DNA of 64,000 nt, taken from contig JADGBR010000008.1 in the NCBI GenBank assembly GCA_015231405.1, positions 25,216 through 89,215 on the forward strand, written 5' to 3'. Positions 1 to 64,000 of the stretch are shown in pieces (position 1 is the stretch's first letter; each line of letters starts with the position of its first letter). The notes under the pieces were generated by a model. The model worked only from the letters and a program-made list of their open reading frames with translations, had not been told where the DNA came from and made no database searches. Both the position numbers and the translations under genes were made by a program. This stretch comes from Candidatus Omnitrophota bacterium. Lineage in GTDB: Bacteria; Omnitrophota; Gorgyraeia; Tantalellales; Tantalellaceae.

Positions 1-568
1 TGGGCTCATTCGAAGGCTGCTTATATCCGATAAGGACGGGTATTACCGGGACATTGCCGTTAATGGCCGCTTCGAAAGACGTGGACTTGAAAGGGAGGAT
101 GCCGCTTTTTCCGTCGGTGGTCGTTCCTTCCGGGTATACTATAGGATACATCCCGTGTTCTATCGTCTCCGTGTAATCTTCCAGCGCCTTTTTTGACGAC
201 TGGTTAGAAGCCCGGTCTATCCATATCGGACGGCTAAGTCCCACGTACCATCCGAGGAAAGGCCATTTGGATATTTCCGATTTCGGGGAATAACGCAGAG
301 GAAGCACCGATCCAAGGGCTATAATATCCAGGTAGCTCATGTGGTTGGAGACGACAAGCCCTCCTTCGCCTCCCGGGACGTCGCCGTATACCTTGACCCT
401 GAGATTAATTATACGGGCGATGCCTCTATTCCAAAGCATTGTCACCCGGCTTATCTTTTTAACTCCTTTCCATCCTCCGGTGAAAAGGTAGGGAGCCGTC
501 AAAACGGCCGCGAAGAGGGACCAAAACACGAGAGCGATGGTCTTAAGAACGGAAATAAGGAATGTCAC
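1..568 (-). CDS. PlsC/OlsA-like lysophospholipid O-acyltransferase (3' end lies beyond the window start)
   Basis: My own reverse-complement translation gives ...VYGDVPGGEGGLVVSNHMSYLDIIALGSVLP..., i.e. the NHxxxxD acyltransferase motif and a downstream PEGT motif. GTG start at complement 568, immediately downstream of the OlsB-like gene. Absent from the ORF track because it is truncated. Confidence 0.6.
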   Translation of the reverse strand, partial: MTFLISVLKTIALVFWSLFAAVLTAPYLFTGGWKGVKKISRVTMLWNRGIARIINLRVKVYGDVPGGEGGLVVSNHMSYLDIIALGSVLPLRYSPKSEISKWPFLGWYVGLSRPIWIDRASNQSSKKALEDYTETIEHGMYPIVYPEGTTTDGKSGILPFKSTSFEAAINGNVPVIPVLIGYKQPSNEP

Positions 569-572
569 AATG

Positions 573-1385
573 TTACCCGGTCTTTTTCCTGAAATTAAAA
601 TGATGTTTATAACGTTCCGGTATCCTTTCAGTATCCAGTAGTATGAAAAAGTCTATGGTCCCGAAATCGCCGTCAAGGGCTGGTTCTCCGCATATGAGCG
701 CGCCTAAATTGAGGTAGCCTTTGAATAGCGGCGGCAAGGACCTCTCGAGGGATGTCCTGTCGGAGAGGATCCGGTCTATCTCTTCCCGGGGAGGTTTTTG
801 GAGCTTGAATCCGGGGCGGGGGATGACGGTGAACTCTTTGAAGATCAGCCCTTTTTCGGTAAGATATTCGTGCAGCGCCCACCCCCTAGCGGGATCCATT
901 TCCTCGAGGCTTACGCATCCGAGAAGGTACCTGAGGTCCGAACGGTATAATAGCTCGGTTATGGCTCGCCACATTAAGGCTATGATGGAACCGGACCTGT
1001 ATCCGGGGTCAACGCAGGTCCTACCCATCTCAAGGCATTTTTCGGCCAGGTCGTACAGTCCGTGTATCTCGTACTCCTGGGAAGAGTAAAAACCTTTAGC
1101 GGAATTCGCGACGCATCCGAGATGGGCGCGGTAGGTCCCTACTACATTGCCGGATTGTTTATCGATGGCGATAAGGTGCAGGCAATATTCGTCGAACTCG
1201 TCAAAATCGATGCCGTATTTATCCGTGTGTTTGAGGCCCCTTTTCTGCTCGAGATTGAAGACCTCGTACCGGAGGCGCTGGGCTCTCTCTATCTCTTCAT
1301 GGTTCTCTGCCAGCTTGACGAGAAAATCTTTGGTCTCGGCGAGGTTCGGCGGCTCAATAATATGTTTAGGGAATTTATCTATCAT
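573..1385 (-). CDS. OlsB-like N-acyltransferase (lyso-ornithine-lipid / N-acyl amino acid synthase family, GNAT fold)
   Basis: 270-aa ORF whose composition resembles the OlsB / hemolysin-like N-acyltransferase family. It directly precedes the PlsC-like acyltransferase on the same strand, matching the olsB-olsA arrangement. Confidence 0.55.
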   Translation of the reverse strand: MIDKFPKHIIEPPNLAETKDFLVKLAENHEEIERAQRLRYEVFNLEQKRGLKHTDKYGIDFDEFDEYCLHLIAIDKQSGNVVGTYRAHLGCVANSAKGFYSSQEYEIHGLYDLAEKCLEMGRTCVDPGYRSGSIIALMWRAITELLYRSDLRYLLGCVSLEEMDPARGWALHEYLTEKGLIFKEFTVIPRPGFKLQKPPREEIDRILSDRTSLERSLPPLFKGYLNLGALICGEPALDGDFGTIDFFILLDTERIPERYKHHFNFRKKTG

Positions 1386-2188
1386 TTTTGAGCTCTTTTG
1401 TTCTCTCCGTCAACCTGCAGGTCGTCCGGGACGATAAGAAATTCTATCCAGTCAAGTCCGGCTTCGGCCTCGGAACCTGTATACTGGCTGTTACAGGAAA
1501 CGCTGAGATACAGTTTTTCTGGATAATAGCCCCAGGCTTCGTTAAAATCCTCGGCCGCATTACGTTCTTCAATGAACCACCCGCCATCCGAAACATCCTC
1601 TTTGTTCCTTAGAGTATACCATTTTACCTTAATAGTGCCCATGCCGTAAACGCAATTACCTTCCGAGCCACGAGGGGTCTCTGTATCCCACCTGTAAGAA
1701 ACGCTCTTATTGTCGAGCGTGCTCCCGGTCCCGATATATATGCCTATAGCCTGATCGTCTTTGGCCTTTATCCTTCCGTCCGCACCAATGGGAAGCTTTG
1801 TCGCTTTCCAGCGCCACCGTAATAATGGGGCCTTCCGGATATCCACTTCGGTGATCTTTGTGACCAGACTGCCTGAGGCCTTAAGGGCTGTCATTTGAAG
1901 GAAAGATGACGGCTGTTCGCTCTGGCCGTTGAGGGAGAAGAGGGCCGATCTTGTCCCGGGTTTTTTATGCATGTCCCATCCCTCCGGAATAGCGCCAACG
2001 CCGTCCCCTTTCGCGGGGATAAAGTCTTCCCGCCACGCGGCGACAAGAACGGGAACAGTTTTCTCCTGTGTGACTGAAATAGGGGCTTCGGCGTGCCTTT
2101 CGAACCGCCAGAAAAGAAAAACCGCGCCGGCTATGGCGACCATAAAAATTACCGCGAGGGCTAGAGTGCTTCTTTTTGTTACCGGCAT
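1382..2188 (-). CDS. DUF3047-like protein with an N-terminal signal anchor
   Basis: ORF with an N-terminal hydrophobic helix (LALAVIFMVAIAGAVFLFW). Its 4-nt overlap with the OlsB-like start suggests an operon. The ATG at complement 2188 is preferred over the TTG at 2224. Confidence 0.4.
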   Translation of the reverse strand: MPVTKRSTLALAVIFMVAIAGAVFLFWRFERHAEAPISVTQEKTVPVLVAAWREDFIPAKGDGVGAIPEGWDMHKKPGTRSALFSLNGQSEQPSSFLQMTALKASGSLVTKITEVDIRKAPLLRWRWKATKLPIGADGRIKAKDDQAIGIYIGTGSTLDNKSVSYRWDTETPRGSEGNCVYGMGTIKVKWYTLRNKEDVSDGGWFIEERNAAEDFNEAWGYYPEKLYLSVSCNSQYTGSEAEAGLDWIEFLIVPDDLQVDGENKRAQK

Positions 2189-2327
2189 GGAGTGTATTCT
2201 ATCTTCTTGGTGCGTAATATGCAATAAGATCGCATTAAAATCTTTGATGGGGGGGAATACTCAAGTATAATATCTAAAGTGATATTAGTTGAACGTTCAA
2301 TTTGCCATCGGAAAAGGGGGAGGTAGT

Positions 2328-2891
2328 ATGAGTTTCTTGAGTAACTCGATAGTCCCGAAAAAAATGTTCTTCACTAAAGGCGTCGGCATACACAAAGCGG
2401 AGCTCAGGAGTTTCGAGCTGGCGCTCCGGGACGCGGGCATAGAGAAGTGTAACCTGGTCACTGTATCGAGTATTTTGCCTCCGGGCTGTCAGATAATCCC
2501 CAGGAATGAGGGCATTAAACAGATACAGGCCGGTATGGTGACTTTTACTGTCCTGGCCAGATCTTCGTCGTCGGAAGCTCACCGGCTCGTTGCCGCGAGC
2601 GTGGGGTGCGCGGTTCCGGCGGACACCAGCAGTTACGGATATTTAAGCGAACATCACGGTTTCGGGCAGAACGAGAAAGTTTCGGGCGATTACGCCGAAG
2701 ATCTCGCCGCGGCGATGTTGGCTTCCACCCTGGGCCTCGAGTTCGACGAGGAAAAATCGTGGGACGAGAATAAGCAGATAAATCACCTGAGCGATAAGAT
2801 CGTAAGGACCATGAATATAACTCAAACCGCCGTTATCGGCTCTGACGGAGCTTTCACGACCGTGATAGCCGCGGCCGTATTCCTTTTCTAG
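2328..2891 (+). CDS. pdaD: Pyruvoyl-dependent arginine decarboxylase
   Basis: [11 protein letters not shown]...ALRDAGI...[11 protein letters not shown] matches the PdaD signature, including the Ser-Ser self-cleavage site. GGGGGAGG ribosome-binding site before the ATG at 2328. Confidence 0.75.
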
Positions 2892-2919
2892 GGACAGGCG
2901 TCCCCGGGGGGGAGATCAT

Positions 2920-5469
2920 ATGGGTTGGCAAATCAGTTCCGCCGATATCCACAAGAGAACGGTCCTTGTCATAGGCGTAAGCCTGGTGGCTCTTATATCC
3001 GCCATAATTATCGCCTCATGGCTCATAGTTATGCGTGGATTTGACGAGCTTGAGCACAGGTTCGTCCGCAAAAATATTTCAAGGGCAGAGGATGTCATAG
3101 CGGACGGTATCGGCAACATTTCCATAAAACTTTCCGATTGGGCTAAATGGGACGATACCTGCGAGTTCATCCTGCATAAGAACGAGGCGTATATGAGATC
3201 GAACCTGGTCGATAACGTCCTCTCAACCATTAATGTGGACGCGATGATCTTTATCGACGCGCGCGGCGAGATCGTGTATTCAATGTTCTCTTCCTCCGAT
3301 AATAAAATAACCTACGAGTGTCCTCCCGGAATACGGAGGTATCTGGATAAAGGCAGCGTCCTCCTGGATCACTCGGATCTTGAAAAAGACATTTCCGGTA
3401 TCATTATGACCCCGGAAGGGCCGCTGATGGTGGTATCGAGGGCCATTGTCGCGAGCGATGGCAATGGCCCGGCCAGGGGATCGCTCGTATTCGCGGCATA
3501 CCTCAAGGCTGAGGTTTTAAAACGCTATAGCGGGATGATCAGAGCGGATATTGATATACGTGACATCGACAGCCCGCGATTGCCGTCCGATTTTCAAAAG
3601 GCGCGGAAAGCATTCAGCGAAGGGCGATACTCGTTCATAACAAGTCCATGGAGCGGGACCATATCCGGTTTCTCCGTCCTCAAAGACATATTCGGCAAGC
3701 CTGCATTGATACTCAAGGTTGCTATGCCCAATGAGATAACCATGTTCGGGATGATCACGCTGGTCTGGTTTGTGGTAGCGCTCCTCGTTGTGGGATCGAT
3801 CTTTGGAATGGTAGTTTATATCCCGTTGAACAACGAGATCTCGAGCAGGCAGGCCGTGGAGAAAAACCTTGTTGTGAACCAGGAAGCGCTCAAGATCGCG
3901 AAAGAGAAAGCCGAGTTAGCGACCCGCGCGAAAAGCTATTTTCTCGCGAACATAAGCCATGAGATACGCACTCCGATGAACGCGATCGTCGGTTTTCTCG
4001 ACCTGTTGCGGCAAACAGGTCTGAACGATACCCAGAAGGATTATGTGGCGACAGCTATTTCCAGCGGCGAGATGCTGCTCGAGCTCATCAACCATGTCCT
4101 GGATATCTCGAAAATAGAATCGGAAGGGTTTAGCCTTGAAAAGATAGATTTTGATCTTGGTTATCTGATAGAGAGCGTGATAAAGATCCTGAAGCCCAAG
4201 ATGCAGGGCGGGGATGTCGAGTATCTGTTCGAATATTCCCCGTCGACCTCGTCTTTTTTCAGGGGAGACCCTACCAGGATACGCCAGATCATACTCAACC
4301 TCTTAAGTAACGCCGTCAAGTTCACGGAAAGGGGTGAGGTTAAAGTGTCCGTGGGAACGTCCGGGGGGCCGGCCGGCCCGGGAAATTTGCAGACGGTGAC
4401 CATGTCCGTCAGGGATACCGGCATAGGTATTCCCGCTGATAAACAGGATCTGATATTCGATCTATTTACCCAGGCCGACGAATCGATGACGCGTAAATAC
4501 GGGGGGACGGGTCTGGGGCTCGCCATATCACGGGCGCTCGCGCGTAAAATGGGCGGGGACATCACGGTTCGTTCCGAAGTCGCCAGGGGCAGTGAATTCA
4601 TTCTCACCATAGCTCTTGAGACGGCCCGGCCCGCCGTCGATAAGAATATTGCGCTCGTGGGCATGAACGAACTCAAAGGAAGGAAAGTCGCTATCGTCGA
4701 TGATAACGACATTGCGCTCAGGCTCCTGGAATACTATTCTCTTGAGTGCGGGATGCGCGTGGTATTTACCGGAGACCGCGCCGAGAAACTGATAAGCTGG
4801 CTGAACGCCGAAAACGATGCGCCCGATATAGTACTGTCGGATATTATGATGCCCGGGATGGACGGTTACACGCTGGCTAAATGGCTGCGCCAAGACGCGA
4901 GATACGCCCGTGTAAAACTTATAGCGGTCACCGCTGACGTGAGGCCGGGCGCGGCCGGTGAATCAAGGGGCGCGGGCTTCGACGCCTATTTGCCTAAGCC
5001 GGTCATCCCCCGGGAGCTGATAAATGTCATACGGACTATCCTCGGAGATAACAGGGAGGAAAAGGAGATCGTTACGCGCCATACGGCGGAGGAGCTGTCG
5101 CTCAAGGGAGTGAGGGTCCTGGTCGCCGAGGATAAGTCGGTTAACAGGAAACTGATGAAAATATATCTGGACCTTTACGGCTGTGTCAGCGATTTCGCGG
5201 TCGACGGGAAGGAAGCGGTAGAAAAGATGAGGAACGGAGTTTATGACATATGTTTAATGGACGTGCAGATGCCGGTGATGAGCGGGATCGAAGCCGTCGG
5301 GATCATCCGGAAAGAGATCGGCCGGATCATCCCGATAATAGCTATTACCGCCGCCGCGATGAAAGAAGACCGGGAAAGGTCCATTAAGAGCGGCATGAAC
5401 GATTATCTCACTAAACCCGTCGATCATATGAAATTGAAAGAAATGCTCATTAAATGGGTGAATGCCTGA
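2920..5469 (+). CDS. Hybrid sensor histidine kinase: TM-CHASE4-like sensor, HisKA, HATPase_c and two receiver domains
   Basis: H-box ISHEIRTPMNAI; G-boxes DTGIGI and GGTGLGL; two receiver domains (VAIVDDNDIALRLL...DIMMPGMDGY and VLVAEDKSVNRKLM...DVQMPVMSG). The N-terminal periplasmic domain is bracketed by two TM helices. Confidence 0.85.
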   Translation: MGWQISSADIHKRTVLVIGVSLVALISAIIIASWLIVMRGFDELEHRFVRKNISRAEDVIADGIGNISIKLSDWAKWDDTCEFILHKNEAYMRSNLVDNVLSTINVDAMIFIDARGEIVYSMFSSSDNKITYECPPGIRRYLDKGSVLLDHSDLEKDISGIIMTPEGPLMVVSRAIVASDGNGPARGSLVFAAYLKAEVLKRYSGMIRADIDIRDIDSPRLPSDFQKARKAFSEGRYSFITSPWSGTISGFSVLKDIFGKPALILKVAMPNEITMFGMITLVWFVVALLVVGSIFGMVVYIPLNNEISSRQAVEKNLVVNQEALKIAKEKAELATRAKSYFLANISHEIRTPMNAIVGFLDLLRQTGLNDTQKDYVATAISSGEMLLELINHVLDISKIESEGFSLEKIDFDLGYLIESVIKILKPKMQGGDVEYLFEYSPSTSSFFRGDPTRIRQIILNLLSNAVKFTERGEVKVSVGTSGGPAGPGNLQTVTMSVRDTGIGIPADKQDLIFDLFTQADESMTRKYGGTGLGLAISRALARKMGGDITVRSEVARGSEFILTIALETARPAVDKNIALVGMNELKGRKVAIVDDNDIALRLLEYYSLECGMRVVFTGDRAEKLISWLNAENDAPDIVLSDIMMPGMDGYTLAKWLRQDARYARVKLIAVTADVRPGAAGESRGAGFDAYLPKPVIPRELINVIRTILGDNREEKEIVTRHTAEELSLKGVRVLVAEDKSVNRKLMKIYLDLYGCVSDFAVDGKEAVEKMRNGVYDICLMDVQMPVMSGIEAVGIIRKEIGRIIPIIAITAAAMKEDRERSIKSGMNDYLTKPVDHMKLKEMLIKWVNA

Positions 5470-5483
5470 TCGGGGATATATCT

Positions 5484-5795
5484 ATGTATCCAGATGAAAA
5501 GAAAAAGGCCAGCGAAGAGCTCGGAATACCTGTAGAGGTCTATGACGAACTGCTCCTCGAGTTCATTCCCGACGCTTTGGCCGATATAAGGGGCCTCGGC
5601 GAGGCCGTAAAAGCGGATGATTACGATAAGGCCGCGCAAATAGCGCATGGGCTTAAAGGCATGGCCGGAAATTTAAAGCTGGCCCGTATAAAAAACGCCG
5701 CTTACGATATCGAGACGGCTTCTTTCGGGAATAAGGATAAACAGGCGATAATGGGTAAAATATCCGAATTGGAACGGGATCTTTTCGAGTTGTAA
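5484..5795 (+). CDS. Hpt (histidine phosphotransfer) domain protein
   Basis: AHGLKGMAGNL HxxKG phospho-histidine motif. An alternative ATG at 5454 overlaps the kinase stop. Confidence 0.65.
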   Translation: MYPDEKKKASEELGIPVEVYDELLLEFIPDALADIRGLGEAVKADDYDKAAQIAHGLKGMAGNLKLARIKNAAYDIETASFGNKDKQAIMGKISELERDLFEL

Positions 5796-5823
5796 AGCCC
5801 GAACTCAAACTGTGTAGATTAAT

Positions 5824-5922
5824 CCGTCATTGCGAGGAGTGAGCGACGAAGGAGCGAACGACGAAGCAATCCCTGTGATTTATTATTTTTACAGAGATTG
5901 CTTCGTGCCCTCGCAATGACGG
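5824..5922. repeat. Palindromic intergenic repeat element, copy A
   Basis: CCGTCATTGCGAGG...CGAAGCAATCC / GATTGCTTCG..CCCTCGCAATGACGG, nested inverted repeats in the 174-nt Hpt-to-receiver spacer. Related copies lie at 14057 and 19899. Confidence 0.7.
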
Positions 5923-5969
5923 CTAATTTTGTTATTACGACACGATCTGCCTTATTTTTGGGAGGTAAA

Positions 5970-6653
5970 ATGGACAGAACTACCCGAAAGATACTGATAG
6001 TCGACGATAAGGCGGTTAACCGCCAGCTTTTAAGAGCGATACTTTTCGTGGCCGATCCCGGGTATATCATTTCCGAAGCCGATTCCGGTCAAGCCGCGCT
6101 CGAAGCCGTTAGCTCCGAACAGCCGGATATCATTTTGCTGGATGTCGTAATGCCGGGTATGGACGGGTACGAAGTATGCGAGAAATTAAAACTAGATATA
6201 AGAACAAGTCTCATCCCTATTCTTTTCATAACTTCTCTCGATAAGACCGAGGATATGGTCAAATGTTTCGCGGTCGGGGCCGCCGATTATATCATGAAAC
6301 CTATCAACCCCGAAGAGATCAAAGCCAGGGTGAGGACGCATCTCCGTATAAGAACGGCCGAGTTGGAACGCCTTGAATCCGAAAGGATAATGACGGTCAA
6401 TGACATGGTAGCGACATATAACCACAATATGAACCAGCCGCTCATGGTCGTTTATACTTATCTTAACCTGCTTCTCGCCTGCGCCGAGGGTAACGATAAA
6501 ATGATCAAGACCTGCCAAAAGATAAGGGTCGAACTGGATAAGATGAACATGATCTTAAGAGAGATCAGGTCGATCCAGACGCCGGAACGAACCGGATATG
6601 TGGGCGATTCCGGCATGTTTAAGCTTGACCACGAGGGGGACGGAAGCGCATGA
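5970..6653 (+). CDS. Response-regulator receiver domain fused to a HisKA/DHp-like domain without an ATPase domain
   Basis: ILIVDDKAVNRQLL...DIILLDVVMPGMDGY receiver domain; C-terminal YNHNMNQPL H-box-like helix with no HATPase. GGAGG ribosome-binding site before the ATG at 5970. Confidence 0.7.
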   Translation: MDRTTRKILIVDDKAVNRQLLRAILFVADPGYIISEADSGQAALEAVSSEQPDIILLDVVMPGMDGYEVCEKLKLDIRTSLIPILFITSLDKTEDMVKCFAVGAADYIMKPINPEEIKARVRTHLRIRTAELERLESERIMTVNDMVATYNHNMNQPLMVVYTYLNLLLACAEGNDKMIKTCQKIRVELDKMNMILREIRSIQTPERTGYVGDSGMFKLDHEGDGSA

Positions 6654-8554
6654 CACTGATAGGTCTCCGGGAAATATCGCTTACTTTCGGGTTCACCCCG
6701 GTCTTCGATAACATAAGTCTCGAGATCGGGCCGGGTGAGAGGGCGGCTCTTCTCGGGCGTAACGGCTCGGGTAAGACCACCATGATGAAGGTTATCGCCG
6801 GCGAGATGGAAGTCGATCGCGGCAACGTGATCTATCAAAAGGGCGTAAAGGTAGCCCTCCTTTCACAGGAAGTCCCTACCGATATCCGGGGCAGCGTTTT
6901 TGACGTCGTTCTTTCGGGCCTCGGGGAACAGGTCAAGCTGTTATCGGAATATCACCATATAGCGCACCGTTTACAGTCCGAGCATACCGATGAGTTGATC
7001 GCGAGGCTTGGCGTCCTCCAGGCGGAGATCGACCATACGGGCGGGTGGGACCTGAATAATCAGGTCGAGAACGTCATCGCCAGGATGAAGCTCGACTCCG
7101 ACGCCGATTTTGAGACTCTCTCGGGAGGGAAAAAAAGAAGGGCGCTCCTCGCACGGGCGCTCGTTATCCAGCCTGACGTGCTTCTACTCGACGAGCCGAC
7201 GAACCATCTTGATATAGACTCGATAGATTGGCTTGAGGCCCTCTTGAAGGGCTATCCGGGGACCGTTATCTTTGTCACGCATGACCGTACGTTCCTCACT
7301 AATGTATCGACGCGTATCATCGAGCTCGACCGCGGGAATATATATAACTGGGAATGTGATTACAGGACTTTTCTTGAGAGGAAGCAGGCGGCCCTGGATA
7401 ACGAGGCGGCCCGGTGGGAGAACTTCGATAAAAAGCTTTCTAATGAGGAAGTCTGGGTCAGGCAGGGCGTCAAAGCCAGGAGATGCAGGGAGAAGGGGCG
7501 TGTAAGGGAGCTTGAACGTTTAAGGGAAGAGAAGCGGAAGCAGCGCAAAATGCTGGGCATGGTACGCATGCAAACGCAGGAAGCGGAGATCTCCGGACAT
7601 ATCGCGATCAAGGTGCAGAAGATCGGCATGAACTACGGGGAGAGCTGTCTCATAAGAGATTTTTCCACCCGAATAGTGCGCGGGGATAAGATAGGGCTGA
7701 TAGGCCCGAACGGCAGCGGAAAAACGACCCTCATCAGGATCTTATTGGGCGAGCTTGTTCCCACAAAAGGGAAGGCCCGGCTGGGGACGAACATAGAGAT
7801 AGCCTATTATGACCAGCTCCGCGAGCGGCTCGATGAGGGAAAGTCCATCGCCGAGAATATATGCGGCACTAACGAGTTCGTCATTTTTAACGGCAAGCCA
7901 AGGCATATCACAGGATATCTCCAGGATTTTCTTTTTACGCCGGAGCGTATCCGTACCCAGGTCAAGTACCTGTCGGGGGGAGAACGGAACCGGCTGCTTC
8001 TCGCGAAATTATTCTCGAGGCCCGCGAATCTTCTCGTTATGGACGAGCCCACCAATGACCTTGATATCGAAACTCTCGAGCTTCTTGAAGAGCTTCTCCT
8101 GGAATATACCGGGACCCTGCTTCTTGTCAGCCATGACCGGACCTTTCTCAACAATGTCGTGACTTCGACCATAGTTCTGGAGGGTGAAGGCGAGGTCAAC
8201 GAATATCCGGGCGGCTATGACGATTGGCTCTCGCAGAGTCGACGGCTCGCCGACGTGACATCCAATAAAACAATGCCCGCCAAAGACCCGTCAAGACCGA
8301 TTGTCAAAGACGCGCTGCGAAAACTGACATTTAAGGAACGGAAAGAATTGGAAGAGCTGGTGATCAATATTCCCATGATGGAAGAGGAGAACGAAAAGAT
8401 CCTCTCTCTCCTGGCCGATTTCACTTTTTACCAAAGAGCCCCCAATGAGGTATCCGGCACGAAAGCGAGAGCCGAAACCCTCAAGACCGAACTATCCGCC
8501 GCGTATGAGCGGTGGACTTTCCTGGAAGAATTATACCAGAACGAGCAAAAATAA
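6650..8554 (+). CDS. uup: ABC-F family ATPase (Uup-like), two ABC domains plus a C-terminal coiled-coil extension
   Basis: Two Walker A motifs (GRNGSGKTT, GPNGSGKTT) and two signature motifs (LSGGKKRR, LSGGERNR). Length 634 aa. Confidence 0.8.
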   Translation: MTLIGLREISLTFGFTPVFDNISLEIGPGERAALLGRNGSGKTTMMKVIAGEMEVDRGNVIYQKGVKVALLSQEVPTDIRGSVFDVVLSGLGEQVKLLSEYHHIAHRLQSEHTDELIARLGVLQAEIDHTGGWDLNNQVENVIARMKLDSDADFETLSGGKKRRALLARALVIQPDVLLLDEPTNHLDIDSIDWLEALLKGYPGTVIFVTHDRTFLTNVSTRIIELDRGNIYNWECDYRTFLERKQAALDNEAARWENFDKKLSNEEVWVRQGVKARRCREKGRVRELERLREEKRKQRKMLGMVRMQTQEAEISGHIAIKVQKIGMNYGESCLIRDFSTRIVRGDKIGLIGPNGSGKTTLIRILLGELVPTKGKARLGTNIEIAYYDQLRERLDEGKSIAENICGTNEFVIFNGKPRHITGYLQDFLFTPERIRTQVKYLSGGERNRLLLAKLFSRPANLLVMDEPTNDLDIETLELLEELLLEYTGTLLLVSHDRTFLNNVVTSTIVLEGEGEVNEYPGGYDDWLSQSRRLADVTSNKTMPAKDPSRPIVKDALRKLTFKERKELEELVINIPMMEEENEKILSLLADFTFYQRAPNEVSGTKARAETLKTELSAAYERWTFLEELYQNEQK

Positions 8555-8636
8555 GCCGGCATGAGATGCCCCTTGAAAAGGGCATGACAAAATACTATTA
8601 TATGAAAGCTGTTTTGGAAAAGGAAAGAGGATCCCG

Positions 8637-9761
8637 GTGTTTGCGACTGAGTATGTAAGAAAGGTCTCGGATGTTCAAAGAGCGGACTGGGAGAGGATAT
8701 ACCCGGACGACCTTGAATCTTATGATTTTTTCAAGTCTTTGGACGAGTCTGGACTTTCGCAGTTCGAATTTTATTATATTTTAGTTCATGCCGGAAGAGA
8801 TCTTGTCGGCGTGGCTCCGTGTTTTTTTATGAAATATCCGCTTGATACTTCCATAAGCGGAGGGATCCGGCGTTTCACCAACGCACTCAGGAGGCGTTTC
8901 CCGGATATACTATGTCTCAAAGCGCTTATCGCCGGTCTTCCGATGGGGAAAGGTCAGATCGGGCTTGCGGGCGACAGTCACGGGGTGCTGGAAGCGATAC
9001 TCGGGGTCATGGAGGGGATAGCCTCGGATTTAAAAGCCGCTGTTATAGCGTTCAAGGACTTTGACGGATCCTACTCGGACCTTTTCTCTCCCTTATTAAA
9101 AAAGGGTTTTGTCAGGATAGACAGCCTCCCTTCCGCCGAGATGGATATCCCTTTCATGGATTTTGAAGGATACATGAAGACCCTTTCGGGGGCGACAAGA
9201 TATGACCTTCGAAGAAAATTCAAGAAAGTCGACGGGAACGTTAAGATAGACCTGGAGATAACCGGAGCCCCTGCCGAAAGGGATCTAAGCGAGATGTATA
9301 AACTTTATCTTGGTATGGTCGAGGAACACGAAATGGGCTTTGAGGTAGTGCCCGAGGCGTTCTTCAGGAACGTCGCGAAAAATATGCCGGAGGAGGCCAG
9401 GTTCTTCTTCTGGAAAATGGATGGGAAGGTGGTCGCGTTCCTTTTTTCTCTGGTGTCGGGGGATGTCATTAACGATTATTATCTCGGCCTGGATTATTCC
9501 GTAGCCCGCGACTACCACCTTTATTTCGTGAAATTCCGGGATGTTATGAACTGGTGCCTGAGCCGCGGGATAAAGAGGTATATAATGGGCGTTACAGGTT
9601 ATGAGCCCAAAAGAAGGCTGGGGTTCGATTTCGTCCCATTGTATATTTATGTGAAGTTCAGGAATAGAGCGCTTCGGCCTGTTATGAACCTTCTGGTAAA
9701 ACTCCTTAATTTCGAGAATTTCGACCCGGAGCTTAAAAAAATAAAAGAAAAGGTATCGTGA
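8637..9761 (+). CDS. FemAB-like / BioF2-like GNAT-fold acyl- or aminoacyl-transferase
   Basis: 374-aa soluble protein. Its N-terminal architecture resembles the FemAB-like GNAT-fold families, though I could not see a GEY motif; the family call is by overall resemblance. GTG start with an AAGGAAAGAGG ribosome-binding site. Confidence 0.4.
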   Translation: MFATEYVRKVSDVQRADWERIYPDDLESYDFFKSLDESGLSQFEFYYILVHAGRDLVGVAPCFFMKYPLDTSISGGIRRFTNALRRRFPDILCLKALIAGLPMGKGQIGLAGDSHGVLEAILGVMEGIASDLKAAVIAFKDFDGSYSDLFSPLLKKGFVRIDSLPSAEMDIPFMDFEGYMKTLSGATRYDLRRKFKKVDGNVKIDLEITGAPAERDLSEMYKLYLGMVEEHEMGFEVVPEAFFRNVAKNMPEEARFFFWKMDGKVVAFLFSLVSGDVINDYYLGLDYSVARDYHLYFVKFRDVMNWCLSRGIKRYIMGVTGYEPKRRLGFDFVPLYIYVKFRNRALRPVMNLLVKLLNFENFDPELKKIKEKVS

Positions 9762-10162
9762 AAAAACTCACTTTCAGGATATTTCTCCTTATTATAGCGA
9801 ACGACCTCGTGGACACGCTGGCGCAGCTCCTCATGAAAAAAGGGGTATTGTCCGCCGGTATGACCGACATCTGGACGCACAATGTGATCGAGTTCATGCA
9901 TAAGGGCGCGGTGTCGCCAGTCCTTTGGCTGGGGATAGCCGTCTATGTCCTGAATTTTTTTCTCTGGATATTCATTCTGGCGCGCGCGGACTTAAGCGTG
10001 GCCATGCCGGTGGGGAGTTTCTGCTATATTTTCATACCGATGGCGGCCGTTATTTTTCTGCATGAGAGCGTGAGCCCCGTAAGGTGGATCGGTATACTGT
10101 TCATAATCCTCGGGATACATTTCGTCGCCAGGAGCGTGCCGGCCAGGGAGGGGGGACATTAA
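9758..10162 (+). CDS. Small 4-TM SMR/DMT-superfamily membrane protein (ArnE/ArnF-like), first of a pair
   Basis: 134 aa with four hydrophobic helices. Its GTGA start overlaps the upstream stop. Confidence 0.45.
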   Translation: MKKLTFRIFLLIIANDLVDTLAQLLMKKGVLSAGMTDIWTHNVIEFMHKGAVSPVLWLGIAVYVLNFFLWIFILARADLSVAMPVGSFCYIFIPMAAVIFLHESVSPVRWIGILFIILGIHFVARSVPAREGGH

Positions 10163-10533
10163 TGATAAAGCTGGTGGTTCTGGTGCTTATCGCCGAGATC
10201 TTCACAGCGCTAGGGCAGCTCTTCCTGAAAAAGGGTGTGGATTCTTCATCTTTTAACGGGAAAGAGCACTTGAACGATCCGGCCGGGTTCGCGTGGGATA
10301 TTCTCTCTAAACCCGTTATCTGGGTCGGGGTGGTTTTAATGGCCACGGGGCTTGTTTCATGGCTGGTAGCCCTTGGTAGGGCTGATCTTAACCTGGTGTT
10401 CACTCTGGGAAGCCTTCAGTACCTTCTTATTATGATCCTCGCGCACTTTTATCTGGGTGAAAAGATAAACATCCTGAAACTCACGGGGACTCTGCTTGTC
10501 ATGGCGGGAATGATCCTGGCCGCCGCGGGTTGA
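10162..10533 (+). CDS. Small 4-TM SMR/DMT-superfamily membrane protein (ArnE/ArnF-like), second of a pair
   Basis: ATG at 10162 overlaps the upstream TAA (TAATG). MIKLVVLVLIAEIFTALGQLFLKKG... with four TM helices. Confidence 0.45.
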   Translation: MIKLVVLVLIAEIFTALGQLFLKKGVDSSSFNGKEHLNDPAGFAWDILSKPVIWVGVVLMATGLVSWLVALGRADLNLVFTLGSLQYLLIMILAHFYLGEKINILKLTGTLLVMAGMILAAAG

Positions 10534-10546
10534 TCCCGGAATGATC

Positions 10547-11956
10547 TCAGGATACCGCTTTAATTGCTTTTATGAGCGCTTCCTCGAACAAGTCCATGCC
10601 GAGATCCATCTCTTTTTCCGTGATGTAGAGCGACGGAGCGAGAGTGAATACGTTCTTGTAATACCCCCCGACGTCAAGGATCAGTCCTCTTTTCTTGCCG
10701 CCGCTTTTGAGCTTCCCGCTCAAGCCTAAGCCTGCTACGGCGTCCGTAAGAGCTTTGTTCGGGGTATATCCGTCCTTTTGGCAGATCTCGACCCTTATTG
10801 CCAGGCCGATCCCTTCTACATCACCTATTTCGGGATAACGCCTCTTCATGTCGTTTAAACGCGACATGAGATATTCTCCTTTCCGGGGTACGGAAACTGA
10901 GAAATCGGACTCCTCTATAAGTTTCATCGACTCAAGTGCCACCGCCGTCCCTAGAGGGTTAGAGGAAAAAGTGGAATGAGTGGATCCCGGAGGGAAAACC
11001 GTCGGCGAAATGAGCTTTTCTTTGGCCCATATGCCCGAGAGGGGGTTAAGGCCGTTCGTCATGGCCTTTCCGAATACGAGTATATCGGGGGTAACGTCAA
11101 AATGTTCTATCGCCCAGAATTTGCCGGTCCGGTAAAACCCCATCTGTATCTCGTCGTCGACAAGAAGGATATTGTACCGGTCGAGAAGTTTTTTGAGACC
11201 CTTGAAATAACCGGCGGGAGGAGCTATGTATCCGCCCGTCCCCTGGATCGCCTCTATAAAGAACGCGCCGCATTCGGATTTACCGGTCTTATTGTTCACA
11301 AAAGAGTAATATTCAGTTTCGAAAAGTCGTTCGAACTGTTTCAAACAGAACATGTCGCAGGAATCCTTATGTTTCTGGTAGGGGCACCTGAAGCAGTAGG
11401 GATACGGTATGAAACAGGCCCTGTCCGCGAAATGTCCGAACCTTTCCCTGTATCTGTAGCTCGAGGTTATGGCGCTTGCTCCGAGGGTCCTGCCGTGATA
11501 CCCGCCCATGAAGGCGAACACCATGCTCCTCGAAGTGTGGTTGCGCACTACTTTTATGGAGTCTTCGACGGCCGCCGATCCTCCGACGTTGAAATGGACC
11601 CTTCCCTTTTCTTTGAATGTATTTTCCATGAGCCGGGCTATGCTGGCTGCCAGGAGTATCTTTTCCTCGTGCAGGTACTGGCAAGCGAGCTGTGGGAGTT
11701 TGTCTATCTGTTTTTTGAGCGCTGTATTCAGCCTTCTATTCCCGTATCCGAAATTAGCGGCCGAGTACCACATCTGGAGGTCAAGGTATTCCGTTCCGGT
11801 CATGTCGTAAAGAAAACTTCCGGAGGCCCTTTCGAACATGGTCAGTTCGTCGGAATAATGGACGGTGTCGCCCCATGAACAGTATTTAGCCTCTAATTTG
11901 AGCAGTTCGGTTTCTGTGAGCCGCCCGTTCTTCGGTGCAATTTTTTGTTTTGCGGT
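10547..11956 (-). CDS. Class-III (PLP-dependent) aminotransferase
   Basis: FGKAMTNG contains the PLP-lysine context; the motif layout (YHGRT..., DDEIQMGFYRTG) is class-III-like. I place the start at MTAKQK (complement 11956, GGAG ribosome-binding site) rather than at the 525-aa ORF start. Confidence 0.7.
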   Translation of the reverse strand, partial: TAKQKIAPKNGRLTETELLKLEAKYCSWGDTVHYSDELTMFERASGSFLYDMTGTEYLDLQMWYSAANFGYGNRRLNTALKKQIDKLPQLACQYLHEEKILLAASIARLMENTFKEKGRVHFNVGGSAAVEDSIKVVRNHTSRSMVFAFMGGYHGRTLGASAITSSYRYRERFGHFADRACFIPYPYCFRCPYQKHKDSCDMFCLKQFERLFETEYYSFVNNKTGKSECGAFFIEAIQGTGGYIAPPAGYFKGLKKLLDRYNILLVDDEIQMGFYRTGKFWAIEHFDVTPDILVFGKAMTNGLNPLSGIWAKEKLISPTVFPPGSTHSTFSSNPLGTAVALESMKLIEESDFSVSVPRKGEYLMSRLNDMKRRYPEIGDVEGIGLAIRVEICQKDGYTPNKALTDAVAGLGLSGKLKSGGKKRGLILDVGGYYKNVFTLAPSLYITEKEMDLGMDLFEEALIKAIKAVS

Positions 11957-12644
11957 CATTAAAGTCTCCGTTCGTGAACGTCCGGTACACGTCACCAAGG
12001 TCGTTGAAAGGCACGCAAGTCTTATTGTTTTTCCGGAACTTAGCGAGAAGTGCCGCTTTAGCGAAAACAAGATCCGAATGTTCGGCGGGGCATACGTCCG
12101 AAAGGCCGTCGCCGACATAAGCAATTATATTATTCCCGGAACGGTATTGCAATAGATGAAAATGTTTACAGTTCCCGCAGCGGGGGCATATCCTGTTCTT
12201 TTTAGTGAACGCCGCGGTAAGGCCCTTTTTGCTGAATTTAAGCGTGTTTGCGTGGACCTTTAATCCGGTTATGCCGTTGTTCTTTAGTATGATCTTTATG
12301 ATGAAGGAGAAATTGTCACTTGCTATAACGACAGGAACGCCTTGTTCGCGAAGAAAGGAAATTAAACGCACAAAAAAAGGATCCAGCTTTACATGGAAAA
12401 GAAATTTCGTCAGTCGGGCTTTTGAGACGCTGACCAGGCTAAGCTGTCCTTTGAGGCATTCTCTTGACCCGATCTTCCCTGTGGACCAGGCTTCCTCGAT
12501 ATCGACCCATTTGTTCGAGACGGAAAAGCGCTTGATGATATCGTCAAGAACGTCCGAAATGGTTATGGTGTTGTCAAAGTCAATAAGAACGGTAGTCCGG
12601 CGAAGATCGATATTGCCGGGGCGCTTTCGTTTTGACATGCTCAT
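11886..12644 (-). CDS. HAD-superfamily phosphatase, MtnX-like subfamily
   Basis: IDFDNTIT DxDxT motif I. C-terminal CPRCGNCK...AYVGDGLSDVCPAEHSDLVFAK resembles the MtnX Cys cluster and GDSxxD motif IV. 4-nt overlap with the upstream esterase gene. The 3' tail overlaps the proposed aminotransferase start by about 70 nt. Confidence 0.6.
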   Translation of the reverse strand: MSMSKRKRPGNIDLRRTTVLIDFDNTITISDVLDDIIKRFSVSNKWVDIEEAWSTGKIGSRECLKGQLSLVSVSKARLTKFLFHVKLDPFFVRLISFLREQGVPVVIASDNFSFIIKIILKNNGITGLKVHANTLKFSKKGLTAAFTKKNRICPRCGNCKHFHLLQYRSGNNIIAYVGDGLSDVCPAEHSDLVFAKAALLAKFRKNNKTCVPFNDLGDVYRTFTNGDFNDRKTKNCTEERAAHRNRTAQIRG

Positions 12645-13555
12645 TTCTTGTCCCCGCCGTTTATCCGGTCGTAAAAGGTTCTCATGAGTTCGGTAACTTT
12701 ATCTCTTTCCTGGTCCGCGGTTATGATATGGTATGAGTCATAAAGAAGATGCATTTCTTTTGTTTTCGAGCCGAGCCTCTCGTATATGATCCCGGAGCTC
12801 CTTATATGCGACACATCGTCGTCCTTGGCCTGGATAAGCTGTACCGGAATTGTTATGCGGGGAAGCCGCTTTAACAGATATTTCGCCAGAAGGCGGATCT
12901 GGTGCAGCTGGCTGACGGGAAAGAACGGGTATCCGTATTTGGCGATGTTCCCGGGGTCATGGTCGGTTATGCCGGTTTTAGTGTAGAAACGGTGGATAAA
13001 ATTACGTATCCTTTCGTTCTTGATCCCGTACGGCGGGTCTTCCTTAAAATAAAAAAAGTATTTAAGCGGGGTGTGATAACCCAGGGGGAGCAAAAATTTC
13101 GTCCATGGGGCGTTCCACCCGTCATAGTAAACGGTGGGTGCGAGGCATGAAACCCCTGCAATTTTGTCCGGAAATTCTTCAGCCAGGAGTAAAGCCAGGA
13201 GAGCCCCCATAGATAGTCCTGCGACGAAAACCCGTTCCGAGCGCTTGACGGCGTCGTTATTCAGGTAAGCCTCCCGTATGGAAGCGTAAAAATCCTGCCA
13301 CTTCGCCATTTTGAGCACCCGGAGGGTTTCACCGTGATATGCCAGTCTCGGACAGATAACGCTGTATCCCTGCTTATTGAAAAAAATCGCCAGAGACCTC
13401 ATTTCGTTCGGGGTGCCGGTAAGGCCGTGTATCAGAAAAAGGGAGTAACCGTTTGAGCCTTCCATAAAGATACCGGCATTATGGTTCGCCGGTCCTTTCG
13501 TTAAGGAAGCTTTGGACTTTTTGAAATTAAGATCGAGATGGAAGACTATTGACAC
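12641..13555 (-). CDS. Alpha/beta-hydrolase carboxylesterase (Est/YvaK-like)
   Basis: LFLIHGLTGTPNEMRSL...GYSVICPRLAYHGET, with the nucleophile elbow GLSMGA (GxSxG). Confidence 0.7.
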   Translation of the reverse strand: MSIVFHLDLNFKKSKASLTKGPANHNAGIFMEGSNGYSLFLIHGLTGTPNEMRSLAIFFNKQGYSVICPRLAYHGETLRVLKMAKWQDFYASIREAYLNNDAVKRSERVFVAGLSMGALLALLLAEEFPDKIAGVSCLAPTVYYDGWNAPWTKFLLPLGYHTPLKYFFYFKEDPPYGIKNERIRNFIHRFYTKTGITDHDPGNIAKYGYPFFPVSQLHQIRLLAKYLLKRLPRITIPVQLIQAKDDDVSHIRSSGIIYERLGSKTKEMHLLYDSYHIITADQERDKVTELMRTFYDRINGGDKK

Positions 13556-13766
13556 GATAGTTTGAGATTATAACAGACTCAAGGGATAAATATACAAAAA
13601 ATATTCGACAAGGGCCCCAGATGAATTTAACAATTTACATTTAAAGAAAAAGTGATACAATCATACCAAGGTATTCATCATCAAAGAAGACGACTTGTCT
13701 TTATGCGCGAGGGGATGTCCCGGGTGATGGTGATGGAGAGCTGTAAGAAGTAGAAAAGGAGAAAAA

Positions 13767-13934
13767 ATGTGTGGATTTAACCAAGGCGGATTCAAAAGGG
13801 ACTTTGGCCCCAAGGAAATGCATAAAGCTGTTTGCGGCTCATGCGGGAAGGAATGCGAAGTTCCTTTCAAGCCGTCCGGAGACAGGCCCGTTTATTGCAA
13901 AGACTGCTATAAACCCAAAAAAAGAAGCTATTAA
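13767..13934 (+). CDS. Small (55 aa) CxxC...CxxC zinc-ribbon protein
   Basis: My own translation: MCGFNQGGFKRDFGPKEMHKAVCGSCGKECEVPFKPSGDRPVYCKDCYKPKKRSY. GGAGAAAAAATG ribosome-binding site. Below the ORF-track length cutoff. A terminator follows it. Confidence 0.5.
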   Translation: MCGFNQGGFKRDFGPKEMHKAVCGSCGKECEVPFKPSGDRPVYCKDCYKPKKRSY

Positions 13935-13948
13935 GTCTTAAAACAGAA

Positions 13949-14004
13949 AAAGCGTTCAGCGGCTGGCTGGGTAATAAAGCCATCGTTGAACGCTTTTTTT
14001 GTTT
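13949..14004 (+). terminator. Rho-independent terminator
   Basis: AAAAAGCGTTCA...loop...TGAACGCTTTTTTT stem-loop with a 7-T run, immediately 3' of the zinc-ribbon ORF. Confidence 0.5.
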
Positions 14005-14056
14005 TATCCCCGGTAATCCTATTATGAGATCCCTCGACTCTCTTTCGTCATCGTTG

Positions 14057-14092
14057 ATATATCCCCGGATGGATCGCCGTCATCGCGAGGAG
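14057..14092. repeat. Half-copy of the palindromic repeat family, copy B
   Basis: CCGTCATCGCGAGGAGCAAAGCGACGAAGCGATTTC is near-identical to the left arm of copy A, with no right arm present. Confidence 0.55.
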
Positions 14093-14202
14093 CAAAGCGA
14101 CGAAGCGATTTCAACAAAAAAATAATTACACAAAAATATTCATTAGACAATAAAAATAAAGTGCAATATAATATTACAGTCAACATAACAGATGGGAGGG
14201 GG

Positions 14203-14853
14203 ATGGAGAAGAAAGAATATACATTACGCGAGAAAAAATTCGCCAGGACCAAGATAGCTCTTATGAACGAGTTTATCGCCCGTATGAAGGCTTCACGGTT
14301 CGACGACATATCCATTCAGGAAATATGTAAAAACGTAGAAGTATCCGACGGCACTTTCTTCAATTACTTTCCCGAGAAGGTCGATATAGTCAATTATTAC
14401 AGGCAGCTCTTTTTCCTTAATATCGTGTGGAAGGCCCGCAAAGAGACCCCGGCCGGTAAATATCTCGCTTTGATAAACTGCGCTTTCGAGAAACTGGCCC
14501 AAGGGCAGGATAATTTGAACATCGTTCATCAGATCCTTTCGATCATGCTGGTGCAAAAAGGGAAACCCGGAACGGTCAATATCTCAGATATAGAAAAACA
14601 TCTCGCTTTTCCGGATTGCGAGGGGATAGAGGAGATGCAGATCGTTTTTATAGATGTGTTCTTCGAGGAATGCCTGATAGGTGCGGTAAAGAACGGGGAA
14701 CTCCCAGAGAACGCCGATATCGACGATATCCTTATCTCTCTCCTAGCCATAATGGGCGGGACGGTATTGGCCGCAAAGCTCCGGAACGTCAAGGACAGGA
14801 AATATCATTATTCGCGTCAGTTGAAGTTACTTTGGAAAGGGTTAGGGGGGTAG
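14203..14853 (+). CDS. TetR/AcrR-family transcriptional regulator
   Basis: N-terminal helix-turn-helix ISIQEICKNVEVSDGTFFNYFPEK. GGGAGGGGG ribosome-binding site before the ATG at 14203. Immediately upstream of the efflux genes. Confidence 0.7.
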   Translation: MEKKEYTLREKKFARTKIALMNEFIARMKASRFDDISIQEICKNVEVSDGTFFNYFPEKVDIVNYYRQLFFLNIVWKARKETPAGKYLALINCAFEKLAQGQDNLNIVHQILSIMLVQKGKPGTVNISDIEKHLAFPDCEGIEEMQIVFIDVFFEECLIGAVKNGELPENADIDDILISLLAIMGGTVLAAKLRNVKDRKYHYSRQLKLLWKGLGG

Positions 14854-14860
14854 GCGTAGC

Positions 14861-16174
14861 ATGGGGCGATTTGCGGTATCGGTATTTTTATTGTTCTCTT
14901 TTTCTGCTATCAGTTTCGCCGAAGGCCAGAAGACATCGATCACTATCGATGAAGGGATCAGCCGTGTGCTTAAAGACAGCCGTTTGTTGAAAATAGAGAT
15001 AGCCGGCGCGGATATGTCGTTCGAGGACACGCTCCTCGCCCTGTCTAAGCTTCTTCCTCATATAAGCGCGAGCATCAATAAAACATACAACCAGTACACC
15101 CCCGAAATGCTAACCGGGCTTTCCAGGATGCCCACGGGGGAGAAGGAACCCCTGGCCTACGGAATAGACGTTTATCAGACCTTATTCGACTTCGGTAAAA
15201 GCATTTCAAGCTATAAAGCGTCGACCGAGGTCCTTAAAGCGCGTAAAGCAAATATCGAAACCGTCAAAAGGACGGTAACTCTCGATTTTATATTCTCGTA
15301 TTTTGATCTCCTTGAAGCTGAAAAAATGATATCTGTCGCCGAGAGAGAGATAGAGAGCCTTACTTCGTACCTGAAAGACATGAACTCTCTTTTTGACGAG
15401 GGCGTGATAGTTAAGAACGATCTTTTAGCCGCCAAGGTAAGGCTTGCCGATGCCAGGCAGAAACTTACGGTTTCCAGGAGTTTAAGGGAACTTGCCGCCG
15501 CGCGGCTGAATACCGTCCTTACCTTGCCGCTCTCCGGAGATATCACTGCCAGCGAGGTCGAATTGGATATCCCGGAATTACCCGCTATGGAGGACGCCTT
15601 TCGATCAGCCCAGAACCAGAGACCTGAGATATCTTTCTTCGAGGGAGAGATAAGGGCTTCCATAGCGAGAGAACGCGCCTATGCCGCCGGGAATCTTCCG
15701 GCTATTTTCGCCGACGGCGGTTACAGGTATGGCGAGAACAGGCATATGGCCCATGAGGATAACGCCTATATCCAGCTTGGCGCCAAAATGGATTTGTACG
15801 ACGGGGGAGTTACCGGTGCTCTTGTCATGAAAGAGAGGAAGGACCTCGAGCGGCTTAAAGAACAAAAAGTTAAGCTGGTCGAGGATATAAAGTATGAGGT
15901 CAAAAGCAGCATTCTAGCTTTGAACGACGCCCGTGAAAAACTGGACGTAGCCAACGAGGCGTTCGCGCAATCTGAAGAGAATGTCCGGTTTTACCGTATA
16001 AAATTCAATAACGGCGTCGCGACCTCCACGGATGTTCTTGAAGCCATAACTCTTGAGACAAGGGCCGAGACCAACTATTACACCGCCGACTATGAGTTGA
16101 AACGTTCCTACGCGAAACTGTTATATTCAATGGGGAAAGATATGACCACGATCTATAAAAAAACGGAGAAATGA
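14861..16174 (+). CDS. TolC-family outer-membrane efflux protein
   Basis: Signal peptide, two repeat halves with coiled-coil, 437 aa, first gene of the efflux operon. Confidence 0.7.
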   Translation: MGRFAVSVFLLFSFSAISFAEGQKTSITIDEGISRVLKDSRLLKIEIAGADMSFEDTLLALSKLLPHISASINKTYNQYTPEMLTGLSRMPTGEKEPLAYGIDVYQTLFDFGKSISSYKASTEVLKARKANIETVKRTVTLDFIFSYFDLLEAEKMISVAEREIESLTSYLKDMNSLFDEGVIVKNDLLAAKVRLADARQKLTVSRSLRELAAARLNTVLTLPLSGDITASEVELDIPELPAMEDAFRSAQNQRPEISFFEGEIRASIARERAYAAGNLPAIFADGGYRYGENRHMAHEDNAYIQLGAKMDLYDGGVTGALVMKERKDLERLKEQKVKLVEDIKYEVKSSILALNDAREKLDVANEAFAQSEENVRFYRIKFNNGVATSTDVLEAITLETRAETNYYTADYELKRSYAKLLYSMGKDMTTIYKKTEK

Positions 16175-16177
16175 TAT

Positions 16178-17044
16178 ATGGAACAAGCTAAAGGAAAGAA
16201 TAAAAAATTCATGGCTGTGCTCATTTTAGGGTTCATAACGGCCGGCGGGTTCGTAGGCTTTCACATCCTGAACAATTTAGGCCAGGTCAGTACCGACGAC
16301 TCGTATATTACCGGCAGGATCCACAGTATAGCCCCCAAGATCCCCGGGACCGTTAAAGCCGTTCTTGTTGAAGATAACCAGGCGGTTAAGAAAGGCGACC
16401 TGATCATCGAGATAGACCCGGTCGATCACTCCCTGCAAGTCGGGGAAGCCCAGGCTATGGTGGGGGTCCGCGAGGCGGGGTTCGAACAGGCCGCCCGGGA
16501 TATGAAAAGGTCAGAGGCACTTTATAAGGACGGCGTATTCTCCCGGGAAAAGTTTGAAAATGCCGCGACAGCCAACAATTTGGCCCAGGCACAGCTGAAC
16601 GCGTCAAGGGAACAGCTTAGGATCGCCCAGCGCAATCTTGAATATACGAAGATCTATTCGCCCACGGACGGTTATGTCACGGGCAAATCCGTAGAGGAGG
16701 GCAACCAGGTCCAGCCGGGCCAGCCGCTTTTCGCGGTCGTGGCGCTTGACGATATATGGGTAGTGGCTAATTATAAGGAAACGCAATTAAAGGACGTTAA
16801 AAGGGGACAGAGGGTCAGGATAAAAGTGGACACGTACGCGGGTAAGGTATTTACCGGCAAAGTCGACAGCATTATGGCCGGGACAGGCGCGGCTTTCTCT
16901 CTTTTTCCTCCTGAGAACGCTTTGGGCAATTATGTTAAAGTCGTACAGCGCATACCCGTCAAGATAGTGTTCGATAAGACAACGGATGACGGCCACGCGC
17001 TCAGGATAGGGATGTCCTCAATCGCTTCCATCGACACTAAATGA
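16178..17044 (+). CDS. HlyD/EmrA-family membrane-fusion protein
   Basis: N-terminal TM anchor, biotinyl/lipoyl-like hairpin (KKGDLIIEID), coiled-coil and beta-barrel domain. Confidence 0.75.
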   Translation: MEQAKGKNKKFMAVLILGFITAGGFVGFHILNNLGQVSTDDSYITGRIHSIAPKIPGTVKAVLVEDNQAVKKGDLIIEIDPVDHSLQVGEAQAMVGVREAGFEQAARDMKRSEALYKDGVFSREKFENAATANNLAQAQLNASREQLRIAQRNLEYTKIYSPTDGYVTGKSVEEGNQVQPGQPLFAVVALDDIWVVANYKETQLKDVKRGQRVRIKVDTYAGKVFTGKVDSIMAGTGAAFSLFPPENALGNYVKVVQRIPVKIVFDKTTDDGHALRIGMSSIASIDTK

Positions 17045-18582
17045 ATACCACTAACAAATGGCTCATAACCTTATCGGTGCTCCTGCCGACGCTTCTTGAA
17101 GTCATCGATACCTCGGTAGTGAACGTATCCCTGGACCATATCCGGGGAAGCCTCTCCGCCGGTCTCGATGAAGCCACCTGGACGATCACCGCGTATCTCG
17201 TATCGAACGCCATCATCATCCCTTTAACGGGTTGGATGAGCCGTATTTTCGGGCGAAAGAGATACCTGATAGCTTCGGTGGTATTGTTCACCGTGAGTTC
17301 ATTCCTGTGCGGGATAGCCAATAGTTTGACGGCGCTCGTTTTTTTTAGGATACTTCAGGGGATAGGCGGCGGCGCGCTTCAGCCCATTTCTCAGTCGATA
17401 CTACTGGAATCGTTCCCTCCCGCCCAATACGGCATGGCTATGGCCATGTTCGGCGTCGGCATCATGTTCGGCCCGATAGTCGGCCCGGTAATGGGCGGCT
17501 GGATAACCGATAACTGGTCATGGCGGTGGATATTCTTCATTAATATCCCGATAGGTATCTTCTCGGTCGGGATGCTCATGAAGTATATTAAAGACCCGCC
17601 ATATCTGAAAAGGATAAGTATCAGGGAGAAGATGGATATCTGGGGGTTGGCTTTCATAGTTCTCGGAGTAGGGTGTTTGCAGGTAATACTTGATAAGGGC
17701 CAGCGTGAAGACTGGTTCTCTTCCGATCTTATAATGCGCCTTGCCATTATATCGGCGCTTTCGCTCATCGCTTTCATTATCGTGGAACTTAGGACAAAAG
17801 ACCCGATATTGAACCTCCGTGACCTGAAGGATATCTCCTTCGCGAGCGCCAATATTATACAATTCTGCGCTTTTTTCGTCCTTTTCGGCAGCATTGTGCT
17901 TCTGCCGCTTTTTCTCCAATCGCTCATGGGATATACGGCTTTTCTGGCCGGATTTGTCCTGGCCCCCGGCGGTGTGGCGACGCTTTTCGTCATGCCTATC
18001 GTCGGGAAAATGGTCACAAAGACAAACCCCAAGTGGATACTTTTTTGCGGGCTTCTTATGAACGCGTATTCCATGTACACGATGACCCAATTCAATCTCA
18101 ATATTGACATGGATATGGCCATATGGTCCAGGATAATCCTGGGGATCGGCATGGGGATGACCTTTGTGCCTTTGACGAGCCTCGCTTTCCGCACGATAAA
18201 GAAGGAGGAGATGGCTAACGCCACCTCGATATTCAGTCTCCTCCGTAATATCGCCGGAAGTTTCGGCATCGCCGCCATGACGACCCTACTCGCCAGAAGA
18301 GCGCAAGTTCACCAGTTACATTACGCCGAAAAGCTTACCCCGTACGATCCCCATTACCAGATGGCCATGTCCAAGGCGACCGCCGCCATGACCGCCAAAG
18401 CCGGAACCGCCGCCCCCATGGCCGCGAAAGGACTCATCTATCAGCAACTTATGGAACAATCCACCCTGTACGCCTTCATTGATGCCTTCTACGTTGCCTT
18501 CATAATAATCCTCTGCGTCGCGCCCCTGGTATTCTTCCTGAAAAGGTCAAAATCTTCCGACGTTAACATAATGGCGCACTGA
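17041..18582 (+). CDS. MFS transporter, DHA2 (EmrB/QacA) 14-TM family
   Basis: 513 aa with 14 predicted TM helices and typical DHA2 motifs (GxLaDrxGrkR-like: RIFGRKRYL). 4-nt overlap with the membrane-fusion protein gene. Confidence 0.8.
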   Translation: MNTTNKWLITLSVLLPTLLEVIDTSVVNVSLDHIRGSLSAGLDEATWTITAYLVSNAIIIPLTGWMSRIFGRKRYLIASVVLFTVSSFLCGIANSLTALVFFRILQGIGGGALQPISQSILLESFPPAQYGMAMAMFGVGIMFGPIVGPVMGGWITDNWSWRWIFFINIPIGIFSVGMLMKYIKDPPYLKRISIREKMDIWGLAFIVLGVGCLQVILDKGQREDWFSSDLIMRLAIISALSLIAFIIVELRTKDPILNLRDLKDISFASANIIQFCAFFVLFGSIVLLPLFLQSLMGYTAFLAGFVLAPGGVATLFVMPIVGKMVTKTNPKWILFCGLLMNAYSMYTMTQFNLNIDMDMAIWSRIILGIGMGMTFVPLTSLAFRTIKKEEMANATSIFSLLRNIAGSFGIAAMTTLLARRAQVHQLHYAEKLTPYDPHYQMAMSKATAAMTAKAGTAAPMAAKGLIYQQLMEQSTLYAFIDAFYVAFIIILCVAPLVFFLKRSKSSDVNIMAH

Positions 18583-18644
18583 TCATGTGAAGAGAATTTT
18601 TTTTAGTTCGCCATGAAGGGTTAACTCTGGTAGAATTAACCGTA

Positions 18645-19889
18645 ATGGACATTAAATCGATAATGATTCTAACCGTTATAGCCCTTTCCGCCCCATTGGC
18701 CTGTCCGGAAAGCGTACGATCTCACCCTGTCGACTCTTTCATAAAAGAAACTATTGCCTCAAATCCCGAAATTTTAGCCGCAAAAAGCGCGTTTGAGTCC
18801 GCGAGTGCCGGAATATCCCAGGCCGCGAGTTTGGATGACCCGGAAATATGGGGCGAATATGACCGGATAACAGGGGATAGGAGTTCGTCCGGTGACCCGA
18901 TGACGACGCTCTCTGTTTCACAGGATGTCCCTTTTCCGACCAAAGTTTATTTACGGGCGAAGATAGCGTCAAAACTGGCAAAAATGGCATACGAGAATTA
19001 TAAGGCCAAAGAGAGGGATATCGTTTCCAGGGTGAAAAGCGCTTACTCAGAGCTTGTGCTTATTTATAGTTCAATCGATATTGATAAAGAGAATAAAAAT
19101 GTTCTGGACCAGCTTTCCAAGACCGCGACGACACGTTACGGGGCAGGGAAGGGGACTCAGGCGGAGGCCCTTAAAGCGCAGCTGGAGCTCGCTAAAGTCG
19201 ACAATGAACTGATAATGCTTGAGCAAAAACGTTTAACCGCCCAGGCGAGACTGAACGTGCTCGTGAATAAAGACCCGGGGACCGATCTCGGGATCCCCTC
19301 ACCCGAACCGGCAATTGAATTTAACCGTCCGCTGGATGAGATATGCCGCCTGGCTGTCGATAATAATCCCGAGCTCAAAGCATACCGGTACGCGATCGAG
19401 AGGGGGAAGGCGGCTTATGACCTTTCGCTGAACGAATTTTTGCCGGACATTTCACTTAAATTCAAACAGATGGTAGGTGATGGACGGTTCGAGGACGGAG
19501 CGTGGGCCGGGATGGTAGGTGTCACTATCCCGCTCTGGTTCTTTCAAAAACAGGCTTTTGGCGTAAAAGAGATGAAATCCGACCTTGAAATGTTGAAAGC
19601 CGAGTACAAGGGCAAGGAGAATTCGGTCCTTTTTGAGGTGAATGACGCGTACGCGCGGGTTGTGGCGAATAAAAAACTTGTCGAGTTATACGAAATGGCA
19701 TATATCCCACAGGCGCTGGGAACGGTGAACTCATTCATGAAAGGCTATGAAGCGGGGAACGCTGACTTTCTCTCACTCATCGATAGTCAACGGATGCTTA
19801 TAAGCTTCAAATTGGAACGTTATAAGGCGCTATTGGATCTAAGGATCGCTTTAGCTGATCTGGAGAGATCGGCCGGTACCGATATTTGA
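18645..19889 (+). CDS. Outer-membrane efflux protein (CzcC/CusC-like)
   Basis: Signal peptide plus a TolC-like duplicated architecture, upstream of the RND adaptor and pump. Confidence 0.65.
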   Translation: MDIKSIMILTVIALSAPLACPESVRSHPVDSFIKETIASNPEILAAKSAFESASAGISQAASLDDPEIWGEYDRITGDRSSSGDPMTTLSVSQDVPFPTKVYLRAKIASKLAKMAYENYKAKERDIVSRVKSAYSELVLIYSSIDIDKENKNVLDQLSKTATTRYGAGKGTQAEALKAQLELAKVDNELIMLEQKRLTAQARLNVLVNKDPGTDLGIPSPEPAIEFNRPLDEICRLAVDNNPELKAYRYAIERGKAAYDLSLNEFLPDISLKFKQMVGDGRFEDGAWAGMVGVTIPLWFFQKQAFGVKEMKSDLEMLKAEYKGKENSVLFEVNDAYARVVANKKLVELYEMAYIPQALGTVNSFMKGYEAGNADFLSLIDSQRMLISFKLERYKALLDLRIALADLERSAGTDI

Positions 19890-19898
19890 TCTCATGGA

Positions 19899-19977
19899 AC
19901 AGACCAGTGTCATTGCGAGCGAAGCGAAGCAATCTATGTCAATATTTTGGGATTGCTTCGGTCGCTATTGCGCCCTC
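19899..19977. repeat. Palindromic intergenic repeat element, copy C
   Basis: GTCATTGCGAGCGAAGCGAAGCAATC...GATTGCTTCGGTCGC..CCCTCGCAAAGACGG, inside the czcC-czcB spacer. Confidence 0.7.
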
Positions 19978-20016
19978 GCAAAGACGGGTTTATCTGAACA
20001 TAAAAAAAGAGGTATT

Positions 20017-21406
20017 TGTGAATATACTCAAAAAAGCGTTATTGGCCGCCGCGGCGGTTATTATCTTGGGTGTAGTTTTGTTGCCCGCGGGTTGCGGCCG
20101 GTCGGGAAATAGGGATACGGAGAGGATCGAGACGGCCATGTATACTTGTCCTATGCATCCCGCATACACGTCAGATAAACACGGTGATTGCCCCATTTGC
20201 GGTATGAAACTGGTCGCGAAGCGAACGCTTCTTGAGAGAGCGTCAGCGCGGACTGATAACAAGTCAGATCTACGAGAGGAAAAAACTTTGGACGAGGTTT
20301 GTATAGACCACAAATGCGACATGAAAAATTGCCCAATGATGATAAGGGCCCATTTAAAGCCCGGGGAAAGGATGAGCTGCCCCGTTTGCGGCGAAGTGAT
20401 CGCCACGATGAACGGGAAAGTGGTAGAGATCCCAAAGGCCGGGATAACGGCCCCGGCGGTGAACAAACAAGAACGGAAGGTCCTTTATTACCGGAATCCC
20501 ATGGACCCGCGATCCACCTCGCCGGTACCTATGAAAGATCCGATGGGTATGGATTATGTCCCTGTTTATGAAGAGCCATTGTCCGGGACTTTTCCCGGGG
20601 GCTCTCTTGTGGCAATAAGCCAGGACAGACAGCAGATGATAGGAGTTAGAACGGAGACGGTCAGGGTAATTGACCTTGCGAAGGTGATCAGGGCATCCGG
20701 AAAGATCGCCTATGATCCCGAACTTGCCGTAACACAGGAAGAATTTGTCCAGGCGTTGAACACCGAAGATAATTTAAAAGATTCGCCGCTAAAGGATGTT
20801 ATCGACAGGGCCCGGAGCATTACGGAAGCCTCTCGTAATAAGCTGAAGTTGCTGGGGATGAGCGGTGATGAGATCAGCGCTCTTGAAAAGGTACGGAAAG
20901 TCGGGACGAGCACATATCTTCCGTCCAAGGGGCAAAGTGTATGGGCTTATATCTCGGTATATGAATACGAGATAGGGGCAATTAAGACCGGTGACAACGT
21001 GGATATCGAAGCTGTTGCCTATCCGGGAGAGAAATTCATGGGAAAGGTCGTGTCAATTAATCCCGTGTTGGATCCGGTCACAAGGACTGACCAGGTGCGG
21101 GTCGAAGTGCTTAACCCCGATAGTAAGCTAAAGCCGGAGATGTTCGTGAGCGCATCTATTAAGATAAGTTTAGGTCCCAAACTAGCGGTTCCGGTTGCCG
21201 CCGTCCTGGATACTGGTTTGAGGAAGATAGTTTACGTCTCATCGGGAAATGACATGCTGGAATCCAGGGAGGTAACCCTCGGCGGAAAAGCTGGAAATTA
21301 TTATGAGGTCATAAGCGGTCTCAAAGAAGGGGACTTGGTCGTCACGAGCGGTAACTTCCTTGTTGATTCCGAATCTAAGTTAAAGTCTCTTTCCGAAGGG
21401 AAATGA
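20017..21406 (+). CDS. RND efflux periplasmic adaptor (CusB/CzcB-like) with N-terminal tandem CxxC metal-binding motifs; lipoprotein
   Basis: GTG start with an AAGAGG ribosome-binding site. LPAGC lipobox. YTCPMHP...GDCPICGMKL and CPMMIR...MSCPVCGEVI metal-binding motifs. HlyD-like beta-barrel C-terminus. Confidence 0.75.
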
Positions 21407-21407
21407 T

Positions 21408-24400
21408 ATGATAGAAAAGATCATCGAGTTCTCAGCGAAAAATAAATACATCGTCATTATTTTTGCCATGGTGGCTATTGTCAGCGCGGTGTATTGTGTA
21501 AAAAATATCCCTCTGGACGCGATACCCGATCTTTCCGATACACAGGTAATAATCTACTCCCGCTGGGACAGATCGCCCGATATCATCGAGGACCAGGTGA
21601 CATATCCTATAGTGAGCGCTATGCTGGGAGCGCCTAACGTTAAAGCTATCAGAGGTTTCTCCGATTTCGGATTTTCCTATGTCTACGTCATTTTCAAGGA
21701 CGGTACGGATATTTATTGGGCCCGTAGCCGTACGCTGGAATATTTAAGTAAGATCACGCCCAGGCTCCCGGAAGGAGTTAAGACCGAGATGGGCCCTGAC
21801 GCGAGTTCGGTCGGATGGGTCTATCAATATGCCCTTGTAGATAAGACCGGGAAGAACGATCTGGCCGAACTCCGTTCATTCCAGGACTGGTACCTCCGAT
21901 ATTGGCTCCAGAGCGTTCCCGGTGTGGCTGAAGTAGCTTCTGTCGGCGGATTCCAGAAACAGTATCAGGTGAACGTGGACCCTAACGCGTTGCTTTCATA
22001 TAAAATTCCTTTGACGAGCGTAGTTGACGCTATCCGCGACGGCAATAACGATGTGGGGGGAAGGCTGGTCGAATTCTCCGGGGCGGAATATATGATCCGC
22101 GGCAGAGGCTACGCGAAGTCCATACAGGATATCGAGAATATTTCCGTCGGTATAGATCCGTCAGGTATTCCGGTCCTCGTAAAAAACATCGCTAAAGTCG
22201 CGTTGGGCCCCGATATCCGACGCGGCGTGGCTGACATTGACGGCGAAGGCGATACCGTCGGCGGTATCGTTATCATGCGGTACGGCGAGAACGCGCTAAA
22301 TGTGATCGACCGCGTGAAACAAAAGATCGAAGAGGTCAAGCCCTCGCTCCCCGCGGGAATAGAGATCGCGACTACTTATGACAGATCGGAGCTAATAAAA
22401 AGGTCTATAGACACCCTGAAACATCAGCTTATCGAGGAAATGATCATAGTCAGTATCGTTATCCTGATCTTTTTGTGGCATTTCCCCTCGGCTGTCGTCC
22501 CGATAGTCACGATACCCATAGCGGTGCTGCTTTCTTTCATCCCTATGTTCGGGATGAAGCTGACTTCAAATATCATGAGCCTGTCGGGCATAGCGATATC
22601 TATCGGAGTGCTGGTCGACGGGGCTATTGTCGAGGTAGAGAACGCTTATAAGAAATTACAGATTTGGGAAGCGGGTGGCCGTAAAGGCGATTTTCACGTT
22701 ATCAGACTGAACGCGTTGAAAGAAGTAGGCCCTTCGGTATTCTTTTCTCTCCTTGTGATAGCGGTGGCGTTTATCCCGGTTTTCACTCTCGTTGACCAGG
22801 AGGGGCGTCTATTCAAACCTCTTGCGTTCAGTAAGAACCTTGCTATGGCGATAGCCGCTATCCTGGCTATCACGCTCGATCCCGCAATGCGGATGCTGTT
22901 CACCCGGATGGATCCCAAACATTTCAGGCCGCGCTGGTTATCGAATATCTGGAGCGCGGTGACGGTCGGCAAATACTACCCTGAGGAAAAACATCCCGTC
23001 AGCAGGGTCATTTTCCGTATTTACGAGCCGGCCTGCAGGTTCGTTCTTAAATATCGAAAGACCACTATCCTGGCCGCGGTTATATTGATGCTTTCCGTTA
23101 TCCCTGTTTATTTCAAACTCGGGTCCGAATTCATGCCTCCTTTGAACGAAGGCACGATCTTGTACATGCCGACAACATTGCCAGGGATATCGGTAACGGA
23201 GACGCAAAAACTGCTCCAATCGATGGACAAGATCCTTAAGGGCATACCCGAAGTTGAAAGGGTTTTTGGCAAAGCCGGCCGCGCTGAGACATCAACTGAC
23301 CCGGCGCCGTTCTCTATGATGGAGACCACCATTGTGTTAAAACCGGAGAGTGAATGGCGGAAAGTTCACTCCTGGTATTCGTGGATGCCCGGTCGTATCC
23401 AATCCGTTTTCAGGCCGGTATGGCGGGACCGGATCACTTACGAAGATCTTATAAGCGATATCGACCTTAAGATGCAATTTCCCGGGGTTTCGAACGCCTG
23501 GACTATGCCTATCAAGGCCAGGATCGATATGCTGTCTACCGGTATCAGGACGCCCGTGGGTATAAAGATATATGGCGCCGACCTTAAAGAGATCGAAAAG
23601 ATCGGCTTGGCGATCGAGCCGGTCATGAAGGATATTAAGGGAACGCGGTCCGTATTCGCCGAACGTGTTACCGGCGGATATTTTCTGGATTTCGATCTAA
23701 AACGCGAACAGCTTGCCCGTTACGGGCTCACCGTAAAAGACGCGGAAATGGTCATCACTTCGGCCATAGGCGGAGAGACTGTCACCACCACGATCGAAGG
23801 CCGGGAAAGGTATACCGTCAATGTCCGATACGCCAGGGAATTCCGCGACGACCTTGATAAACTGAAAAGAGTGCTTGTCCCAACGATGTCGGGTTCGGCG
23901 ATACCTCTCGAGGAAATAGCCGATATCCATCTTTCTTCCGGGCCGGCCATGATACGTGATGAGAACGGCATGCTGGCGGGGTATGTGTATGTGGATATCG
24001 CCCGAAGAGATGTCGGAAGCTATGTTGCCGAGGCGAGAAAGGTCGTCCGCGACAAAATTCAGTTACCCTCGGGGTACTCTCTCCAGTGGAGCGGTCAATA
24101 CGAGAATATGCTGAGAGTCCATGAGAGGTTGAAACTGGTCATACCGATCACTCTTTTTCTGATCTTTATTTTGCTTTACATGAATACCAGGTCTCCGGTC
24201 AAAGCGTCCATAGTCATGCTGACTGTTCCATTCTCACTGGTCGGAGCCATATGGTTCCTGTACATCCTGGGCTACAATATGTCGATAGCCGTGTGGGTGG
24301 GAATGATCGCTTTAATGGGCCTGGACGCTGAAACAGGCGTATTTATGTTGCTTTTTCTTGATATGTCCTATTATGATATGGTACGAGAGGGTCGTATGAG

Positions 24401-24680
24401 GACGAGGGAAGATCTCGATGAAGCGATTATCCACGGGGCTGTCAAAAGGATCCGCCCTAAAATGATGACGGTACTGGCTATGTTCATTGGACTACTTCCC
24501 ATAATGTGGTCCATGGGCGCCGGAAGCGATATGATGAAAAGGATAGCTGCACCTATGATCGGAGGAATATTCACCAGCTTTCTCATGGAATTATTGGTAT
24601 ATCCTCCTATTTATTCGTTATGGAAATGGAAGTGTGAAATGAAGGAAGGGAAAGTTGTTGTGACTCAGACTGTGTCATAA
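21408..24680 (+). CDS. Heavy-metal efflux RND pump (CusA/CzcA family)
   Basis: 1090 aa with 12 TM helices, two large periplasmic loops and a typical HME-RND N-terminus, MIEKIIEFSAKNKYIVI. Confidence 0.9.
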   Translation: MIEKIIEFSAKNKYIVIIFAMVAIVSAVYCVKNIPLDAIPDLSDTQVIIYSRWDRSPDIIEDQVTYPIVSAMLGAPNVKAIRGFSDFGFSYVYVIFKDGTDIYWARSRTLEYLSKITPRLPEGVKTEMGPDASSVGWVYQYALVDKTGKNDLAELRSFQDWYLRYWLQSVPGVAEVASVGGFQKQYQVNVDPNALLSYKIPLTSVVDAIRDGNNDVGGRLVEFSGAEYMIRGRGYAKSIQDIENISVGIDPSGIPVLVKNIAKVALGPDIRRGVADIDGEGDTVGGIVIMRYGENALNVIDRVKQKIEEVKPSLPAGIEIATTYDRSELIKRSIDTLKHQLIEEMIIVSIVILIFLWHFPSAVVPIVTIPIAVLLSFIPMFGMKLTSNIMSLSGIAISIGVLVDGAIVEVENAYKKLQIWEAGGRKGDFHVIRLNALKEVGPSVFFSLLVIAVAFIPVFTLVDQEGRLFKPLAFSKNLAMAIAAILAITLDPAMRMLFTRMDPKHFRPRWLSNIWSAVTVGKYYPEEKHPVSRVIFRIYEPACRFVLKYRKTTILAAVILMLSVIPVYFKLGSEFMPPLNEGTILYMPTTLPGISVTETQKLLQSMDKILKGIPEVERVFGKAGRAETSTDPAPFSMMETTIVLKPESEWRKVHSWYSWMPGRIQSVFRPVWRDRITYEDLISDIDLKMQFPGVSNAWTMPIKARIDMLSTGIRTPVGIKIYGADLKEIEKIGLAIEPVMKDIKGTRSVFAERVTGGYFLDFDLKREQLARYGLTVKDAEMVITSAIGGETVTTTIEGRERYTVNVRYAREFRDDLDKLKRVLVPTMSGSAIPLEEIADIHLSSGPAMIRDENGMLAGYVYVDIARRDVGSYVAEARKVVRDKIQLPSGYSLQWSGQYENMLRVHERLKLVIPITLFLIFILLYMNTRSPVKASIVMLTVPFSLVGAIWFLYILGYNMSIAVWVGMIALMGLDAETGVFMLLFLDMSYYDMVREGRMRTREDLDEAIIHGAVKRIRPKMMTVLAMFIGLLPIMWSMGAGSDMMKRIAAPMIGGIFTSFLMELLVYPPIYSLWKWKCEMKEGKVVVTQTVS

Positions 24681-24723
24681 CCCGAAAGGTATCCGAAATA
24701 CAGTCTGACTATTTGGAGTCTAG

Positions 24724-26703
24724 ATGTCTGAAAGATCTTCGATGTTAGGGAAAGTTCGCAGGGTGCTTGTCGGTAAGGAGAAGAACCCGCTCGACAAAAA
24801 GATATTCCATAACCTTTCGCTGATAGCGTTCTTCGCGTGGGTAGGGCTGGGAGCGGACGGTTTGTCTTCTTCATGTTACGGCCCAGAAGAAGCTTTCCTG
24901 GCGCTTGGCGGGCATAGCTATCTTATCCTCCTGGTCGGGTTAATGACCGTGATCACCATTTCGGTTATCTGCGCCAGTTATTCGCAGATAATCGAAAAGT
25001 TCCCCATGGGCGGGGGCGGATACCTTGTGGCGAGTAAGCTTTTGTCCCCTTCGGTCGGGATGATATCCGGATGCGCGCTCCTTATCGATTACGTCCTTAC
25101 TATAACCCTATCGATAGCCTCAGGAGCCGACGCGGTTTTCAGCTTTCTGCCGCCGCACATGGCCGAATACAAGCTCGGGGCGGCGCTTACGGGCGTATTG
25201 GTCCTCACTGTCCTCAACCTCCGGGGAGTGAAAGAGTCCGTGCTCCCGCTCGTCCCTGTTTTTCTGATCTTTGTTGTCACTCATTTATTCGCGGTATCTT
25301 ATTCTTTTCTGACCCATGCCAACAGTATGGATACCATCATCGGTAACGTCGGCGAGGATGTAAGGTCGACTTTTTCACAGATAGGGTTCTTGGGTATGCT
25401 GATGCTGCTCATGAGGTCGTACAGTCTCGGGGCGGGCACGTATACAGGCATCGAAGCGGTCAGTAACGGTATGCAGATACTCAGGGAACCAAGGGTCGAG
25501 ACCGGGAAGCTGACTATGCGGTATATGGCCATTTCCCTGTCCGTGGTGGTCATGGGACTTATGATGTCTTACCTTTTTTACGACGTCAGTTATTCCCACG
25601 GTAAAACCTTGAATGCCGTGCTTTTTGGGAGAATGACCGCGGGATGGGGTACCGCCGGGACGGTTTTTTTACTTGTCACGTTATTGTCCGAGGCGCTTAT
25701 CCTCTTCATAGCCGCCCAGACCGGTTTTATGGGCGGACCGAAGATCCTGGCCAATATGGCCGTGGACAGGTGGGTCCCCTCGAAATTCGCCAGCCTCAGT
25801 GACAGGCTTGTCACTGAGAACGGGGTCATATTGATGGGTCTCGCCGCGGGCGTTACAATGGTTTTATCTAAAGGGTCCGTCAAGTACATGGTAGTTCTAT
25901 ATAGTATCAACGTATTCATAACTTTTACCCTTTCCCAGGCGGGCATGGTCAAATTATGGTGGCGGGAACGCTCTCCTAAGTGGAAAAGGAAGATGGTCCT
26001 TAACGGCACCGGGCTCTTGATGAGCTCTTTTATCCTGGTGTCGGTCGTTATGCTTAAATTCAACGAGGGCGGATGGATAACTCTTGTGGTCACCGGGCTA
26101 TTGGCTTCATTGGCGTTATTCATAAAAAAACATTACCTGAATACCATGAAACAACTGCGCCGTTTGAATTCGCTGATAGAAGCCGCCGAGATCTCGATCG
26201 ACGATATTCTCCCGGACAATATCCCAGAGAAGAATGATCCGGGCGCGAGAACAGCCGTTCTTTTTGTTAACGGGTATAACGGTCTCGGTCTCCATTCGCT
26301 TTTTAACCTGGTAAAGCTTTTCGGAGGGGTATTCAAGAACTATGTCTTTGTGCAGATAGGCATACTGGACGCCGGGAATTTTAAAGGGTCCGAAGAAGTG
26401 GAACATCTCAAGAAAGAAGCCGAAAAAGAAGTGGGGCGTTACTCCGAATTCATGTCAAGGCAGGGAAAATACTCCGAAGGGATGGCGTTCGTATCGGTGG
26501 ACGTCATATCGGAGATAGATAAGATCGGATCCGCGGTAAGGGAAAAATTCCCGGATTCGGTATTCTTCGGCGGGCAGCTCGTTTTCTCCAAAGAAACGCT
26601 CATAGACAGATGGCTGCACAACTACACCGTCTTCGCCATGCAGCGCAGATTCTACCAGGACGGCATCCCCTTCATAATATTGCCGATCAGGGTTAGCGCC
26701 TGA
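24724..26703 (+). CDS. APC-superfamily permease with a ~200-aa cytoplasmic C-terminal domain
   Basis: About 12 TM helices (residues 30-460) followed by a soluble C-terminal domain. Subfamily unresolved; possibly cation-chloride-cotransporter-like. Confidence 0.5.
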   Translation: MSERSSMLGKVRRVLVGKEKNPLDKKIFHNLSLIAFFAWVGLGADGLSSSCYGPEEAFLALGGHSYLILLVGLMTVITISVICASYSQIIEKFPMGGGGYLVASKLLSPSVGMISGCALLIDYVLTITLSIASGADAVFSFLPPHMAEYKLGAALTGVLVLTVLNLRGVKESVLPLVPVFLIFVVTHLFAVSYSFLTHANSMDTIIGNVGEDVRSTFSQIGFLGMLMLLMRSYSLGAGTYTGIEAVSNGMQILREPRVETGKLTMRYMAISLSVVVMGLMMSYLFYDVSYSHGKTLNAVLFGRMTAGWGTAGTVFLLVTLLSEALILFIAAQTGFMGGPKILANMAVDRWVPSKFASLSDRLVTENGVILMGLAAGVTMVLSKGSVKYMVVLYSINVFITFTLSQAGMVKLWWRERSPKWKRKMVLNGTGLLMSSFILVSVVMLKFNEGGWITLVVTGLLASLALFIKKHYLNTMKQLRRLNSLIEAAEISIDDILPDNIPEKNDPGARTAVLFVNGYNGLGLHSLFNLVKLFGGVFKNYVFVQIGILDAGNFKGSEEVEHLKKEAEKEVGRYSEFMSRQGKYSEGMAFVSVDVISEIDKIGSAVREKFPDSVFFGGQLVFSKETLIDRWLHNYTVFAMQRRFYQDGIPFIILPIRVSA

Positions 26704-26757
26704 CAAGCTATTGTCATATGCTGTTATGATAAATAAGAGGACCTCAGTTGACTTTGT

Positions 26758-26970
26758 ATGACGGTAGTGATATCTTCCTTATTGATGGATAAAAAGGTAT
26801 TGATAGTTACGTCGGTTCATGACAGTAAGATCGATCATTACTGGGAGGGAAAGTCTTTTGTCGAGAGGCTCGAAGCCTTGGAAAGATTAAGGGGGATTAT
26901 TTTTGGCTATGATGCGTTTACCGAAAGACTTCAAAGAACTCTTACAATTACTGAACTCAAAAGGGATTGA
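26758..26970 (+). CDS. Small hypothetical protein (possible partner of the downstream nucleotidyltransferase-fold protein)
   Basis: 70-aa ORF overlapping the next gene by about 68 nt with no recognisable motif. May not be real. Confidence 0.2.
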   Translation: MTVVISSLLMDKKVLIVTSVHDSKIDHYWEGKSFVERLEALERLRGIIFGYDAFTERLQRTLTITELKRD

Positions 26971-27358
26971 GTATTTGGTCGTAGGAGGTTATGCCGTTGC
27001 TTTGTACGGATATCCCCGTGCTACCGGCGATATGGATATTTGGGTGGCAATTTCCAAGGAGAACGCTTCGAAGATCGTGGAAGTTTTGAAGGAGTTCGGC
27101 TTTGACATGCCTGAGTTGAAAGAAGAGTTATTTATGGCGTCCGGAAAAAACATAAGGATGGGGACACCTCCATTACGCATTGAAATATTAACCTCCATAG
27201 ACGGGGTAGAATTCAGCGACTGTTTAAAACGCAAGAAAAACGTTAATATCGATGACCTGGAAATTAGTTTTATCTCATTCGACGATCTGATCCTGAACAA
27301 GAAGGCCACTGGGAGATATAAAGACCTCGCCGATATTGATAATCTCAAGGGCCAATGA
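26903..27358 (+). CDS. Minimal nucleotidyltransferase-fold protein (toxin-antitoxin-associated type)
   Basis: LVVGGYAVALYGYPRATGDMDIWV, a GG..A....RxTxDxD nucleotidyltransferase-fold motif. 151 aa. Confidence 0.45.
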   Translation: MAMMRLPKDFKELLQLLNSKGIEYLVVGGYAVALYGYPRATGDMDIWVAISKENASKIVEVLKEFGFDMPELKEELFMASGKNIRMGTPPLRIEILTSIDGVEFSDCLKRKKNVNIDDLEISFISFDDLILNKKATGRYKDLADIDNLKGQ

Positions 27359-27365
27359 TCTCAGT

Positions 27366-28994
27366 TTACAGTAGTTTTTGTAGATTCTCCCTGAAAATAT
27401 CCCCATGAACATATTCGAATTCCCACTTGGGCGTTTTGGCCGTTCCCGTGAGCCGGGCTCCGCTTATTCTTTTGCCCAGGCCGGCGGTAGGGACCCTGAA
27501 GAGGTTATCCGTTATGGACTGGTCCATATGTGAGGCGTTCGTGAGCTGGTTTTGGAAAGTAAAATCGAGTTCGCCGGAGAAATTGGCTTTGCCGCTTCCG
27601 GTTATATACACATTATCGCCGTGAAATACAATATTGTCGGAGTGTATTGTCTTCATGCCTATCGAAAATATAGCCTCGGCGGCTGTTATGGCGGCGATCT
27701 CGCCGGGCATAACAATTTGCTGAATGGTCGAATATATCGTGCCTAGAAAAGGGGCCGGTAAAGCGGCAGGGCCCAAATAAGCGTTGTTTATGGAGATCTT
27801 ACCAGACCCCTCGATCATGGACGGATCCTTCAAAGATCCGTGTAGATTGAAATCGCCGTTTAAAACCCCGTTTATCCTCGACGGTTTTTTAGACATATCC
27901 GTAAAAAACGAGTTGCAGTTCATGCCTCTCGCGGAAGAGAATATATTGAAGGGCAGCGCGGGGCTTTTTAACCCGATAACAATATCGGCTGATATTTCTC
28001 CGCCGTATAAAGGCATGGATATTTTCGATAACTCGAGGACCCCGTCTTCCACTAGTAGGACAGATGATATATCTCCGACAAGGGACCCGTTGACTTGAAC
28101 GCCCCTTGCGCGCGCATCCTGCATGGAAAATATCCCGTTCTCATAAAATATATCCGAGGTTAATTCATCTATTTTCAGGCCGTTACAAGAGAGATCTCTC
28201 AGCGAGAGGCGTGATCCGGTTATTTTGCCGTTCGCGCCGAAATTAACGGGACCGTAATTCCCGGATATAGTGTTAATAATGAGATCTTTGCCGCTCGTGT
28301 CGAGGTCGGCACCGGTCCTGAAATCATTCGTCGCGAGCGTTATCAGGTATCCGTTCGCCGGGGTTTGTTTTCGCGATAACGTTAAAGAATAAGGTTTATC
28401 CCCGAAAAGAAGAACAGCGTTCATTTGATCTAATGACAAAGGAACTCTTTCGAACCGGATATTCCCCGAAAGTTTTCTCGCGATGGTTGTTGCCTTGCCG
28501 ATGATCGGGTCAGCGAATGAAAAGGATCCGGCATAGATACTGACATCAATGCTCCGAGGCGAAAAATGATCAGATGTTGAATTAATAAGGGTCAAGCTCT
28601 TCGGCTGGTCATTTTTAGGCGGCTGGGGCGTAGCCGGTCCTGCGATAGAAGGGTATAGGATGATGTCGCCTATGTCTATGGAAAGAGCGAGTTTCTTTAT
28701 CCTCAGAAGGGAAACGAGATCGGCGTGAATAGCCGCTTTGTCGATCGTGAGCGCTATGCTCTTTTTGCCGGCGTCGTTATAGATCCGGATATTTTCAAAA
28801 GAAAATCCGAGGAAAGGTGAAACCCGTGTTTTCTCAATGTCCAATAATTTACCCGAGAGTCCTGGTATTTTTCCTATAACGGCGGTCGCGATCCAGGAAC
28901 AACTCTTTTTAGCCATTAATGGTATCCCGAGATAAAAAAACGTGAGTAAAACAAGAACCAGGGTCAAGCCTGTCAGTTTAACGGTTTTGGTCAT
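27366..28994 (-). CDS. AsmA-like membrane-anchored beta-rich protein
   Basis: N-terminal TM anchor (LTLVLVLLTFFYLGIPLMA) followed by about 500 aa of Gly/Ser/Asn-rich beta-like sequence. Assignment is by architecture only. Confidence 0.3.
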   Translation of the reverse strand: MTKTVKLTGLTLVLVLLTFFYLGIPLMAKKSCSWIATAVIGKIPGLSGKLLDIEKTRVSPFLGFSFENIRIYNDAGKKSIALTIDKAAIHADLVSLLRIKKLALSIDIGDIILYPSIAGPATPQPPKNDQPKSLTLINSTSDHFSPRSIDVSIYAGSFSFADPIIGKATTIARKLSGNIRFERVPLSLDQMNAVLLFGDKPYSLTLSRKQTPANGYLITLATNDFRTGADLDTSGKDLIINTISGNYGPVNFGANGKITGSRLSLRDLSCNGLKIDELTSDIFYENGIFSMQDARARGVQVNGSLVGDISSVLLVEDGVLELSKISMPLYGGEISADIVIGLKSPALPFNIFSSARGMNCNSFFTDMSKKPSRINGVLNGDFNLHGSLKDPSMIEGSGKISINNAYLGPAALPAPFLGTIYSTIQQIVMPGEIAAITAAEAIFSIGMKTIHSDNIVFHGDNVYITGSGKANFSGELDFTFQNQLTNASHMDQSITDNLFRVPTAGLGKRISGARLTGTAKTPKWEFEYVHGDIFRENLQKLL

Positions 28995-29089
28995 GGGACG
29001 TATTATAGCATTTAATTAAAATGCCATACAGGGATTTGCAAAAAAAGTATCGATTGAGTAAGATTGTTGTAACAGCTAGGAGTGAATAA

Positions 29090-30538
29090 ATGAAGCGTCA
29101 GCATGAAAAGGCCATAATAAAGGTAAAGGTGTTCCTTGACGCGGTGATGATAGGGGCGGCTTTCCTGGTTTCTTTTGAATTGTCGCAGCTCATGCGCTTG
29201 ACTTACAGATCAGATGTTTTCGGAGGGGACCAGTTTTTTACGGCACCCGCCTATCTCTCGCAGTATTTGCCTTCGTTGTTTCTGTGGATACCCATATGGA
29301 TGCTGATGTTCTACCTGAACGGCAAATACCGTTCCTTTAGGAGAAGGTCTTTGGCAGATATATTCTTTCTTGTGGCCAGGACGGCGGTGATGTCATTTTT
29401 GTGTTTCGGCGGCGTAGCGTTTCTCCTTAAGATACAGTTTTTCAGCAGATTCTTTACTGTTATCTTTCTGGTGATAGCGTGTATCTTCCTTGTGGCCGAA
29501 CAGCAGCTGTTAATATTGTTCTCTCGCCGCATCTGGCGAAAAGGTTATGACGATTACAATATTCTGATCGTCGGGACGGGTAGAAGGGCCGGGGATTTTA
29601 TTAAGACGGTAAAAGATAATCCGGATTGGGGGTATAAGATACTTGGTCTTCTTGACCAGGACGAAGAAAGGGTAGGTCAAACATTTTACGGAGTTGAAGT
29701 TATTGAACACTTGTGGAATTTAAAGAAAATACTGCTTTCCGCCGTGGTCGACGAAGTATTCTTTATCGTACCCAGGCTCCAGCTCCATGCGCTTCAGCCG
29801 TACATAACTTTGTGTGAGCTCCTGGGAATAAAAGCGAGCGTCGCCGCGAATTTTTACGATCTCAAAATAGCGCGTGTCTACCAGGAGGAGATAACCGGCC
29901 AGCCCTTTATGACATTCGCCGTAAAATATGGAATGGATTTTCACCTTTTTCTGAAGAGGCTCATCGATATTTTTGGTTCATTGACAGCTATGGTCCTGGC
30001 TTCGCCTATCCTCGTGACAACGGCAATAATGGTCAAGCTGACATCCCCTGGTCCCGTATTTTTCATGCAAAAAAGAAAAACGCTTAACGGACGAGTGTTT
30101 ATTATGTATAAATTCAGGTCCATGTACAAAGACGCCGAACAAAAGCTTGTCGAGTACATGCACCTTAACGAGATGGACGGTCCTGTATTTAAGATTAAGG
30201 ACGACCCGAGGATCACGCCTATCGGGAAATTTATCCGTAAGACCAGCATAGACGAGCTCCCGCAGTTATACAATGTCCTCATAGGTGATATGAGTCTCGT
30301 CGGGCCGCGCCCTCCGATCCCCTACGAGGTCACAAAATACAAGATCCATCAAATAAGAAGGCTAAGCATGCGCGGCGGTATTACATGTCTCTGGCAGATC
30401 AGGGGCAGGAATATGTTGAGCTTCGACAAATGGATGGAATACGACCTTGAATACATAGACAATTGGTCACTTCTGCTCGATATCAAAATACTCCTCCAAA
30501 CCATCCCTGTGGTCCTCTTTGGCTCTGGAGCAAGATAG
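29090..30538 (+). CDS. Polyprenyl-phosphate hexose-1-phosphate transferase (WbaP/EpsB-type initiating sugar transferase)
   Basis: N-terminal TM helices, a central NAD-binding-like linker, and a C-terminal bacterial sugar transferase domain (KRLIDIFGS...PGPVFFMQKR...KFRSM...DELPQLYNVLIGDMSLVGPRP). AGGAG ribosome-binding site. Confidence 0.85.
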   Translation: MKRQHEKAIIKVKVFLDAVMIGAAFLVSFELSQLMRLTYRSDVFGGDQFFTAPAYLSQYLPSLFLWIPIWMLMFYLNGKYRSFRRRSLADIFFLVARTAVMSFLCFGGVAFLLKIQFFSRFFTVIFLVIACIFLVAEQQLLILFSRRIWRKGYDDYNILIVGTGRRAGDFIKTVKDNPDWGYKILGLLDQDEERVGQTFYGVEVIEHLWNLKKILLSAVVDEVFFIVPRLQLHALQPYITLCELLGIKASVAANFYDLKIARVYQEEITGQPFMTFAVKYGMDFHLFLKRLIDIFGSLTAMVLASPILVTTAIMVKLTSPGPVFFMQKRKTLNGRVFIMYKFRSMYKDAEQKLVEYMHLNEMDGPVFKIKDDPRITPIGKFIRKTSIDELPQLYNVLIGDMSLVGPRPPIPYEVTKYKIHQIRRLSMRGGITCLWQIRGRNMLSFDKWMEYDLEYIDNWSLLLDIKILLQTIPVVLFGSGAR

Positions 30539-30597
30539 TTTGAGCGACATCGGGAATAACGGCAATAACTAGCTTTGTATTAATAATAACAAAAATC

Positions 30598-30625
30598 TTG
30601 ACAATTTTTTTTTCTATGTTAAAAT
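30598..30625 (+). promoter_or_regulatory. Sigma70-like promoter, TTGACA-16nt-TGTTAAAAT (extended -10), upstream of the giant gene
   Basis: TTGACA at 30598-30603 and TGTTAAAAT at 30617-30625. AT-rich UP-like tract upstream. Confidence 0.4.
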
Positions 30626-30681
30626 AACTAAAAGTAAAAGTGCGGTAATTGTTCAACTTAATAAATCCTACGAGTTCAAAT

Positions 30682-33600
30682 ATGCGTAAAAACAGCATTA
30701 TTATAAAGGTTATTTCTCTTGCTATTGCTATACTTTTCACCCATGAACAAATAGGATGGGTGCAGGATGGTATTCCAGTATGGACTGATCTTCCCGATCA
30801 TAATAAAAATAAAATTGACACGAGAACCTCTAACATAGAGATACCAAATTACCTGGCCGAAGTTAAAAGTGACATACTGCCGGATTCCACTAGAGAGATC
30901 ATCCATATCCAGGACACGCATGCTTCTTTATCTGCCCAGGAATCGATAGCAACGATATTAGACCAATTAGCCTCAAATTATGACGTAAATTTAATTGGGA
31001 TTGAAGGGGCTGAAGGTTTTATCGATACTTCGTTACTCCGTTCAGTTCCAGATAAAAAAATAAGAGAAAATACAGCCAGATATCTAATGGAAAACGGTAA
31101 ACTAAGTGCAAGTGAGTTTTTCTCTGCCACAAGCGATAAAGACAATATCCTTTTGGTTGGTATTGAAAAAGATTCTCTTTATGAGAAGAACCTGGCGGGT
31201 GTCCGGGGGTTAGTAGAGAGGCGGGACGCTTATGTGAATGAAGTGAGGAAACTGCAAAGAGTTCTGGATCAGTTATCTGAGAATATTTATTCGAAAGAGT
31301 TGTCACAATTCGAAAAGCTTTCAACCGGTCATAGAAAAGGCAATGTCAGCTTCCCCGAATATTATAAGGGTTTGATCTCATTATTTTCCGATGACGGGAA
31401 GATCCTGGAAAAAACCGGTAATTCTGAAAATATCAGGAAGTTATTCAGTACCATCGAACTGGAAAAAAATATCGATTTTAAAGAAGCTAATGCCGAGAGA
31501 GAGCGGCTCCTGGATATACTAGGTAAGACGGCGGATAGGGATACGTTAGAGACGCTTGTCGGGAAAGTCGTATTATTTAAAGAAAAAAAGATATCGCAGA
31601 CCGATTTTTACTCGTATCTTGGCGATCTTGCCGCGGTGAATGGTTTGGATCCCGGGGGATATATCAATTTTATTAAGTACACGCAATACATCTCATTGTA
31701 CAGCGATATAGATATTCTCGCTCTTTACCTCGAAGTCGAAACTTTGGAGGAGAATTTAGTAAAGCAGTTATACGCGAATAAAGACCAGGAAGAACTCTAC
31801 AAATGGCGAAGGCTGGTACAGCTTTTTGTCCAGTTATACGATATGGAGTTCAGTAACGGCGATTTCGAGTATTTGTGCCGGAAAATGGACGGTATTAAGA
31901 TATCGGATCTGGAGGTTTTCCTTAAAGAAACCGCTTCTAAGTTGGGGCTTGCGATACATGAGCCTGTAAACCCCGCGCGCATCATAGAGGGCGTCGCCCC
32001 GGCGATAGATTTTTACCGGGTAGCGGAAGATCGGAATAAAAGCATGATAGATAACACCATCGCGAATATGCGTAAAGAAGGGAAGAATATCGCCGCGTTG
32101 GTGACAGGCGGATTCCACACCAAAGGGCTCACGAAATTAATAGCGGAAAATAACCTTTCATGCCTTGTAATTACCCCGAAATATGAGGAAGGCAAAGAGA
32201 GGCCGTATATAGCGATACTAACGAATAAGAAAAAACCTTACCAAAAACTTCTCGATTCCGGCAAATATGAGATAGCCGTGCGAGCGTATTTCGGGAATAT
32301 GGACGAGGAAAAGCTGTTCGAGATCGTGCTTCCTTCCCTCGCCCAGGTCGTTGCTAAAGGTGGTAATTGGAAGGAAGAAGCTTCGAAATACGCCTCCGTG
32401 TACGGTAAAGAAAGAGAGAGAGTTATGGCCGGGGATCGTCAGTTCGCGGGTCATAGCCTTACGGTTGAAGAATTCAGGAAGTATCTGGGCATAGATGATG
32501 TTGGCGCGGATAGATTGGATATAAGAAAACTTAATGACGGCAAAGTTTACACTAGACGCGTGAAAGAGAACGGTGAAGTTGAATATCTCGCGTGGGGTAT
32601 ATTTACTAACGGAGCGGTTATGTCGCCGTACCCCATCTCTGTCAGGAAAGGGAATTTGCTTTGGTTCGGGCTGCATTTTAGCATTAGGATCCCATTGAAG
32701 AACTTGATAGCCCCGCATATGGACGACGCGGTATACGCTTTACGTGTTGCCTGGTGGGTGGAAAGCATTCTCTTCTTTGTGATCCCGGTTGTTCTACCCA
32801 TAGGCGGTTTATATTTGATCACCGGTTCGATCCACCCGATCTGGCCGATATTTTCCATAATATTGACCGTGCCTTTAAGATGGACAGTTTTTAAGAGCCA
32901 TCCCGATGTAGAGGAGATAAAGTTCGTTGACGCGCTTAGAACGGTTATAACGAGGGAACCGTTACGGAATGTTACCCTGCCAAGGAAAAAATATATAGCG
33001 CCGTTGGATATCTCTTTCGCCGGTATGTTCCTGTCGGTTATCCCTCTTTTATCCCCCTTGGTCAATGTGACTTCCGCAAATGGCGCGATATCAGCGTCTG
33101 TTGTCATGGTGGGTTATCAGTTGTTCAGAGAGATCATGGCCATAACGCGCGGAGAAACACCCGGGGTAATGCAAGATGACTCTGAAGCCAGATCTCCGAA
33201 AAGCGCCAGGCACATAACGAAAGAGAAATATGACCACTTGGTATATGATCCTAAAAGGCTGGACATAGTATTGTGGAAAAAACACAGGGCCAAAGTCGAG
33301 GATATTAAAGGTGGTAAAATAACATTCTCGGGAGCTGACTGGTCAAGTTCTGAAGACGCCTCTTTGGGCAAGGAAACTAAGTTGCGCGCATATTTTGACA
33401 TAATGATAGACAAGTTATGCGACGGGCTTGGCGGGGTCCTTGCCGGTAATATCAATATCGACAAAACGGAACTTAAGAAAAAGATGGGGTTGATCATAGA
33501 CAACTCTTTTGAGGGAAATAGGGACGCAGCTCTCAAATGGTTCGATGGGATAAAAATGAACAAAGAGAATAACTTTGAGATAGTCCTTAATCCGCGGCAG

Positions 33601-36600
33601 CTAAAAACCGGGTCAGGGATCGGCATGCTTTCCAGTCTGGATCTACCCAAATGCGTTCTAAATATGGATCTTGGGATGTTGTACGCGGTAACGGATAGCG
33701 ATGTCCTGAACGCTCTGATCGCGATGACATTAGGCGCACAATTCCTGGGTTTTCTCTACAGGCATGACCAGGTCATGCTGAAGAATGGCGTCGGAGACCG
33801 AGGCGGATCCGGAGGGACGGACCCCTTTATTAGTTCGCCCCAGAAAGACAATAAAGGCGAAGTCATAACTATGACCGAGTATGATGCCCTGAATATGAAG
33901 TGTATCCAGGATGATCTTGCCGGAGCGGCCGATATTTTTGACAGGATCAACGATTTTATTTCGGATGTAAAACACCCTTCGGAAGTTTATTTTACCGCAA
34001 ATTACAAATTAGCACGCGAAAATATCCCGAGGTTTTTAGGAAATTTTTCCCCGGATATTCCGGATTCGTTAAGGCGTGAGAACGCGAGGTTGAAGCGCGT
34101 CGGGCGATATGAGATCGGCGGGGTGCTCGGAGCTGGAGGTATGGGGATAGTCTTATACGCCCGTGATCATGAGACGGGAGATCGTGTAGCGATAAAAATG
34201 ATAAAGAACAGCGCGGGGTCCGCGCCGGATGCAAATCTGCTTAACAGGTTCGAACTTGAAAACATCTCCGGGCAGTTGATAGATGACAGCCGCGTCATTA
34301 AAAGCAGGGGTAAATATACTTATACGACACAAGTCGCTGAGAATGTCAAGTTAACGTACGACTACATGGTGCTCCCTTATATCCCTTACTATACTTTGAC
34401 CGAATATATGGAAATTGTTAAGTATTCATCCCGCGGCGGCGGGTTATCAGCTGCCGATATGGCCAAAGTGTTTGAAGAGACTATCGTTCCGATCTTGGGG
34501 GGATTGGATGTCATCCATGAAAAGGAATTTATACACCGTGACATAAAGCCCGACAATGTAATGGTTGACCCCGACGATCACGGGAAAGTGATCATAATGG
34601 ACATGGGATTGTCGAGAAAACTCGATGACGAAAAAACAAGGAATACTTTAGAAGGCCAGGTGCTGGGGAGCAAAGATTATATTTCTCCCGAACAATCAAA
34701 AGACGCCGGTTCCGTTACCAGAAGGACGGATCTATGGTCTATGGGTGTTATATTGTACGAGATAGCGACCGGGAGGAGACCGTTTATCCATCAAAAGCTA
34801 TTGGATCTGCTTATCGCTATCCAAACAAAAGAACCTATACCCCCATCCGCGATCAACCCGAACGTCGACCCGGAATTGGAAAGGATAATTTTAAAAGCTT
34901 TAACAAAGGACGAAGACCAGCGCTACCAGACAGCACAGGAAATGATCGACGATCTGCAAGCGTGGGTAGCCATGGAAAAACCAGAAATAAAACGGGTAGA
35001 ACCAAATGACACAGCCCCGATGTTAACCCCTCGTCAGGCCGGATCAGACGGGGCCATCTCCGGCCTGGACCTGACCCCGCCAAGCCGACAAGCAATAGCG
35101 GCGGAGAAAAGCGGAAAAAAGAAAGTATCAAGAAAACAATTCATAGCGGTAATGCTGCCTATCATTGTACTCACCTTTGCAGCGGTCTGGGCAATAGGAT
35201 GGTACGGAATTATCCCCTTTTTCATGTGGCTCCTGAAAAAACTCGCGAAAACCACCACAGTTCCCGTCGGTCCTACAGAAACATCGGGCAAGTCTGATGA
35301 ACAACCCGCGATACAAACCGATAATCGCGCCCTTTTGTTTGGCGGAAAAACCGGATACTTTGACTGCGGCGATTCTAAAGGGCTGGCGAATGTCTTTGAT
35401 GGCGGGGGTACCATAAGCTTTTGGATGAGTTCTGACGATTACAGGGGAAGGGTAATAGATAAAAAAACATGGGATATAAGTTTTGCGGGCAATAGAGAAC
35501 AGTTAGTATTTACGTATCGGTTCGATGGCAGCAATGATTCGGCCAGATGGGAGTATTTCGGGAATGCGATCTCTCATTATGGTTGTAATCATATTGCAAT
35601 AAGCTATGATTCATCAAATCCTCAAATTAGTCCAAGGTTTGTTATTAATGGACAACTTGAAACTAACGTGAAAATGATCAAACCGGCAATAGGCAAAAGG
35701 ATCGATGACGCGAATCATCATCTGTGCGTGGGTTTGCCTGATGGAAATTACACTTTTAACGGTACGATCAGAGACGTTGCTGTTTTTAAGGAAGAATTGC
35801 CTATAGACTATATAGCGGGGATACATACGAGAGGAATAGATCAAAGACGAGAGGGTATAGAAAAAGAAAGTATGGTAGGGTACTGGCGTTGTGATGAAGG
35901 TGATGGCGATACGGTGTATGATGCAACATCAAGTGGAAATAATGGGATAATGCCGGAGTTGACTGACCAAAGGCCGGTTTGGGTGAAGATGAAGGTATTA
36001 ACGGAGAATGTAGGCACTTTGTTATTTGATGGTCTGCGAGGGCGAGTAAAAGTTATTAGCAGTGCGGCAATTACAAATATTTTTCGCAATTCGGGAAAAA
36101 TTGAATTTTTACTTTTCCCGAACGAGAAGGGCCCTAAGTTTTCCGCTGTCTTGTCCAAAAATGACCTGGTTTCCGAGTATGGTATATACACGGCCGATTT
36201 TAACAAAGGTTATTTGATATATTTGGACCGGGAAAATTCAAATATCGTTTTTGAACATGGTTTTTCCGAAAAGGGTGGTAGGTGGGTAACTGAATCTGGA
36301 AGTATAAGTTGGGGGCAGGTATTGCGCGTGGAATTTGAATATGACGCTACTTCTGTCAATAACGATCCGGTTATCCATATTAACGGAAAAAAACAGGTTC
36401 TCTATTGTGAAAATCGTCCTAAGGGAGTTTGCGGGAATGATGAGGAGATCCCGTTATTTATCGGGGATAGCCAAATAAAGGAAAATACATATTCTGGGCA
36501 AATAGGACGGTTGTCTTTTTACAGGAAAGAAGGGAATGGGCCATTTAAGCCTGTTGCTAAATATAATTTTGGAGAGGAGGCCGGTTCACGGGTAAGTGAT

Positions 36601-37914
36601 GCCATAGGCCATAACGATGGAAGCCTGGAGCCGCCTGAGCATATTCCAAAAAGAAAGATTATCCAAGAAAGAAAATGGGTCAGACTGGATTCGCACCTGT
36701 GGGTGTTGTTGCCGTACTTTATAACTCTTGCTACAGGATCCATGCTGCCGCTGCTTACGGTAGCTCTTATTGCGTGTGTGCTAAAAGCCGCCCAACTAAG
36801 CAGACGAAAAAACGTAGAACAAAAACAAATTCTGGTAGCCATTCCGGAAAATGCTTATGATGCTCTTAGCGCAAAAGATAAAGAAAGTTTGGGGGCTTTC
36901 AGTAACGCAAAAATTCTGCTATTTGATAATGGTATCAGCAACGAATACCTTGCTTTAGAGCTGGAGAGATATATTAGAAGGGACGGAGCGTTTGGCGCTA
37001 TTGTCCTTGATTATGAGGGTGATGGACCAGCATACGTTAAAGCTATCGGGTTGTTCATTGACGGCGTAAGTGAAGCCACTAATTTATCGCCGAGTAAATC
37101 CGGAACGAAAATTCAAAATATCAAAAGATTAGGAAGGATGTCCCAACGGGAATGGCGGGTACGTCTCGGTGCCCAAGGATCTGGATTGGAAGAATTAGTT
37201 TCGTTCCGAATATCGGAGCGGAATATATTTGATGAGAATCTGTGGCGACTAACCGCGAAAACCCGTTCAAAGATAAAACCATCCAATGCAACAATGAATT
37301 ATTTGCGTGTCGGGCCACAAGCCAAGGAACAACGTTGTGTGAGTATCGCCGTTAGGACAGTAACGGATATGCGCTCTATAGCTGAGATTCTCGGAAGGGT
37401 CGGCGCTGAAGGAACCGATAAAAGAAAGATCTTGGAGTATTTGCAGCTCAGAGTATCAATAAGCGGAGTGGATAAGTATAATATAGCGGATTACATGTAC
37501 AAAACCGGTCTTGATAAATATCTTGAAGTGGAGAACATTCTTTTCGTATCAGAAAAAACTACTTTTGCAGAAACTCTTCGTGACATAAGGACAGTCGAAA
37601 AATATTCAAGCATAAGAGACAGCCAGATAGTTGTGGGGGATTATAGGGATTTTTCGATCGAGTTGACGGCAAATACCCCGAAAGATCCGGAAGCAGCGCC
37701 TCTGTATGTGCAAATGAAGGGCCCAGGTCTTGCCGGGCAGCTTCTATTGGCGGTAATAGGAATTATCAACAATGAAAAAATGGATAAAAGATTAGGCCAT
37801 TCATTTGAAAAAGGTCAGAGGTGGTTTGAATTCCTACCGAACATAGGCGAAAATAACATCGAGACCCTTCGAGAGATGATCAATTGTGCCCAAAAAGCCC
37901 AAAGCATGGCGTAA
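30682..37914 (+). CDS. Giant (~2410 aa) multidomain membrane protein: TIKI/TraB/GumN-like N-domain, TM cluster, Hanks-type Ser/Thr kinase, TM, two LamG domains, TM, and a C-terminal domain of unknown function
   Basis: Kinase motifs GAGGMGIVLYA, VAIKMIK, HRDIKPDNVMV, DMG (DFG-like), ISPE and DLWSMGVILYE. Two Laminin_G_3-like units (LLFGGKTGYFDCG...GTISFW...HIAISYD...FNGTIRDVAVFKEEL and LLFDGLRGRVKV...IGRLSFYRK). N-terminal IIHIQDTHAS ... ALVTGGFHTKG is reminiscent of the TIKI/ChaN/TraB fold. The ORF-track start at 30649 is a TTG; I prefer the ATG at 30682. Confidence 0.75.
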   Translation: MRKNSIIIKVISLAIAILFTHEQIGWVQDGIPVWTDLPDHNKNKIDTRTSNIEIPNYLAEVKSDILPDSTREIIHIQDTHASLSAQESIATILDQLASNYDVNLIGIEGAEGFIDTSLLRSVPDKKIRENTARYLMENGKLSASEFFSATSDKDNILLVGIEKDSLYEKNLAGVRGLVERRDAYVNEVRKLQRVLDQLSENIYSKELSQFEKLSTGHRKGNVSFPEYYKGLISLFSDDGKILEKTGNSENIRKLFSTIELEKNIDFKEANAERERLLDILGKTADRDTLETLVGKVVLFKEKKISQTDFYSYLGDLAAVNGLDPGGYINFIKYTQYISLYSDIDILALYLEVETLEENLVKQLYANKDQEELYKWRRLVQLFVQLYDMEFSNGDFEYLCRKMDGIKISDLEVFLKETASKLGLAIHEPVNPARIIEGVAPAIDFYRVAEDRNKSMIDNTIANMRKEGKNIAALVTGGFHTKGLTKLIAENNLSCLVITPKYEEGKERPYIAILTNKKKPYQKLLDSGKYEIAVRAYFGNMDEEKLFEIVLPSLAQVVAKGGNWKEEASKYASVYGKERERVMAGDRQFAGHSLTVEEFRKYLGIDDVGADRLDIRKLNDGKVYTRRVKENGEVEYLAWGIFTNGAVMSPYPISVRKGNLLWFGLHFSIRIPLKNLIAPHMDDAVYALRVAWWVESILFFVIPVVLPIGGLYLITGSIHPIWPIFSIILTVPLRWTVFKSHPDVEEIKFVDALRTVITREPLRNVTLPRKKYIAPLDISFAGMFLSVIPLLSPLVNVTSANGAISASVVMVGYQLFREIMAITRGETPGVMQDDSEARSPKSARHITKEKYDHLVYDPKRLDIVLWKKHRAKVEDIKGGKITFSGADWSSSEDASLGKETKLRAYFDIMIDKLCDGLGGVLAGNINIDKTELKKKMGLIIDNSFEGNRDAALKWFDGIKMNKENNFEIVLNPRQLKTGSGIGMLSSLDLPKCVLNMDLGMLYAVTDSDVLNALIAMTLGAQFLGFLYRHDQVMLKNGVGDRGGSGGTDPFISSPQKDNKGEVITMTEYDALNMKCIQDDLAGAADIFDRINDFISDVKHPSEVYFTANYKLARENIPRFLGNFSPDIPDSLRRENARLKRVGRYEIGGVLGAGGMGIVLYARDHETGDRVAIKMIKNSAGSAPDANLLNRFELENISGQLIDDSRVIKSRGKYTYTTQVAENVKLTYDYMVLPYIPYYTLTEYMEIVKYSSRGGGLSAADMAKVFEETIVPILGGLDVIHEKEFIHRDIKPDNVMVDPDDHGKVIIMDMGLSRKLDDEKTRNTLEGQVLGSKDYISPEQSKDAGSVTRRTDLWSMGVILYEIATGRRPFIHQKLLDLLIAIQTKEPIPPSAINPNVDPELERIILKALTKDEDQRYQTAQEMIDDLQAWVAMEKPEIKRVEPNDTAPMLTPRQAGSDGAISGLDLTPPSRQAIAAEKSGKKKVSRKQFIAVMLPIIVLTFAAVWAIGWYGIIPFFMWLLKKLAKTTTVPVGPTETSGKSDEQPAIQTDNRALLFGGKTGYFDCGDSKGLANVFDGGGTISFWMSSDDYRGRVIDKKTWDISFAGNREQLVFTYRFDGSNDSARWEYFGNAISHYGCNHIAISYDSSNPQISPRFVINGQLETNVKMIKPAIGKRIDDANHHLCVGLPDGNYTFNGTIRDVAVFKEELPIDYIAGIHTRGIDQRREGIEKESMVGYWRCDEGDGDTVYDATSSGNNGIMPELTDQRPVWVKMKVLTENVGTLLFDGLRGRVKVISSAAITNIFRNSGKIEFLLFPNEKGPKFSAVLSKNDLVSEYGIYTADFNKGYLIYLDRENSNIVFEHGFSEKGGRWVTESGSISWGQVLRVEFEYDATSVNNDPVIHINGKKQVLYCENRPKGVCGNDEEIPLFIGDSQIKENTYSGQIGRLSFYRKEGNGPFKPVAKYNFGEEAGSRVSDAIGHNDGSLEPPEHIPKRKIIQERKWVRLDSHLWVLLPYFITLATGSMLPLLTVALIACVLKAAQLSRRKNVEQKQILVAIPENAYDALSAKDKESLGAFSNAKILLFDNGISNEYLALELERYIRRDGAFGAIVLDYEGDGPAYVKAIGLFIDGVSEATNLSPSKSGTKIQNIKRLGRMSQREWRVRLGAQGSGLEELVSFRISERNIFDENLWRLTAKTRSKIKPSNATMNYLRVGPQAKEQRCVSIAVRTVTDMRSIAEILGRVGAEGTDKRKILEYLQLRVSISGVDKYNIADYMYKTGLDKYLEVENILFVSEKTTFAETLRDIRTVEKYSSIRDSQIVVGDYRDFSIELTANTPKDPEAAPLYVQMKGPGLAGQLLLAVIGIINNEKMDKRLGHSFEKGQRWFEFLPNIGENNIETLREMINCAQKAQSMA

Positions 37915-38109
37915 TCTGGTATATTTGCAACTGAACGCTGACCAGTGCATGGGTTCAACATGGATATAAAAAATTCTCAAATATTTGCAAAAGGTGTGTC
38001 AATCGAGTAAGATTGATTTTAATTAAATAAATAGTTCGGGCTAGTGTGCTATTAACGCAGTGAGTTGAAGAGCAGTCCGCTTTGGAGAGTATGGTAAGTT
38101 GCAAAGGTT

Positions 38110-38661
38110 ATGGAAATTTCCAATACTCAAATACCTGGGTGTTATAAGATCATTCCAAATATTGTGAAAGATCATAGGGGTGAATTTGTGAAGATATTTC
38201 GTAAAGATATTTTCATGGAACATTGTTTGGAGACAGATTTTGTTGAGGAGTATTATTCATGTTCTTGCCGTAATGTATTGAGGGGGCTTCATTTCGGTGT
38301 CCCGCCGGCTGATCACGCCAAGGTTGTTAATTGCGTTTATGAGGAAGTGATGGATGTGGTCGTTGATTTGAGGGTTGGATCAGAAATGTTCGGTAAATAT
38401 CAAGCGTTTGAATTGAATGCCGCGAACGCTATCGGGATGTATATTCCAAAGGGTCTAGCGCATGGTTTTTACGTAAGAAGCGATATGGCCATTGTTGTTT
38501 ATCGCACTACGTCAGGGTATTCGCCTCTTTGTGATACGGGAGTGCGATGGGATTCTGCGGGCATACCCTGGCCCGGAACATCTCCTATAATGTCAGCGAG
38601 GGACATCGGTTTAAAACCTTTAAATCATTTCGACAGCCCTTTTAGGTATGTCTGTAAATGA
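38110..38661 (+). CDS. NDP-4-keto-6-deoxyhexose 3,5-epimerase (RmlC/AscE-like cupin)
   Basis: RGLHFGVPPADHAKVVNCVYEEVMDVVVDLRVGSEMFGKY matches the RmlC-family core (RGLHFQ...KLV.c..G...DVaVDlR). Confidence 0.7.
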   Translation: MEISNTQIPGCYKIIPNIVKDHRGEFVKIFRKDIFMEHCLETDFVEEYYSCSCRNVLRGLHFGVPPADHAKVVNCVYEEVMDVVVDLRVGSEMFGKYQAFELNAANAIGMYIPKGLAHGFYVRSDMAIVVYRTTSGYSPLCDTGVRWDSAGIPWPGTSPIMSARDIGLKPLNHFDSPFRYVCK

Positions 38662-38692
38662 CCAAGAAATATAGTTCTAAGAATCTTCGAGC

Positions 38693-39685
38693 ATGAAGCA
38701 TCTAACATATCTTGAACATGATGGTGCGGATGACAGGACGATCTATATCTCCTGCAGCAGCAGTAAGGAATTTGTCTTGCCGCTTACTGTAATGCTGGGA
38801 TCACTCTTCGCGCATGTTGACCGATCGTGGAAGGTGGTCGTTTATATTTTTGACGGCGGGATGCGGACTTCCGATCGCAACAGGATGTTGCGGTCTCTTA
38901 ATACAAAAAATGCAGACATTAAATTCCTAAAAATTAGAGATCACGCTCAATTGAAGGGCCTTGAAACCGAGGGACACTTTTCGATAGCATCAAGCTACCG
39001 TGTTATTGGGACCATGATGCTGCCGAAATCTATCACTAAAGTTATTCATCTTGACTCAGATGTTATTCTGAGTGAGGATATTTCAAAACTTTGGAGTGTC
39101 GATATCGGTGAGAACTATGTGCTCGCGGTACAAGAACAGGGAAAGGATCATCAGTATGTTTCATCTAAGGGTGGTATGGTTCATTACAGGCGTTTCGGCA
39201 TTGACCCGGGAACTAAATACTTTAACGCAGGAATAATGGTGATAAACCTCGAAAAATGGAGACAGGATAGCATCGCTGAAAGGACCATTGACTTTATGCG
39301 TGAAAATATTAAATATATCCAATGGTATGATCAGGACGCTCTTAACGTGGTTTTGGCGAATAAATGGGGGGAGTTGGATCATCGATGGAACCTTCTTACG
39401 CAGATATTCTCGAATTCCGGTTGGGAAGAAGGCCCCCTTGAGAGCGAAAAGAAATACAGAGAGTTAGTGGAGCATCCCTACATTATTCACTTCAATACCC
39501 CCGGTAAACCTTGGCATTTTGATGACGTGCATCCTTATAGGAACTTATTCATAGAGAACCTGAAAAAGACCCGGTGGTATTGGACGTGGAAACTGCAAAT
39601 GTGGAAAAGTTGTTTCGTAAAATATCTTCTACCCAGGGGATTCACTCGGTTCGTTAAGAAAATGTTATTATCGAAAAATTACTAA
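38693..39685 (+). CDS. Glycosyltransferase family 8 (LPS alpha-1,3-glycosyltransferase-like)
   Basis: HLDSDVIL DxD motif, FNAGIMVINLEKWR and YDQDALN, the GT8 signature. Confidence 0.7.
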   Translation: MKHLTYLEHDGADDRTIYISCSSSKEFVLPLTVMLGSLFAHVDRSWKVVVYIFDGGMRTSDRNRMLRSLNTKNADIKFLKIRDHAQLKGLETEGHFSIASSYRVIGTMMLPKSITKVIHLDSDVILSEDISKLWSVDIGENYVLAVQEQGKDHQYVSSKGGMVHYRRFGIDPGTKYFNAGIMVINLEKWRQDSIAERTIDFMRENIKYIQWYDQDALNVVLANKWGELDHRWNLLTQIFSNSGWEEGPLESEKKYRELVEHPYIIHFNTPGKPWHFDDVHPYRNLFIENLKKTRWYWTWKLQMWKSCFVKYLLPRGFTRFVKKMLLSKNY

Positions 39686-39713
39686 GTCTGACTGAAGTGC
39701 CGGAGGAAATGCT

Positions 39714-41039
39714 GTGAATAAGATGGGAAATGAGAAGAATATTAGAAAATTGATCCAAGAGAATGTTAGGCAGATCGCCAATATCAGGCAAGGGATAGGG
39801 AGATTCATCCCGGGGAAAACCCATATAACCTATGCCGGGCGAGTTTATGACGAAAAAGAATTAATGTCGTTAGTGGACGCCTCTTTGGATTTCTGGCTGA
39901 CTGCCGGTAGATACGCGCACGAATTTGAAACAAAATTCTCCAAATTTTTGGGAGTGAATTATTGCGTATTAACAAATTCCGGATCTTCGGCGAACTTATT
40001 AGCCGTCTCTGCCTTAACATCTCCGTTGTTGGGGAAGAGGAGGCTCAAGGCAGGAGATGAAGTCATTACTACAGCTTGCGGATTTCCTACCACATTGAAT
40101 CCGATCATCCAGAATAAACTTAAACCGGTTTTCCTTGATATTGACCCGAATACTTATAACATTCAGGTTGAAAAGATCGAGAAGGCTCTATCCCGAAGGA
40201 CCAAGGCGATCTTTATTGCCCATACATTGGGTATTCCCGCTGATGTAGAAGCGATCCTTAAGATAGTGAGAAAGCATAACCTGTGGTTCATCGAAGATAA
40301 TTGTGACGCTTTAGGTTCGAAATACGGAGAGCGCTTTACAGGGACTTTTGGGCATATCGCGACCCATAGTTTTTATCCAGCGCATCATATTACTATGGGG
40401 GAAGGTGGGGCTTTGCTTACCAACGATTCTTTGCTGAAGAGGATAATTGTCTCTTTCCGCGATTGGGGTCGTGATTGCTGGTGCGAATTGGGGCATGATA
40501 ATGCCTGCGGAAAAAGATTTTCCAGAAAATCGGGTCAATTGCCTTTTGGGTATGACCATAAATATGTGTATTCTCACATAGGCTACCATTTGAGCGTTAC
40601 TGATATGCAGGCGGCTATAGGCTGCGCGCAGCTGAAAAAGTTGCCTAAATTCATCGCCGCGAGAAAAGGAAACTTTATGTATTTATACGACCGCTTGACT
40701 AAATATAAAGATTATTTTGTTCTGCCGCGATTGTCGAAAAAAACTGATCCAAGTTGGTTTGGTTTTCCTGTTTTGGTAAGATCGGACGCGCCATTTACAC
40801 GTAATGAAGCAGTATGTTATTTGGAAAGTAAAAAGATAGCGACAAGGATGTTGTTTGGGGGGGATTTAACGAAACAGCCTGCTTACCGGGGAATTAAATA
40901 CAGGGTTGCCGCCAAATTGACTAATACGGATTTAGTGATGAAGAATTTATTTTGGATTGGTGTATACCCAGGCCTATCTAGGGAGATGTTGGATTATGTC
41001 TTGGAATGTTTTGATGGGATGTCGAAAGAATTAAAATGA
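39714..41039 (+). CDS. rfbH: CDP-6-deoxy-D-xylo-4-hexulose-3-dehydrase (E1; DdhC/RfbH/AscC-like, PMP- and 2Fe-2S-dependent)
   Basis: DegT-family fold with SFYPAHHITMGEGG (His in place of the PLP-lysine) and a CWCELGHDNAC C-x-C-x7-C iron-sulfur motif. Length 441 aa. GGAGG ribosome-binding site before the GTG start. Confidence 0.8.
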   Translation: MNKMGNEKNIRKLIQENVRQIANIRQGIGRFIPGKTHITYAGRVYDEKELMSLVDASLDFWLTAGRYAHEFETKFSKFLGVNYCVLTNSGSSANLLAVSALTSPLLGKRRLKAGDEVITTACGFPTTLNPIIQNKLKPVFLDIDPNTYNIQVEKIEKALSRRTKAIFIAHTLGIPADVEAILKIVRKHNLWFIEDNCDALGSKYGERFTGTFGHIATHSFYPAHHITMGEGGALLTNDSLLKRIIVSFRDWGRDCWCELGHDNACGKRFSRKSGQLPFGYDHKYVYSHIGYHLSVTDMQAAIGCAQLKKLPKFIAARKGNFMYLYDRLTKYKDYFVLPRLSKKTDPSWFGFPVLVRSDAPFTRNEAVCYLESKKIATRMLFGGDLTKQPAYRGIKYRVAAKLTNTDLVMKNLFWIGVYPGLSREMLDYVLECFDGMSKELK

Positions 41040-41097
41040 CATATCTCATCGCTCGGTTCGGTTGGACCCCGGGTCAAACGGCTTACAGGAGAGTAAA

Positions 41098-41868
41098 ATG
41101 AAGGTTGTGATCTTAGCGGGGGGGCAGGGTACAAGGCTTCAGGAAGAAACCGTGGTTAAACCCAAACCAATGGTGGAGGTGGGCGAAAAACCTATTCTGT
41201 GGCATATAATGAAGATTTACGCTGCGTCTGGATTTAACGAATTTGTGGTTGCGCTCGGATATAAGGGGGAATGGATAAAAAAATACTTCCTTAATTACCA
41301 TCAGCTCGATCACGATTTCAGCATTCACACAAAGAACGGGCATATTGATATGCATGACGGTGATTATGAAGACTGGATAGTTCATCTTGTCGATACCGGC
41401 TATAAAACACAGACAGGTGGTCGGCTGAAAAGACTCAAGAAAATTATCGGCGGTGAAACGTTTATGATGACATATGGCGATGGAGTTGCGGATATTGATC
41501 TGAAAGAGTTATTGTCTTTTCACCGTCATAACGGCAAACTGGCAACAGTAACGGCGGTAAGGCCCGAAGCCAGGTTCGGCGAAGTGATATTTAATGGAAA
41601 TATTGTCGAACGATTTGTCGAAAAACCGCAGCTTGGCGAAGGCTGGATAAGCGGAGGTTTTTTCGTCCTTGAGCCGCAGGTATTGGATTACATTGACGGG
41701 GATGATACAATTTTTGAAAGGAAAAGCATGGAGCGACTTGTCTCGGATGGACAGCTTGCCGCTTTTCAGCATAACAATTTCTGGCATTCAATGGATACCA
41801 TGAGGGATGCGAAATTCCTTAATGATATTTGGGCGAAAAACGAGGCTCCATGGAAGGTGTGGAAATAG
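41098..41868 (+). CDS. rfbF: Glucose-1-phosphate cytidylyltransferase
   Basis: MKVVILAGGQGTRLQEET...PKPMVEVGEKPILWHIMK matches the RfbF/DdhA N-terminus. Confidence 0.85.
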   Translation: MKVVILAGGQGTRLQEETVVKPKPMVEVGEKPILWHIMKIYAASGFNEFVVALGYKGEWIKKYFLNYHQLDHDFSIHTKNGHIDMHDGDYEDWIVHLVDTGYKTQTGGRLKRLKKIIGGETFMMTYGDGVADIDLKELLSFHRHNGKLATVTAVRPEARFGEVIFNGNIVERFVEKPQLGEGWISGGFFVLEPQVLDYIDGDDTIFERKSMERLVSDGQLAAFQHNNFWHSMDTMRDAKFLNDIWAKNEAPWKVWK

Positions 41869-41870
41869 AC

Positions 41871-42938
41871 ATGCGGCAACTGAACATATATAAAGGAAAA
41901 AAAGTTCTGGTAACGGGACACACCGGGTTTAAAGGGTCGTGGTTAAGTATCTGGCTTACCGGGCTGGGAGCTAATGTCACGGGATTTTCGCTCCAGGACT
42001 GGGAGAATGACTATCTTTTTAAAAAGGCGAGGCTTTCCGGACGCCTTAGCGATGAAAGGGGTGATATCAGTGACCTTAAAAGGCTTGGGGAAGTATTTGC
42101 ACTCCATAAGCCCGATATCGTGTTTCATCTCGCCGCGCAGCCGCTCGTCAGAGATTCTTACCGTGACCCAGTTAAAACATTTCTGACTAATACGATGGGT
42201 ACGGTTAATATCCTTGAATGTATTAGAAGCTCGGCCCATGCGGTTTCTGGGGTCATTATCACTACTGATAAATGTTACAAGAACAGGGAACAGAGCATTG
42301 GCTATAAAGAGACGGATGTGCTTGGGGGGCACGACCCTTACAGTGCCAGCAAAGCGGCCGCTGAACTTGTGATCGACTCATACAGAAATTCGTTTTTCGC
42401 TGATTCCGGAAAACTTGTGGCTTCTGCGCGTGCTGGCAATAATCTGGGTGGAGGCGATAATTCGAAGGACAGGATAATGCCGGATTGTATATATGCGTTG
42501 AAGGAAGGTCGGGCCATAGCGGTTAGGAATCCTGATTCGACGAGGCCATGGCAGCATGTTCTAGAACCTCTTTATGGATATATGTTGTTGGGATACGGTC
42601 TCTTATGCGGAAAAGCAATATTCGCTGATTCATGGAACTTTGGTCCGGAGAAAGGTTCTATTGTGCCCGTTTCGAACATTACAGATCTGGTGGTCAAATA
42701 CTGGGGAAGCGGACGGTGGATAGATTCGCATGACCCGGATAGTCCCCACGAGGCGAAGCTTCTCAGCCTCGATATTTCTAAAGCGGAAACGATATTGGGA
42801 TGGAAGCCGAAATGGAATATAGAAAAGACCGTAAAAATGACGGTAGATTGGTACAGGAACGTCGATAAGTGTGATGCATACCGGTTGTGTATGGACCAGA
42901 TCGAGGAATATGTTGATGCGGGAAAAGAAAACGATTAG
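41871..42938 (+). CDS. rfbG: CDP-glucose 4,6-dehydratase
   Basis: KKVLVTGHTGFKGSWLSIWL Rossmann motif, YSASK catalytic motif, and a length typical of RfbG. Start chosen at the ATG just after the rfbF stop. Confidence 0.8.
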   Translation: MRQLNIYKGKKVLVTGHTGFKGSWLSIWLTGLGANVTGFSLQDWENDYLFKKARLSGRLSDERGDISDLKRLGEVFALHKPDIVFHLAAQPLVRDSYRDPVKTFLTNTMGTVNILECIRSSAHAVSGVIITTDKCYKNREQSIGYKETDVLGGHDPYSASKAAAELVIDSYRNSFFADSGKLVASARAGNNLGGGDNSKDRIMPDCIYALKEGRAIAVRNPDSTRPWQHVLEPLYGYMLLGYGLLCGKAIFADSWNFGPEKGSIVPVSNITDLVVKYWGSGRWIDSHDPDSPHEAKLLSLDISKAETILGWKPKWNIEKTVKMTVDWYRNVDKCDAYRLCMDQIEEYVDAGKEND

Positions 42939-43821
42939 GTCCCGGATCGGGAGGGTGTTGATAATCGGGGCTGCCGGCCTTATTGGAAGTGCCTTGCACA
43001 AGGTGTTTCTAAAAGAGGGTTATAATGTTTTAGGCGTTGACCGCGATCCGTTAATTGAAAATATTGCACTCGTTGACATTAACGATATTCGTTCTCTTGC
43101 ATTTCCTATTTCGCAATTTCAGCCGAATACAGTTATTTTAACAGCGGCCTTGACTTCGGCTGATTATTGCGAAATACATCCTGATGAATCTGAGAAAGTT
43201 AATATCGGCGGTTTAATGAACGTGATCGACAGTTTGCGCGGTTTTTCTGTAAAATTTGTATTTATCTCAAGCGACTATGTTTTTAATGGCATCTCTGGAC
43301 CGTATTCGGAGGATGATCCCACGGATCCATTGTCAGTTTACGGAAAGCATAAACTGGCAGGGGAACGTATCGTTAAGTCAGAGATGCGGGATCATTTGAT
43401 AGTGCGCACTACCTGGGTATATGGCACCGAGATAAAAGGGAAAAACTTCGTCTGTAATTTGATTCGCAGGGTCGGACAAGGCGAATTTGTAAAAGTTCCG
43501 ACCGACCAGGTCAGCACTCCGACTTACGCGTATAATCTGGCTCAGGCAATTGAAGAATTAGTTCATACGAATAAGGCCGGAACATATAACATCGTCGGTG
43601 ACGAACGTATGGGCAGATTCGATTTTGCGAATTCCGTATGCGAAGAGTTTGGGCTTAATAGGAATGCTATTCTTCCTGTCTTGACCGAGGAATTTAATTC
43701 AGCGGCTCCACGTCCGTTGTTGGCCGGCCTTATAATCGATAAACTCAAAAATAATTGTTCTGTCAAAATGTTGGGAGTAAAGGAAGGGTTAGCGGAGTTC
43801 AATCTGGAAAGATCATTATAA
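42910..43821 (+). CDS. RmlD-like NAD(P)H-dependent sugar-nucleotide 4-reductase (AscF/paratose-synthase-like)
   Basis: VLIIGAAGLIGSAL Rossmann motif, YGKHK (YxxxK) catalytic motif and TTWVYG motif, an RmlD substrate-binding-domain-like family. The start is ambiguous (ATG at 42910 or 42916, or GTG at 42955). Confidence 0.6.
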   Translation: MLMREKKTIRSRIGRVLIIGAAGLIGSALHKVFLKEGYNVLGVDRDPLIENIALVDINDIRSLAFPISQFQPNTVILTAALTSADYCEIHPDESEKVNIGGLMNVIDSLRGFSVKFVFISSDYVFNGISGPYSEDDPTDPLSVYGKHKLAGERIVKSEMRDHLIVRTTWVYGTEIKGKNFVCNLIRRVGQGEFVKVPTDQVSTPTYAYNLAQAIEELVHTNKAGTYNIVGDERMGRFDFANSVCEEFGLNRNAILPVLTEEFNSAAPRPLLAGLIIDKLKNNCSVKMLGVKEGLAEFNLERSL

Positions 43822-43836
43822 AATCGTTGGCCGGGT

Positions 43837-44454
43837 TTATTTAGTATCTTTGAATGCTACAAGCTGAATTCCTAGGCTGGGAATAAGCCTTGGGATAGAA
43901 CCAAGAAGAGATCGGCCTGGTAATCGGTCCAGGACACGTGCAATAATACTACTAGGGTTTCCGAGATCTACTCCAATTAGCTTATACCCTCTTTGTTTGA
44001 AAAAGCGTCTTGAGATATAACTGCGATGAGCTTCGTATTGGTTAAATCCGGATGGTGTGGTAAGCCCTTCTCGGGAAAAAGGGTAGTTAGGAGTAGAAAA
44101 TATAATTCGTTCCTTTGCACGACTCTCAAGTAAATCAACAACCTCATTCACGTTTTTTTGTTCCAAATGTTCCAGGAATTCGATGGCTAAAACAGTATCC
44201 CAGGAGCCATTAAGATCCGAGGGTAGTATTTGTTGCCACGTTCTTCTGTACCAACCTGATCTGGCGCAAATCTCGACATTAGGCGTAAATGCGTCCAAAC
44301 CATCGACAGACGGCGATTTTGTCAAACCAGCTTCCCAGGAATTTGTACTGATAAGATGGCCCCAAAGGCCATATCCACAAGCCACATCAAGAACACTTTC
44401 ACCTTTAATAAGTTTTATCACTACTGGCGGGAGTGAACAGGGACATGAACCCAT
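43837..44454 (-). CDS. Class I SAM-dependent methyltransferase
   Basis: VLDVACGYGLWG motif I. The only minus-strand gene in this segment. Confidence 0.6.
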   Translation of the reverse strand: MGSCPCSLPPVVIKLIKGESVLDVACGYGLWGHLISTNSWEAGLTKSPSVDGLDAFTPNVEICARSGWYRRTWQQILPSDLNGSWDTVLAIEFLEHLEQKNVNEVVDLLESRAKERIIFSTPNYPFSREGLTTPSGFNQYEAHRSYISRRFFKQRGYKLIGVDLGNPSSIIARVLDRLPGRSLLGSIPRLIPSLGIQLVAFKDTK

Positions 44455-44712
44455 ACCAATGCTCCTTTGTTATATTGTGGTTTTAGAATATTCATACAAT
44501 CAACTATAATGAAAAGCGGATCAAAATCAAGAAAATGAAATTTGATAGATCGCAGCGAGGGTTTAAGATTTTACACTGGAAATATTTTACTTTCCAACTT
44601 TATAATGTAAACTTTTGTGGGGACCTAATTAGTGAGTGCGTGCCTATGTGGTTAATGCCCGGGTAATAATGGCGGAAGCAGACTGAGTAAGAACGTCCTA
44701 TAGGATAAAATT

Positions 44713-45819
44713 ATGAAGTATGATTATTTGGTCGTTGGCGCGGGTTTGTTTGGATCAGTTTTTGCTCATGAGGCAAAAAGTAAAGGTAAGAAAGTAATTG
44801 TTTTGGAGCGACGGGGCCATATCGGAGGGAATTGTTACTCATATGATTTTGAGAACACCGGAATAAATATTCCAAAATATGGGGCGCATATATTTCATAC
44901 TACAAGCAAAGAAATATGGGACTATTTCGGTAAATATGCGCAATTCAATCGGTATCAACATCGTGTGCTCACAACTTACAAAGACAAGGTGTATTCAATG
45001 CCCATTAATCTTTCAACGATCAATAACTTTTACGGTGTAAATCTGAGGCCATTTGAAGTCGATGAATTTATGAGATCGACGAGATATATCGATCGTGAAC
45101 CGGATAATTTTGAGGATAAGGCGGTAAGTTTGATAGGGAAAGAACTTTACGAAGCTTTTATTAAAGGGTATACAGTAAAACAATGGGACTGTATGCCGAA
45201 GGACCTCCCTAAGGATATTATGGGCAGATTGCCCGTGCGTAATTCTTTTTTTGATTCATATTACAACGATAACTATCAAGGGATGCCGATAGGTGGTTAT
45301 ACCCCAATATTCTCACAACTATTGGAGGGTGTGGAAGTTATATTAAATACAGATTTCTTCGCTAAGAGAGCGTATTGGGAGTCAATAAGTGACAATATTG
45401 TTTTCACTGGTCCAGTTGATAGATTTTATGATTACAAATGTGGGAAATTGCGATGGAGATCGCTGAAGTTCGAGATCGAAAGATTAAATCTCGCAGATTA
45501 TCAGGGGACAAGTGTTATGAATTACCCGGAAATAGAGATACCTTACACGAGGATAATTGAGCCCAAACACTTCTATCGAGAGAGACAAATTGTAGACGAT
45601 TGTACGGTTATCATTCGTGAACTTCCGATCTCAAATGACGATGAGCCATACTATCCAGTAAATTTAGACGATGATCGCTGTAAGTACAGTGAATATGCAA
45701 AAATGCAAAAAAAAGAAACAAATGTTATTTTTGGCGGCAGATTGGCGGAATACAAATATTATGACATGGATCAGGTAGTTAGCGCAGCTTTGAACCGATC
45801 CAGGGAATCCTTGCGTTAG
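44713..45819 (+). CDS. glf: UDP-galactopyranose mutase
   Basis: YDYLVVGAGLFGSVFA FAD-binding motif, GGNCYSY and GAHIFHT; Glf signature and a length of 368 aa. Confidence 0.9.
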   Translation: MKYDYLVVGAGLFGSVFAHEAKSKGKKVIVLERRGHIGGNCYSYDFENTGINIPKYGAHIFHTTSKEIWDYFGKYAQFNRYQHRVLTTYKDKVYSMPINLSTINNFYGVNLRPFEVDEFMRSTRYIDREPDNFEDKAVSLIGKELYEAFIKGYTVKQWDCMPKDLPKDIMGRLPVRNSFFDSYYNDNYQGMPIGGYTPIFSQLLEGVEVILNTDFFAKRAYWESISDNIVFTGPVDRFYDYKCGKLRWRSLKFEIERLNLADYQGTSVMNYPEIEIPYTRIIEPKHFYRERQIVDDCTVIIRELPISNDDEPYYPVNLDDDRCKYSEYAKMQKKETNVIFGGRLAEYKYYDMDQVVSAALNRSRESLR

Positions 45820-45841
45820 TGCGCAAGAAAGGTGCGAGCTA

Positions 45842-46741
45842 ATGAAGACCTTACTGATATACCAAATATTTCATGACGAAAAATCATTCAAGAATACAGT
45901 CCAAACGGAATACGTAAGGCCTTTATTAATTAATAGGGACATAAGGATGTCCGATCCCAGTGTCGAAGTATTAGCTGAGATTCCATATCTGACAAATCAG
46001 TTGGCTGAGGCTAGGGCCTTTTATCACGCGATAGTTAATCCAAACCCACCTGATTATATCGGATTTACCACGCATCAACACAATACAAAATTTACGTTAA
46101 AATGGTTACTGTCGGGATTTCAGTACCACCTTATGTATTTCCCGAATGATTGTATTAAAATAGACGATGTTGATCCTGCCATTGTTGAAAAGGCTTTTAT
46201 GGATCAGTCGGTAAAGGTCATTTCATTCTTCCCGGAACAAAACTATTTGAGACAGGCTGAGTACGCTCACCCCGGGATGACAAAGTTCTTGTTAGATGCG
46301 CTACAGCATCTGGGACTTTTAAATTCATTAAAATGGTGTGAAATTGATAAGATCCAATATGTTAAGTTTGTTCCTATTTGCAATAGTTTTATAATGCCCT
46401 GGAATGAATTTAAATCCTTATTCTCATTTCTTGACGCATTTATTCGATATATCAACAGTGAGTATAGTCTTGAGTATGGTAAATTACAAATAATCCCACA
46501 GACGCCTCGTCATTATGGGCGAGAATGGGGTTTGTTTGTTGAGCGACTGCTGGGGTTGTATTTTATTACCCGTTATGGGTATGATTTCAAGGTCGCTTTC
46601 CTGGATAATAATAAAATGATCCACAGGTTGGGAGGATACAGATACCCTGGGCTCTTTCGCAAGTATTTGATCGGTGTATCTTCCTGCTACCAACTTTATA
46701 AACATTTAAGAGCCTTGTTCTGTAAATACCAGTTGGATTGA
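45842..46741 (+). CDS. Hypothetical protein, DUF4422-like (putative glycosyltransferase often linked to galactofuranose loci)
   Basis: The pattern IYQIFHDEKSF...YVRPLLI ... YLTNQLAEARAFYHAIVNPNPPDYIGFTTHQH parallels the DUF4422 layout. Low-GC region. Confidence 0.35.
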   Translation: MKTLLIYQIFHDEKSFKNTVQTEYVRPLLINRDIRMSDPSVEVLAEIPYLTNQLAEARAFYHAIVNPNPPDYIGFTTHQHNTKFTLKWLLSGFQYHLMYFPNDCIKIDDVDPAIVEKAFMDQSVKVISFFPEQNYLRQAEYAHPGMTKFLLDALQHLGLLNSLKWCEIDKIQYVKFVPICNSFIMPWNEFKSLFSFLDAFIRYINSEYSLEYGKLQIIPQTPRHYGREWGLFVERLLGLYFITRYGYDFKVAFLDNNKMIHRLGGYRYPGLFRKYLIGVSSCYQLYKHLRALFCKYQLD

Positions 46742-46762
46742 ATTATATTCACTTTCCACAAA

Positions 46763-47749
46763 GTGATCAGGGGGGGTCGAATGGGTTTTTCATATTTTTA
46801 TCGTGAAAGCGGTATTTCCTCTGATATTCTTGTTGTTCAAGCTGACAACCGTGAGATAGAAATAGCTAAATTCGGAAGATCGGCGGAAATAATAATGGGT
46901 TTATACCCGAGTTTCCCAATGGATGCGTATAACGCGTCTTATTCGAATGCCTACGACTTTGTAGCTCTTACCTTTCTCGTTAATATATTAAAAACGCGTC
47001 AACTTAAATGGCAATACGAGAGAATAAAATTACTTCCGGATTATTACGCGGGTAAGCACCCTTGCTGGGGAAAAATAGTGTTGTTGGAAAAATTGTTAAA
47101 TTGTCCCGAATACAAGAAACACAAAATTGTTATCTTTGTTGATTCGGATTCATGGATCCGTGACCAAAATAAGTTAAAATCTCTTACGGATTATTTGCTA
47201 AGCAATACAGATATTAATGGAATATTCTCACGAGATACTTATGTTCCAACGAATACATATGTTAATTCAGGTGCATTTATTTTAAAAAATAACGATTATG
47301 TACGCGATTTATATTCAGAAATGGTCTCTAAGCTTGATTCATATAGTAACTGGTTTAATAAGCTTTTTTATGACCAAGTACTTGTTAGTGATACTGTTTT
47401 TAAAAATAAATCAAGATTCTTGATTTGCAAACCGAATATATTAAATAGCCCAGCGGGTGATATAATCAGGCATAATTGGTTGAAACAACATAAGTCGCTA
47501 ATGGAAAGTCTGAAAGACGAGATCATAGTATCGCAGTTTAACGAAATATTCGATAACGCTATTATTGAGGAGCTGGATATAGAAAAAATAGTTGATCGGG
47601 AGCCTCTTTATGTGGGTAACTGGAGAGAAATAGAACCTTTAACAAAAAAAATTCGGCGGGTATTCTTTACCGAAGTTCATCGAATTATCGAAAAAATCGA
47701 AAGAAATACAAGGAAATATGCAACAATGCTTGATTCCAAGCGTAAATAA
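46763..47749 (+). CDS. Hypothetical protein, possible GT-A-fold glycosyltransferase
   Basis: IVIFVDSDSW DxD-like motif. No confident family assignment. Confidence 0.3.
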   Translation: MIRGGRMGFSYFYRESGISSDILVVQADNREIEIAKFGRSAEIIMGLYPSFPMDAYNASYSNAYDFVALTFLVNILKTRQLKWQYERIKLLPDYYAGKHPCWGKIVLLEKLLNCPEYKKHKIVIFVDSDSWIRDQNKLKSLTDYLLSNTDINGIFSRDTYVPTNTYVNSGAFILKNNDYVRDLYSEMVSKLDSYSNWFNKLFYDQVLVSDTVFKNKSRFLICKPNILNSPAGDIIRHNWLKQHKSLMESLKDEIIVSQFNEIFDNAIIEELDIEKIVDREPLYVGNWREIEPLTKKIRRVFFTEVHRIIEKIERNTRKYATMLDSKRK

Positions 47750-47753
47750 GATG

Positions 47754-48788
47754 ATTGGGATGTTCCGACAGGTTATCAAGGAGATCGGTAAAAACCTTCG
47801 GATGCCATTTGACGACCCTTTGGTAAATATCTCTGATTGTGAGATCCTTGCTGGCCCAGGACTATTGGGGTTAAAAGGGGGGCTCTTTAATCCCGGCGCT
47901 GTGGTGAGCGGGGATGAGATCATCCTTATAGCGAAGGGTTTAGATATATCACCCGTGGATGCGTTTAATGATCCTGCCTGTTTTAAGGATTATATGAAGG
48001 GGCCTGTCGTTATTCTTCGGTACGATCTTGATATGGCCATCAAGAAAATAGCGATATTGTCCGCAGGAACCTATGGGGAAGACAAGATCGAGGATTTTCG
48101 TGTTTTTAATTATCGCGGCAATATATTGTCAAATCATGTTACAGCAAATCCTTCTTTAGAAGGCAAGAACCCTGTCTACGGTCGATGTCGTCAAAGTATT
48201 TCACGAGTGGACGTTAAAGAAAACAAATTCATCGGAATTGGAAACCCGAGAATTGATAGGCCTGTAAATATGATTGAAAAGAACTGGTGTTATTTTGAGC
48301 ATAATGAGGAATTATTTTTATTGTACTCATTAGATCCATATTTGCTTTTTAAACTTGCGGACTGGGAAACACTAGAATTTAAAGTTTTCGTCGACAAAGC
48401 GATAAGTATCAGAGAGAAAGTAAATAACTATCTCCAAGTTGGCAAAAAAATAATTCTTTCTTTAAGTACAAATCCTATTTCATATGATGAACACCATTAT
48501 TTAATGATGGTGCATAAGGCCTATAGGCTGTGGCCTTTTTGCCGTCTGTACGTTCAATGGGCGATGCTCATAGACAAAAAGTCGCTTTTGCCTGTCAAAG
48601 TGTCGAGAAAACCTGTTTTTACCGGTAAATACGCCCGAGGTTCTGTAAGTGGGGTTATCTACACTACCTCAGTGCTTTGTTTGAAAAATGACGTTCTAAT
48701 CTTTAATGGCGAAGGAGATTCATATCTGTCCTATGCCAGATTAAGCAGAGCGAAATTAAATAGATATTTTGTTGATATCAGTGCATAG
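47754..48788 (+). CDS. Hypothetical protein, possible beta-propeller (GH130/GH43-like) fold
   Basis: GGLFNPGAVVSGDEIILIAKG resembles the first blade of the GH130 family. Weak call. Start taken at the ATG at 47754, after the upstream stop. Confidence 0.25.
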   Translation: MGMFRQVIKEIGKNLRMPFDDPLVNISDCEILAGPGLLGLKGGLFNPGAVVSGDEIILIAKGLDISPVDAFNDPACFKDYMKGPVVILRYDLDMAIKKIAILSAGTYGEDKIEDFRVFNYRGNILSNHVTANPSLEGKNPVYGRCRQSISRVDVKENKFIGIGNPRIDRPVNMIEKNWCYFEHNEELFLLYSLDPYLLFKLADWETLEFKVFVDKAISIREKVNNYLQVGKKIILSLSTNPISYDEHHYLMMVHKAYRLWPFCRLYVQWAMLIDKKSLLPVKVSRKPVFTGKYARGSVSGVIYTTSVLCLKNDVLIFNGEGDSYLSYARLSRAKLNRYFVDISA

Positions 48789-48811
48789 AATAGTAATAGG
48801 TAGAGCTCTTT

Positions 48812-49909
48812 ATGAAAAGAAATATACTGATCACGACTCCTTCTCTCGAATATACGGGCGGTGTTGCGAATTATTTTAAGGCTCTACTGCCGGTTCTTGA
48901 AAACAATGAGCACTTTGAGTTCTCTTTTTTGTTCGTTGGGACAGGCCAAGGAGGCGATCATAAATTCCATTGGATAAGGGATCAGATCCGGTTTTATAAA
49001 ACATTGAAAAATAATAGGTTTGATTTGATACATATAAACCCTTCTTTGGATCTAAAGAGTTTTATTAGGGACGGACTTTTTATTCTATGGAGCAGGAAGT
49101 TTAGAAGACCAGTACTGGTCTTCTTTCATGGTTGGGACATGCGATTTGAACAAGTTATAAGAAAAGTGTTCTGGTATTTTATGAGGAGGACTTATTTGAG
49201 GGCTGATGCGTTTGTAGTCCTTGGGAGTGTATTTCAGAAAAAAATACTGCAATGGGGTGTTAAAAAGAAGATATATTCGGAAACAATGGTTGTTGATGAC
49301 AGCCTTATCGAAGGATTCTCATTGAAAGAAAAATATGAAAGGATATCAAATAATAAATTTCTACGTATATTATTTTTAGCAAGGCTTGAACTGAACAAGG
49401 GGGTTATTGAGTCAATAGATGCTTTTTCCGAATTGATCAATTCGGGTTATAAAGCCTCTTTGACCATTTGCGGTGACGGGGTAGCTATGAAAGCCGCGAA
49501 GTCTAGGGCGGGAGAATTGGGTCTGTCTGACAAAATAGTTTTCACAGGGTATGTTAAAGGTGAGCTTAAAAAAAAATATTTCGCAGAGAATGATGTATTC
49601 TGTTTTCCTACTTACTATGAGGGGATGCCGAATTGTGTTTTAGAAGCGATGGCTTTTGGCATGCCTGTGATTACATGTTCAGTAGGCGGGATTAAGGACT
49701 TCTTTAAGGATGGTGAGATGGGCTATTTCGTTAAAGTAAGGGATTCCAGAAGTGTCGCTCTAGCGCTTCAAAAGTTAATCGAAGATAAGAATAAGATATT
49801 TTCGATGGGTAAATATAACCATTCGTATGCACTTGAGTATTTCTTATCATCAAATGTTGCAAAAAGATTGTTAGCTATCTACACACAAACGATTGACCGA
49901 AAATCATAA
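48812..49909 (+). CDS. Glycosyltransferase family 4
   Basis: EGMPNCVLEAMAFGMPVITCSVGG, the canonical GT4 E-x7-E region. Confidence 0.8.
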   Translation: MKRNILITTPSLEYTGGVANYFKALLPVLENNEHFEFSFLFVGTGQGGDHKFHWIRDQIRFYKTLKNNRFDLIHINPSLDLKSFIRDGLFILWSRKFRRPVLVFFHGWDMRFEQVIRKVFWYFMRRTYLRADAFVVLGSVFQKKILQWGVKKKIYSETMVVDDSLIEGFSLKEKYERISNNKFLRILFLARLELNKGVIESIDAFSELINSGYKASLTICGDGVAMKAAKSRAGELGLSDKIVFTGYVKGELKKKYFAENDVFCFPTYYEGMPNCVLEAMAFGMPVITCSVGGIKDFFKDGEMGYFVKVRDSRSVALALQKLIEDKNKIFSMGKYNHSYALEYFLSSNVAKRLLAIYTQTIDRKS

Positions 49910-49923
49910 TTGGGAATGTTTCT

Positions 49924-50706
49924 ATGACTAGAGTCCTCGGGATAGAGATTGTTAGCGATTCATTGGAAGGGGTTGTCGGTAAGATCGTTTGCAATTGCAG
50001 GAAAAATGGAAAAGAAAATAAAATAATCAGTGCCACTGATGCGACTGAGATAGTATTGGCAAACAAGGATCCGAAGTTTCATGAAGTGTTGAGCTCTTTC
50101 GAAATGCGTCTTCCCGATGGTATGGCCAGTATATGGGTAGCACGGCTCAAAGGCGATATAAAAGCACAAAGATGTTCCGGCGCAGACTTTTTTGAGATGG
50201 TCTTGCGCAACTCGTCGACTGAGTCGATTAATCATTTCTTTGTTGGCGGTAAGCCTGAATTATTGGAAAAGTTAAGAGCAATATGCGAAAATAAGTTTAA
50301 AAACACAAATATCGTTGGGATGTTCTCTCCGCCATTCGGAGACATAAGCAATGAGAGTATTGTGGATATGGCGTCTGTGATCAATAACAGTTTTGCAGAC
50401 ATTGTATGGGTGTTTTTGGGTACGCCAAAACAATGCTACTTCGCTTCGAAGTTGTCTAAATATACGAAAGTTAAATATATCATTACAGTTGGGGCAGCGA
50501 TAGATTTTATTACTAAAAATGTCACTCGTGCGCCAAGAATCATCCAATTACTAGGTCTGGAATGGGTGTTCAGAGTAATGATGGAGCCTCAAAGATTACT
50601 TCGGCGGTATTTGAATACGGTCTTATTGTTTTTTTTCTTTTCACTTAGAGAATTGCTTCAAGTACTTAAAATTAAATTCCTTAAAAGTGTAATAAATCAG
50701 AAATAA
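49924..50706 (+). CDS. WecB/TagA/CpsF-family (GT26) glycosyltransferase
   Basis: LPDGMASIWVARLKG and FLGTPKQ motifs typical of TagA/WecG. Confidence 0.75.
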   Translation: MTRVLGIEIVSDSLEGVVGKIVCNCRKNGKENKIISATDATEIVLANKDPKFHEVLSSFEMRLPDGMASIWVARLKGDIKAQRCSGADFFEMVLRNSSTESINHFFVGGKPELLEKLRAICENKFKNTNIVGMFSPPFGDISNESIVDMASVINNSFADIVWVFLGTPKQCYFASKLSKYTKVKYIITVGAAIDFITKNVTRAPRIIQLLGLEWVFRVMMEPQRLLRRYLNTVLLFFFFSLRELLQVLKIKFLKSVINQK

Positions 50707-50715
50707 AAGAGTAAT

Positions 50716-51828
50716 ATGAATCGAAAAAAGATAAAATTATGTTTTTTTTCACCGATGGCATATCCTCTATTTAAGAAGACTAATGGGAACCATGGCGGTG
50801 CGGAAGTAGATCTTTATTTAATATCGACGGAGATCGCAAAAAATGATAGGTATTCCGTTAGTCTTTTGGTCGGTGATTATGGGCAGGAGCCCTTGGAATT
50901 AATCGAAAATGTACGATTAATAAAGCTCAAATATGAAAGTATGAAAACCGAGAAATCCTTAATTAGGAAAATCCTTAAAAGGTTGTACTTAGTGACGGTT
51001 TTGGTGAAATATCGTTTTGATCTGTATTTTCTGGAGGCAATGTCTGAGCACTTAGGTTATATTGTATTTATCGGAAAAATGCTCGGGAATGGCAAAGTTA
51101 TATACCGAACAGCGAGTGATCTAGATTACGAGTATCTGGAATATTTACATGGATTTGAACGATCGTTATTTGGTTTTGCAATTCAACATACGGATATTCT
51201 CATTTCACAGCATGTTGGTCAGAAAGAGCGTTGGGAAAATAAACTAAAAATGAGGTCAATTGTCGTTGAGAATGGATTCAGAATAACCTCATCGAATATC
51301 GCCTGTAAGGAATATTTTCTCTGGGTTGGCAGAGCTGATAAATTAAAGAGGCCTGACTTATTTCTGGATATTGCGATGAAACTGCCAGGAAAAAAGTTTG
51401 TAATGATAATCCCCGGTGAAAACCCATTGAGTGAACGAATTCGGACACGGGCGATTGGGATGGATAACGTTATTTATTCAAGCGGTATAAGTTTTTTTGA
51501 TATCCAGGACTATTACAACGGAGCAAAATGCTTGATAAATACTTCCCAATTCGAAGGGTTCCCGAACACCTTTATCCAGGCTTTTCTTGGGAAAACCCCT
51601 GTTTTAAGCTTTTTAGTGAATCCCGGCAATATAATCGATGATTTTAATCTCGGGCTTTGTTGCAGGGACGATATCGATCAAGCGATTGATTTTATAAATA
51701 ACCTGGATGATCAAGTGATAATGAAATTAGGTGAAAATGCCTTTCGGTATGTTAATGAAAGACACGACATAAGACAAAAAGTGTCCTTGTACACCGAGAT
51801 GATCGATACTTTAGTGGGAGAAAAATAA
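50716..51828 (+). CDS. Glycosyltransferase (GT4-like)
   Basis: C-terminal FEGFPNTFIQAFLGKTPVLS GT1/GT4 motif. Confidence 0.6.
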   Translation: MNRKKIKLCFFSPMAYPLFKKTNGNHGGAEVDLYLISTEIAKNDRYSVSLLVGDYGQEPLELIENVRLIKLKYESMKTEKSLIRKILKRLYLVTVLVKYRFDLYFLEAMSEHLGYIVFIGKMLGNGKVIYRTASDLDYEYLEYLHGFERSLFGFAIQHTDILISQHVGQKERWENKLKMRSIVVENGFRITSSNIACKEYFLWVGRADKLKRPDLFLDIAMKLPGKKFVMIIPGENPLSERIRTRAIGMDNVIYSSGISFFDIQDYYNGAKCLINTSQFEGFPNTFIQAFLGKTPVLSFLVNPGNIIDDFNLGLCCRDDIDQAIDFINNLDDQVIMKLGENAFRYVNERHDIRQKVSLYTEMIDTLVGEK

Positions 51829-51831
51829 TTC

Positions 51832-53226
51832 ATGAAGAGTCTTAGATCTTTGGTTGTATTGATATTAGTTGTTGCTGGTGGTGCTATTCTGAGCCATCAT
51901 CTGATCGAAAAGAACCTTTTGTTGTTCATGATTGCTTTGTTGTTTGGTACTCTTATTTATCTTTTTTTTTATGATAAGCCAATTAATGCCCTTTCCTTTT
52001 ACATTCTGCTTCTGCCATTCGCTGGAACATACCTGTTTAACTGCAAATTATTGCCGGTGCCGGGTGGTAAAGTCATAATACTATTGTTTTTCTTTATGCT
52101 GCTTGTTTGCCTGCTAAACATAAAGAAGTTTAACAGGCTTCATCCTAAGGTGATTTCCTTCATTGTTTTTATATTCTTTGTTGAGATCGTGTGTCATCTC
52201 AGGGGATTGGAAAACTTAAAAAGTCTTTCTTTCTTTTTCGGTGAGCCGTTGGAGCCTCTGAACTTTATTTTGTCATATTTATTAAAACCGTTTACATTTT
52301 TTTTCCCCTTTGTAATGATACTTTTATTCTGTAAAAATGATGAGGAATTGCGCGTTTTGAACAAATATTTAAAGCTATCTGTAACAATATTTGCTTTCTC
52401 GATCTTTTTCTATTATCTCTTTTTTGTGGGAAATAAGAGCAGTATTGACGATGTCCGCTATGAGTTATCGGTTTTTGTCGGCGTTCATTCAAATGAATTC
52501 ACACGTATTCTGACGATGACGGTTTTGTTCTTTTTTGTGGATCTGCTGCATAACCCAAAATCGATCAAAATAATTGTCCCTTTTATAATGCTTATTTCCG
52601 TTGTCATGATCTCATATTCCCGAACGGCATATCTAATTATTGTTTTGGAGATCTTTTTATTCCTGTTGTTAAGTGGACGAAAAAAATATTTGCCTTTCCT
52701 ATTCTTTATATTTATATTTATTGCTTTACTTGTTCCAACCACGATCAAAGAAAGGGTGTCGTATGGTGTTAATAACGATGATATTTCGGCCGGAAGGGTT
52801 CAGAACATATGGATGCCGCTAATAAACGAGTATGTGAATGATCCTCGAAAACTCTTCCTGGGTGCTGGTATAGGTGGGATAGTATTAACTCAGTCATTCA
52901 AGAGAAATTTAATGCTCGATGTCGGGCACGCACATAACATGTTCCTGACGTTCATTGTCGATAATGGGATTATTTTGCTTATAGTTCTGCTGTACTTGTA
53001 TTATTCGATCATAAAGCTAATTTGGATCGATACGAAAAACGCTAATGTATCACTTTCAAAAGATTACAATATTTCAATCATAGTTATAATTGTTTGTTAT
53101 TTCGTTTCGGGTATGACTGATCAGTCGTTGTTGCCAACCTACCCTAATTATATTTTATGGGTAATCATGGGGATAGCCTTAATTAACAGTAATATAGCCA
53201 AAGACAACAATAAAATAAGATATTGA
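51832..53226 (+). CDS. Wzy-type O-antigen/EPS polymerase (O-antigen ligase-like domain)
   Basis: About 11 TM helices, a large loop, and a conserved GAGIGG...HAHNMFL motif near the C-terminus. Very low GC. Confidence 0.6.
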   Translation: MKSLRSLVVLILVVAGGAILSHHLIEKNLLLFMIALLFGTLIYLFFYDKPINALSFYILLLPFAGTYLFNCKLLPVPGGKVIILLFFFMLLVCLLNIKKFNRLHPKVISFIVFIFFVEIVCHLRGLENLKSLSFFFGEPLEPLNFILSYLLKPFTFFFPFVMILLFCKNDEELRVLNKYLKLSVTIFAFSIFFYYLFFVGNKSSIDDVRYELSVFVGVHSNEFTRILTMTVLFFFVDLLHNPKSIKIIVPFIMLISVVMISYSRTAYLIIVLEIFLFLLLSGRKKYLPFLFFIFIFIALLVPTTIKERVSYGVNNDDISAGRVQNIWMPLINEYVNDPRKLFLGAGIGGIVLTQSFKRNLMLDVGHAHNMFLTFIVDNGIILLIVLLYLYYSIIKLIWIDTKNANVSLSKDYNISIIVIIVCYFVSGMTDQSLLPTYPNYILWVIMGIALINSNIAKDNNKIRY

Positions 53227-53245
53227 ACATACAAGATACCCCACA

Positions 53246-54202
53246 ATGTTTAAAACTGGTATTCATAACTTATCGGGTCTAACAAAGTTTACACTAACGG
53301 ACATATTCGGCAGTTCAAGAAATATCTATATAGGATTATATGATCAGGTCGGTCGCTTGGATCGAGTGGATATTCCGTCTTTGCAGGAAAAGATACTCAA
53401 TGATATTAGGTATCGTAACGTATTTAAGAGAACCTATCAAAATCGTTTCGATGAATTTGATAATATCTGCATAGATGCAATGAAGCATTTTATTATTTCT
53501 TCGAATAAGGTATTGGTCCATGATCTGGCAGTATCCGATGGTAGGACGTCGTATGATTTCTATAAATTATTGATTAAACAATCCCCGGGAGAGATCATCT
53601 ATTTCGCATCAGATATATTGCCATATGTTTTCGAGATTTCAACGGTGGGGAGTAGGGTAAAAACGATCATTGATAAGGGGCAGAATGTTATTCAGGTTAT
53701 TTTTCCTCCATTTGTATTTAATGAGTTCAGCCAAGATAATAAACTCTATTTTATCAACCTAATGCTTAAATATGTTATCGATAGAACCGTGGTAAAAGCT
53801 CAGCTGCGGGATGTGAGAAATAATGAGGCGAAGCTGGTAATTAAAAAGATCTATTTGGTCGATAAAAAGTGCAGGGATCTAATGAGCGTGGACCATAACT
53901 TTAGTTTTGAAAGTTACGATATATTCGATCGGGCAACAAGACAAGTCAATATTGTCAGGGCTATGAACATATTGAATCCGACTTATTTCCCGCAAAGCGA
54001 TATCAAAATAATATTGAGGAATATTCATGATTCATTGTTAGTTGACGGTTATTTAATAGTCGGTTCTAATGGGGATAAAGGCAGTTGTGTGGATGGCGGA
54101 ATTTATCAGAAAATGAATACTGGGTTTATATCCCTTAGACATGCCGCAGTTCCTTCGCGGATCAATCAGGTTATTATTGATTTTGACCGAACGGAGTTAT
54201 GA
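53246..54202 (+). CDS. Hypothetical protein
   Basis: 318-aa soluble ORF in the polysaccharide locus with no recognisable motif. VLVHDLAVSDGRTS is weakly methyltransferase-motif-I-like. Confidence 0.3.
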   Translation: MFKTGIHNLSGLTKFTLTDIFGSSRNIYIGLYDQVGRLDRVDIPSLQEKILNDIRYRNVFKRTYQNRFDEFDNICIDAMKHFIISSNKVLVHDLAVSDGRTSYDFYKLLIKQSPGEIIYFASDILPYVFEISTVGSRVKTIIDKGQNVIQVIFPPFVFNEFSQDNKLYFINLMLKYVIDRTVVKAQLRDVRNNEAKLVIKKIYLVDKKCRDLMSVDHNFSFESYDIFDRATRQVNIVRAMNILNPTYFPQSDIKIILRNIHDSLLVDGYLIVGSNGDKGSCVDGGIYQKMNTGFISLRHAAVPSRINQVIIDFDRTEL

Positions 54203-54209
54203 ATATTGA

Positions 54210-55421
54210 GTGATCATTACTCGGTTGGGGACGTTGTTCTGGTATGACCGGCAATGGCTTGTGTCGCCGGAAATATTGGTAATGATTGAGATGAAAAAAA
54301 ATAAAATATTGTTGGTAGTGCCCGAGATCTCAGGCGGCGGAGCCGAAAAAGTCATGTGCCTTCTGGCCCGGCATCTCGATAAAACTAAATTTACTATCAC
54401 TTTGATCGTATTCGGGTGTCAAGACCAATGTTTTCAAGCTATTAAGGATGTTACCGTCGTATTCCTTGGCAAGAAGAATATGTGGGGATTTTTTAAAGTG
54501 ATACTATCACTGCGGAGTATTATCGATAGTTATCATCCTGAAGTGGTATTAAGTTTCTTGTATTATTCAAATATAAGTGTTACTTTAGCGCAGGCATTAT
54601 CCTTTAATAAACCCAAGTTGATCTTATCTGCAAGAAATTACAATGAAGTAGGGGCTTCTAGGTTTAAGTTCCTGAAATTGTACTTGTTAAAATATGCTTA
54701 TACTAAGGCTGATATGGTAATCGCCAATGCTGAAAAGTTAAATTATCTTCTTAGGGAAGAAAATAAGGATAAAAGTGAGAAGTTTTTAACGATATATAAT
54801 CCGATTGATACTCATGAAATAGACGTCAAGAGCCAAGAGGGTGTCGAGGACTATGTGCCTCGTAATAACAATTTCCCAAGGATAATCACAGTTGGTCGAC
54901 TCGAAAAACAAAAAAGGCAAGATATCCTTCTTGCGGCCATATCAGAAATATTACACAGCTATAATATACCGATCAATTTGTTGATAATGGGGGAGGGCAG
55001 CTTGAAGAGAAAACTGATCATTTTGGCTAAATCTCTTGGAATTGAGAATAATGTTGATTTTATCGGTTTTAAGCTCAACCCATACCCGTTGATAAAGCAG
55101 AGTGATATATTTGTGTTATCATCAGATCATGAAGGATTCCCAAATGTACTTTTAGAGGCTATGGCATGCGGAACTCCAGTTATCTCAACTGATTGTAATT
55201 CAGGTCCCAATGAAATCATAACAGATGGCCAGGACGGGTTACTTGTGCCAGTCGGTGATAGTACAACGATGGCTAAGAAGATCGTTCAATTATTGTCAGA
55301 TGAAAACACAAGAAAGCTCTTTGCCGAAAAAGGTCTGCAAAAAGCGAATAAGTTTTCCGTTAAGAGTATAATTCCTCAGTACGAAAAAGCGATATTGAAT
55401 GTAATTGGTGAAGATAAATGA
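54210..55421 (+). CDS. Glycosyltransferase family 4
   Basis: EGFPNVLLEAMACGTPVISTDCNSGPNEII. The start is either the GTG at 54210 or the ATG at 54282 or 54291. Confidence 0.8.
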   Translation: MIITRLGTLFWYDRQWLVSPEILVMIEMKKNKILLVVPEISGGGAEKVMCLLARHLDKTKFTITLIVFGCQDQCFQAIKDVTVVFLGKKNMWGFFKVILSLRSIIDSYHPEVVLSFLYYSNISVTLAQALSFNKPKLILSARNYNEVGASRFKFLKLYLLKYAYTKADMVIANAEKLNYLLREENKDKSEKFLTIYNPIDTHEIDVKSQEGVEDYVPRNNNFPRIITVGRLEKQKRQDILLAAISEILHSYNIPINLLIMGEGSLKRKLIILAKSLGIENNVDFIGFKLNPYPLIKQSDIFVLSSDHEGFPNVLLEAMACGTPVISTDCNSGPNEIITDGQDGLLVPVGDSTTMAKKIVQLLSDENTRKLFAEKGLQKANKFSVKSIIPQYEKAILNVIGEDK

Positions 55422-55423
55422 AA

Positions 55424-57205
55424 TCACGTGTTCTTTTTGCTTGACTCAATATACTGCTTATGGTACTTACCGTAAGAATAATATGAGTGTGCCGAAAAAG
55501 AAGATGATCTGATCCCGTTGAGTATCCCACCGAGAACCGGAATATTTAACTCGTTAAAGCGGTTAATACAACGTGTTATAATATCGAGGCTTGCGAAATT
55601 GTACCGGATAACAAAAAGAATTTGATTGAGAATCTTTCCGAGAACGGCGGAATCGGCAATTATGTAGGCCGGAGGACTGTCGATAATCAGCATATCGCAT
55701 TTTTGAAGAAGAATCTTAATCGTATTTTTCATCCTGTCTGTATCGAAAAGTTCAGTAGGGTTTGAGACGTGTTTTCCGGCGGGAATTATAGAAATGGCCG
55801 AGCCTGGCAAGGTCACCAGTACGTCAGAGAGTTCTAGTGTCTGATCAGTTAAGTAATCTGATAAGCCGGTATGTTTTTCCAGGCTTAGGAAGTTAGAAAG
55901 ACCGCCTATCCGTATGTCACCGTCGATAAGTATGGTCTTTTTGCCGTCATTTGAAAATGCCGTCGCCAATGACAAAGCGACAAATGATTTTCCCTCATTT
56001 GGGAGACTACCGGTAAGCACGAAACCGTTGAGGTGCGACTTTTGCATGGCGAATGTTAGGTTCGTTCGGATCATTCTTAGGCTTTCGTTGATCTCAAAGG
56101 AATTGCTGATAAGGTTCTGGATGTCATAGATATTGGCGATTTTAAACTTCTTTTCTATGTTTGGTATACCTCCGATATTTGGGATTTTAAGAGAGAGTTC
56201 AATGATGTGTGAGTCCTTTATCGTCCTGGAAGATGTTTCGATGAGTATGATAACGACTAATCCAAGAAGGATCCCGGAAAAGATCGATAAGATGAGAGTT
56301 ACCATTACTTTTGGTTTAATAGGGTATTTGGAGACTTCGGCGTAATCAACTATCTTCACGTTATTAGCCTGCATTACGCCTGTGAGTTCAGCTTTAACGT
56401 TTAATAATACTTTTTCGGTTTCCTTCAATATGCTGGTATCGACTATGTCTTTCTGGTTAAAAAGAGCAACCATTTTAGGGTGTTTTGGCTTATAGCGGTT
56501 CGCCAGACCGGCAATCTCTGATTCAAGCTTTATCTGTTCTGTTTTGAGATTTTGGATAACGGGGTTTTCAACTATCTGAGGAAAAGTTTCATAGATTTTG
56601 CTGTTTATCTTTCCCTTTGAAATGTCCTTGAGCTGTTCAGACATTTGGCTAAGCGCGGTTGGATCTGGAATTAGTTTCAGCATCTCTTTAGACATAAACA
56701 ACATGTTTTCAAGGTTTTGCTCAACGAATTGGGTCGCGAGCATATTTGCGAATTTGGCTGCCATTACCGGGTCAGGGAAATCTATGCTAATTTCCACAAG
56801 TCTGCTATTTTTTATGGGTTTGATATCGATGAGCCCGAGGAAAATATCTGCTGGTTTCGATCCTGGTTGTTGAAAATAATTCTGTGATGAAAGATTCAAA
56901 AGGCTAACCACCCGCTCTGCAAGAGATTTGCTTTTTAGTATTTCGTACTGTGTGTTGTAGTAGTCATCGTCGAAAAGGGTTAAGGATAAGTAGTCTTGCC
57001 TGTCAGACAAAGAGGATTTTGAGGGCTTTTCTATCAAAAGTAACACAGTGGACCTGAAAATGGGGGTAGTAGTTTTCAAATAGACGAAGGCGCCGATAAG
57101 AAAGGAAATGACGATGACACAAAACAGCAACTTATGAACGAAAAGATAAGTGAGAATCGTCTGGGGATCAAGGGCTTCTTCTAACTTGTGTTTATTGTTG
57201 TCCAT
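55424..57205 (-). CDS. Wzc/GumC-family polysaccharide co-polymerase / tyrosine autokinase (BY-kinase)
   Basis: N-terminal Wzz domain with a TM helix. C-terminal P-loop GSLPNEGKS, Walker A' ILIDGD, Walker B MLIIDSPP, and a C-terminal Tyr cluster SYYSYGKYHKQY. Confidence 0.8.
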   Translation of the reverse strand: MDNNKHKLEEALDPQTILTYLFVHKLLFCVIVISFLIGAFVYLKTTTPIFRSTVLLLIEKPSKSSLSDRQDYLSLTLFDDDYYNTQYEILKSKSLAERVVSLLNLSSQNYFQQPGSKPADIFLGLIDIKPIKNSRLVEISIDFPDPVMAAKFANMLATQFVEQNLENMLFMSKEMLKLIPDPTALSQMSEQLKDISKGKINSKIYETFPQIVENPVIQNLKTEQIKLESEIAGLANRYKPKHPKMVALFNQKDIVDTSILKETEKVLLNVKAELTGVMQANNVKIVDYAEVSKYPIKPKVMVTLILSIFSGILLGLVVIILIETSSRTIKDSHIIELSLKIPNIGGIPNIEKKFKIANIYDIQNLISNSFEINESLRMIRTNLTFAMQKSHLNGFVLTGSLPNEGKSFVALSLATAFSNDGKKTILIDGDIRIGGLSNFLSLEKHTGLSDYLTDQTLELSDVLVTLPGSAISIIPAGKHVSNPTELFDTDRMKNTIKILLQKCDMLIIDSPPAYIIADSAVLGKILNQILFVIRYNFASLDIITRCINRFNELNIPVLGGILNGIRSSSFSAHSYYSYGKYHKQYIESSKKNT

Positions 57206-57213
57206 ATTAGTCT

Positions 57214-57792
57214 TTAGAAGGAACTTTCCGGGACAATGATTATGTCACTTTTTTCAATGTCGATGTCTTCGGCTTGGCCCTTAAGAACGAGTTTTAAATT
57301 GGGATCAAGCGCTTTTTTTTCACCGTCTGGCATGGTCCTAATAATTTTTGTGCCGTTAGGGTTAGCATATCTATCGAAACCCCCGGCTATCGCTATTGCT
57401 TCAAGTGTATTGATCGTTTTATCTTCCGGTAGAGCGTAAGAACCGGGTTTTGTGACATTTCCCATTACGGTGAAAGTACGGTTGGTAGATGTTCCGATCG
57501 AAGCAGATACACTCGGATTGACTAGATAATCAGCTTCAAGCAATTGGCTGATCTTTTTTGAAACTCCGAGAGTTGACAAACCCTCGACGCTGACAGATCC
57601 AAGAAGCGGGAATTCGATAGTTCCGTTGTTCCTTACCTGATAAGCTCCCGAAAGGTCTTCCTCTCGGTACACGGTTATTTTAAGTTCGTCTCCTGTTTGG
57701 ACAGTCTGTATCTTTTCGGTAGCATTACCTGAAACAAAGGATAACGCAAGAAAACAGAGTAAGAAAGAACTGACAAACAAAAAAATTTTCAT
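57214..57792 (-). CDS. Polysaccharide export protein (Wza/GumB-like; Poly_export + SLBB)
   Basis: Signal peptide. IQTGDELKITVY...NGTIEFPLLGSVSVEGLS motif. Confidence 0.65.
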   Translation of the reverse strand: MKIFLFVSSFLLCFLALSFVSGNATEKIQTVQTGDELKITVYREEDLSGAYQVRNNGTIEFPLLGSVSVEGLSTLGVSKKISQLLEADYLVNPSVSASIGTSTNRTFTVMGNVTKPGSYALPEDKTINTLEAIAIAGGFDRYANPNGTKIIRTMPDGEKKALDPNLKLVLKGQAEDIDIEKSDIIIVPESSF

Positions 57793-59420
57793 GTTTTTTG
57801 ATAGAGGTTAAAAAGCTCATCAACTTTAAGTTCCAATACGAATCGGTTCTCCTTAATGTTCGCGCTGTCAAGGTTAGAATCCCTGCATGAGAGGGAATAC
57901 TTGAAATTAAGGAACATGTTCTGTAACAGTCTGTATTCTAAAAGGGTACCCAATAAGAAATAATTGTCAATTTGTTTTTTAAAAAGACCCGATGTCGATG
58001 TGTTTGTAGAAGGGGTCGTTCTTTTGTAAAGTCCGCTTATCGTGAATTGCAGGTCTGGGGAAAACAAACATTGCGAAAGGGTGGTGGCGATGCTTGAGTA
58101 GCGGGAATAGATTCCGGGCGCAGAATCGACTATGCCCTCGCTGGTACTAATATTATAGAAAGTTGTTTTTGTGGGAGTAAGTTTGTAGTCCGCATTAAAT
58201 TCCAGGCCGCTGAAGTTCTTGTAATCGTTAAAATGTGACCGTTCAGTGAACCCTAGTGATGTTCCGACAAAATGATTTTTGCGAGGTTTTGTTAGCATGC
58301 TTAGTGCGACACCATTGGAGTAATAGTTGGGGTCTTTCTGGTTATAGTAGTTCGCCGACTTAAAAGTATAAAAGAGCTCGAATTCGGTCAGGAGGGAATG
58401 AGCGTATCTAATGGAAGGTGAGTAGGTATGTGAGAGAAGACTTGATTCGCGGCCGATCTTGTTGGTGGCGAAATTATTGTAGTAGTTCTCGTAAGCGAAA
58501 ATAAATGACGTCTTTGGGCTGATTTCATAGCTTAAAGATGGTCGAAACCTGTTATTGTTATACCACGATATCGCAGCCAATTGGTCTGTCCCGCCGGGTT
58601 CACTGCTTCCGATGGGTTTGTAACCGTCGAAAAAGTTCATCTTGAGTTTTTTGTTTGTAAAAAGGCTTGCATTGACGTTTACGTTGTTCTCAATACGGTT
58701 GAACTGAGGATAGTAGGAATAGTAATAGTGGTCGACAGAGTAGTCTAGAAAAAACCTGTTAATTTGGGTGTTGCTAAACGATAATACGGAAAGTTCGGAT
58801 TTGTTTATCAGTTCCTGTTTCCTATTGTTGCTCGTGTTGAATAGGTTATCGGTATAAATAAGCTCATTATCAGTGGCAGGGATAACGCCTCTTTTTCTTT
58901 CAAGCATTAAGATATTGATCCTTGACTTGATTTTTTCCAAGCGGTTTTTTGATAGAAGATCGCGAGGGACAATATTAAAATTTGTCTCGGCAAGGTCGCT
59001 GGTCTTATAGTCAACTTTGGAGAAAGAACTGTCCTCAATATCTTTTTTGAATTGTTCGACATCTTCGGGGGTTGGTTCAGTTATTTCTCCGTTATTGTGT
59101 TCCTGTGCTAATTTTAGTGCCATGGTATCGGTCGCATAGTCGAGATTTGCAGATCGTGATGGGGAGTTTGAGCCTTGCCGTTTATCTTTTGGCAAAATTA
59201 ATTGTTTTGTTCTATGTTGAGGTCCGTTGGCGATTGAAGGCTGATCTGTTTCCTTGTTCTTAATTTTGTTGTCTAATTCGTTGATCTTCTTGTTTGTTTT
59301 GCTTAACAATTCGGTTAAGTTTAGATTTTTGTCGTTTGGCTCAAGACTGAAAGAAAATGGCGCGAACAATAGCAGGTAGAAGGTGGTAAAAAATATACGG
59401 TAAAGCTTAGATTTATGCAT
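57789..59420 (-). CDS. Putative outer-membrane beta-barrel protein associated with polysaccharide export
   Basis: Signal peptide, an N-terminal Lys/Asn-rich coiled segment, then about 400 aa of Tyr/Asn/Ser-rich amphipathic beta-strand-like sequence. 4-nt overlap with the wza-like gene. Confidence 0.3.
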   Translation of the reverse strand: MHKSKLYRIFFTTFYLLLFAPFSFSLEPNDKNLNLTELLSKTNKKINELDNKIKNKETDQPSIANGPQHRTKQLILPKDKRQGSNSPSRSANLDYATDTMALKLAQEHNNGEITEPTPEDVEQFKKDIEDSSFSKVDYKTSDLAETNFNIVPRDLLSKNRLEKIKSRINILMLERKRGVIPATDNELIYTDNLFNTSNNRKQELINKSELSVLSFSNTQINRFFLDYSVDHYYYSYYPQFNRIENNVNVNASLFTNKKLKMNFFDGYKPIGSSEPGGTDQLAAISWYNNNRFRPSLSYEISPKTSFIFAYENYYNNFATNKIGRESSLLSHTYSPSIRYAHSLLTEFELFYTFKSANYYNQKDPNYYSNGVALSMLTKPRKNHFVGTSLGFTERSHFNDYKNFSGLEFNADYKLTPTKTTFYNISTSEGIVDSAPGIYSRYSSIATTLSQCLFSPDLQFTISGLYKRTTPSTNTSTSGLFKKQIDNYFLLGTLLEYRLLQNMFLNFKYSLSCRDSNLDSANIKENRFVLELKVDELFNLYQKT

Positions 59421-59546
59421 AATTCAGCCTCGTTTGGCGACATTCACTTAGAGCAAATTTACTTGATTCGATCTCCTTAGTCAAGGGCCGATGAGGTAAT
59501 ATATCCACCTATGACAAAAACTATTTTGACACGAAGATTTCTCAGC

Positions 59547-59575
59547 TTGACCCACCACTCAAGAGCCTATATAAT
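59547..59575 (+). promoter_or_regulatory. Sigma70-like promoter, TTGACC-17nt-TATAAT, giving a near-leaderless murI transcript
   Basis: TTGACC at 59547-59552 and TATAAT at 59570-59575. The ATG is at 59584, only 8 nt after the -10 element. Confidence 0.4.
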
Positions 59576-59583
59576 TAACAATT

Positions 59584-60393
59584 ATGATTTTAGAAAAAAA
59601 CAAGCCAATAGGTGTTTTTGATTCCGGGGTAGGGGGTCTTACCGTCGTAAAAAGTTTATGTGAGAAGTTGCCTTATGAAAACATCGTTTATTTTGGAGAC
59701 ACCGCAAGAGTTCCCTACGGCAATAAATCCAGGAATACCATAAAACGGTTTTCCGAAGAGATAGTAGCTTTTTTATTAAAGAAAAAGGTCAAAATGATCG
59801 TTATAGCCTGCAATACTGCCTCAAGTTTGGCTGTTGATCATTTGAAGAAGAAATTTAAACTTCCCATTCTTGGGGTTATTGAAGCGGGGGTTGAAGAGGC
59901 ATTGATCAACACGGGAAATAAGAAAATAGGAGTTATTGGGACAAACTCAACAGTGAAGAGTGGCGCTTATGAAAGGCTTTTATTGAGAAAAGAATCAAAA
60001 GCTTGTCTTGTGTCCAGAAGTTGTCCCTTATTTGTTCCATTGGTGGAGAATGGAATGATCCGTGACAGGATCACACAGCTGATTGTCGAAAGGTACTTAA
60101 GAGAGTTTAATAAAAATGGAGTTGACACATTGATCCTTGGATGTACTCATTATCCTGTATTGAAAAAGGTAATCCAAAAAGTTCTGCCGAATGTCACGCT
60201 TATCGATTCAGCTTCTGCTGTTGCTAAAAAAACAGAATTTATTTTAAAAGAAAAAAAATTGGCATCGAATGGGGACAGAGGTTTTCGAGTAATAAACTGT
60301 TTTGTCAGCGATGCCCCAGGGGATTTCAAGCGTAATGCCAGGATTTTTTTTGCGGAAGATATCAACGTAAGCAAAGCGATGTTAGAGCAATAA
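59584..60393 (+). CDS. murI: Glutamate racemase
   Basis: PIGVFDSGVGGLTV and YFGDTARVPYG motifs, and IACNTAS. Confidence 0.85.
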   Translation: MILEKNKPIGVFDSGVGGLTVVKSLCEKLPYENIVYFGDTARVPYGNKSRNTIKRFSEEIVAFLLKKKVKMIVIACNTASSLAVDHLKKKFKLPILGVIEAGVEEALINTGNKKIGVIGTNSTVKSGAYERLLLRKESKACLVSRSCPLFVPLVENGMIRDRITQLIVERYLREFNKNGVDTLILGCTHYPVLKKVIQKVLPNVTLIDSASAVAKKTEFILKEKKLASNGDRGFRVINCFVSDAPGDFKRNARIFFAEDINVSKAMLEQ

Positions 60394-60395
60394 CT

Positions 60396-61244
60396 ATGAC
60401 GCGAAAGATACAGGGTACAAAGATCAAGGAAACTGTCAAGCGATTGTGCGTTGTTTCCGGTACGGTTTTGAGAGACGATATTTACCGGGCCTTGAAAGCG
60501 AGTTATTCGGCAGAAAAGTCCGGGTCTCGGGCTAAGGAGATGCTAAAGGTCCTTTTGGATAACGCTGATATCGCGAAAAAGGACGGGCTTCCGATATGCC
60601 AGGATACAGGGATGGTCGCTGTGTTCGTTGATATCGGGCAGGATGTTGTCGTTGAAGGCGGCTACATTAAAGAAATGATCAATGAAGGAGTGAAGGACGC
60701 TTATCGGGAAGCTGATTTTCGCAAGTCGGTCGTTAAAGACCCGATTTTAAGAAAAAATACAGGCACTAATGCGCCATCAGTGATACATTTTGATATCGTG
60801 AAAGGGGATAAAATAAGTATATCGATCATGCCAAAGGGTTTTGGGGCGGAGAACAAAAGCAAAATAAAAATGTTCAACCCGACAGTTTCTCCTCTTGAAA
60901 TAGTTGAATTTTGTGTTGATGTCGTGAAAGACGCCGGTCCTGACGCCTGTCCGCCATATATCCTCGGCATTGGTTTCGGTGGGACGATGGAAGATGCCGC
61001 GCTGATGGCAAAAAAAGCTTTACTACAACCGGTGGATATAAAAAGCAAGCATAAACATTTGGCCGAGCTGGCGGAAGCGATAAAAGGGAAAGCGAATGAT
61101 CTTGAAATAGGGGTCATGGGGCTTGGAGGGGGATCCACGGTGCTGGGGGTTAATGTAGCAGCGGGGCCGACGCATATCGCCGGTCTTCCTGTGGCGGTAA
61201 ATGTCTCCTGTCACGCGTTGAGGGGCGCGAGCGCGATCATTTGA
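60396..61244 (+). CDS. Class I fumarate hydratase / Fe-S hydro-lyase, alpha (catalytic) subunit
   Basis: Two-subunit tartrate/fumarate hydro-lyase alpha-region-like sequence (PICQDTGM motif), 282 aa. Confidence 0.75.
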   Translation: MTRKIQGTKIKETVKRLCVVSGTVLRDDIYRALKASYSAEKSGSRAKEMLKVLLDNADIAKKDGLPICQDTGMVAVFVDIGQDVVVEGGYIKEMINEGVKDAYREADFRKSVVKDPILRKNTGTNAPSVIHFDIVKGDKISISIMPKGFGAENKSKIKMFNPTVSPLEIVEFCVDVVKDAGPDACPPYILGIGFGGTMEDAALMAKKALLQPVDIKSKHKHLAELAEAIKGKANDLEIGVMGLGGGSTVLGVNVAAGPTHIAGLPVAVNVSCHALRGASAII

Positions 61245-61248
61245 GGTT

Positions 61249-61785
61249 ATGGGGAAAATTAAAAGGATAAGTTCTCCGTTCAGTGAAAAAGAGATAATAT
61301 CTTTGAAAGCCGGAGAAATGGTCTTGTTGTCGGGTATTATTTTAACTGCCAGGGATCAGGCGCATAAGAGGATTTTCGAATTGATTGCGAAGGGGGAGGC
61401 ATTACCCCTGGACCTGCAAGGGCAAACCATTTATTACTGCGGACCAACTCCACCCGGGAATAGAGTTATAGGGTCCTGCGGGCCGACTACTTCGGGACGG
61501 ATGGATCCTTTTACCCCGGAGATCCTTGCTATGGGGGTAAAGGCTCTGATAGGGAAGGGCAGAAGATCAGAAGATGTTTTACAAGCCATAAAAAAAGAAA
61601 AAGCCTCTTATTTTGTTGCGCCTGCCGGGGCGGGTGCGTATTTACAGAAAAAAGTTATCAGTTCGAAGGTCCTTTGTTTCCGGGACCTTGGCCCTGAAGC
61701 TATTTATGAACTTGAAGTTAAGGATTTCCCTTTGGTAGTCGGGATCGACGCGAAAGGGAAGGATATTTATTCCAGGTTGAAATAG
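61249..61785 (+). CDS. Class I fumarate hydratase / Fe-S hydro-lyase, beta subunit
   Basis: 178 aa, YYCGPTP...GKGRRS beta-region-like sequence. Adjacent to the alpha subunit. Confidence 0.75.
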   Translation: MGKIKRISSPFSEKEIISLKAGEMVLLSGIILTARDQAHKRIFELIAKGEALPLDLQGQTIYYCGPTPPGNRVIGSCGPTTSGRMDPFTPEILAMGVKALIGKGRRSEDVLQAIKKEKASYFVAPAGAGAYLQKKVISSKVLCFRDLGPEAIYELEVKDFPLVVGIDAKGKDIYSRLK

Positions 61786-61814
61786 AACGGTGAAAAAACA
61801 ATAATGAGGAAAAT

Positions 61815-62546
61815 ATGCGTAGCGATGGCAGGAAAAATAACGAGTTGAGGAATGTTAAGATCACCCCGCATTATATCAAGCAGGCCAAAGGGTCATGTTT
61901 GATAGAGATGGGTGATACCCGGGTGATATGTACGGCTAGCGTTGAGGACGGAGTGCCGCGGTTCCTCAAGGGGAAGGGCCAGGGATGGGTCACAGCGGAA
62001 TACGGGATGCTTCCGGCTTCCTGCGCCTCAAGGGTCTCACGGGAGTCTGCTCAAGGCAAAATGTCCGGCAGGACCCATGAAGTGCAGAGGCTCATAGGAC
62101 GTTCTCTCAGGTCGATATGCGATATGAACGCCTTAGGTGAAAGGACGATCTGGATCGACGCGGATGTTATCCAGGCCGACGGCGGGACGAGATGCGCAGG
62201 GATAACAGGTAGTTTCATAGCGCTGGCAATTGCCATTGATAAAATCATGAAAGACGAACTTATCGAAGGCATGCCACTGAAAAGCCATATTGCGGCTGTT
62301 AGCGTAGGGATGGTGAAAGGGATGGAATCACTTGATCTTAACTATGAGGAAGATTCGACGGCCGAAGTTGACATGAATGTTGTGATGACGGGTAATGGGG
62401 AATTTGTTGAAATCCAAGGTACGGCGGAAAAAGAGCCGTTCAGTTCATCGACAATGGACAAAATGGTGAGTCTTGCCAAAAACGGCATTAAACAGCTTAT
62501 TGAGTGCCAGAAAGATGCGCTAAAGGCCCAAGGCATATTTATTTAG
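61815..62546 (+). CDS. rph: Ribonuclease PH
   Basis: RxDGRxxxELR N-terminus and TAEYGMLP. Length 243 aa. Confidence 0.9.
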
Positions 62547-62624
62547 CTATGGTAAGTTGATTTTTTCCTTGCGTATAATTAGTTTAGTGTTTATATTAAT
62601 GCAATTAACACGAGAGGTTTAGTT

Positions 62625-63224
62625 ATGGTGAATCTGTTGATCGCAACGACAAATAAGCATAAGTTGAAAGAACTCGAGATCAGGCTTAAGAGCGTTAAAG
62701 GCCTCAAGATAGTTGGATTTTCAGAGCTTGATATTGAACCTCCCATCATAGTCGAGGACGGTACTACTTTCAGGGCTAATGCTGTTAAAAAAGCGCTTAC
62801 CCTGTCGAGGTATTTTGAGGGGTTCGTACTGGCAGATGATTCCGGTATTGAAGTTGACGCACTTTGCGGTAAGCCCGGTGTAAGGTCATCGAGGTTCTCG
62901 AGGATAAATGCCACCGACGCCGAGAATAATAAAAAACTCATTAAACTGATGGAGAACGTCCCCGAAAAAAAACGCACGGCGCAGTTTGTCTGCGTTCTCG
63001 CTCTCGCGCGGAAAGGAGAATTATTGGGGACTTTCGAGGGTTTTGTGAAAGGCCGGATAGTAGATAAACGCAAGGGTAAGAACGGGTTCGGCTATGACCC
63101 GTTATTTCAGCCCGATGGTTGCAAAATGACGTTCGGCGAAATGCCCCCAGCCTCCAAGAACAAGATAAGCCACCGCACCGAAGCCCTAAAGAAACTGGAA
63201 GCATCCATCGGGAAATATCTCTAG
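62625..63224 (+). CDS. rdgB: Non-canonical purine NTP pyrophosphatase (RdgB/HAM1)
   Basis: LLIATTNKHKLKE and DDSGIEVDALCGKPGVRSSRF. Confidence 0.85.
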   Translation: MVNLLIATTNKHKLKELEIRLKSVKGLKIVGFSELDIEPPIIVEDGTTFRANAVKKALTLSRYFEGFVLADDSGIEVDALCGKPGVRSSRFSRINATDAENNKKLIKLMENVPEKKRTAQFVCVLALARKGELLGTFEGFVKGRIVDKRKGKNGFGYDPLFQPDGCKMTFGEMPPASKNKISHRTEALKKLEASIGKYL

Positions 63225-63241
63225 TTTTGCCGGCGCAATTC

Positions 63242-63270
63242 TTGACTATATAACCAAAGTGGAATATACT
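63242..63270 (+). promoter_or_regulatory. Sigma70-like promoter, TTGACT-17nt-TATACT
   Basis: TTGACT at 63242-63247 and TATACT at 63265-63270, about 37 nt upstream of the ATPase ATG. Confidence 0.35.
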
Positions 63271-63306
63271 CCTATTTGGTATGACTAAAGCGGAGTAGAG
63301 ACTGCG

Positions 63307-64000
63307 ATGAAAAATTTTAAAAGGGTACTTGATGTTGAGCTCCCTAATAAACAATCGGCTTTTTTATGGGGAGCGCGTAAAACCGGAAAAAGCACGTACC
63401 TTAAGGAGAAATTCCCGGGAAGCATTGTTTATGATCTCCTGAGAGCGGATGTGTTCTTTGAGTTCTCGAAGGATCCGTCCATGCTGCGTGAACGCCTGCT
63501 CGCCGTGGAAGGCCCTGCACTTAAGAGGCCTGTGATAATCGATGAAGTGCAAAAGGTGCCCGGGCTTCTTGACGAAGTGCATTGGCTCATTGAAAATAAG
63601 GGTTTGCGGTTCGTGCTGTGCGGTTCGAGCGCGAGGAAGCTCAAGCAAGGGCATGCGAATTTATTGGGAGGCAGGGCTTGGCGGTATGAGCTTTTTCCGC
63701 TGGCGAGTCATGAGATAGGGAAGGTAGATCTATTGCGTGCGTTAAACCACGGATTGATACCAAGCCACTATCTGCAAAATGACGAAGATTGCCGGAGGTC
63801 ATTAAAAGCTTATGTTCAGGACTATCTCAGGGAAGAGGTTTTTGCGGAAGGGTTGACGCGTAATATCCCGTCATTTTCGAGATTTTTTGACGCTCTGGGA
63901 TATTCTCACGGAGAACTGACAAATTATTGCAATATCGCCAGGGAATGCGGGGTTGATGCGAAGACGGTTAAGGAGTATTACCAGATACTCGTGGATACTC
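63307..64000 (+). CDS. AAA-family ATPase (DUF4143-type), 5' part only; continues beyond the window
   Basis: My own translation from the ATG at 63307: MKNFKRVLDVELPNKQSAFLWGARKTGKSTYLKE..., with a Walker A GARKTGKST and a later VIIDEVQ Walker B. Absent from the ORF track because it is not closed. Confidence 0.6.
   Translation, partial: MKNFKRVLDVELPNKQSAFLWGARKTGKSTYLKEKFPGSIVYDLLRADVFFEFSKDPSMLRERLLAVEGPALKRPVIIDEVQKVPGLLDEVHWLIENKGLRFVLCGSSARKLKQGHANLLGGRAWRYELFPLASHEIGKVDLLRALNHGLIPSHYLQNDEDCRRSLKAYVQDYLREEVFAEGLTRNIPSFSRFFDALGYSHGELTNYCNIARECGVDAKTVKEYYQILVDT

Follow-up and report, generated by a model that had tools for sequence, protein, structure and literature searches.

Results

Organization of the locus

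The window, a 64,000-nucleotide stretch of DNA from an Omnitrophota genome, contains a giant gene that lies between the gene for a priming sugar transferase and a long polysaccharide locus:

29090..30538, + strand: WbaP-like polyprenyl-phosphate sugar transferase, the upstream neighbor (Bac_transf, 227 bits, plus CoA_binding_3)
30598..30625, + strand: sigma-70-type promoter-like site with extended -10 (TTGACA, 16 nt, TG-n-TAAAAT; 11/12 consensus matches)
30682..37914, + strand: whole giant gene, 2,410 amino acids (ATG start at 30682; in-frame TTG at 30649)
38110..59420, both strands: downstream polysaccharide locus (RmlC, GT8, DegT, RmlA-like NTP-transferase, dehydratase, RmlD, methyltransferase, Glf, three GT1, WecG, Wzy, Wzc, Wza, and a putative beta-barrel)

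The giant gene shares its strand with most of the downstream genes; Wzc and Wza are encoded on the minus strand. Parts of a Wzx/Wzy-type locus are present, namely the priming transferase, the Wzy polymerase, the Wzc co-polymerase/kinase, and the Wza exporter; a scan of the locus ORFs gave no Polysacc_synt-type match that would mark a Wzx flippase. No plus-strand terminator-like site was found between the giant gene and rmlC. The promoter-like site is a consensus match only, and the number of such sites in the region does not exceed the shuffled expectation.

The frame of the giant gene (30649..37914, + strand) remains open for 7.2 kb without interruption. Translation likely begins at ATG 30682, and the N-terminus aligns with that of the homolog P0002 from residue 1. 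The product is 100% identical to NCBI protein P0001, which is named "MAG: protein kinase [Candidatus Omnitrophica bacterium]". A first-pass annotation of this DNA had described a single ORF of ~2410 amino acids, preceded by an extended -10 promoter and placed between a WbaP-like transferase and polysaccharide genes. The uninterrupted frame, the near-consensus site (as a sequence match), the WbaP-like neighbor, and the genes from RmlC to Wza were all identified here.

Domain architecture of the giant protein

The gene, all on the + strand, encodes the following segments:

30697..30753: signal-peptide-like hydrophobic helix after MRKNS, amino acids 6–24 (hydropathy)
30820..32304: head, an alpha/beta core of the TIKI/erythromycin-esterase superfamily, amino acids 47–541 (conserved motif residues)
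32305..32751: head extension, amino acids 542–690, helices and a small beta domain (strands at model residues 588–628)
32758..33147: TM cluster of 3–4 hydrophobic segments, amino acids 693–713, 716–733, 772–794, and 801–822
33172..34086: orphan juxtamembrane region before the kinase, amino acids 831–1135, with no detectable relative
34108..34941: Hanks-type Ser/Thr kinase domain, amino acids 1143–1420 (Pfam Pkinase and catalytic motifs)
35140..35235: TM helix after the kinase, amino acids 1487–1518, preceded by a K/R-rich flank (EKSGKKKVSRKQ)
35299..35841: LamG/ConA-like domain 1 (Laminin_G_3, amino acids 1573–1707, above the gathering score)
35914..36636: probable LamG/ConA-like domain 2, a diverged tandem copy (internal repeat and weak Pfam stretch)
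36703..36783: TM helix directly before the tail, amino acids 2008–2034 (hydropathy)
36787..37911: tail, a conserved alpha/beta C-terminal domain of ~375 amino acids, 2036–2410

Pfam profile Pkinase (PF00069) matches amino acids 1143–1420 with an E-value of 4.6e-34 and a score of 118.5 bits (cut-off, 31.7). The match contains the motifs GAGGMG (1150), VAIK (1169), HRD (1285; HRDIKPDN), DMG (1307), SPE (1335), and DLWS (1350). Judged by profile and motifs, this domain is a Hanks-type Ser/Thr kinase. The DFG position is occupied by DMG, in which Met replaces Phe; we count this substitution against the explanation that we favor below. The best NCBIfam match, PknB_PASTA_kin (NF033483; amino acids 1141–1508), extends through the TM helix after the kinase and reaches 216 bits versus a cut-off of 450 bits. 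Pfam scans of the protein revealed no PASTA repeats, which places the protein outside the PknB/Stk1 PASTA kinases. Weak NCBIfam matches to MADS6 and PglW raised the possibility of a defense system; these are generic kinase-domain matches far below their cut-offs, and this reading was rejected. In the ORFs of the window that were scanned, we detected neither a PP2C phosphatase nor an FHA partner, a result that also counts against the favored explanation.

The first Laminin_G_3 match (amino acids 1573–1707) scores 32.8–38.8 bits against a cut-off of 27.6. The two LamG halves constitute an internal repeat (BLASTP E-value of 3e-4, 22% identity over 148 amino acids). The second Laminin_G_3 stretch is weak in the Pfam scan, and amino acids 1707–2003 scanned alone gave no Laminin_G_3 match. 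The pair is predicted to bind glycan, a function that the LamG fold does not guarantee.

Hydropathy analysis indicates 6–7 hydrophobic helices (amino acids 6–24, 693–733 [one or two], 772–794, ~801–822, 1487–1518, and 2008–2034). The loop within the TM cluster (amino acids 733–771) holds 9 K/R residues. A hairpin module that corresponds to amino acids 772–830 recurs inside P0133, P0149, P0150 (twice), and P0211, and the whole cluster is present in P0161. Amino acids 831–1135 match nothing in Pfam, NCBIfam, the PDB, or other family members. This region includes a hydrophobic stretch (amino acids 1008–1026) that could be a missed TM helix, a third point counted against the favored explanation.

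The first-pass annotation had divided the protein into a TIKI-like domain, a TM cluster, an intact Hanks kinase, two tandem LamG domains set off by a further TM helix, and a C-terminal domain. This list holds for every module except the second LamG copy, which is only probable; the first copy lies above the cut-off, and the kinase is complete with its motifs intact. The joining of a Hanks kinase, LamG, and a TIKI-fold head in one gene, as judged from the predicted domains, is confirmed.

The N-terminal head

The N-terminal helix is present in 205 of 236 family members; its N-terminal flank is the more positive in 189 members versus 4 in which the C-terminal flank is. The head that follows has the alpha/beta fold of the TIKI superfamily, and a helical insert of about 300 amino acids divides its core. 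The conserved residues of the head are D78-x-H80, Q86, E108, E162, R451, and G476-G477-x-H479. H80, E108, E162, and H479 are invariant in 27 heads that share 21–47% identity, and D78 is retained in at least 90% of them. The head thereby displays a 2His/2Glu catalytic pattern in which Asp stands for the first Glu. H80 and E108 are separated by 28 residues, equal to the spacing in Bcr135 (H85/E113) and RRSP (H3902/E3930) (PMC6254334). Because the His/Glu active-site pattern is intact, the head is probably a working hydrolase, either a protease or an esterase. The head extension (amino acids 542–690) is conserved among the closest relatives only.

Amino acids 25–690 gave no match in Pfam or NCBIfam. 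The head has no significant match to any Pfam family of the TIKI clan, the faint best being DUF5682 (0.014) and ChaN (0.06). When the 27 heads were compared with Pfam at E ≤ 10, TraB_PrgY_gumN (PF01963) was absent from the 25 most-matched families listed. Foldseek with the head returned no significant match, nor did sequence searches of the PDB with the profiles of head and tail, the LamG region, and the mid region. Weak PDB matches to calmodulin and troponin (E about 0.05) are confined to the helical insert; we regard them as chance. The label "succinoglycan biosynthesis protein" carried by 2qgm and 2rad is the depositor's name for Bcr135/136-type erythromycin-esterase-like proteins, and it was disregarded as evidence of a role in polysaccharide synthesis. 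The resemblance to TIKI/ChaN/TraB/GumN proteins proposed in the first-pass annotation thus stands at the level of the superfamily fold, whereas the link to GumN and xanthan does not, PF01963 not being among the families listed. The annotation also placed the head outside the cytoplasm. We grade this placement as uncertain, the topology of the head being ambiguous; in a crude hydropathy scan, the count of TM helices that separate head from tail was odd in 13 proteins and even in 12.

A family of long proteins with a common head and tail

We defined in this analysis an Omnitrophota family of long proteins whose N-terminal hydrophobic helix is followed by the head and whose C-terminus consists of a TM helix and the tail; the giant protein exhibits both features. 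A search with the head profile yielded 10,436 matches at E ≤ 1e-3 and 7,413 at E ≤ 1e-30. More than 7,400 protein clusters (50% identity), mostly from Omnitrophota, carry this head N-terminally. In 149 of the 150 matches listed, the head starts at residue 9–130; the exception is one stretch of a two-stretch match. The giant protein matches the profile over amino acids 47–541 with an E-value of 9e-171. According to Pfam, the cargo between head and tail varies and includes SecA, PGM, PFK, GGDEF, and rSAM, among others. The protein has a phylum-typical head/tail frame with an interchangeable middle.

The tail (amino acids 2036–2410) gave no match in Pfam or NCBIfam, in agreement with the ~370-amino acid domain without recognizable motif in the first-pass annotation. 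This domain is shared, though, with 24 other members among the relatives retrieved, most of which have a TM helix directly ahead of it. K and R residues around this helix number 15 before and 41 after in 12 members, which places the tail on the K/R-rich side. The tail may be a trait of a subfamily, and many family sequences are cut by contig ends.

Family members are found as tandem head-to-tail arrays, and their genomic surroundings are diverse. P0161, a fragment from an independent MAG, is 61% identical to the giant protein over amino acids 1–841. None of the relatives retrieved carries kinase-LamG cargo. We scanned GTDB genomes and JGI metagenomes with amino acids 1519–2410 and found no close relative. 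Because the method depends on exact matches to 8-residue patterns, the result excludes close relatives only. We built the scan for related loci on a 6-sequence head alignment, the 27-sequence alignment being too diverse. In the 84 related loci, no homolog of the window's WbaP, Wzc, Wza, Wzy, RmlC, GT8, DegT, or Glf was found within about 10 kb. Upstream of the closest relative (61% identity) are hydrolase genes instead of a WbaP gene; P0006 adjoins LPS-core genes. The first-pass annotation had named homologs located away from polysaccharide genes as the outcome that would speak against its proposal, and this outcome applies to every relative found.

Discussion

We favor a model in which a receptor kinase unit, set in a phylum-typical head/tail frame, signals to polysaccharide assembly; taken as a whole, this explanation has about an even chance of being correct. 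The protein would be a polytopic inner-membrane protein that begins with a signal-like helix and the TIKI/erythromycin-esterase-fold head. We infer that its cargo is a bacterial receptor Ser/Thr kinase unit composed of the orphan region and Hanks kinase in the cytoplasm, one TM helix, and the LamG pair in the periplasm, after which a further TM helix would return the tail to the cytoplasmic side. The ligand of the LamG pair would lie in the periplasm or at the surface and would most likely be a glycan. Binding would alter the activity of the kinase, which in turn would phosphorylate cytoplasmic targets. There is a precedent for control of this kind in S. aureus, where the Ser/Thr kinase PknB negatively controls capsule synthesis (PMC6441080). 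The most likely targets would be polysaccharide-assembly proteins, because the gene lies within the locus, shares its strand with most of the downstream genes, has a promoter-like site of its own, and is not separated from rmlC by a terminator. Head and tail probably perform a family-wide job in maturation, processing, or anchoring rather than in polysaccharide synthesis. Since these end domains are the generic head and tail of the family, the proposed control of polysaccharide synthesis follows only from the position of the gene in one genome. Regulation of the adjacent pathway by the LamG-kinase unit, read from that position, is plausible. A kinase with a lectin-like ectodomain in a polysaccharide locus would make envelope-glycan feedback testable in a compact system from an uncultured phylum.

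A possible but distinctly weaker explanation is that the protein mediates contact with host or prey in an episymbiotic or predatory Omnitrophota cell, as a small relative of the long "archaeovorin-like" proteins associated with the surface. The LamG pair would bind glycans of the partner cell, the kinase would signal contact, and the position in a variable, low-GC polysaccharide island would be incidental. The head/tail family resembles in style the long membrane proteins with many domains that have been described for Omnitrophota, and the tandem arrays and varied contexts of its members are not polysaccharide loci. GC content falls across the region from about 0.50 to 0.35–0.46, as it does in variable cassettes. 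LamG/ConA-like domains are a common and repeated cargo of long Omnitrophota proteins (Nielsen & Lui preprint), so the presence of LamG need not imply a locus-specific sensor. What argues against a contact protein is that the gene lies inside the locus, with the priming transferase on one side and the sugar-nucleotide genes on the other, in the same orientation and with no terminator ahead of the next gene.

It is unlikely that the four modules constitute one dedicated glycan or envelope sensor in which the TIKI/GumN-like domain belongs to polysaccharide biology, as the first-pass annotation had proposed. The position in the locus and the TIKI-superfamily fold are consistent with this proposal, GumN being a member of the superfamily. 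Against it, the head and tail are generic: the head caps unrelated cargo in more than 7,400 clusters, and the tail is shared as well. Moreover, none of the 84 related loci contained homologs of the window's polysaccharide genes, and TraB_PrgY_gumN was missing from the families listed for the 27 heads.

Quite improbable is a polyprotein in which the head cuts its own chain or neighboring family members and releases the kinase unit as a fragment, in the manner of MARTX autoprocessing. The fold that bears the conserved catalytic-type motif is also that of site-specific endopeptidases (Tiki, RRSP), and in all but one of the 150 matches listed the head is N-terminal on very long multi-module chains; N-terminal C39/S8 peptidases have been suggested as possible cleavers of giant proteins (West-Roberts preprint). 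The superfamily also holds esterases and heme-binding proteins, however, and a head located in the periplasm could not reach cytoplasmic segments. An assembly chimera or decayed gene is hardly credible: although the source is a MAG and no second assembly spans amino acids 842–2410, the 7.2-kb frame is open, kinase motifs are intact, GC content is even across the ORF (0.41–0.46), P0161 confirms the head-TM-mid junction, and a head at the start with a tail at the end is the family norm.

These results reveal that the unannotated ends of the protein are a recognizable head and tail common to thousands of long Omnitrophota proteins. Two preprints on giant Omnitrophota proteins (West-Roberts et al. 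2023; Nielsen & Lui 2026) report N-terminal regions without identifiable domains, and in both the topology is a puzzle, with cytoplasm-type enzymes predicted to lie outside; a term search of the two found no mention of a shared TIKI-fold head or tail. We tentatively suggest that the head and TM-tail mark an undescribed, phylum-wide system that makes, exports, or cuts long modular proteins. If so, the head would be a processing hydrolase or an export/maturation device in more than 7,400 clusters from Omnitrophota and a few neighboring phyla, and the kinase-LamG unit would be one processed or delivered cargo rather than just a resident receptor. Such a system would bear on why the cytoplasm-type enzymes of these proteins have signal peptides. 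The head profile provides a way to count and classify long Omnitrophota proteins, defines targets for mutation (H80, E108, E162, R451, and H479), and poses a concrete question: does the head act in processing or maturation of the chain, and at which face of the membrane does it do so?

Comparison with known systems

The PknB/Stk1/StkP kinases likewise combine a cytoplasmic kinase, a single TM helix, and an extracytoplasmic ligand-binding domain. Unlike them, the giant protein has no PASTA repeats (216 versus 450 bits), its ectodomain consists of a LamG pair with another TM helix behind it, and the unit resides inside a 2,410-amino acid chain with a 690-amino acid head, a TM bundle, an orphan region of 300 amino acids, and a 375-amino acid tail. 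Plant L-type lectin receptor kinases consist of an ectodomain with the ConA/legume-lectin fold, one TM helix, and a Ser/Thr kinase. These eukaryotic proteins carry the ectodomain at the N-terminus, the reverse of the order here, and homology beyond the generic folds is not implied. Archaeovorins and other "multi-enzyme" long proteins are, like the giant protein, found in Omnitrophota and combine a signal peptide and/or TM helices with enzyme, signaling, and lectin-like domains. The preprints deal with chains of at least 10,000 amino acids (at least 30,000 in Archaeovorins) whose domains are of the GT, GH, peptidase, and NUDIX types. The giant protein, at 2,410 amino acids with kinase-LamG cargo and, in Pfam, no GT, methyltransferase, GH, peptidase, or NUDIX domain, falls outside the Archaeovorins of West-Roberts et al. 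2023. The TIKI superfamily includes Tiki1/2, TraB/PrgY/GumN, ChaN, the erythromycin esterases EreA-C and Bcr135/136, RRSP, and HopBA1. The head is set apart from these by its helical insert of ~300 amino acids, by the Asp that replaces the first Glu, and by its place at the front of very long proteins.

Architecture of the giant protein

The ORF at 30649..37914 (+) contains no internal stop and, read from the ATG at 30682, encodes a 2,410-aa product identical to the NCBI entry 'MAG: protein kinase [Candidatus Omnitrophica bacterium]' (94.6-kb contig), which bears out the single long frame proposed in the first-pass annotation. Its main features are listed below.

30598-30625, predicted promoter-like site, TTGACA-16-TG-n-TAAAAT
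30682..37914 (+), giant gene
aa 6-24, 693-733, 772-794, ~801-822, 1487-1518 and 2008-2034, hydrophobic helices (hydropathy)
aa 1143-1420, Pkinase (Pfam, 118.5 bits; cut-off 31.7)
aa 1573-1707, Laminin_G_3 (Pfam, 32.8-38.8 bits; cut-off 27.6)

Profile searches recovered both domain types above their cut-offs, and the kinase has the full set of Hanks-type motifs, with GAGGMG, VAIK, HRDIKPDN, DMG, SPE and DLWS all present. Of the two tandem LamG domains that had been proposed, the first is secure and the second only probable. An alignment joins the two ectodomain halves (E 3e-4), the second Laminin_G_3 stretch is weak in Pfam, and the second half searched alone gave no match. Pfam and NCBIfam returned nothing for aa 25-690, 831-1135 and 2036-2410. 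The architecture as a whole is near certain. Judged by its sequence, the segment from aa 1136 to ~2035 conforms to the standard type of bacterial receptor kinase, with kinase, TM and ectodomain ordered as in PknB and the LamG pair as the ectodomain.

A TIKI-fold head shared by a large protein family

Besides the query itself, the best matches in a whole-protein search were proteins of 1,300-4,200 aa, mostly labelled Omnitrophota (the minority Elusimicrobiota, Endomicrobium, Eisenbacteria, Desulfosarcina and Theseobacter), each covering only 20-28% of the query. Local BLAST showed that the common part is aa 1 to ~540-690, here termed the head, which invariably lies at the N-terminal start of the matching protein. 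The Pfam domains that relatives carry behind it, their cargo, are unrelated and include SecA, GNAT, HEAT, phosphoglucomutase, PFK, PGI, PPDK, M48 peptidase, ABC1, FHA, SpoIIE, GGDEF, RelA/SpoT, HD, radical SAM, sigma-70 region 4, receiver and HATPase_c.

Across an alignment of 27 heads (21-47% identity), H80, Q86, E108-G109, G160, E162, R451, G476-G477-x-H479 and P499 are invariant and D78 almost so. The resulting profile, scored against 1.84 billion representative proteins, matched 10,436 with E<=1e-3 and 7,413 with E<=1e-30. In the 150 matches listed (521 to 7,834 aa), the head begins between residues 9 and 130, with a single exception that is one stretch of a two-stretch match. GTDB data, with one genome per species, yielded 78 head loci, nearly all in Omnitrophota MAGs; the remainder are labelled 'uncultured Planctomycetia' and come from a single binning project. 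More than one head copy occurs in several of these genomes.

An AlphaFold2 model built from the head alignment (pLDDT 79.6, pTM 0.74) has a parallel beta/alpha core, interrupted by a ~300-aa helical insert, and a small C-terminal beta domain.

Structure comparison of the head model (entry, protein, score)
2qgm, Bcr135/136-type erythromycin-esterase-like, 9.9
2rad, Bcr135/136-type erythromycin-esterase-like, 9.7
2g5g, ChaN, 9.5
5t09, HopBA1, 9.4
6xcq, EreC, 8.8
8bqs_DQ, TraB-family protein, 8.2
5w6l, RRSP (rank 8), 7.6

The paper on the RRSP structure (PMC6254334) counts PMT, HopBA1, Bcr135 and ChaN among TIKI-superfamily structures and sets out a 2His/2Glu catalytic pattern, in which a His-Glu pair is H85/E113 in Bcr135 and H3902/E3930 in RRSP. 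The 28-residue spacing of both pairs equals that of H80/E108 in the query; RRSP E3900 corresponds to D78, and H479 follows the last core strand. A Foldseek search with the head gave nothing significant, Bcr135 being the top match, and TraB_PrgY_gumN was not among the 25 families most often matched by the 27 heads at E<=10, a list with only faint hits to DUF5682 and ChaN. The TIKI/ChaN/TraB/GumN fold suggested earlier therefore holds at the level of the superfamily, through the structural matches and the 2His/2Glu spacing, and fails at that of the family, so that the association drawn with GumN and xanthan carries no weight. The head probably functions as a hydrolase, in a role that the whole family would share.

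The C-terminal tail and membrane topology

An iterated local search over 257 retrieved proteins revealed that the 375-aa C-terminal domain, or tail, recurs in a further 24 proteins that bear the head, where it lies at the C-terminal end or close to it; P0002, the nearest full-length relative, is one of them. A TM helix usually lies immediately ahead of it; in 12 members, K+R around this helix number 41 after versus 15 before, which places the tail in the cytoplasm by the positive-inside rule. In several related loci the tail-coding stretch stops just upstream of the next head, which indicates tandem arrays of genes arranged head to tail. Such arrays occur in L001 (1-21214), L008, L023, L028, L032 and L051; in the last five, the tail-coding stretch lies at about 8500-9640, just upstream of a head match at 10001. 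In L001, tail-coding in a giant gene (product >9,042 aa) ends a few hundred bases short of the next head, and P0002 is followed by P0018, likewise a family member.

The predicted topology is robust from the kinase onward: kinase inside, as indicated by the K/R-rich flank before the TM at 1487-1518, LamG pair outside and tail inside. The side occupied by the head is ambiguous. The N-terminus resembles a Sec signal peptide, with a hydrophobic stretch of ~13-17 aa in 205 of 236 members; the more positive side of this helix is the N-flank in 189 members versus the C-flank in 4, and a subset carries a V-W-A|Q-like site. Other kinase-bearing members have no hydrophobic segment between head and kinase, and in many members ATP- or NTP-dependent cargo goes with just one helix, the N-terminal one. 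The same topology paradox appears in both preprints on giant Omnitrophota proteins (West-Roberts 2023; Nielsen & Lui 2026). In the query, the loop at aa 733-771 between hydrophobic segments carries 9 K/R; with this loop, the four segments fit a 4-TM bundle, in which case the head would share the side of the kinase, whereas three TMs would put the head outside.

About one-third of members (for example P0005, P0124 and P0131) have the conserved motif h-[HY]-Q-Q-[IL]-x-W-A-Q-[GED]-G right behind the N-terminal helix. The motif is similar to a signal-peptidase site (V-W-A|Q); in this region (aa 20-31) the query has IGWVQDG. A ~63-aa TM hairpin (aa 767-830; 32980-33171) recurs inside four other long members of the family, P0133, P0149, P0150 (twice) and P0211, perhaps as a membrane 'staple' that can be reused between modules of cargo. 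The orphan region ahead of the kinase contains a moderately hydrophobic segment, VLNALIAMTLGAQFLGFLY (33703-33759; aa 1008-1026; KD 1.62), which would alter the topology model if it spans the membrane.

The polysaccharide locus and the related loci

The setting is as first annotated. A WbaP-like transferase gene lies upstream of the giant gene; RmlC, GT8, DegT, nucleotidyltransferase, dehydratase, RmlD, Glf, several GT1, WecG and Wzy genes lie downstream, followed on the minus strand by Wzc, Wza and a putative beta-barrel. We identified no Wzx flippase in the locus. The extended -10 promoter claimed for the giant gene is present as a predicted site at 30598-30625, and no plus-strand terminator-like site separates the gene from rmlC.

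This neighborhood is not shared by the relatives retrieved: none of 84 related loci contains homologues of the window's WbaP, Wzc, Wza, Wzy, RmlC, GT8, DegT or Glf within about 10 kb, a result that tells against the proposed linkage. The gene for the closest relative, P0161 (61% identity over aa 1-841, its sequence ending at the contig end), follows hydrolase genes instead of a WbaP gene, and that for P0006 lies upstream of LPS-core genes. Kinase cargo occurs also in P0002, P0051 and P0055, at ~31% identity to the query kinase, no nearer than unrelated kinases. Relatives of aa 831-1135 and of the LamG pair were absent from the 257 proteins and 84 loci, a weak negative because the index search is insensitive to internal segments of long proteins: such query segments did not recover even the parent protein, and the 61%-identical P0161 was also missed. 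No close relative of aa 1519-2410 occurs in the GTDB and JGI collections scanned.

Proposed function

We favor a receptor kinase with a LamG ectodomain, targets in the polysaccharide pathway and a head hydrolase general to the family, a combined reading whose chances we consider even. An outside ligand, probably a glycan, would bind and modulate the kinase, whose targets may include proteins of the adjacent pathway, as gene position, strand, promoter and missing terminator suggest. S. aureus PknB, which controls capsule synthesis, offers a precedent (PMC6441080). Taken by itself, the link to the pathway is less likely than not. A function in contact with a partner cell, unrelated to the locus, is unlikely. 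The first-pass model, in which every module serves the polysaccharide, is improbable; the head belongs to proteins of widely varied cargo. A self-processing polyprotein, compatible with the other readings, is slightly more doubtful still, and an assembly artefact, to be set against the open frame and the intact kinase motifs, is very improbable.

Receptor Ser/Thr kinases are known, as are long membrane-threaded multi-domain Omnitrophota proteins (West-Roberts 2023; Nielsen & Lui 2026); the query gene is new in uniting the two. The shared TIKI-fold head and tail are absent from Pfam and NCBIfam, and we found no description of them in the searchable literature.

Other features of the window

GC content is ~0.50 at 1-26 kb, 0.35-0.46 over the giant gene and polysaccharide locus (26000-60000) and higher again past 60 kb, a dip typical of variable surface-polysaccharide cassettes. 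Further ORFs are as follows.

45842-48788 and 53246-54202, four ORFs (299-356 aa) in the polysaccharide locus, without significant Pfam match; faint hints of nucleotide-diphospho-sugar transferase, GH130 and CheR-type methyltransferase
57789-59420 (-), 543-aa ORF adjoining Wza/Wzc, sub-threshold BBP2_2 (putative beta-barrel porin 2) match; could serve the export machinery as an outer-membrane partner
26903-27358 and 27366-28994 (-), DUF6036/DUF2204 nucleotidyltransferase-like ORF and AsmA-family ORF, on the opposite strand directly upstream of the WbaP-like gene
2920-6653, hybrid histidine kinase (CHASE4 sensor and receiver domains), then a stand-alone response regulator
14861-24680, two consecutive efflux sets: OEP, HlyD-type adaptor and MFS; then OEP, CusB/HlyD-like adaptor with a heavy-metal-binding domain and AcrB-family RND pump
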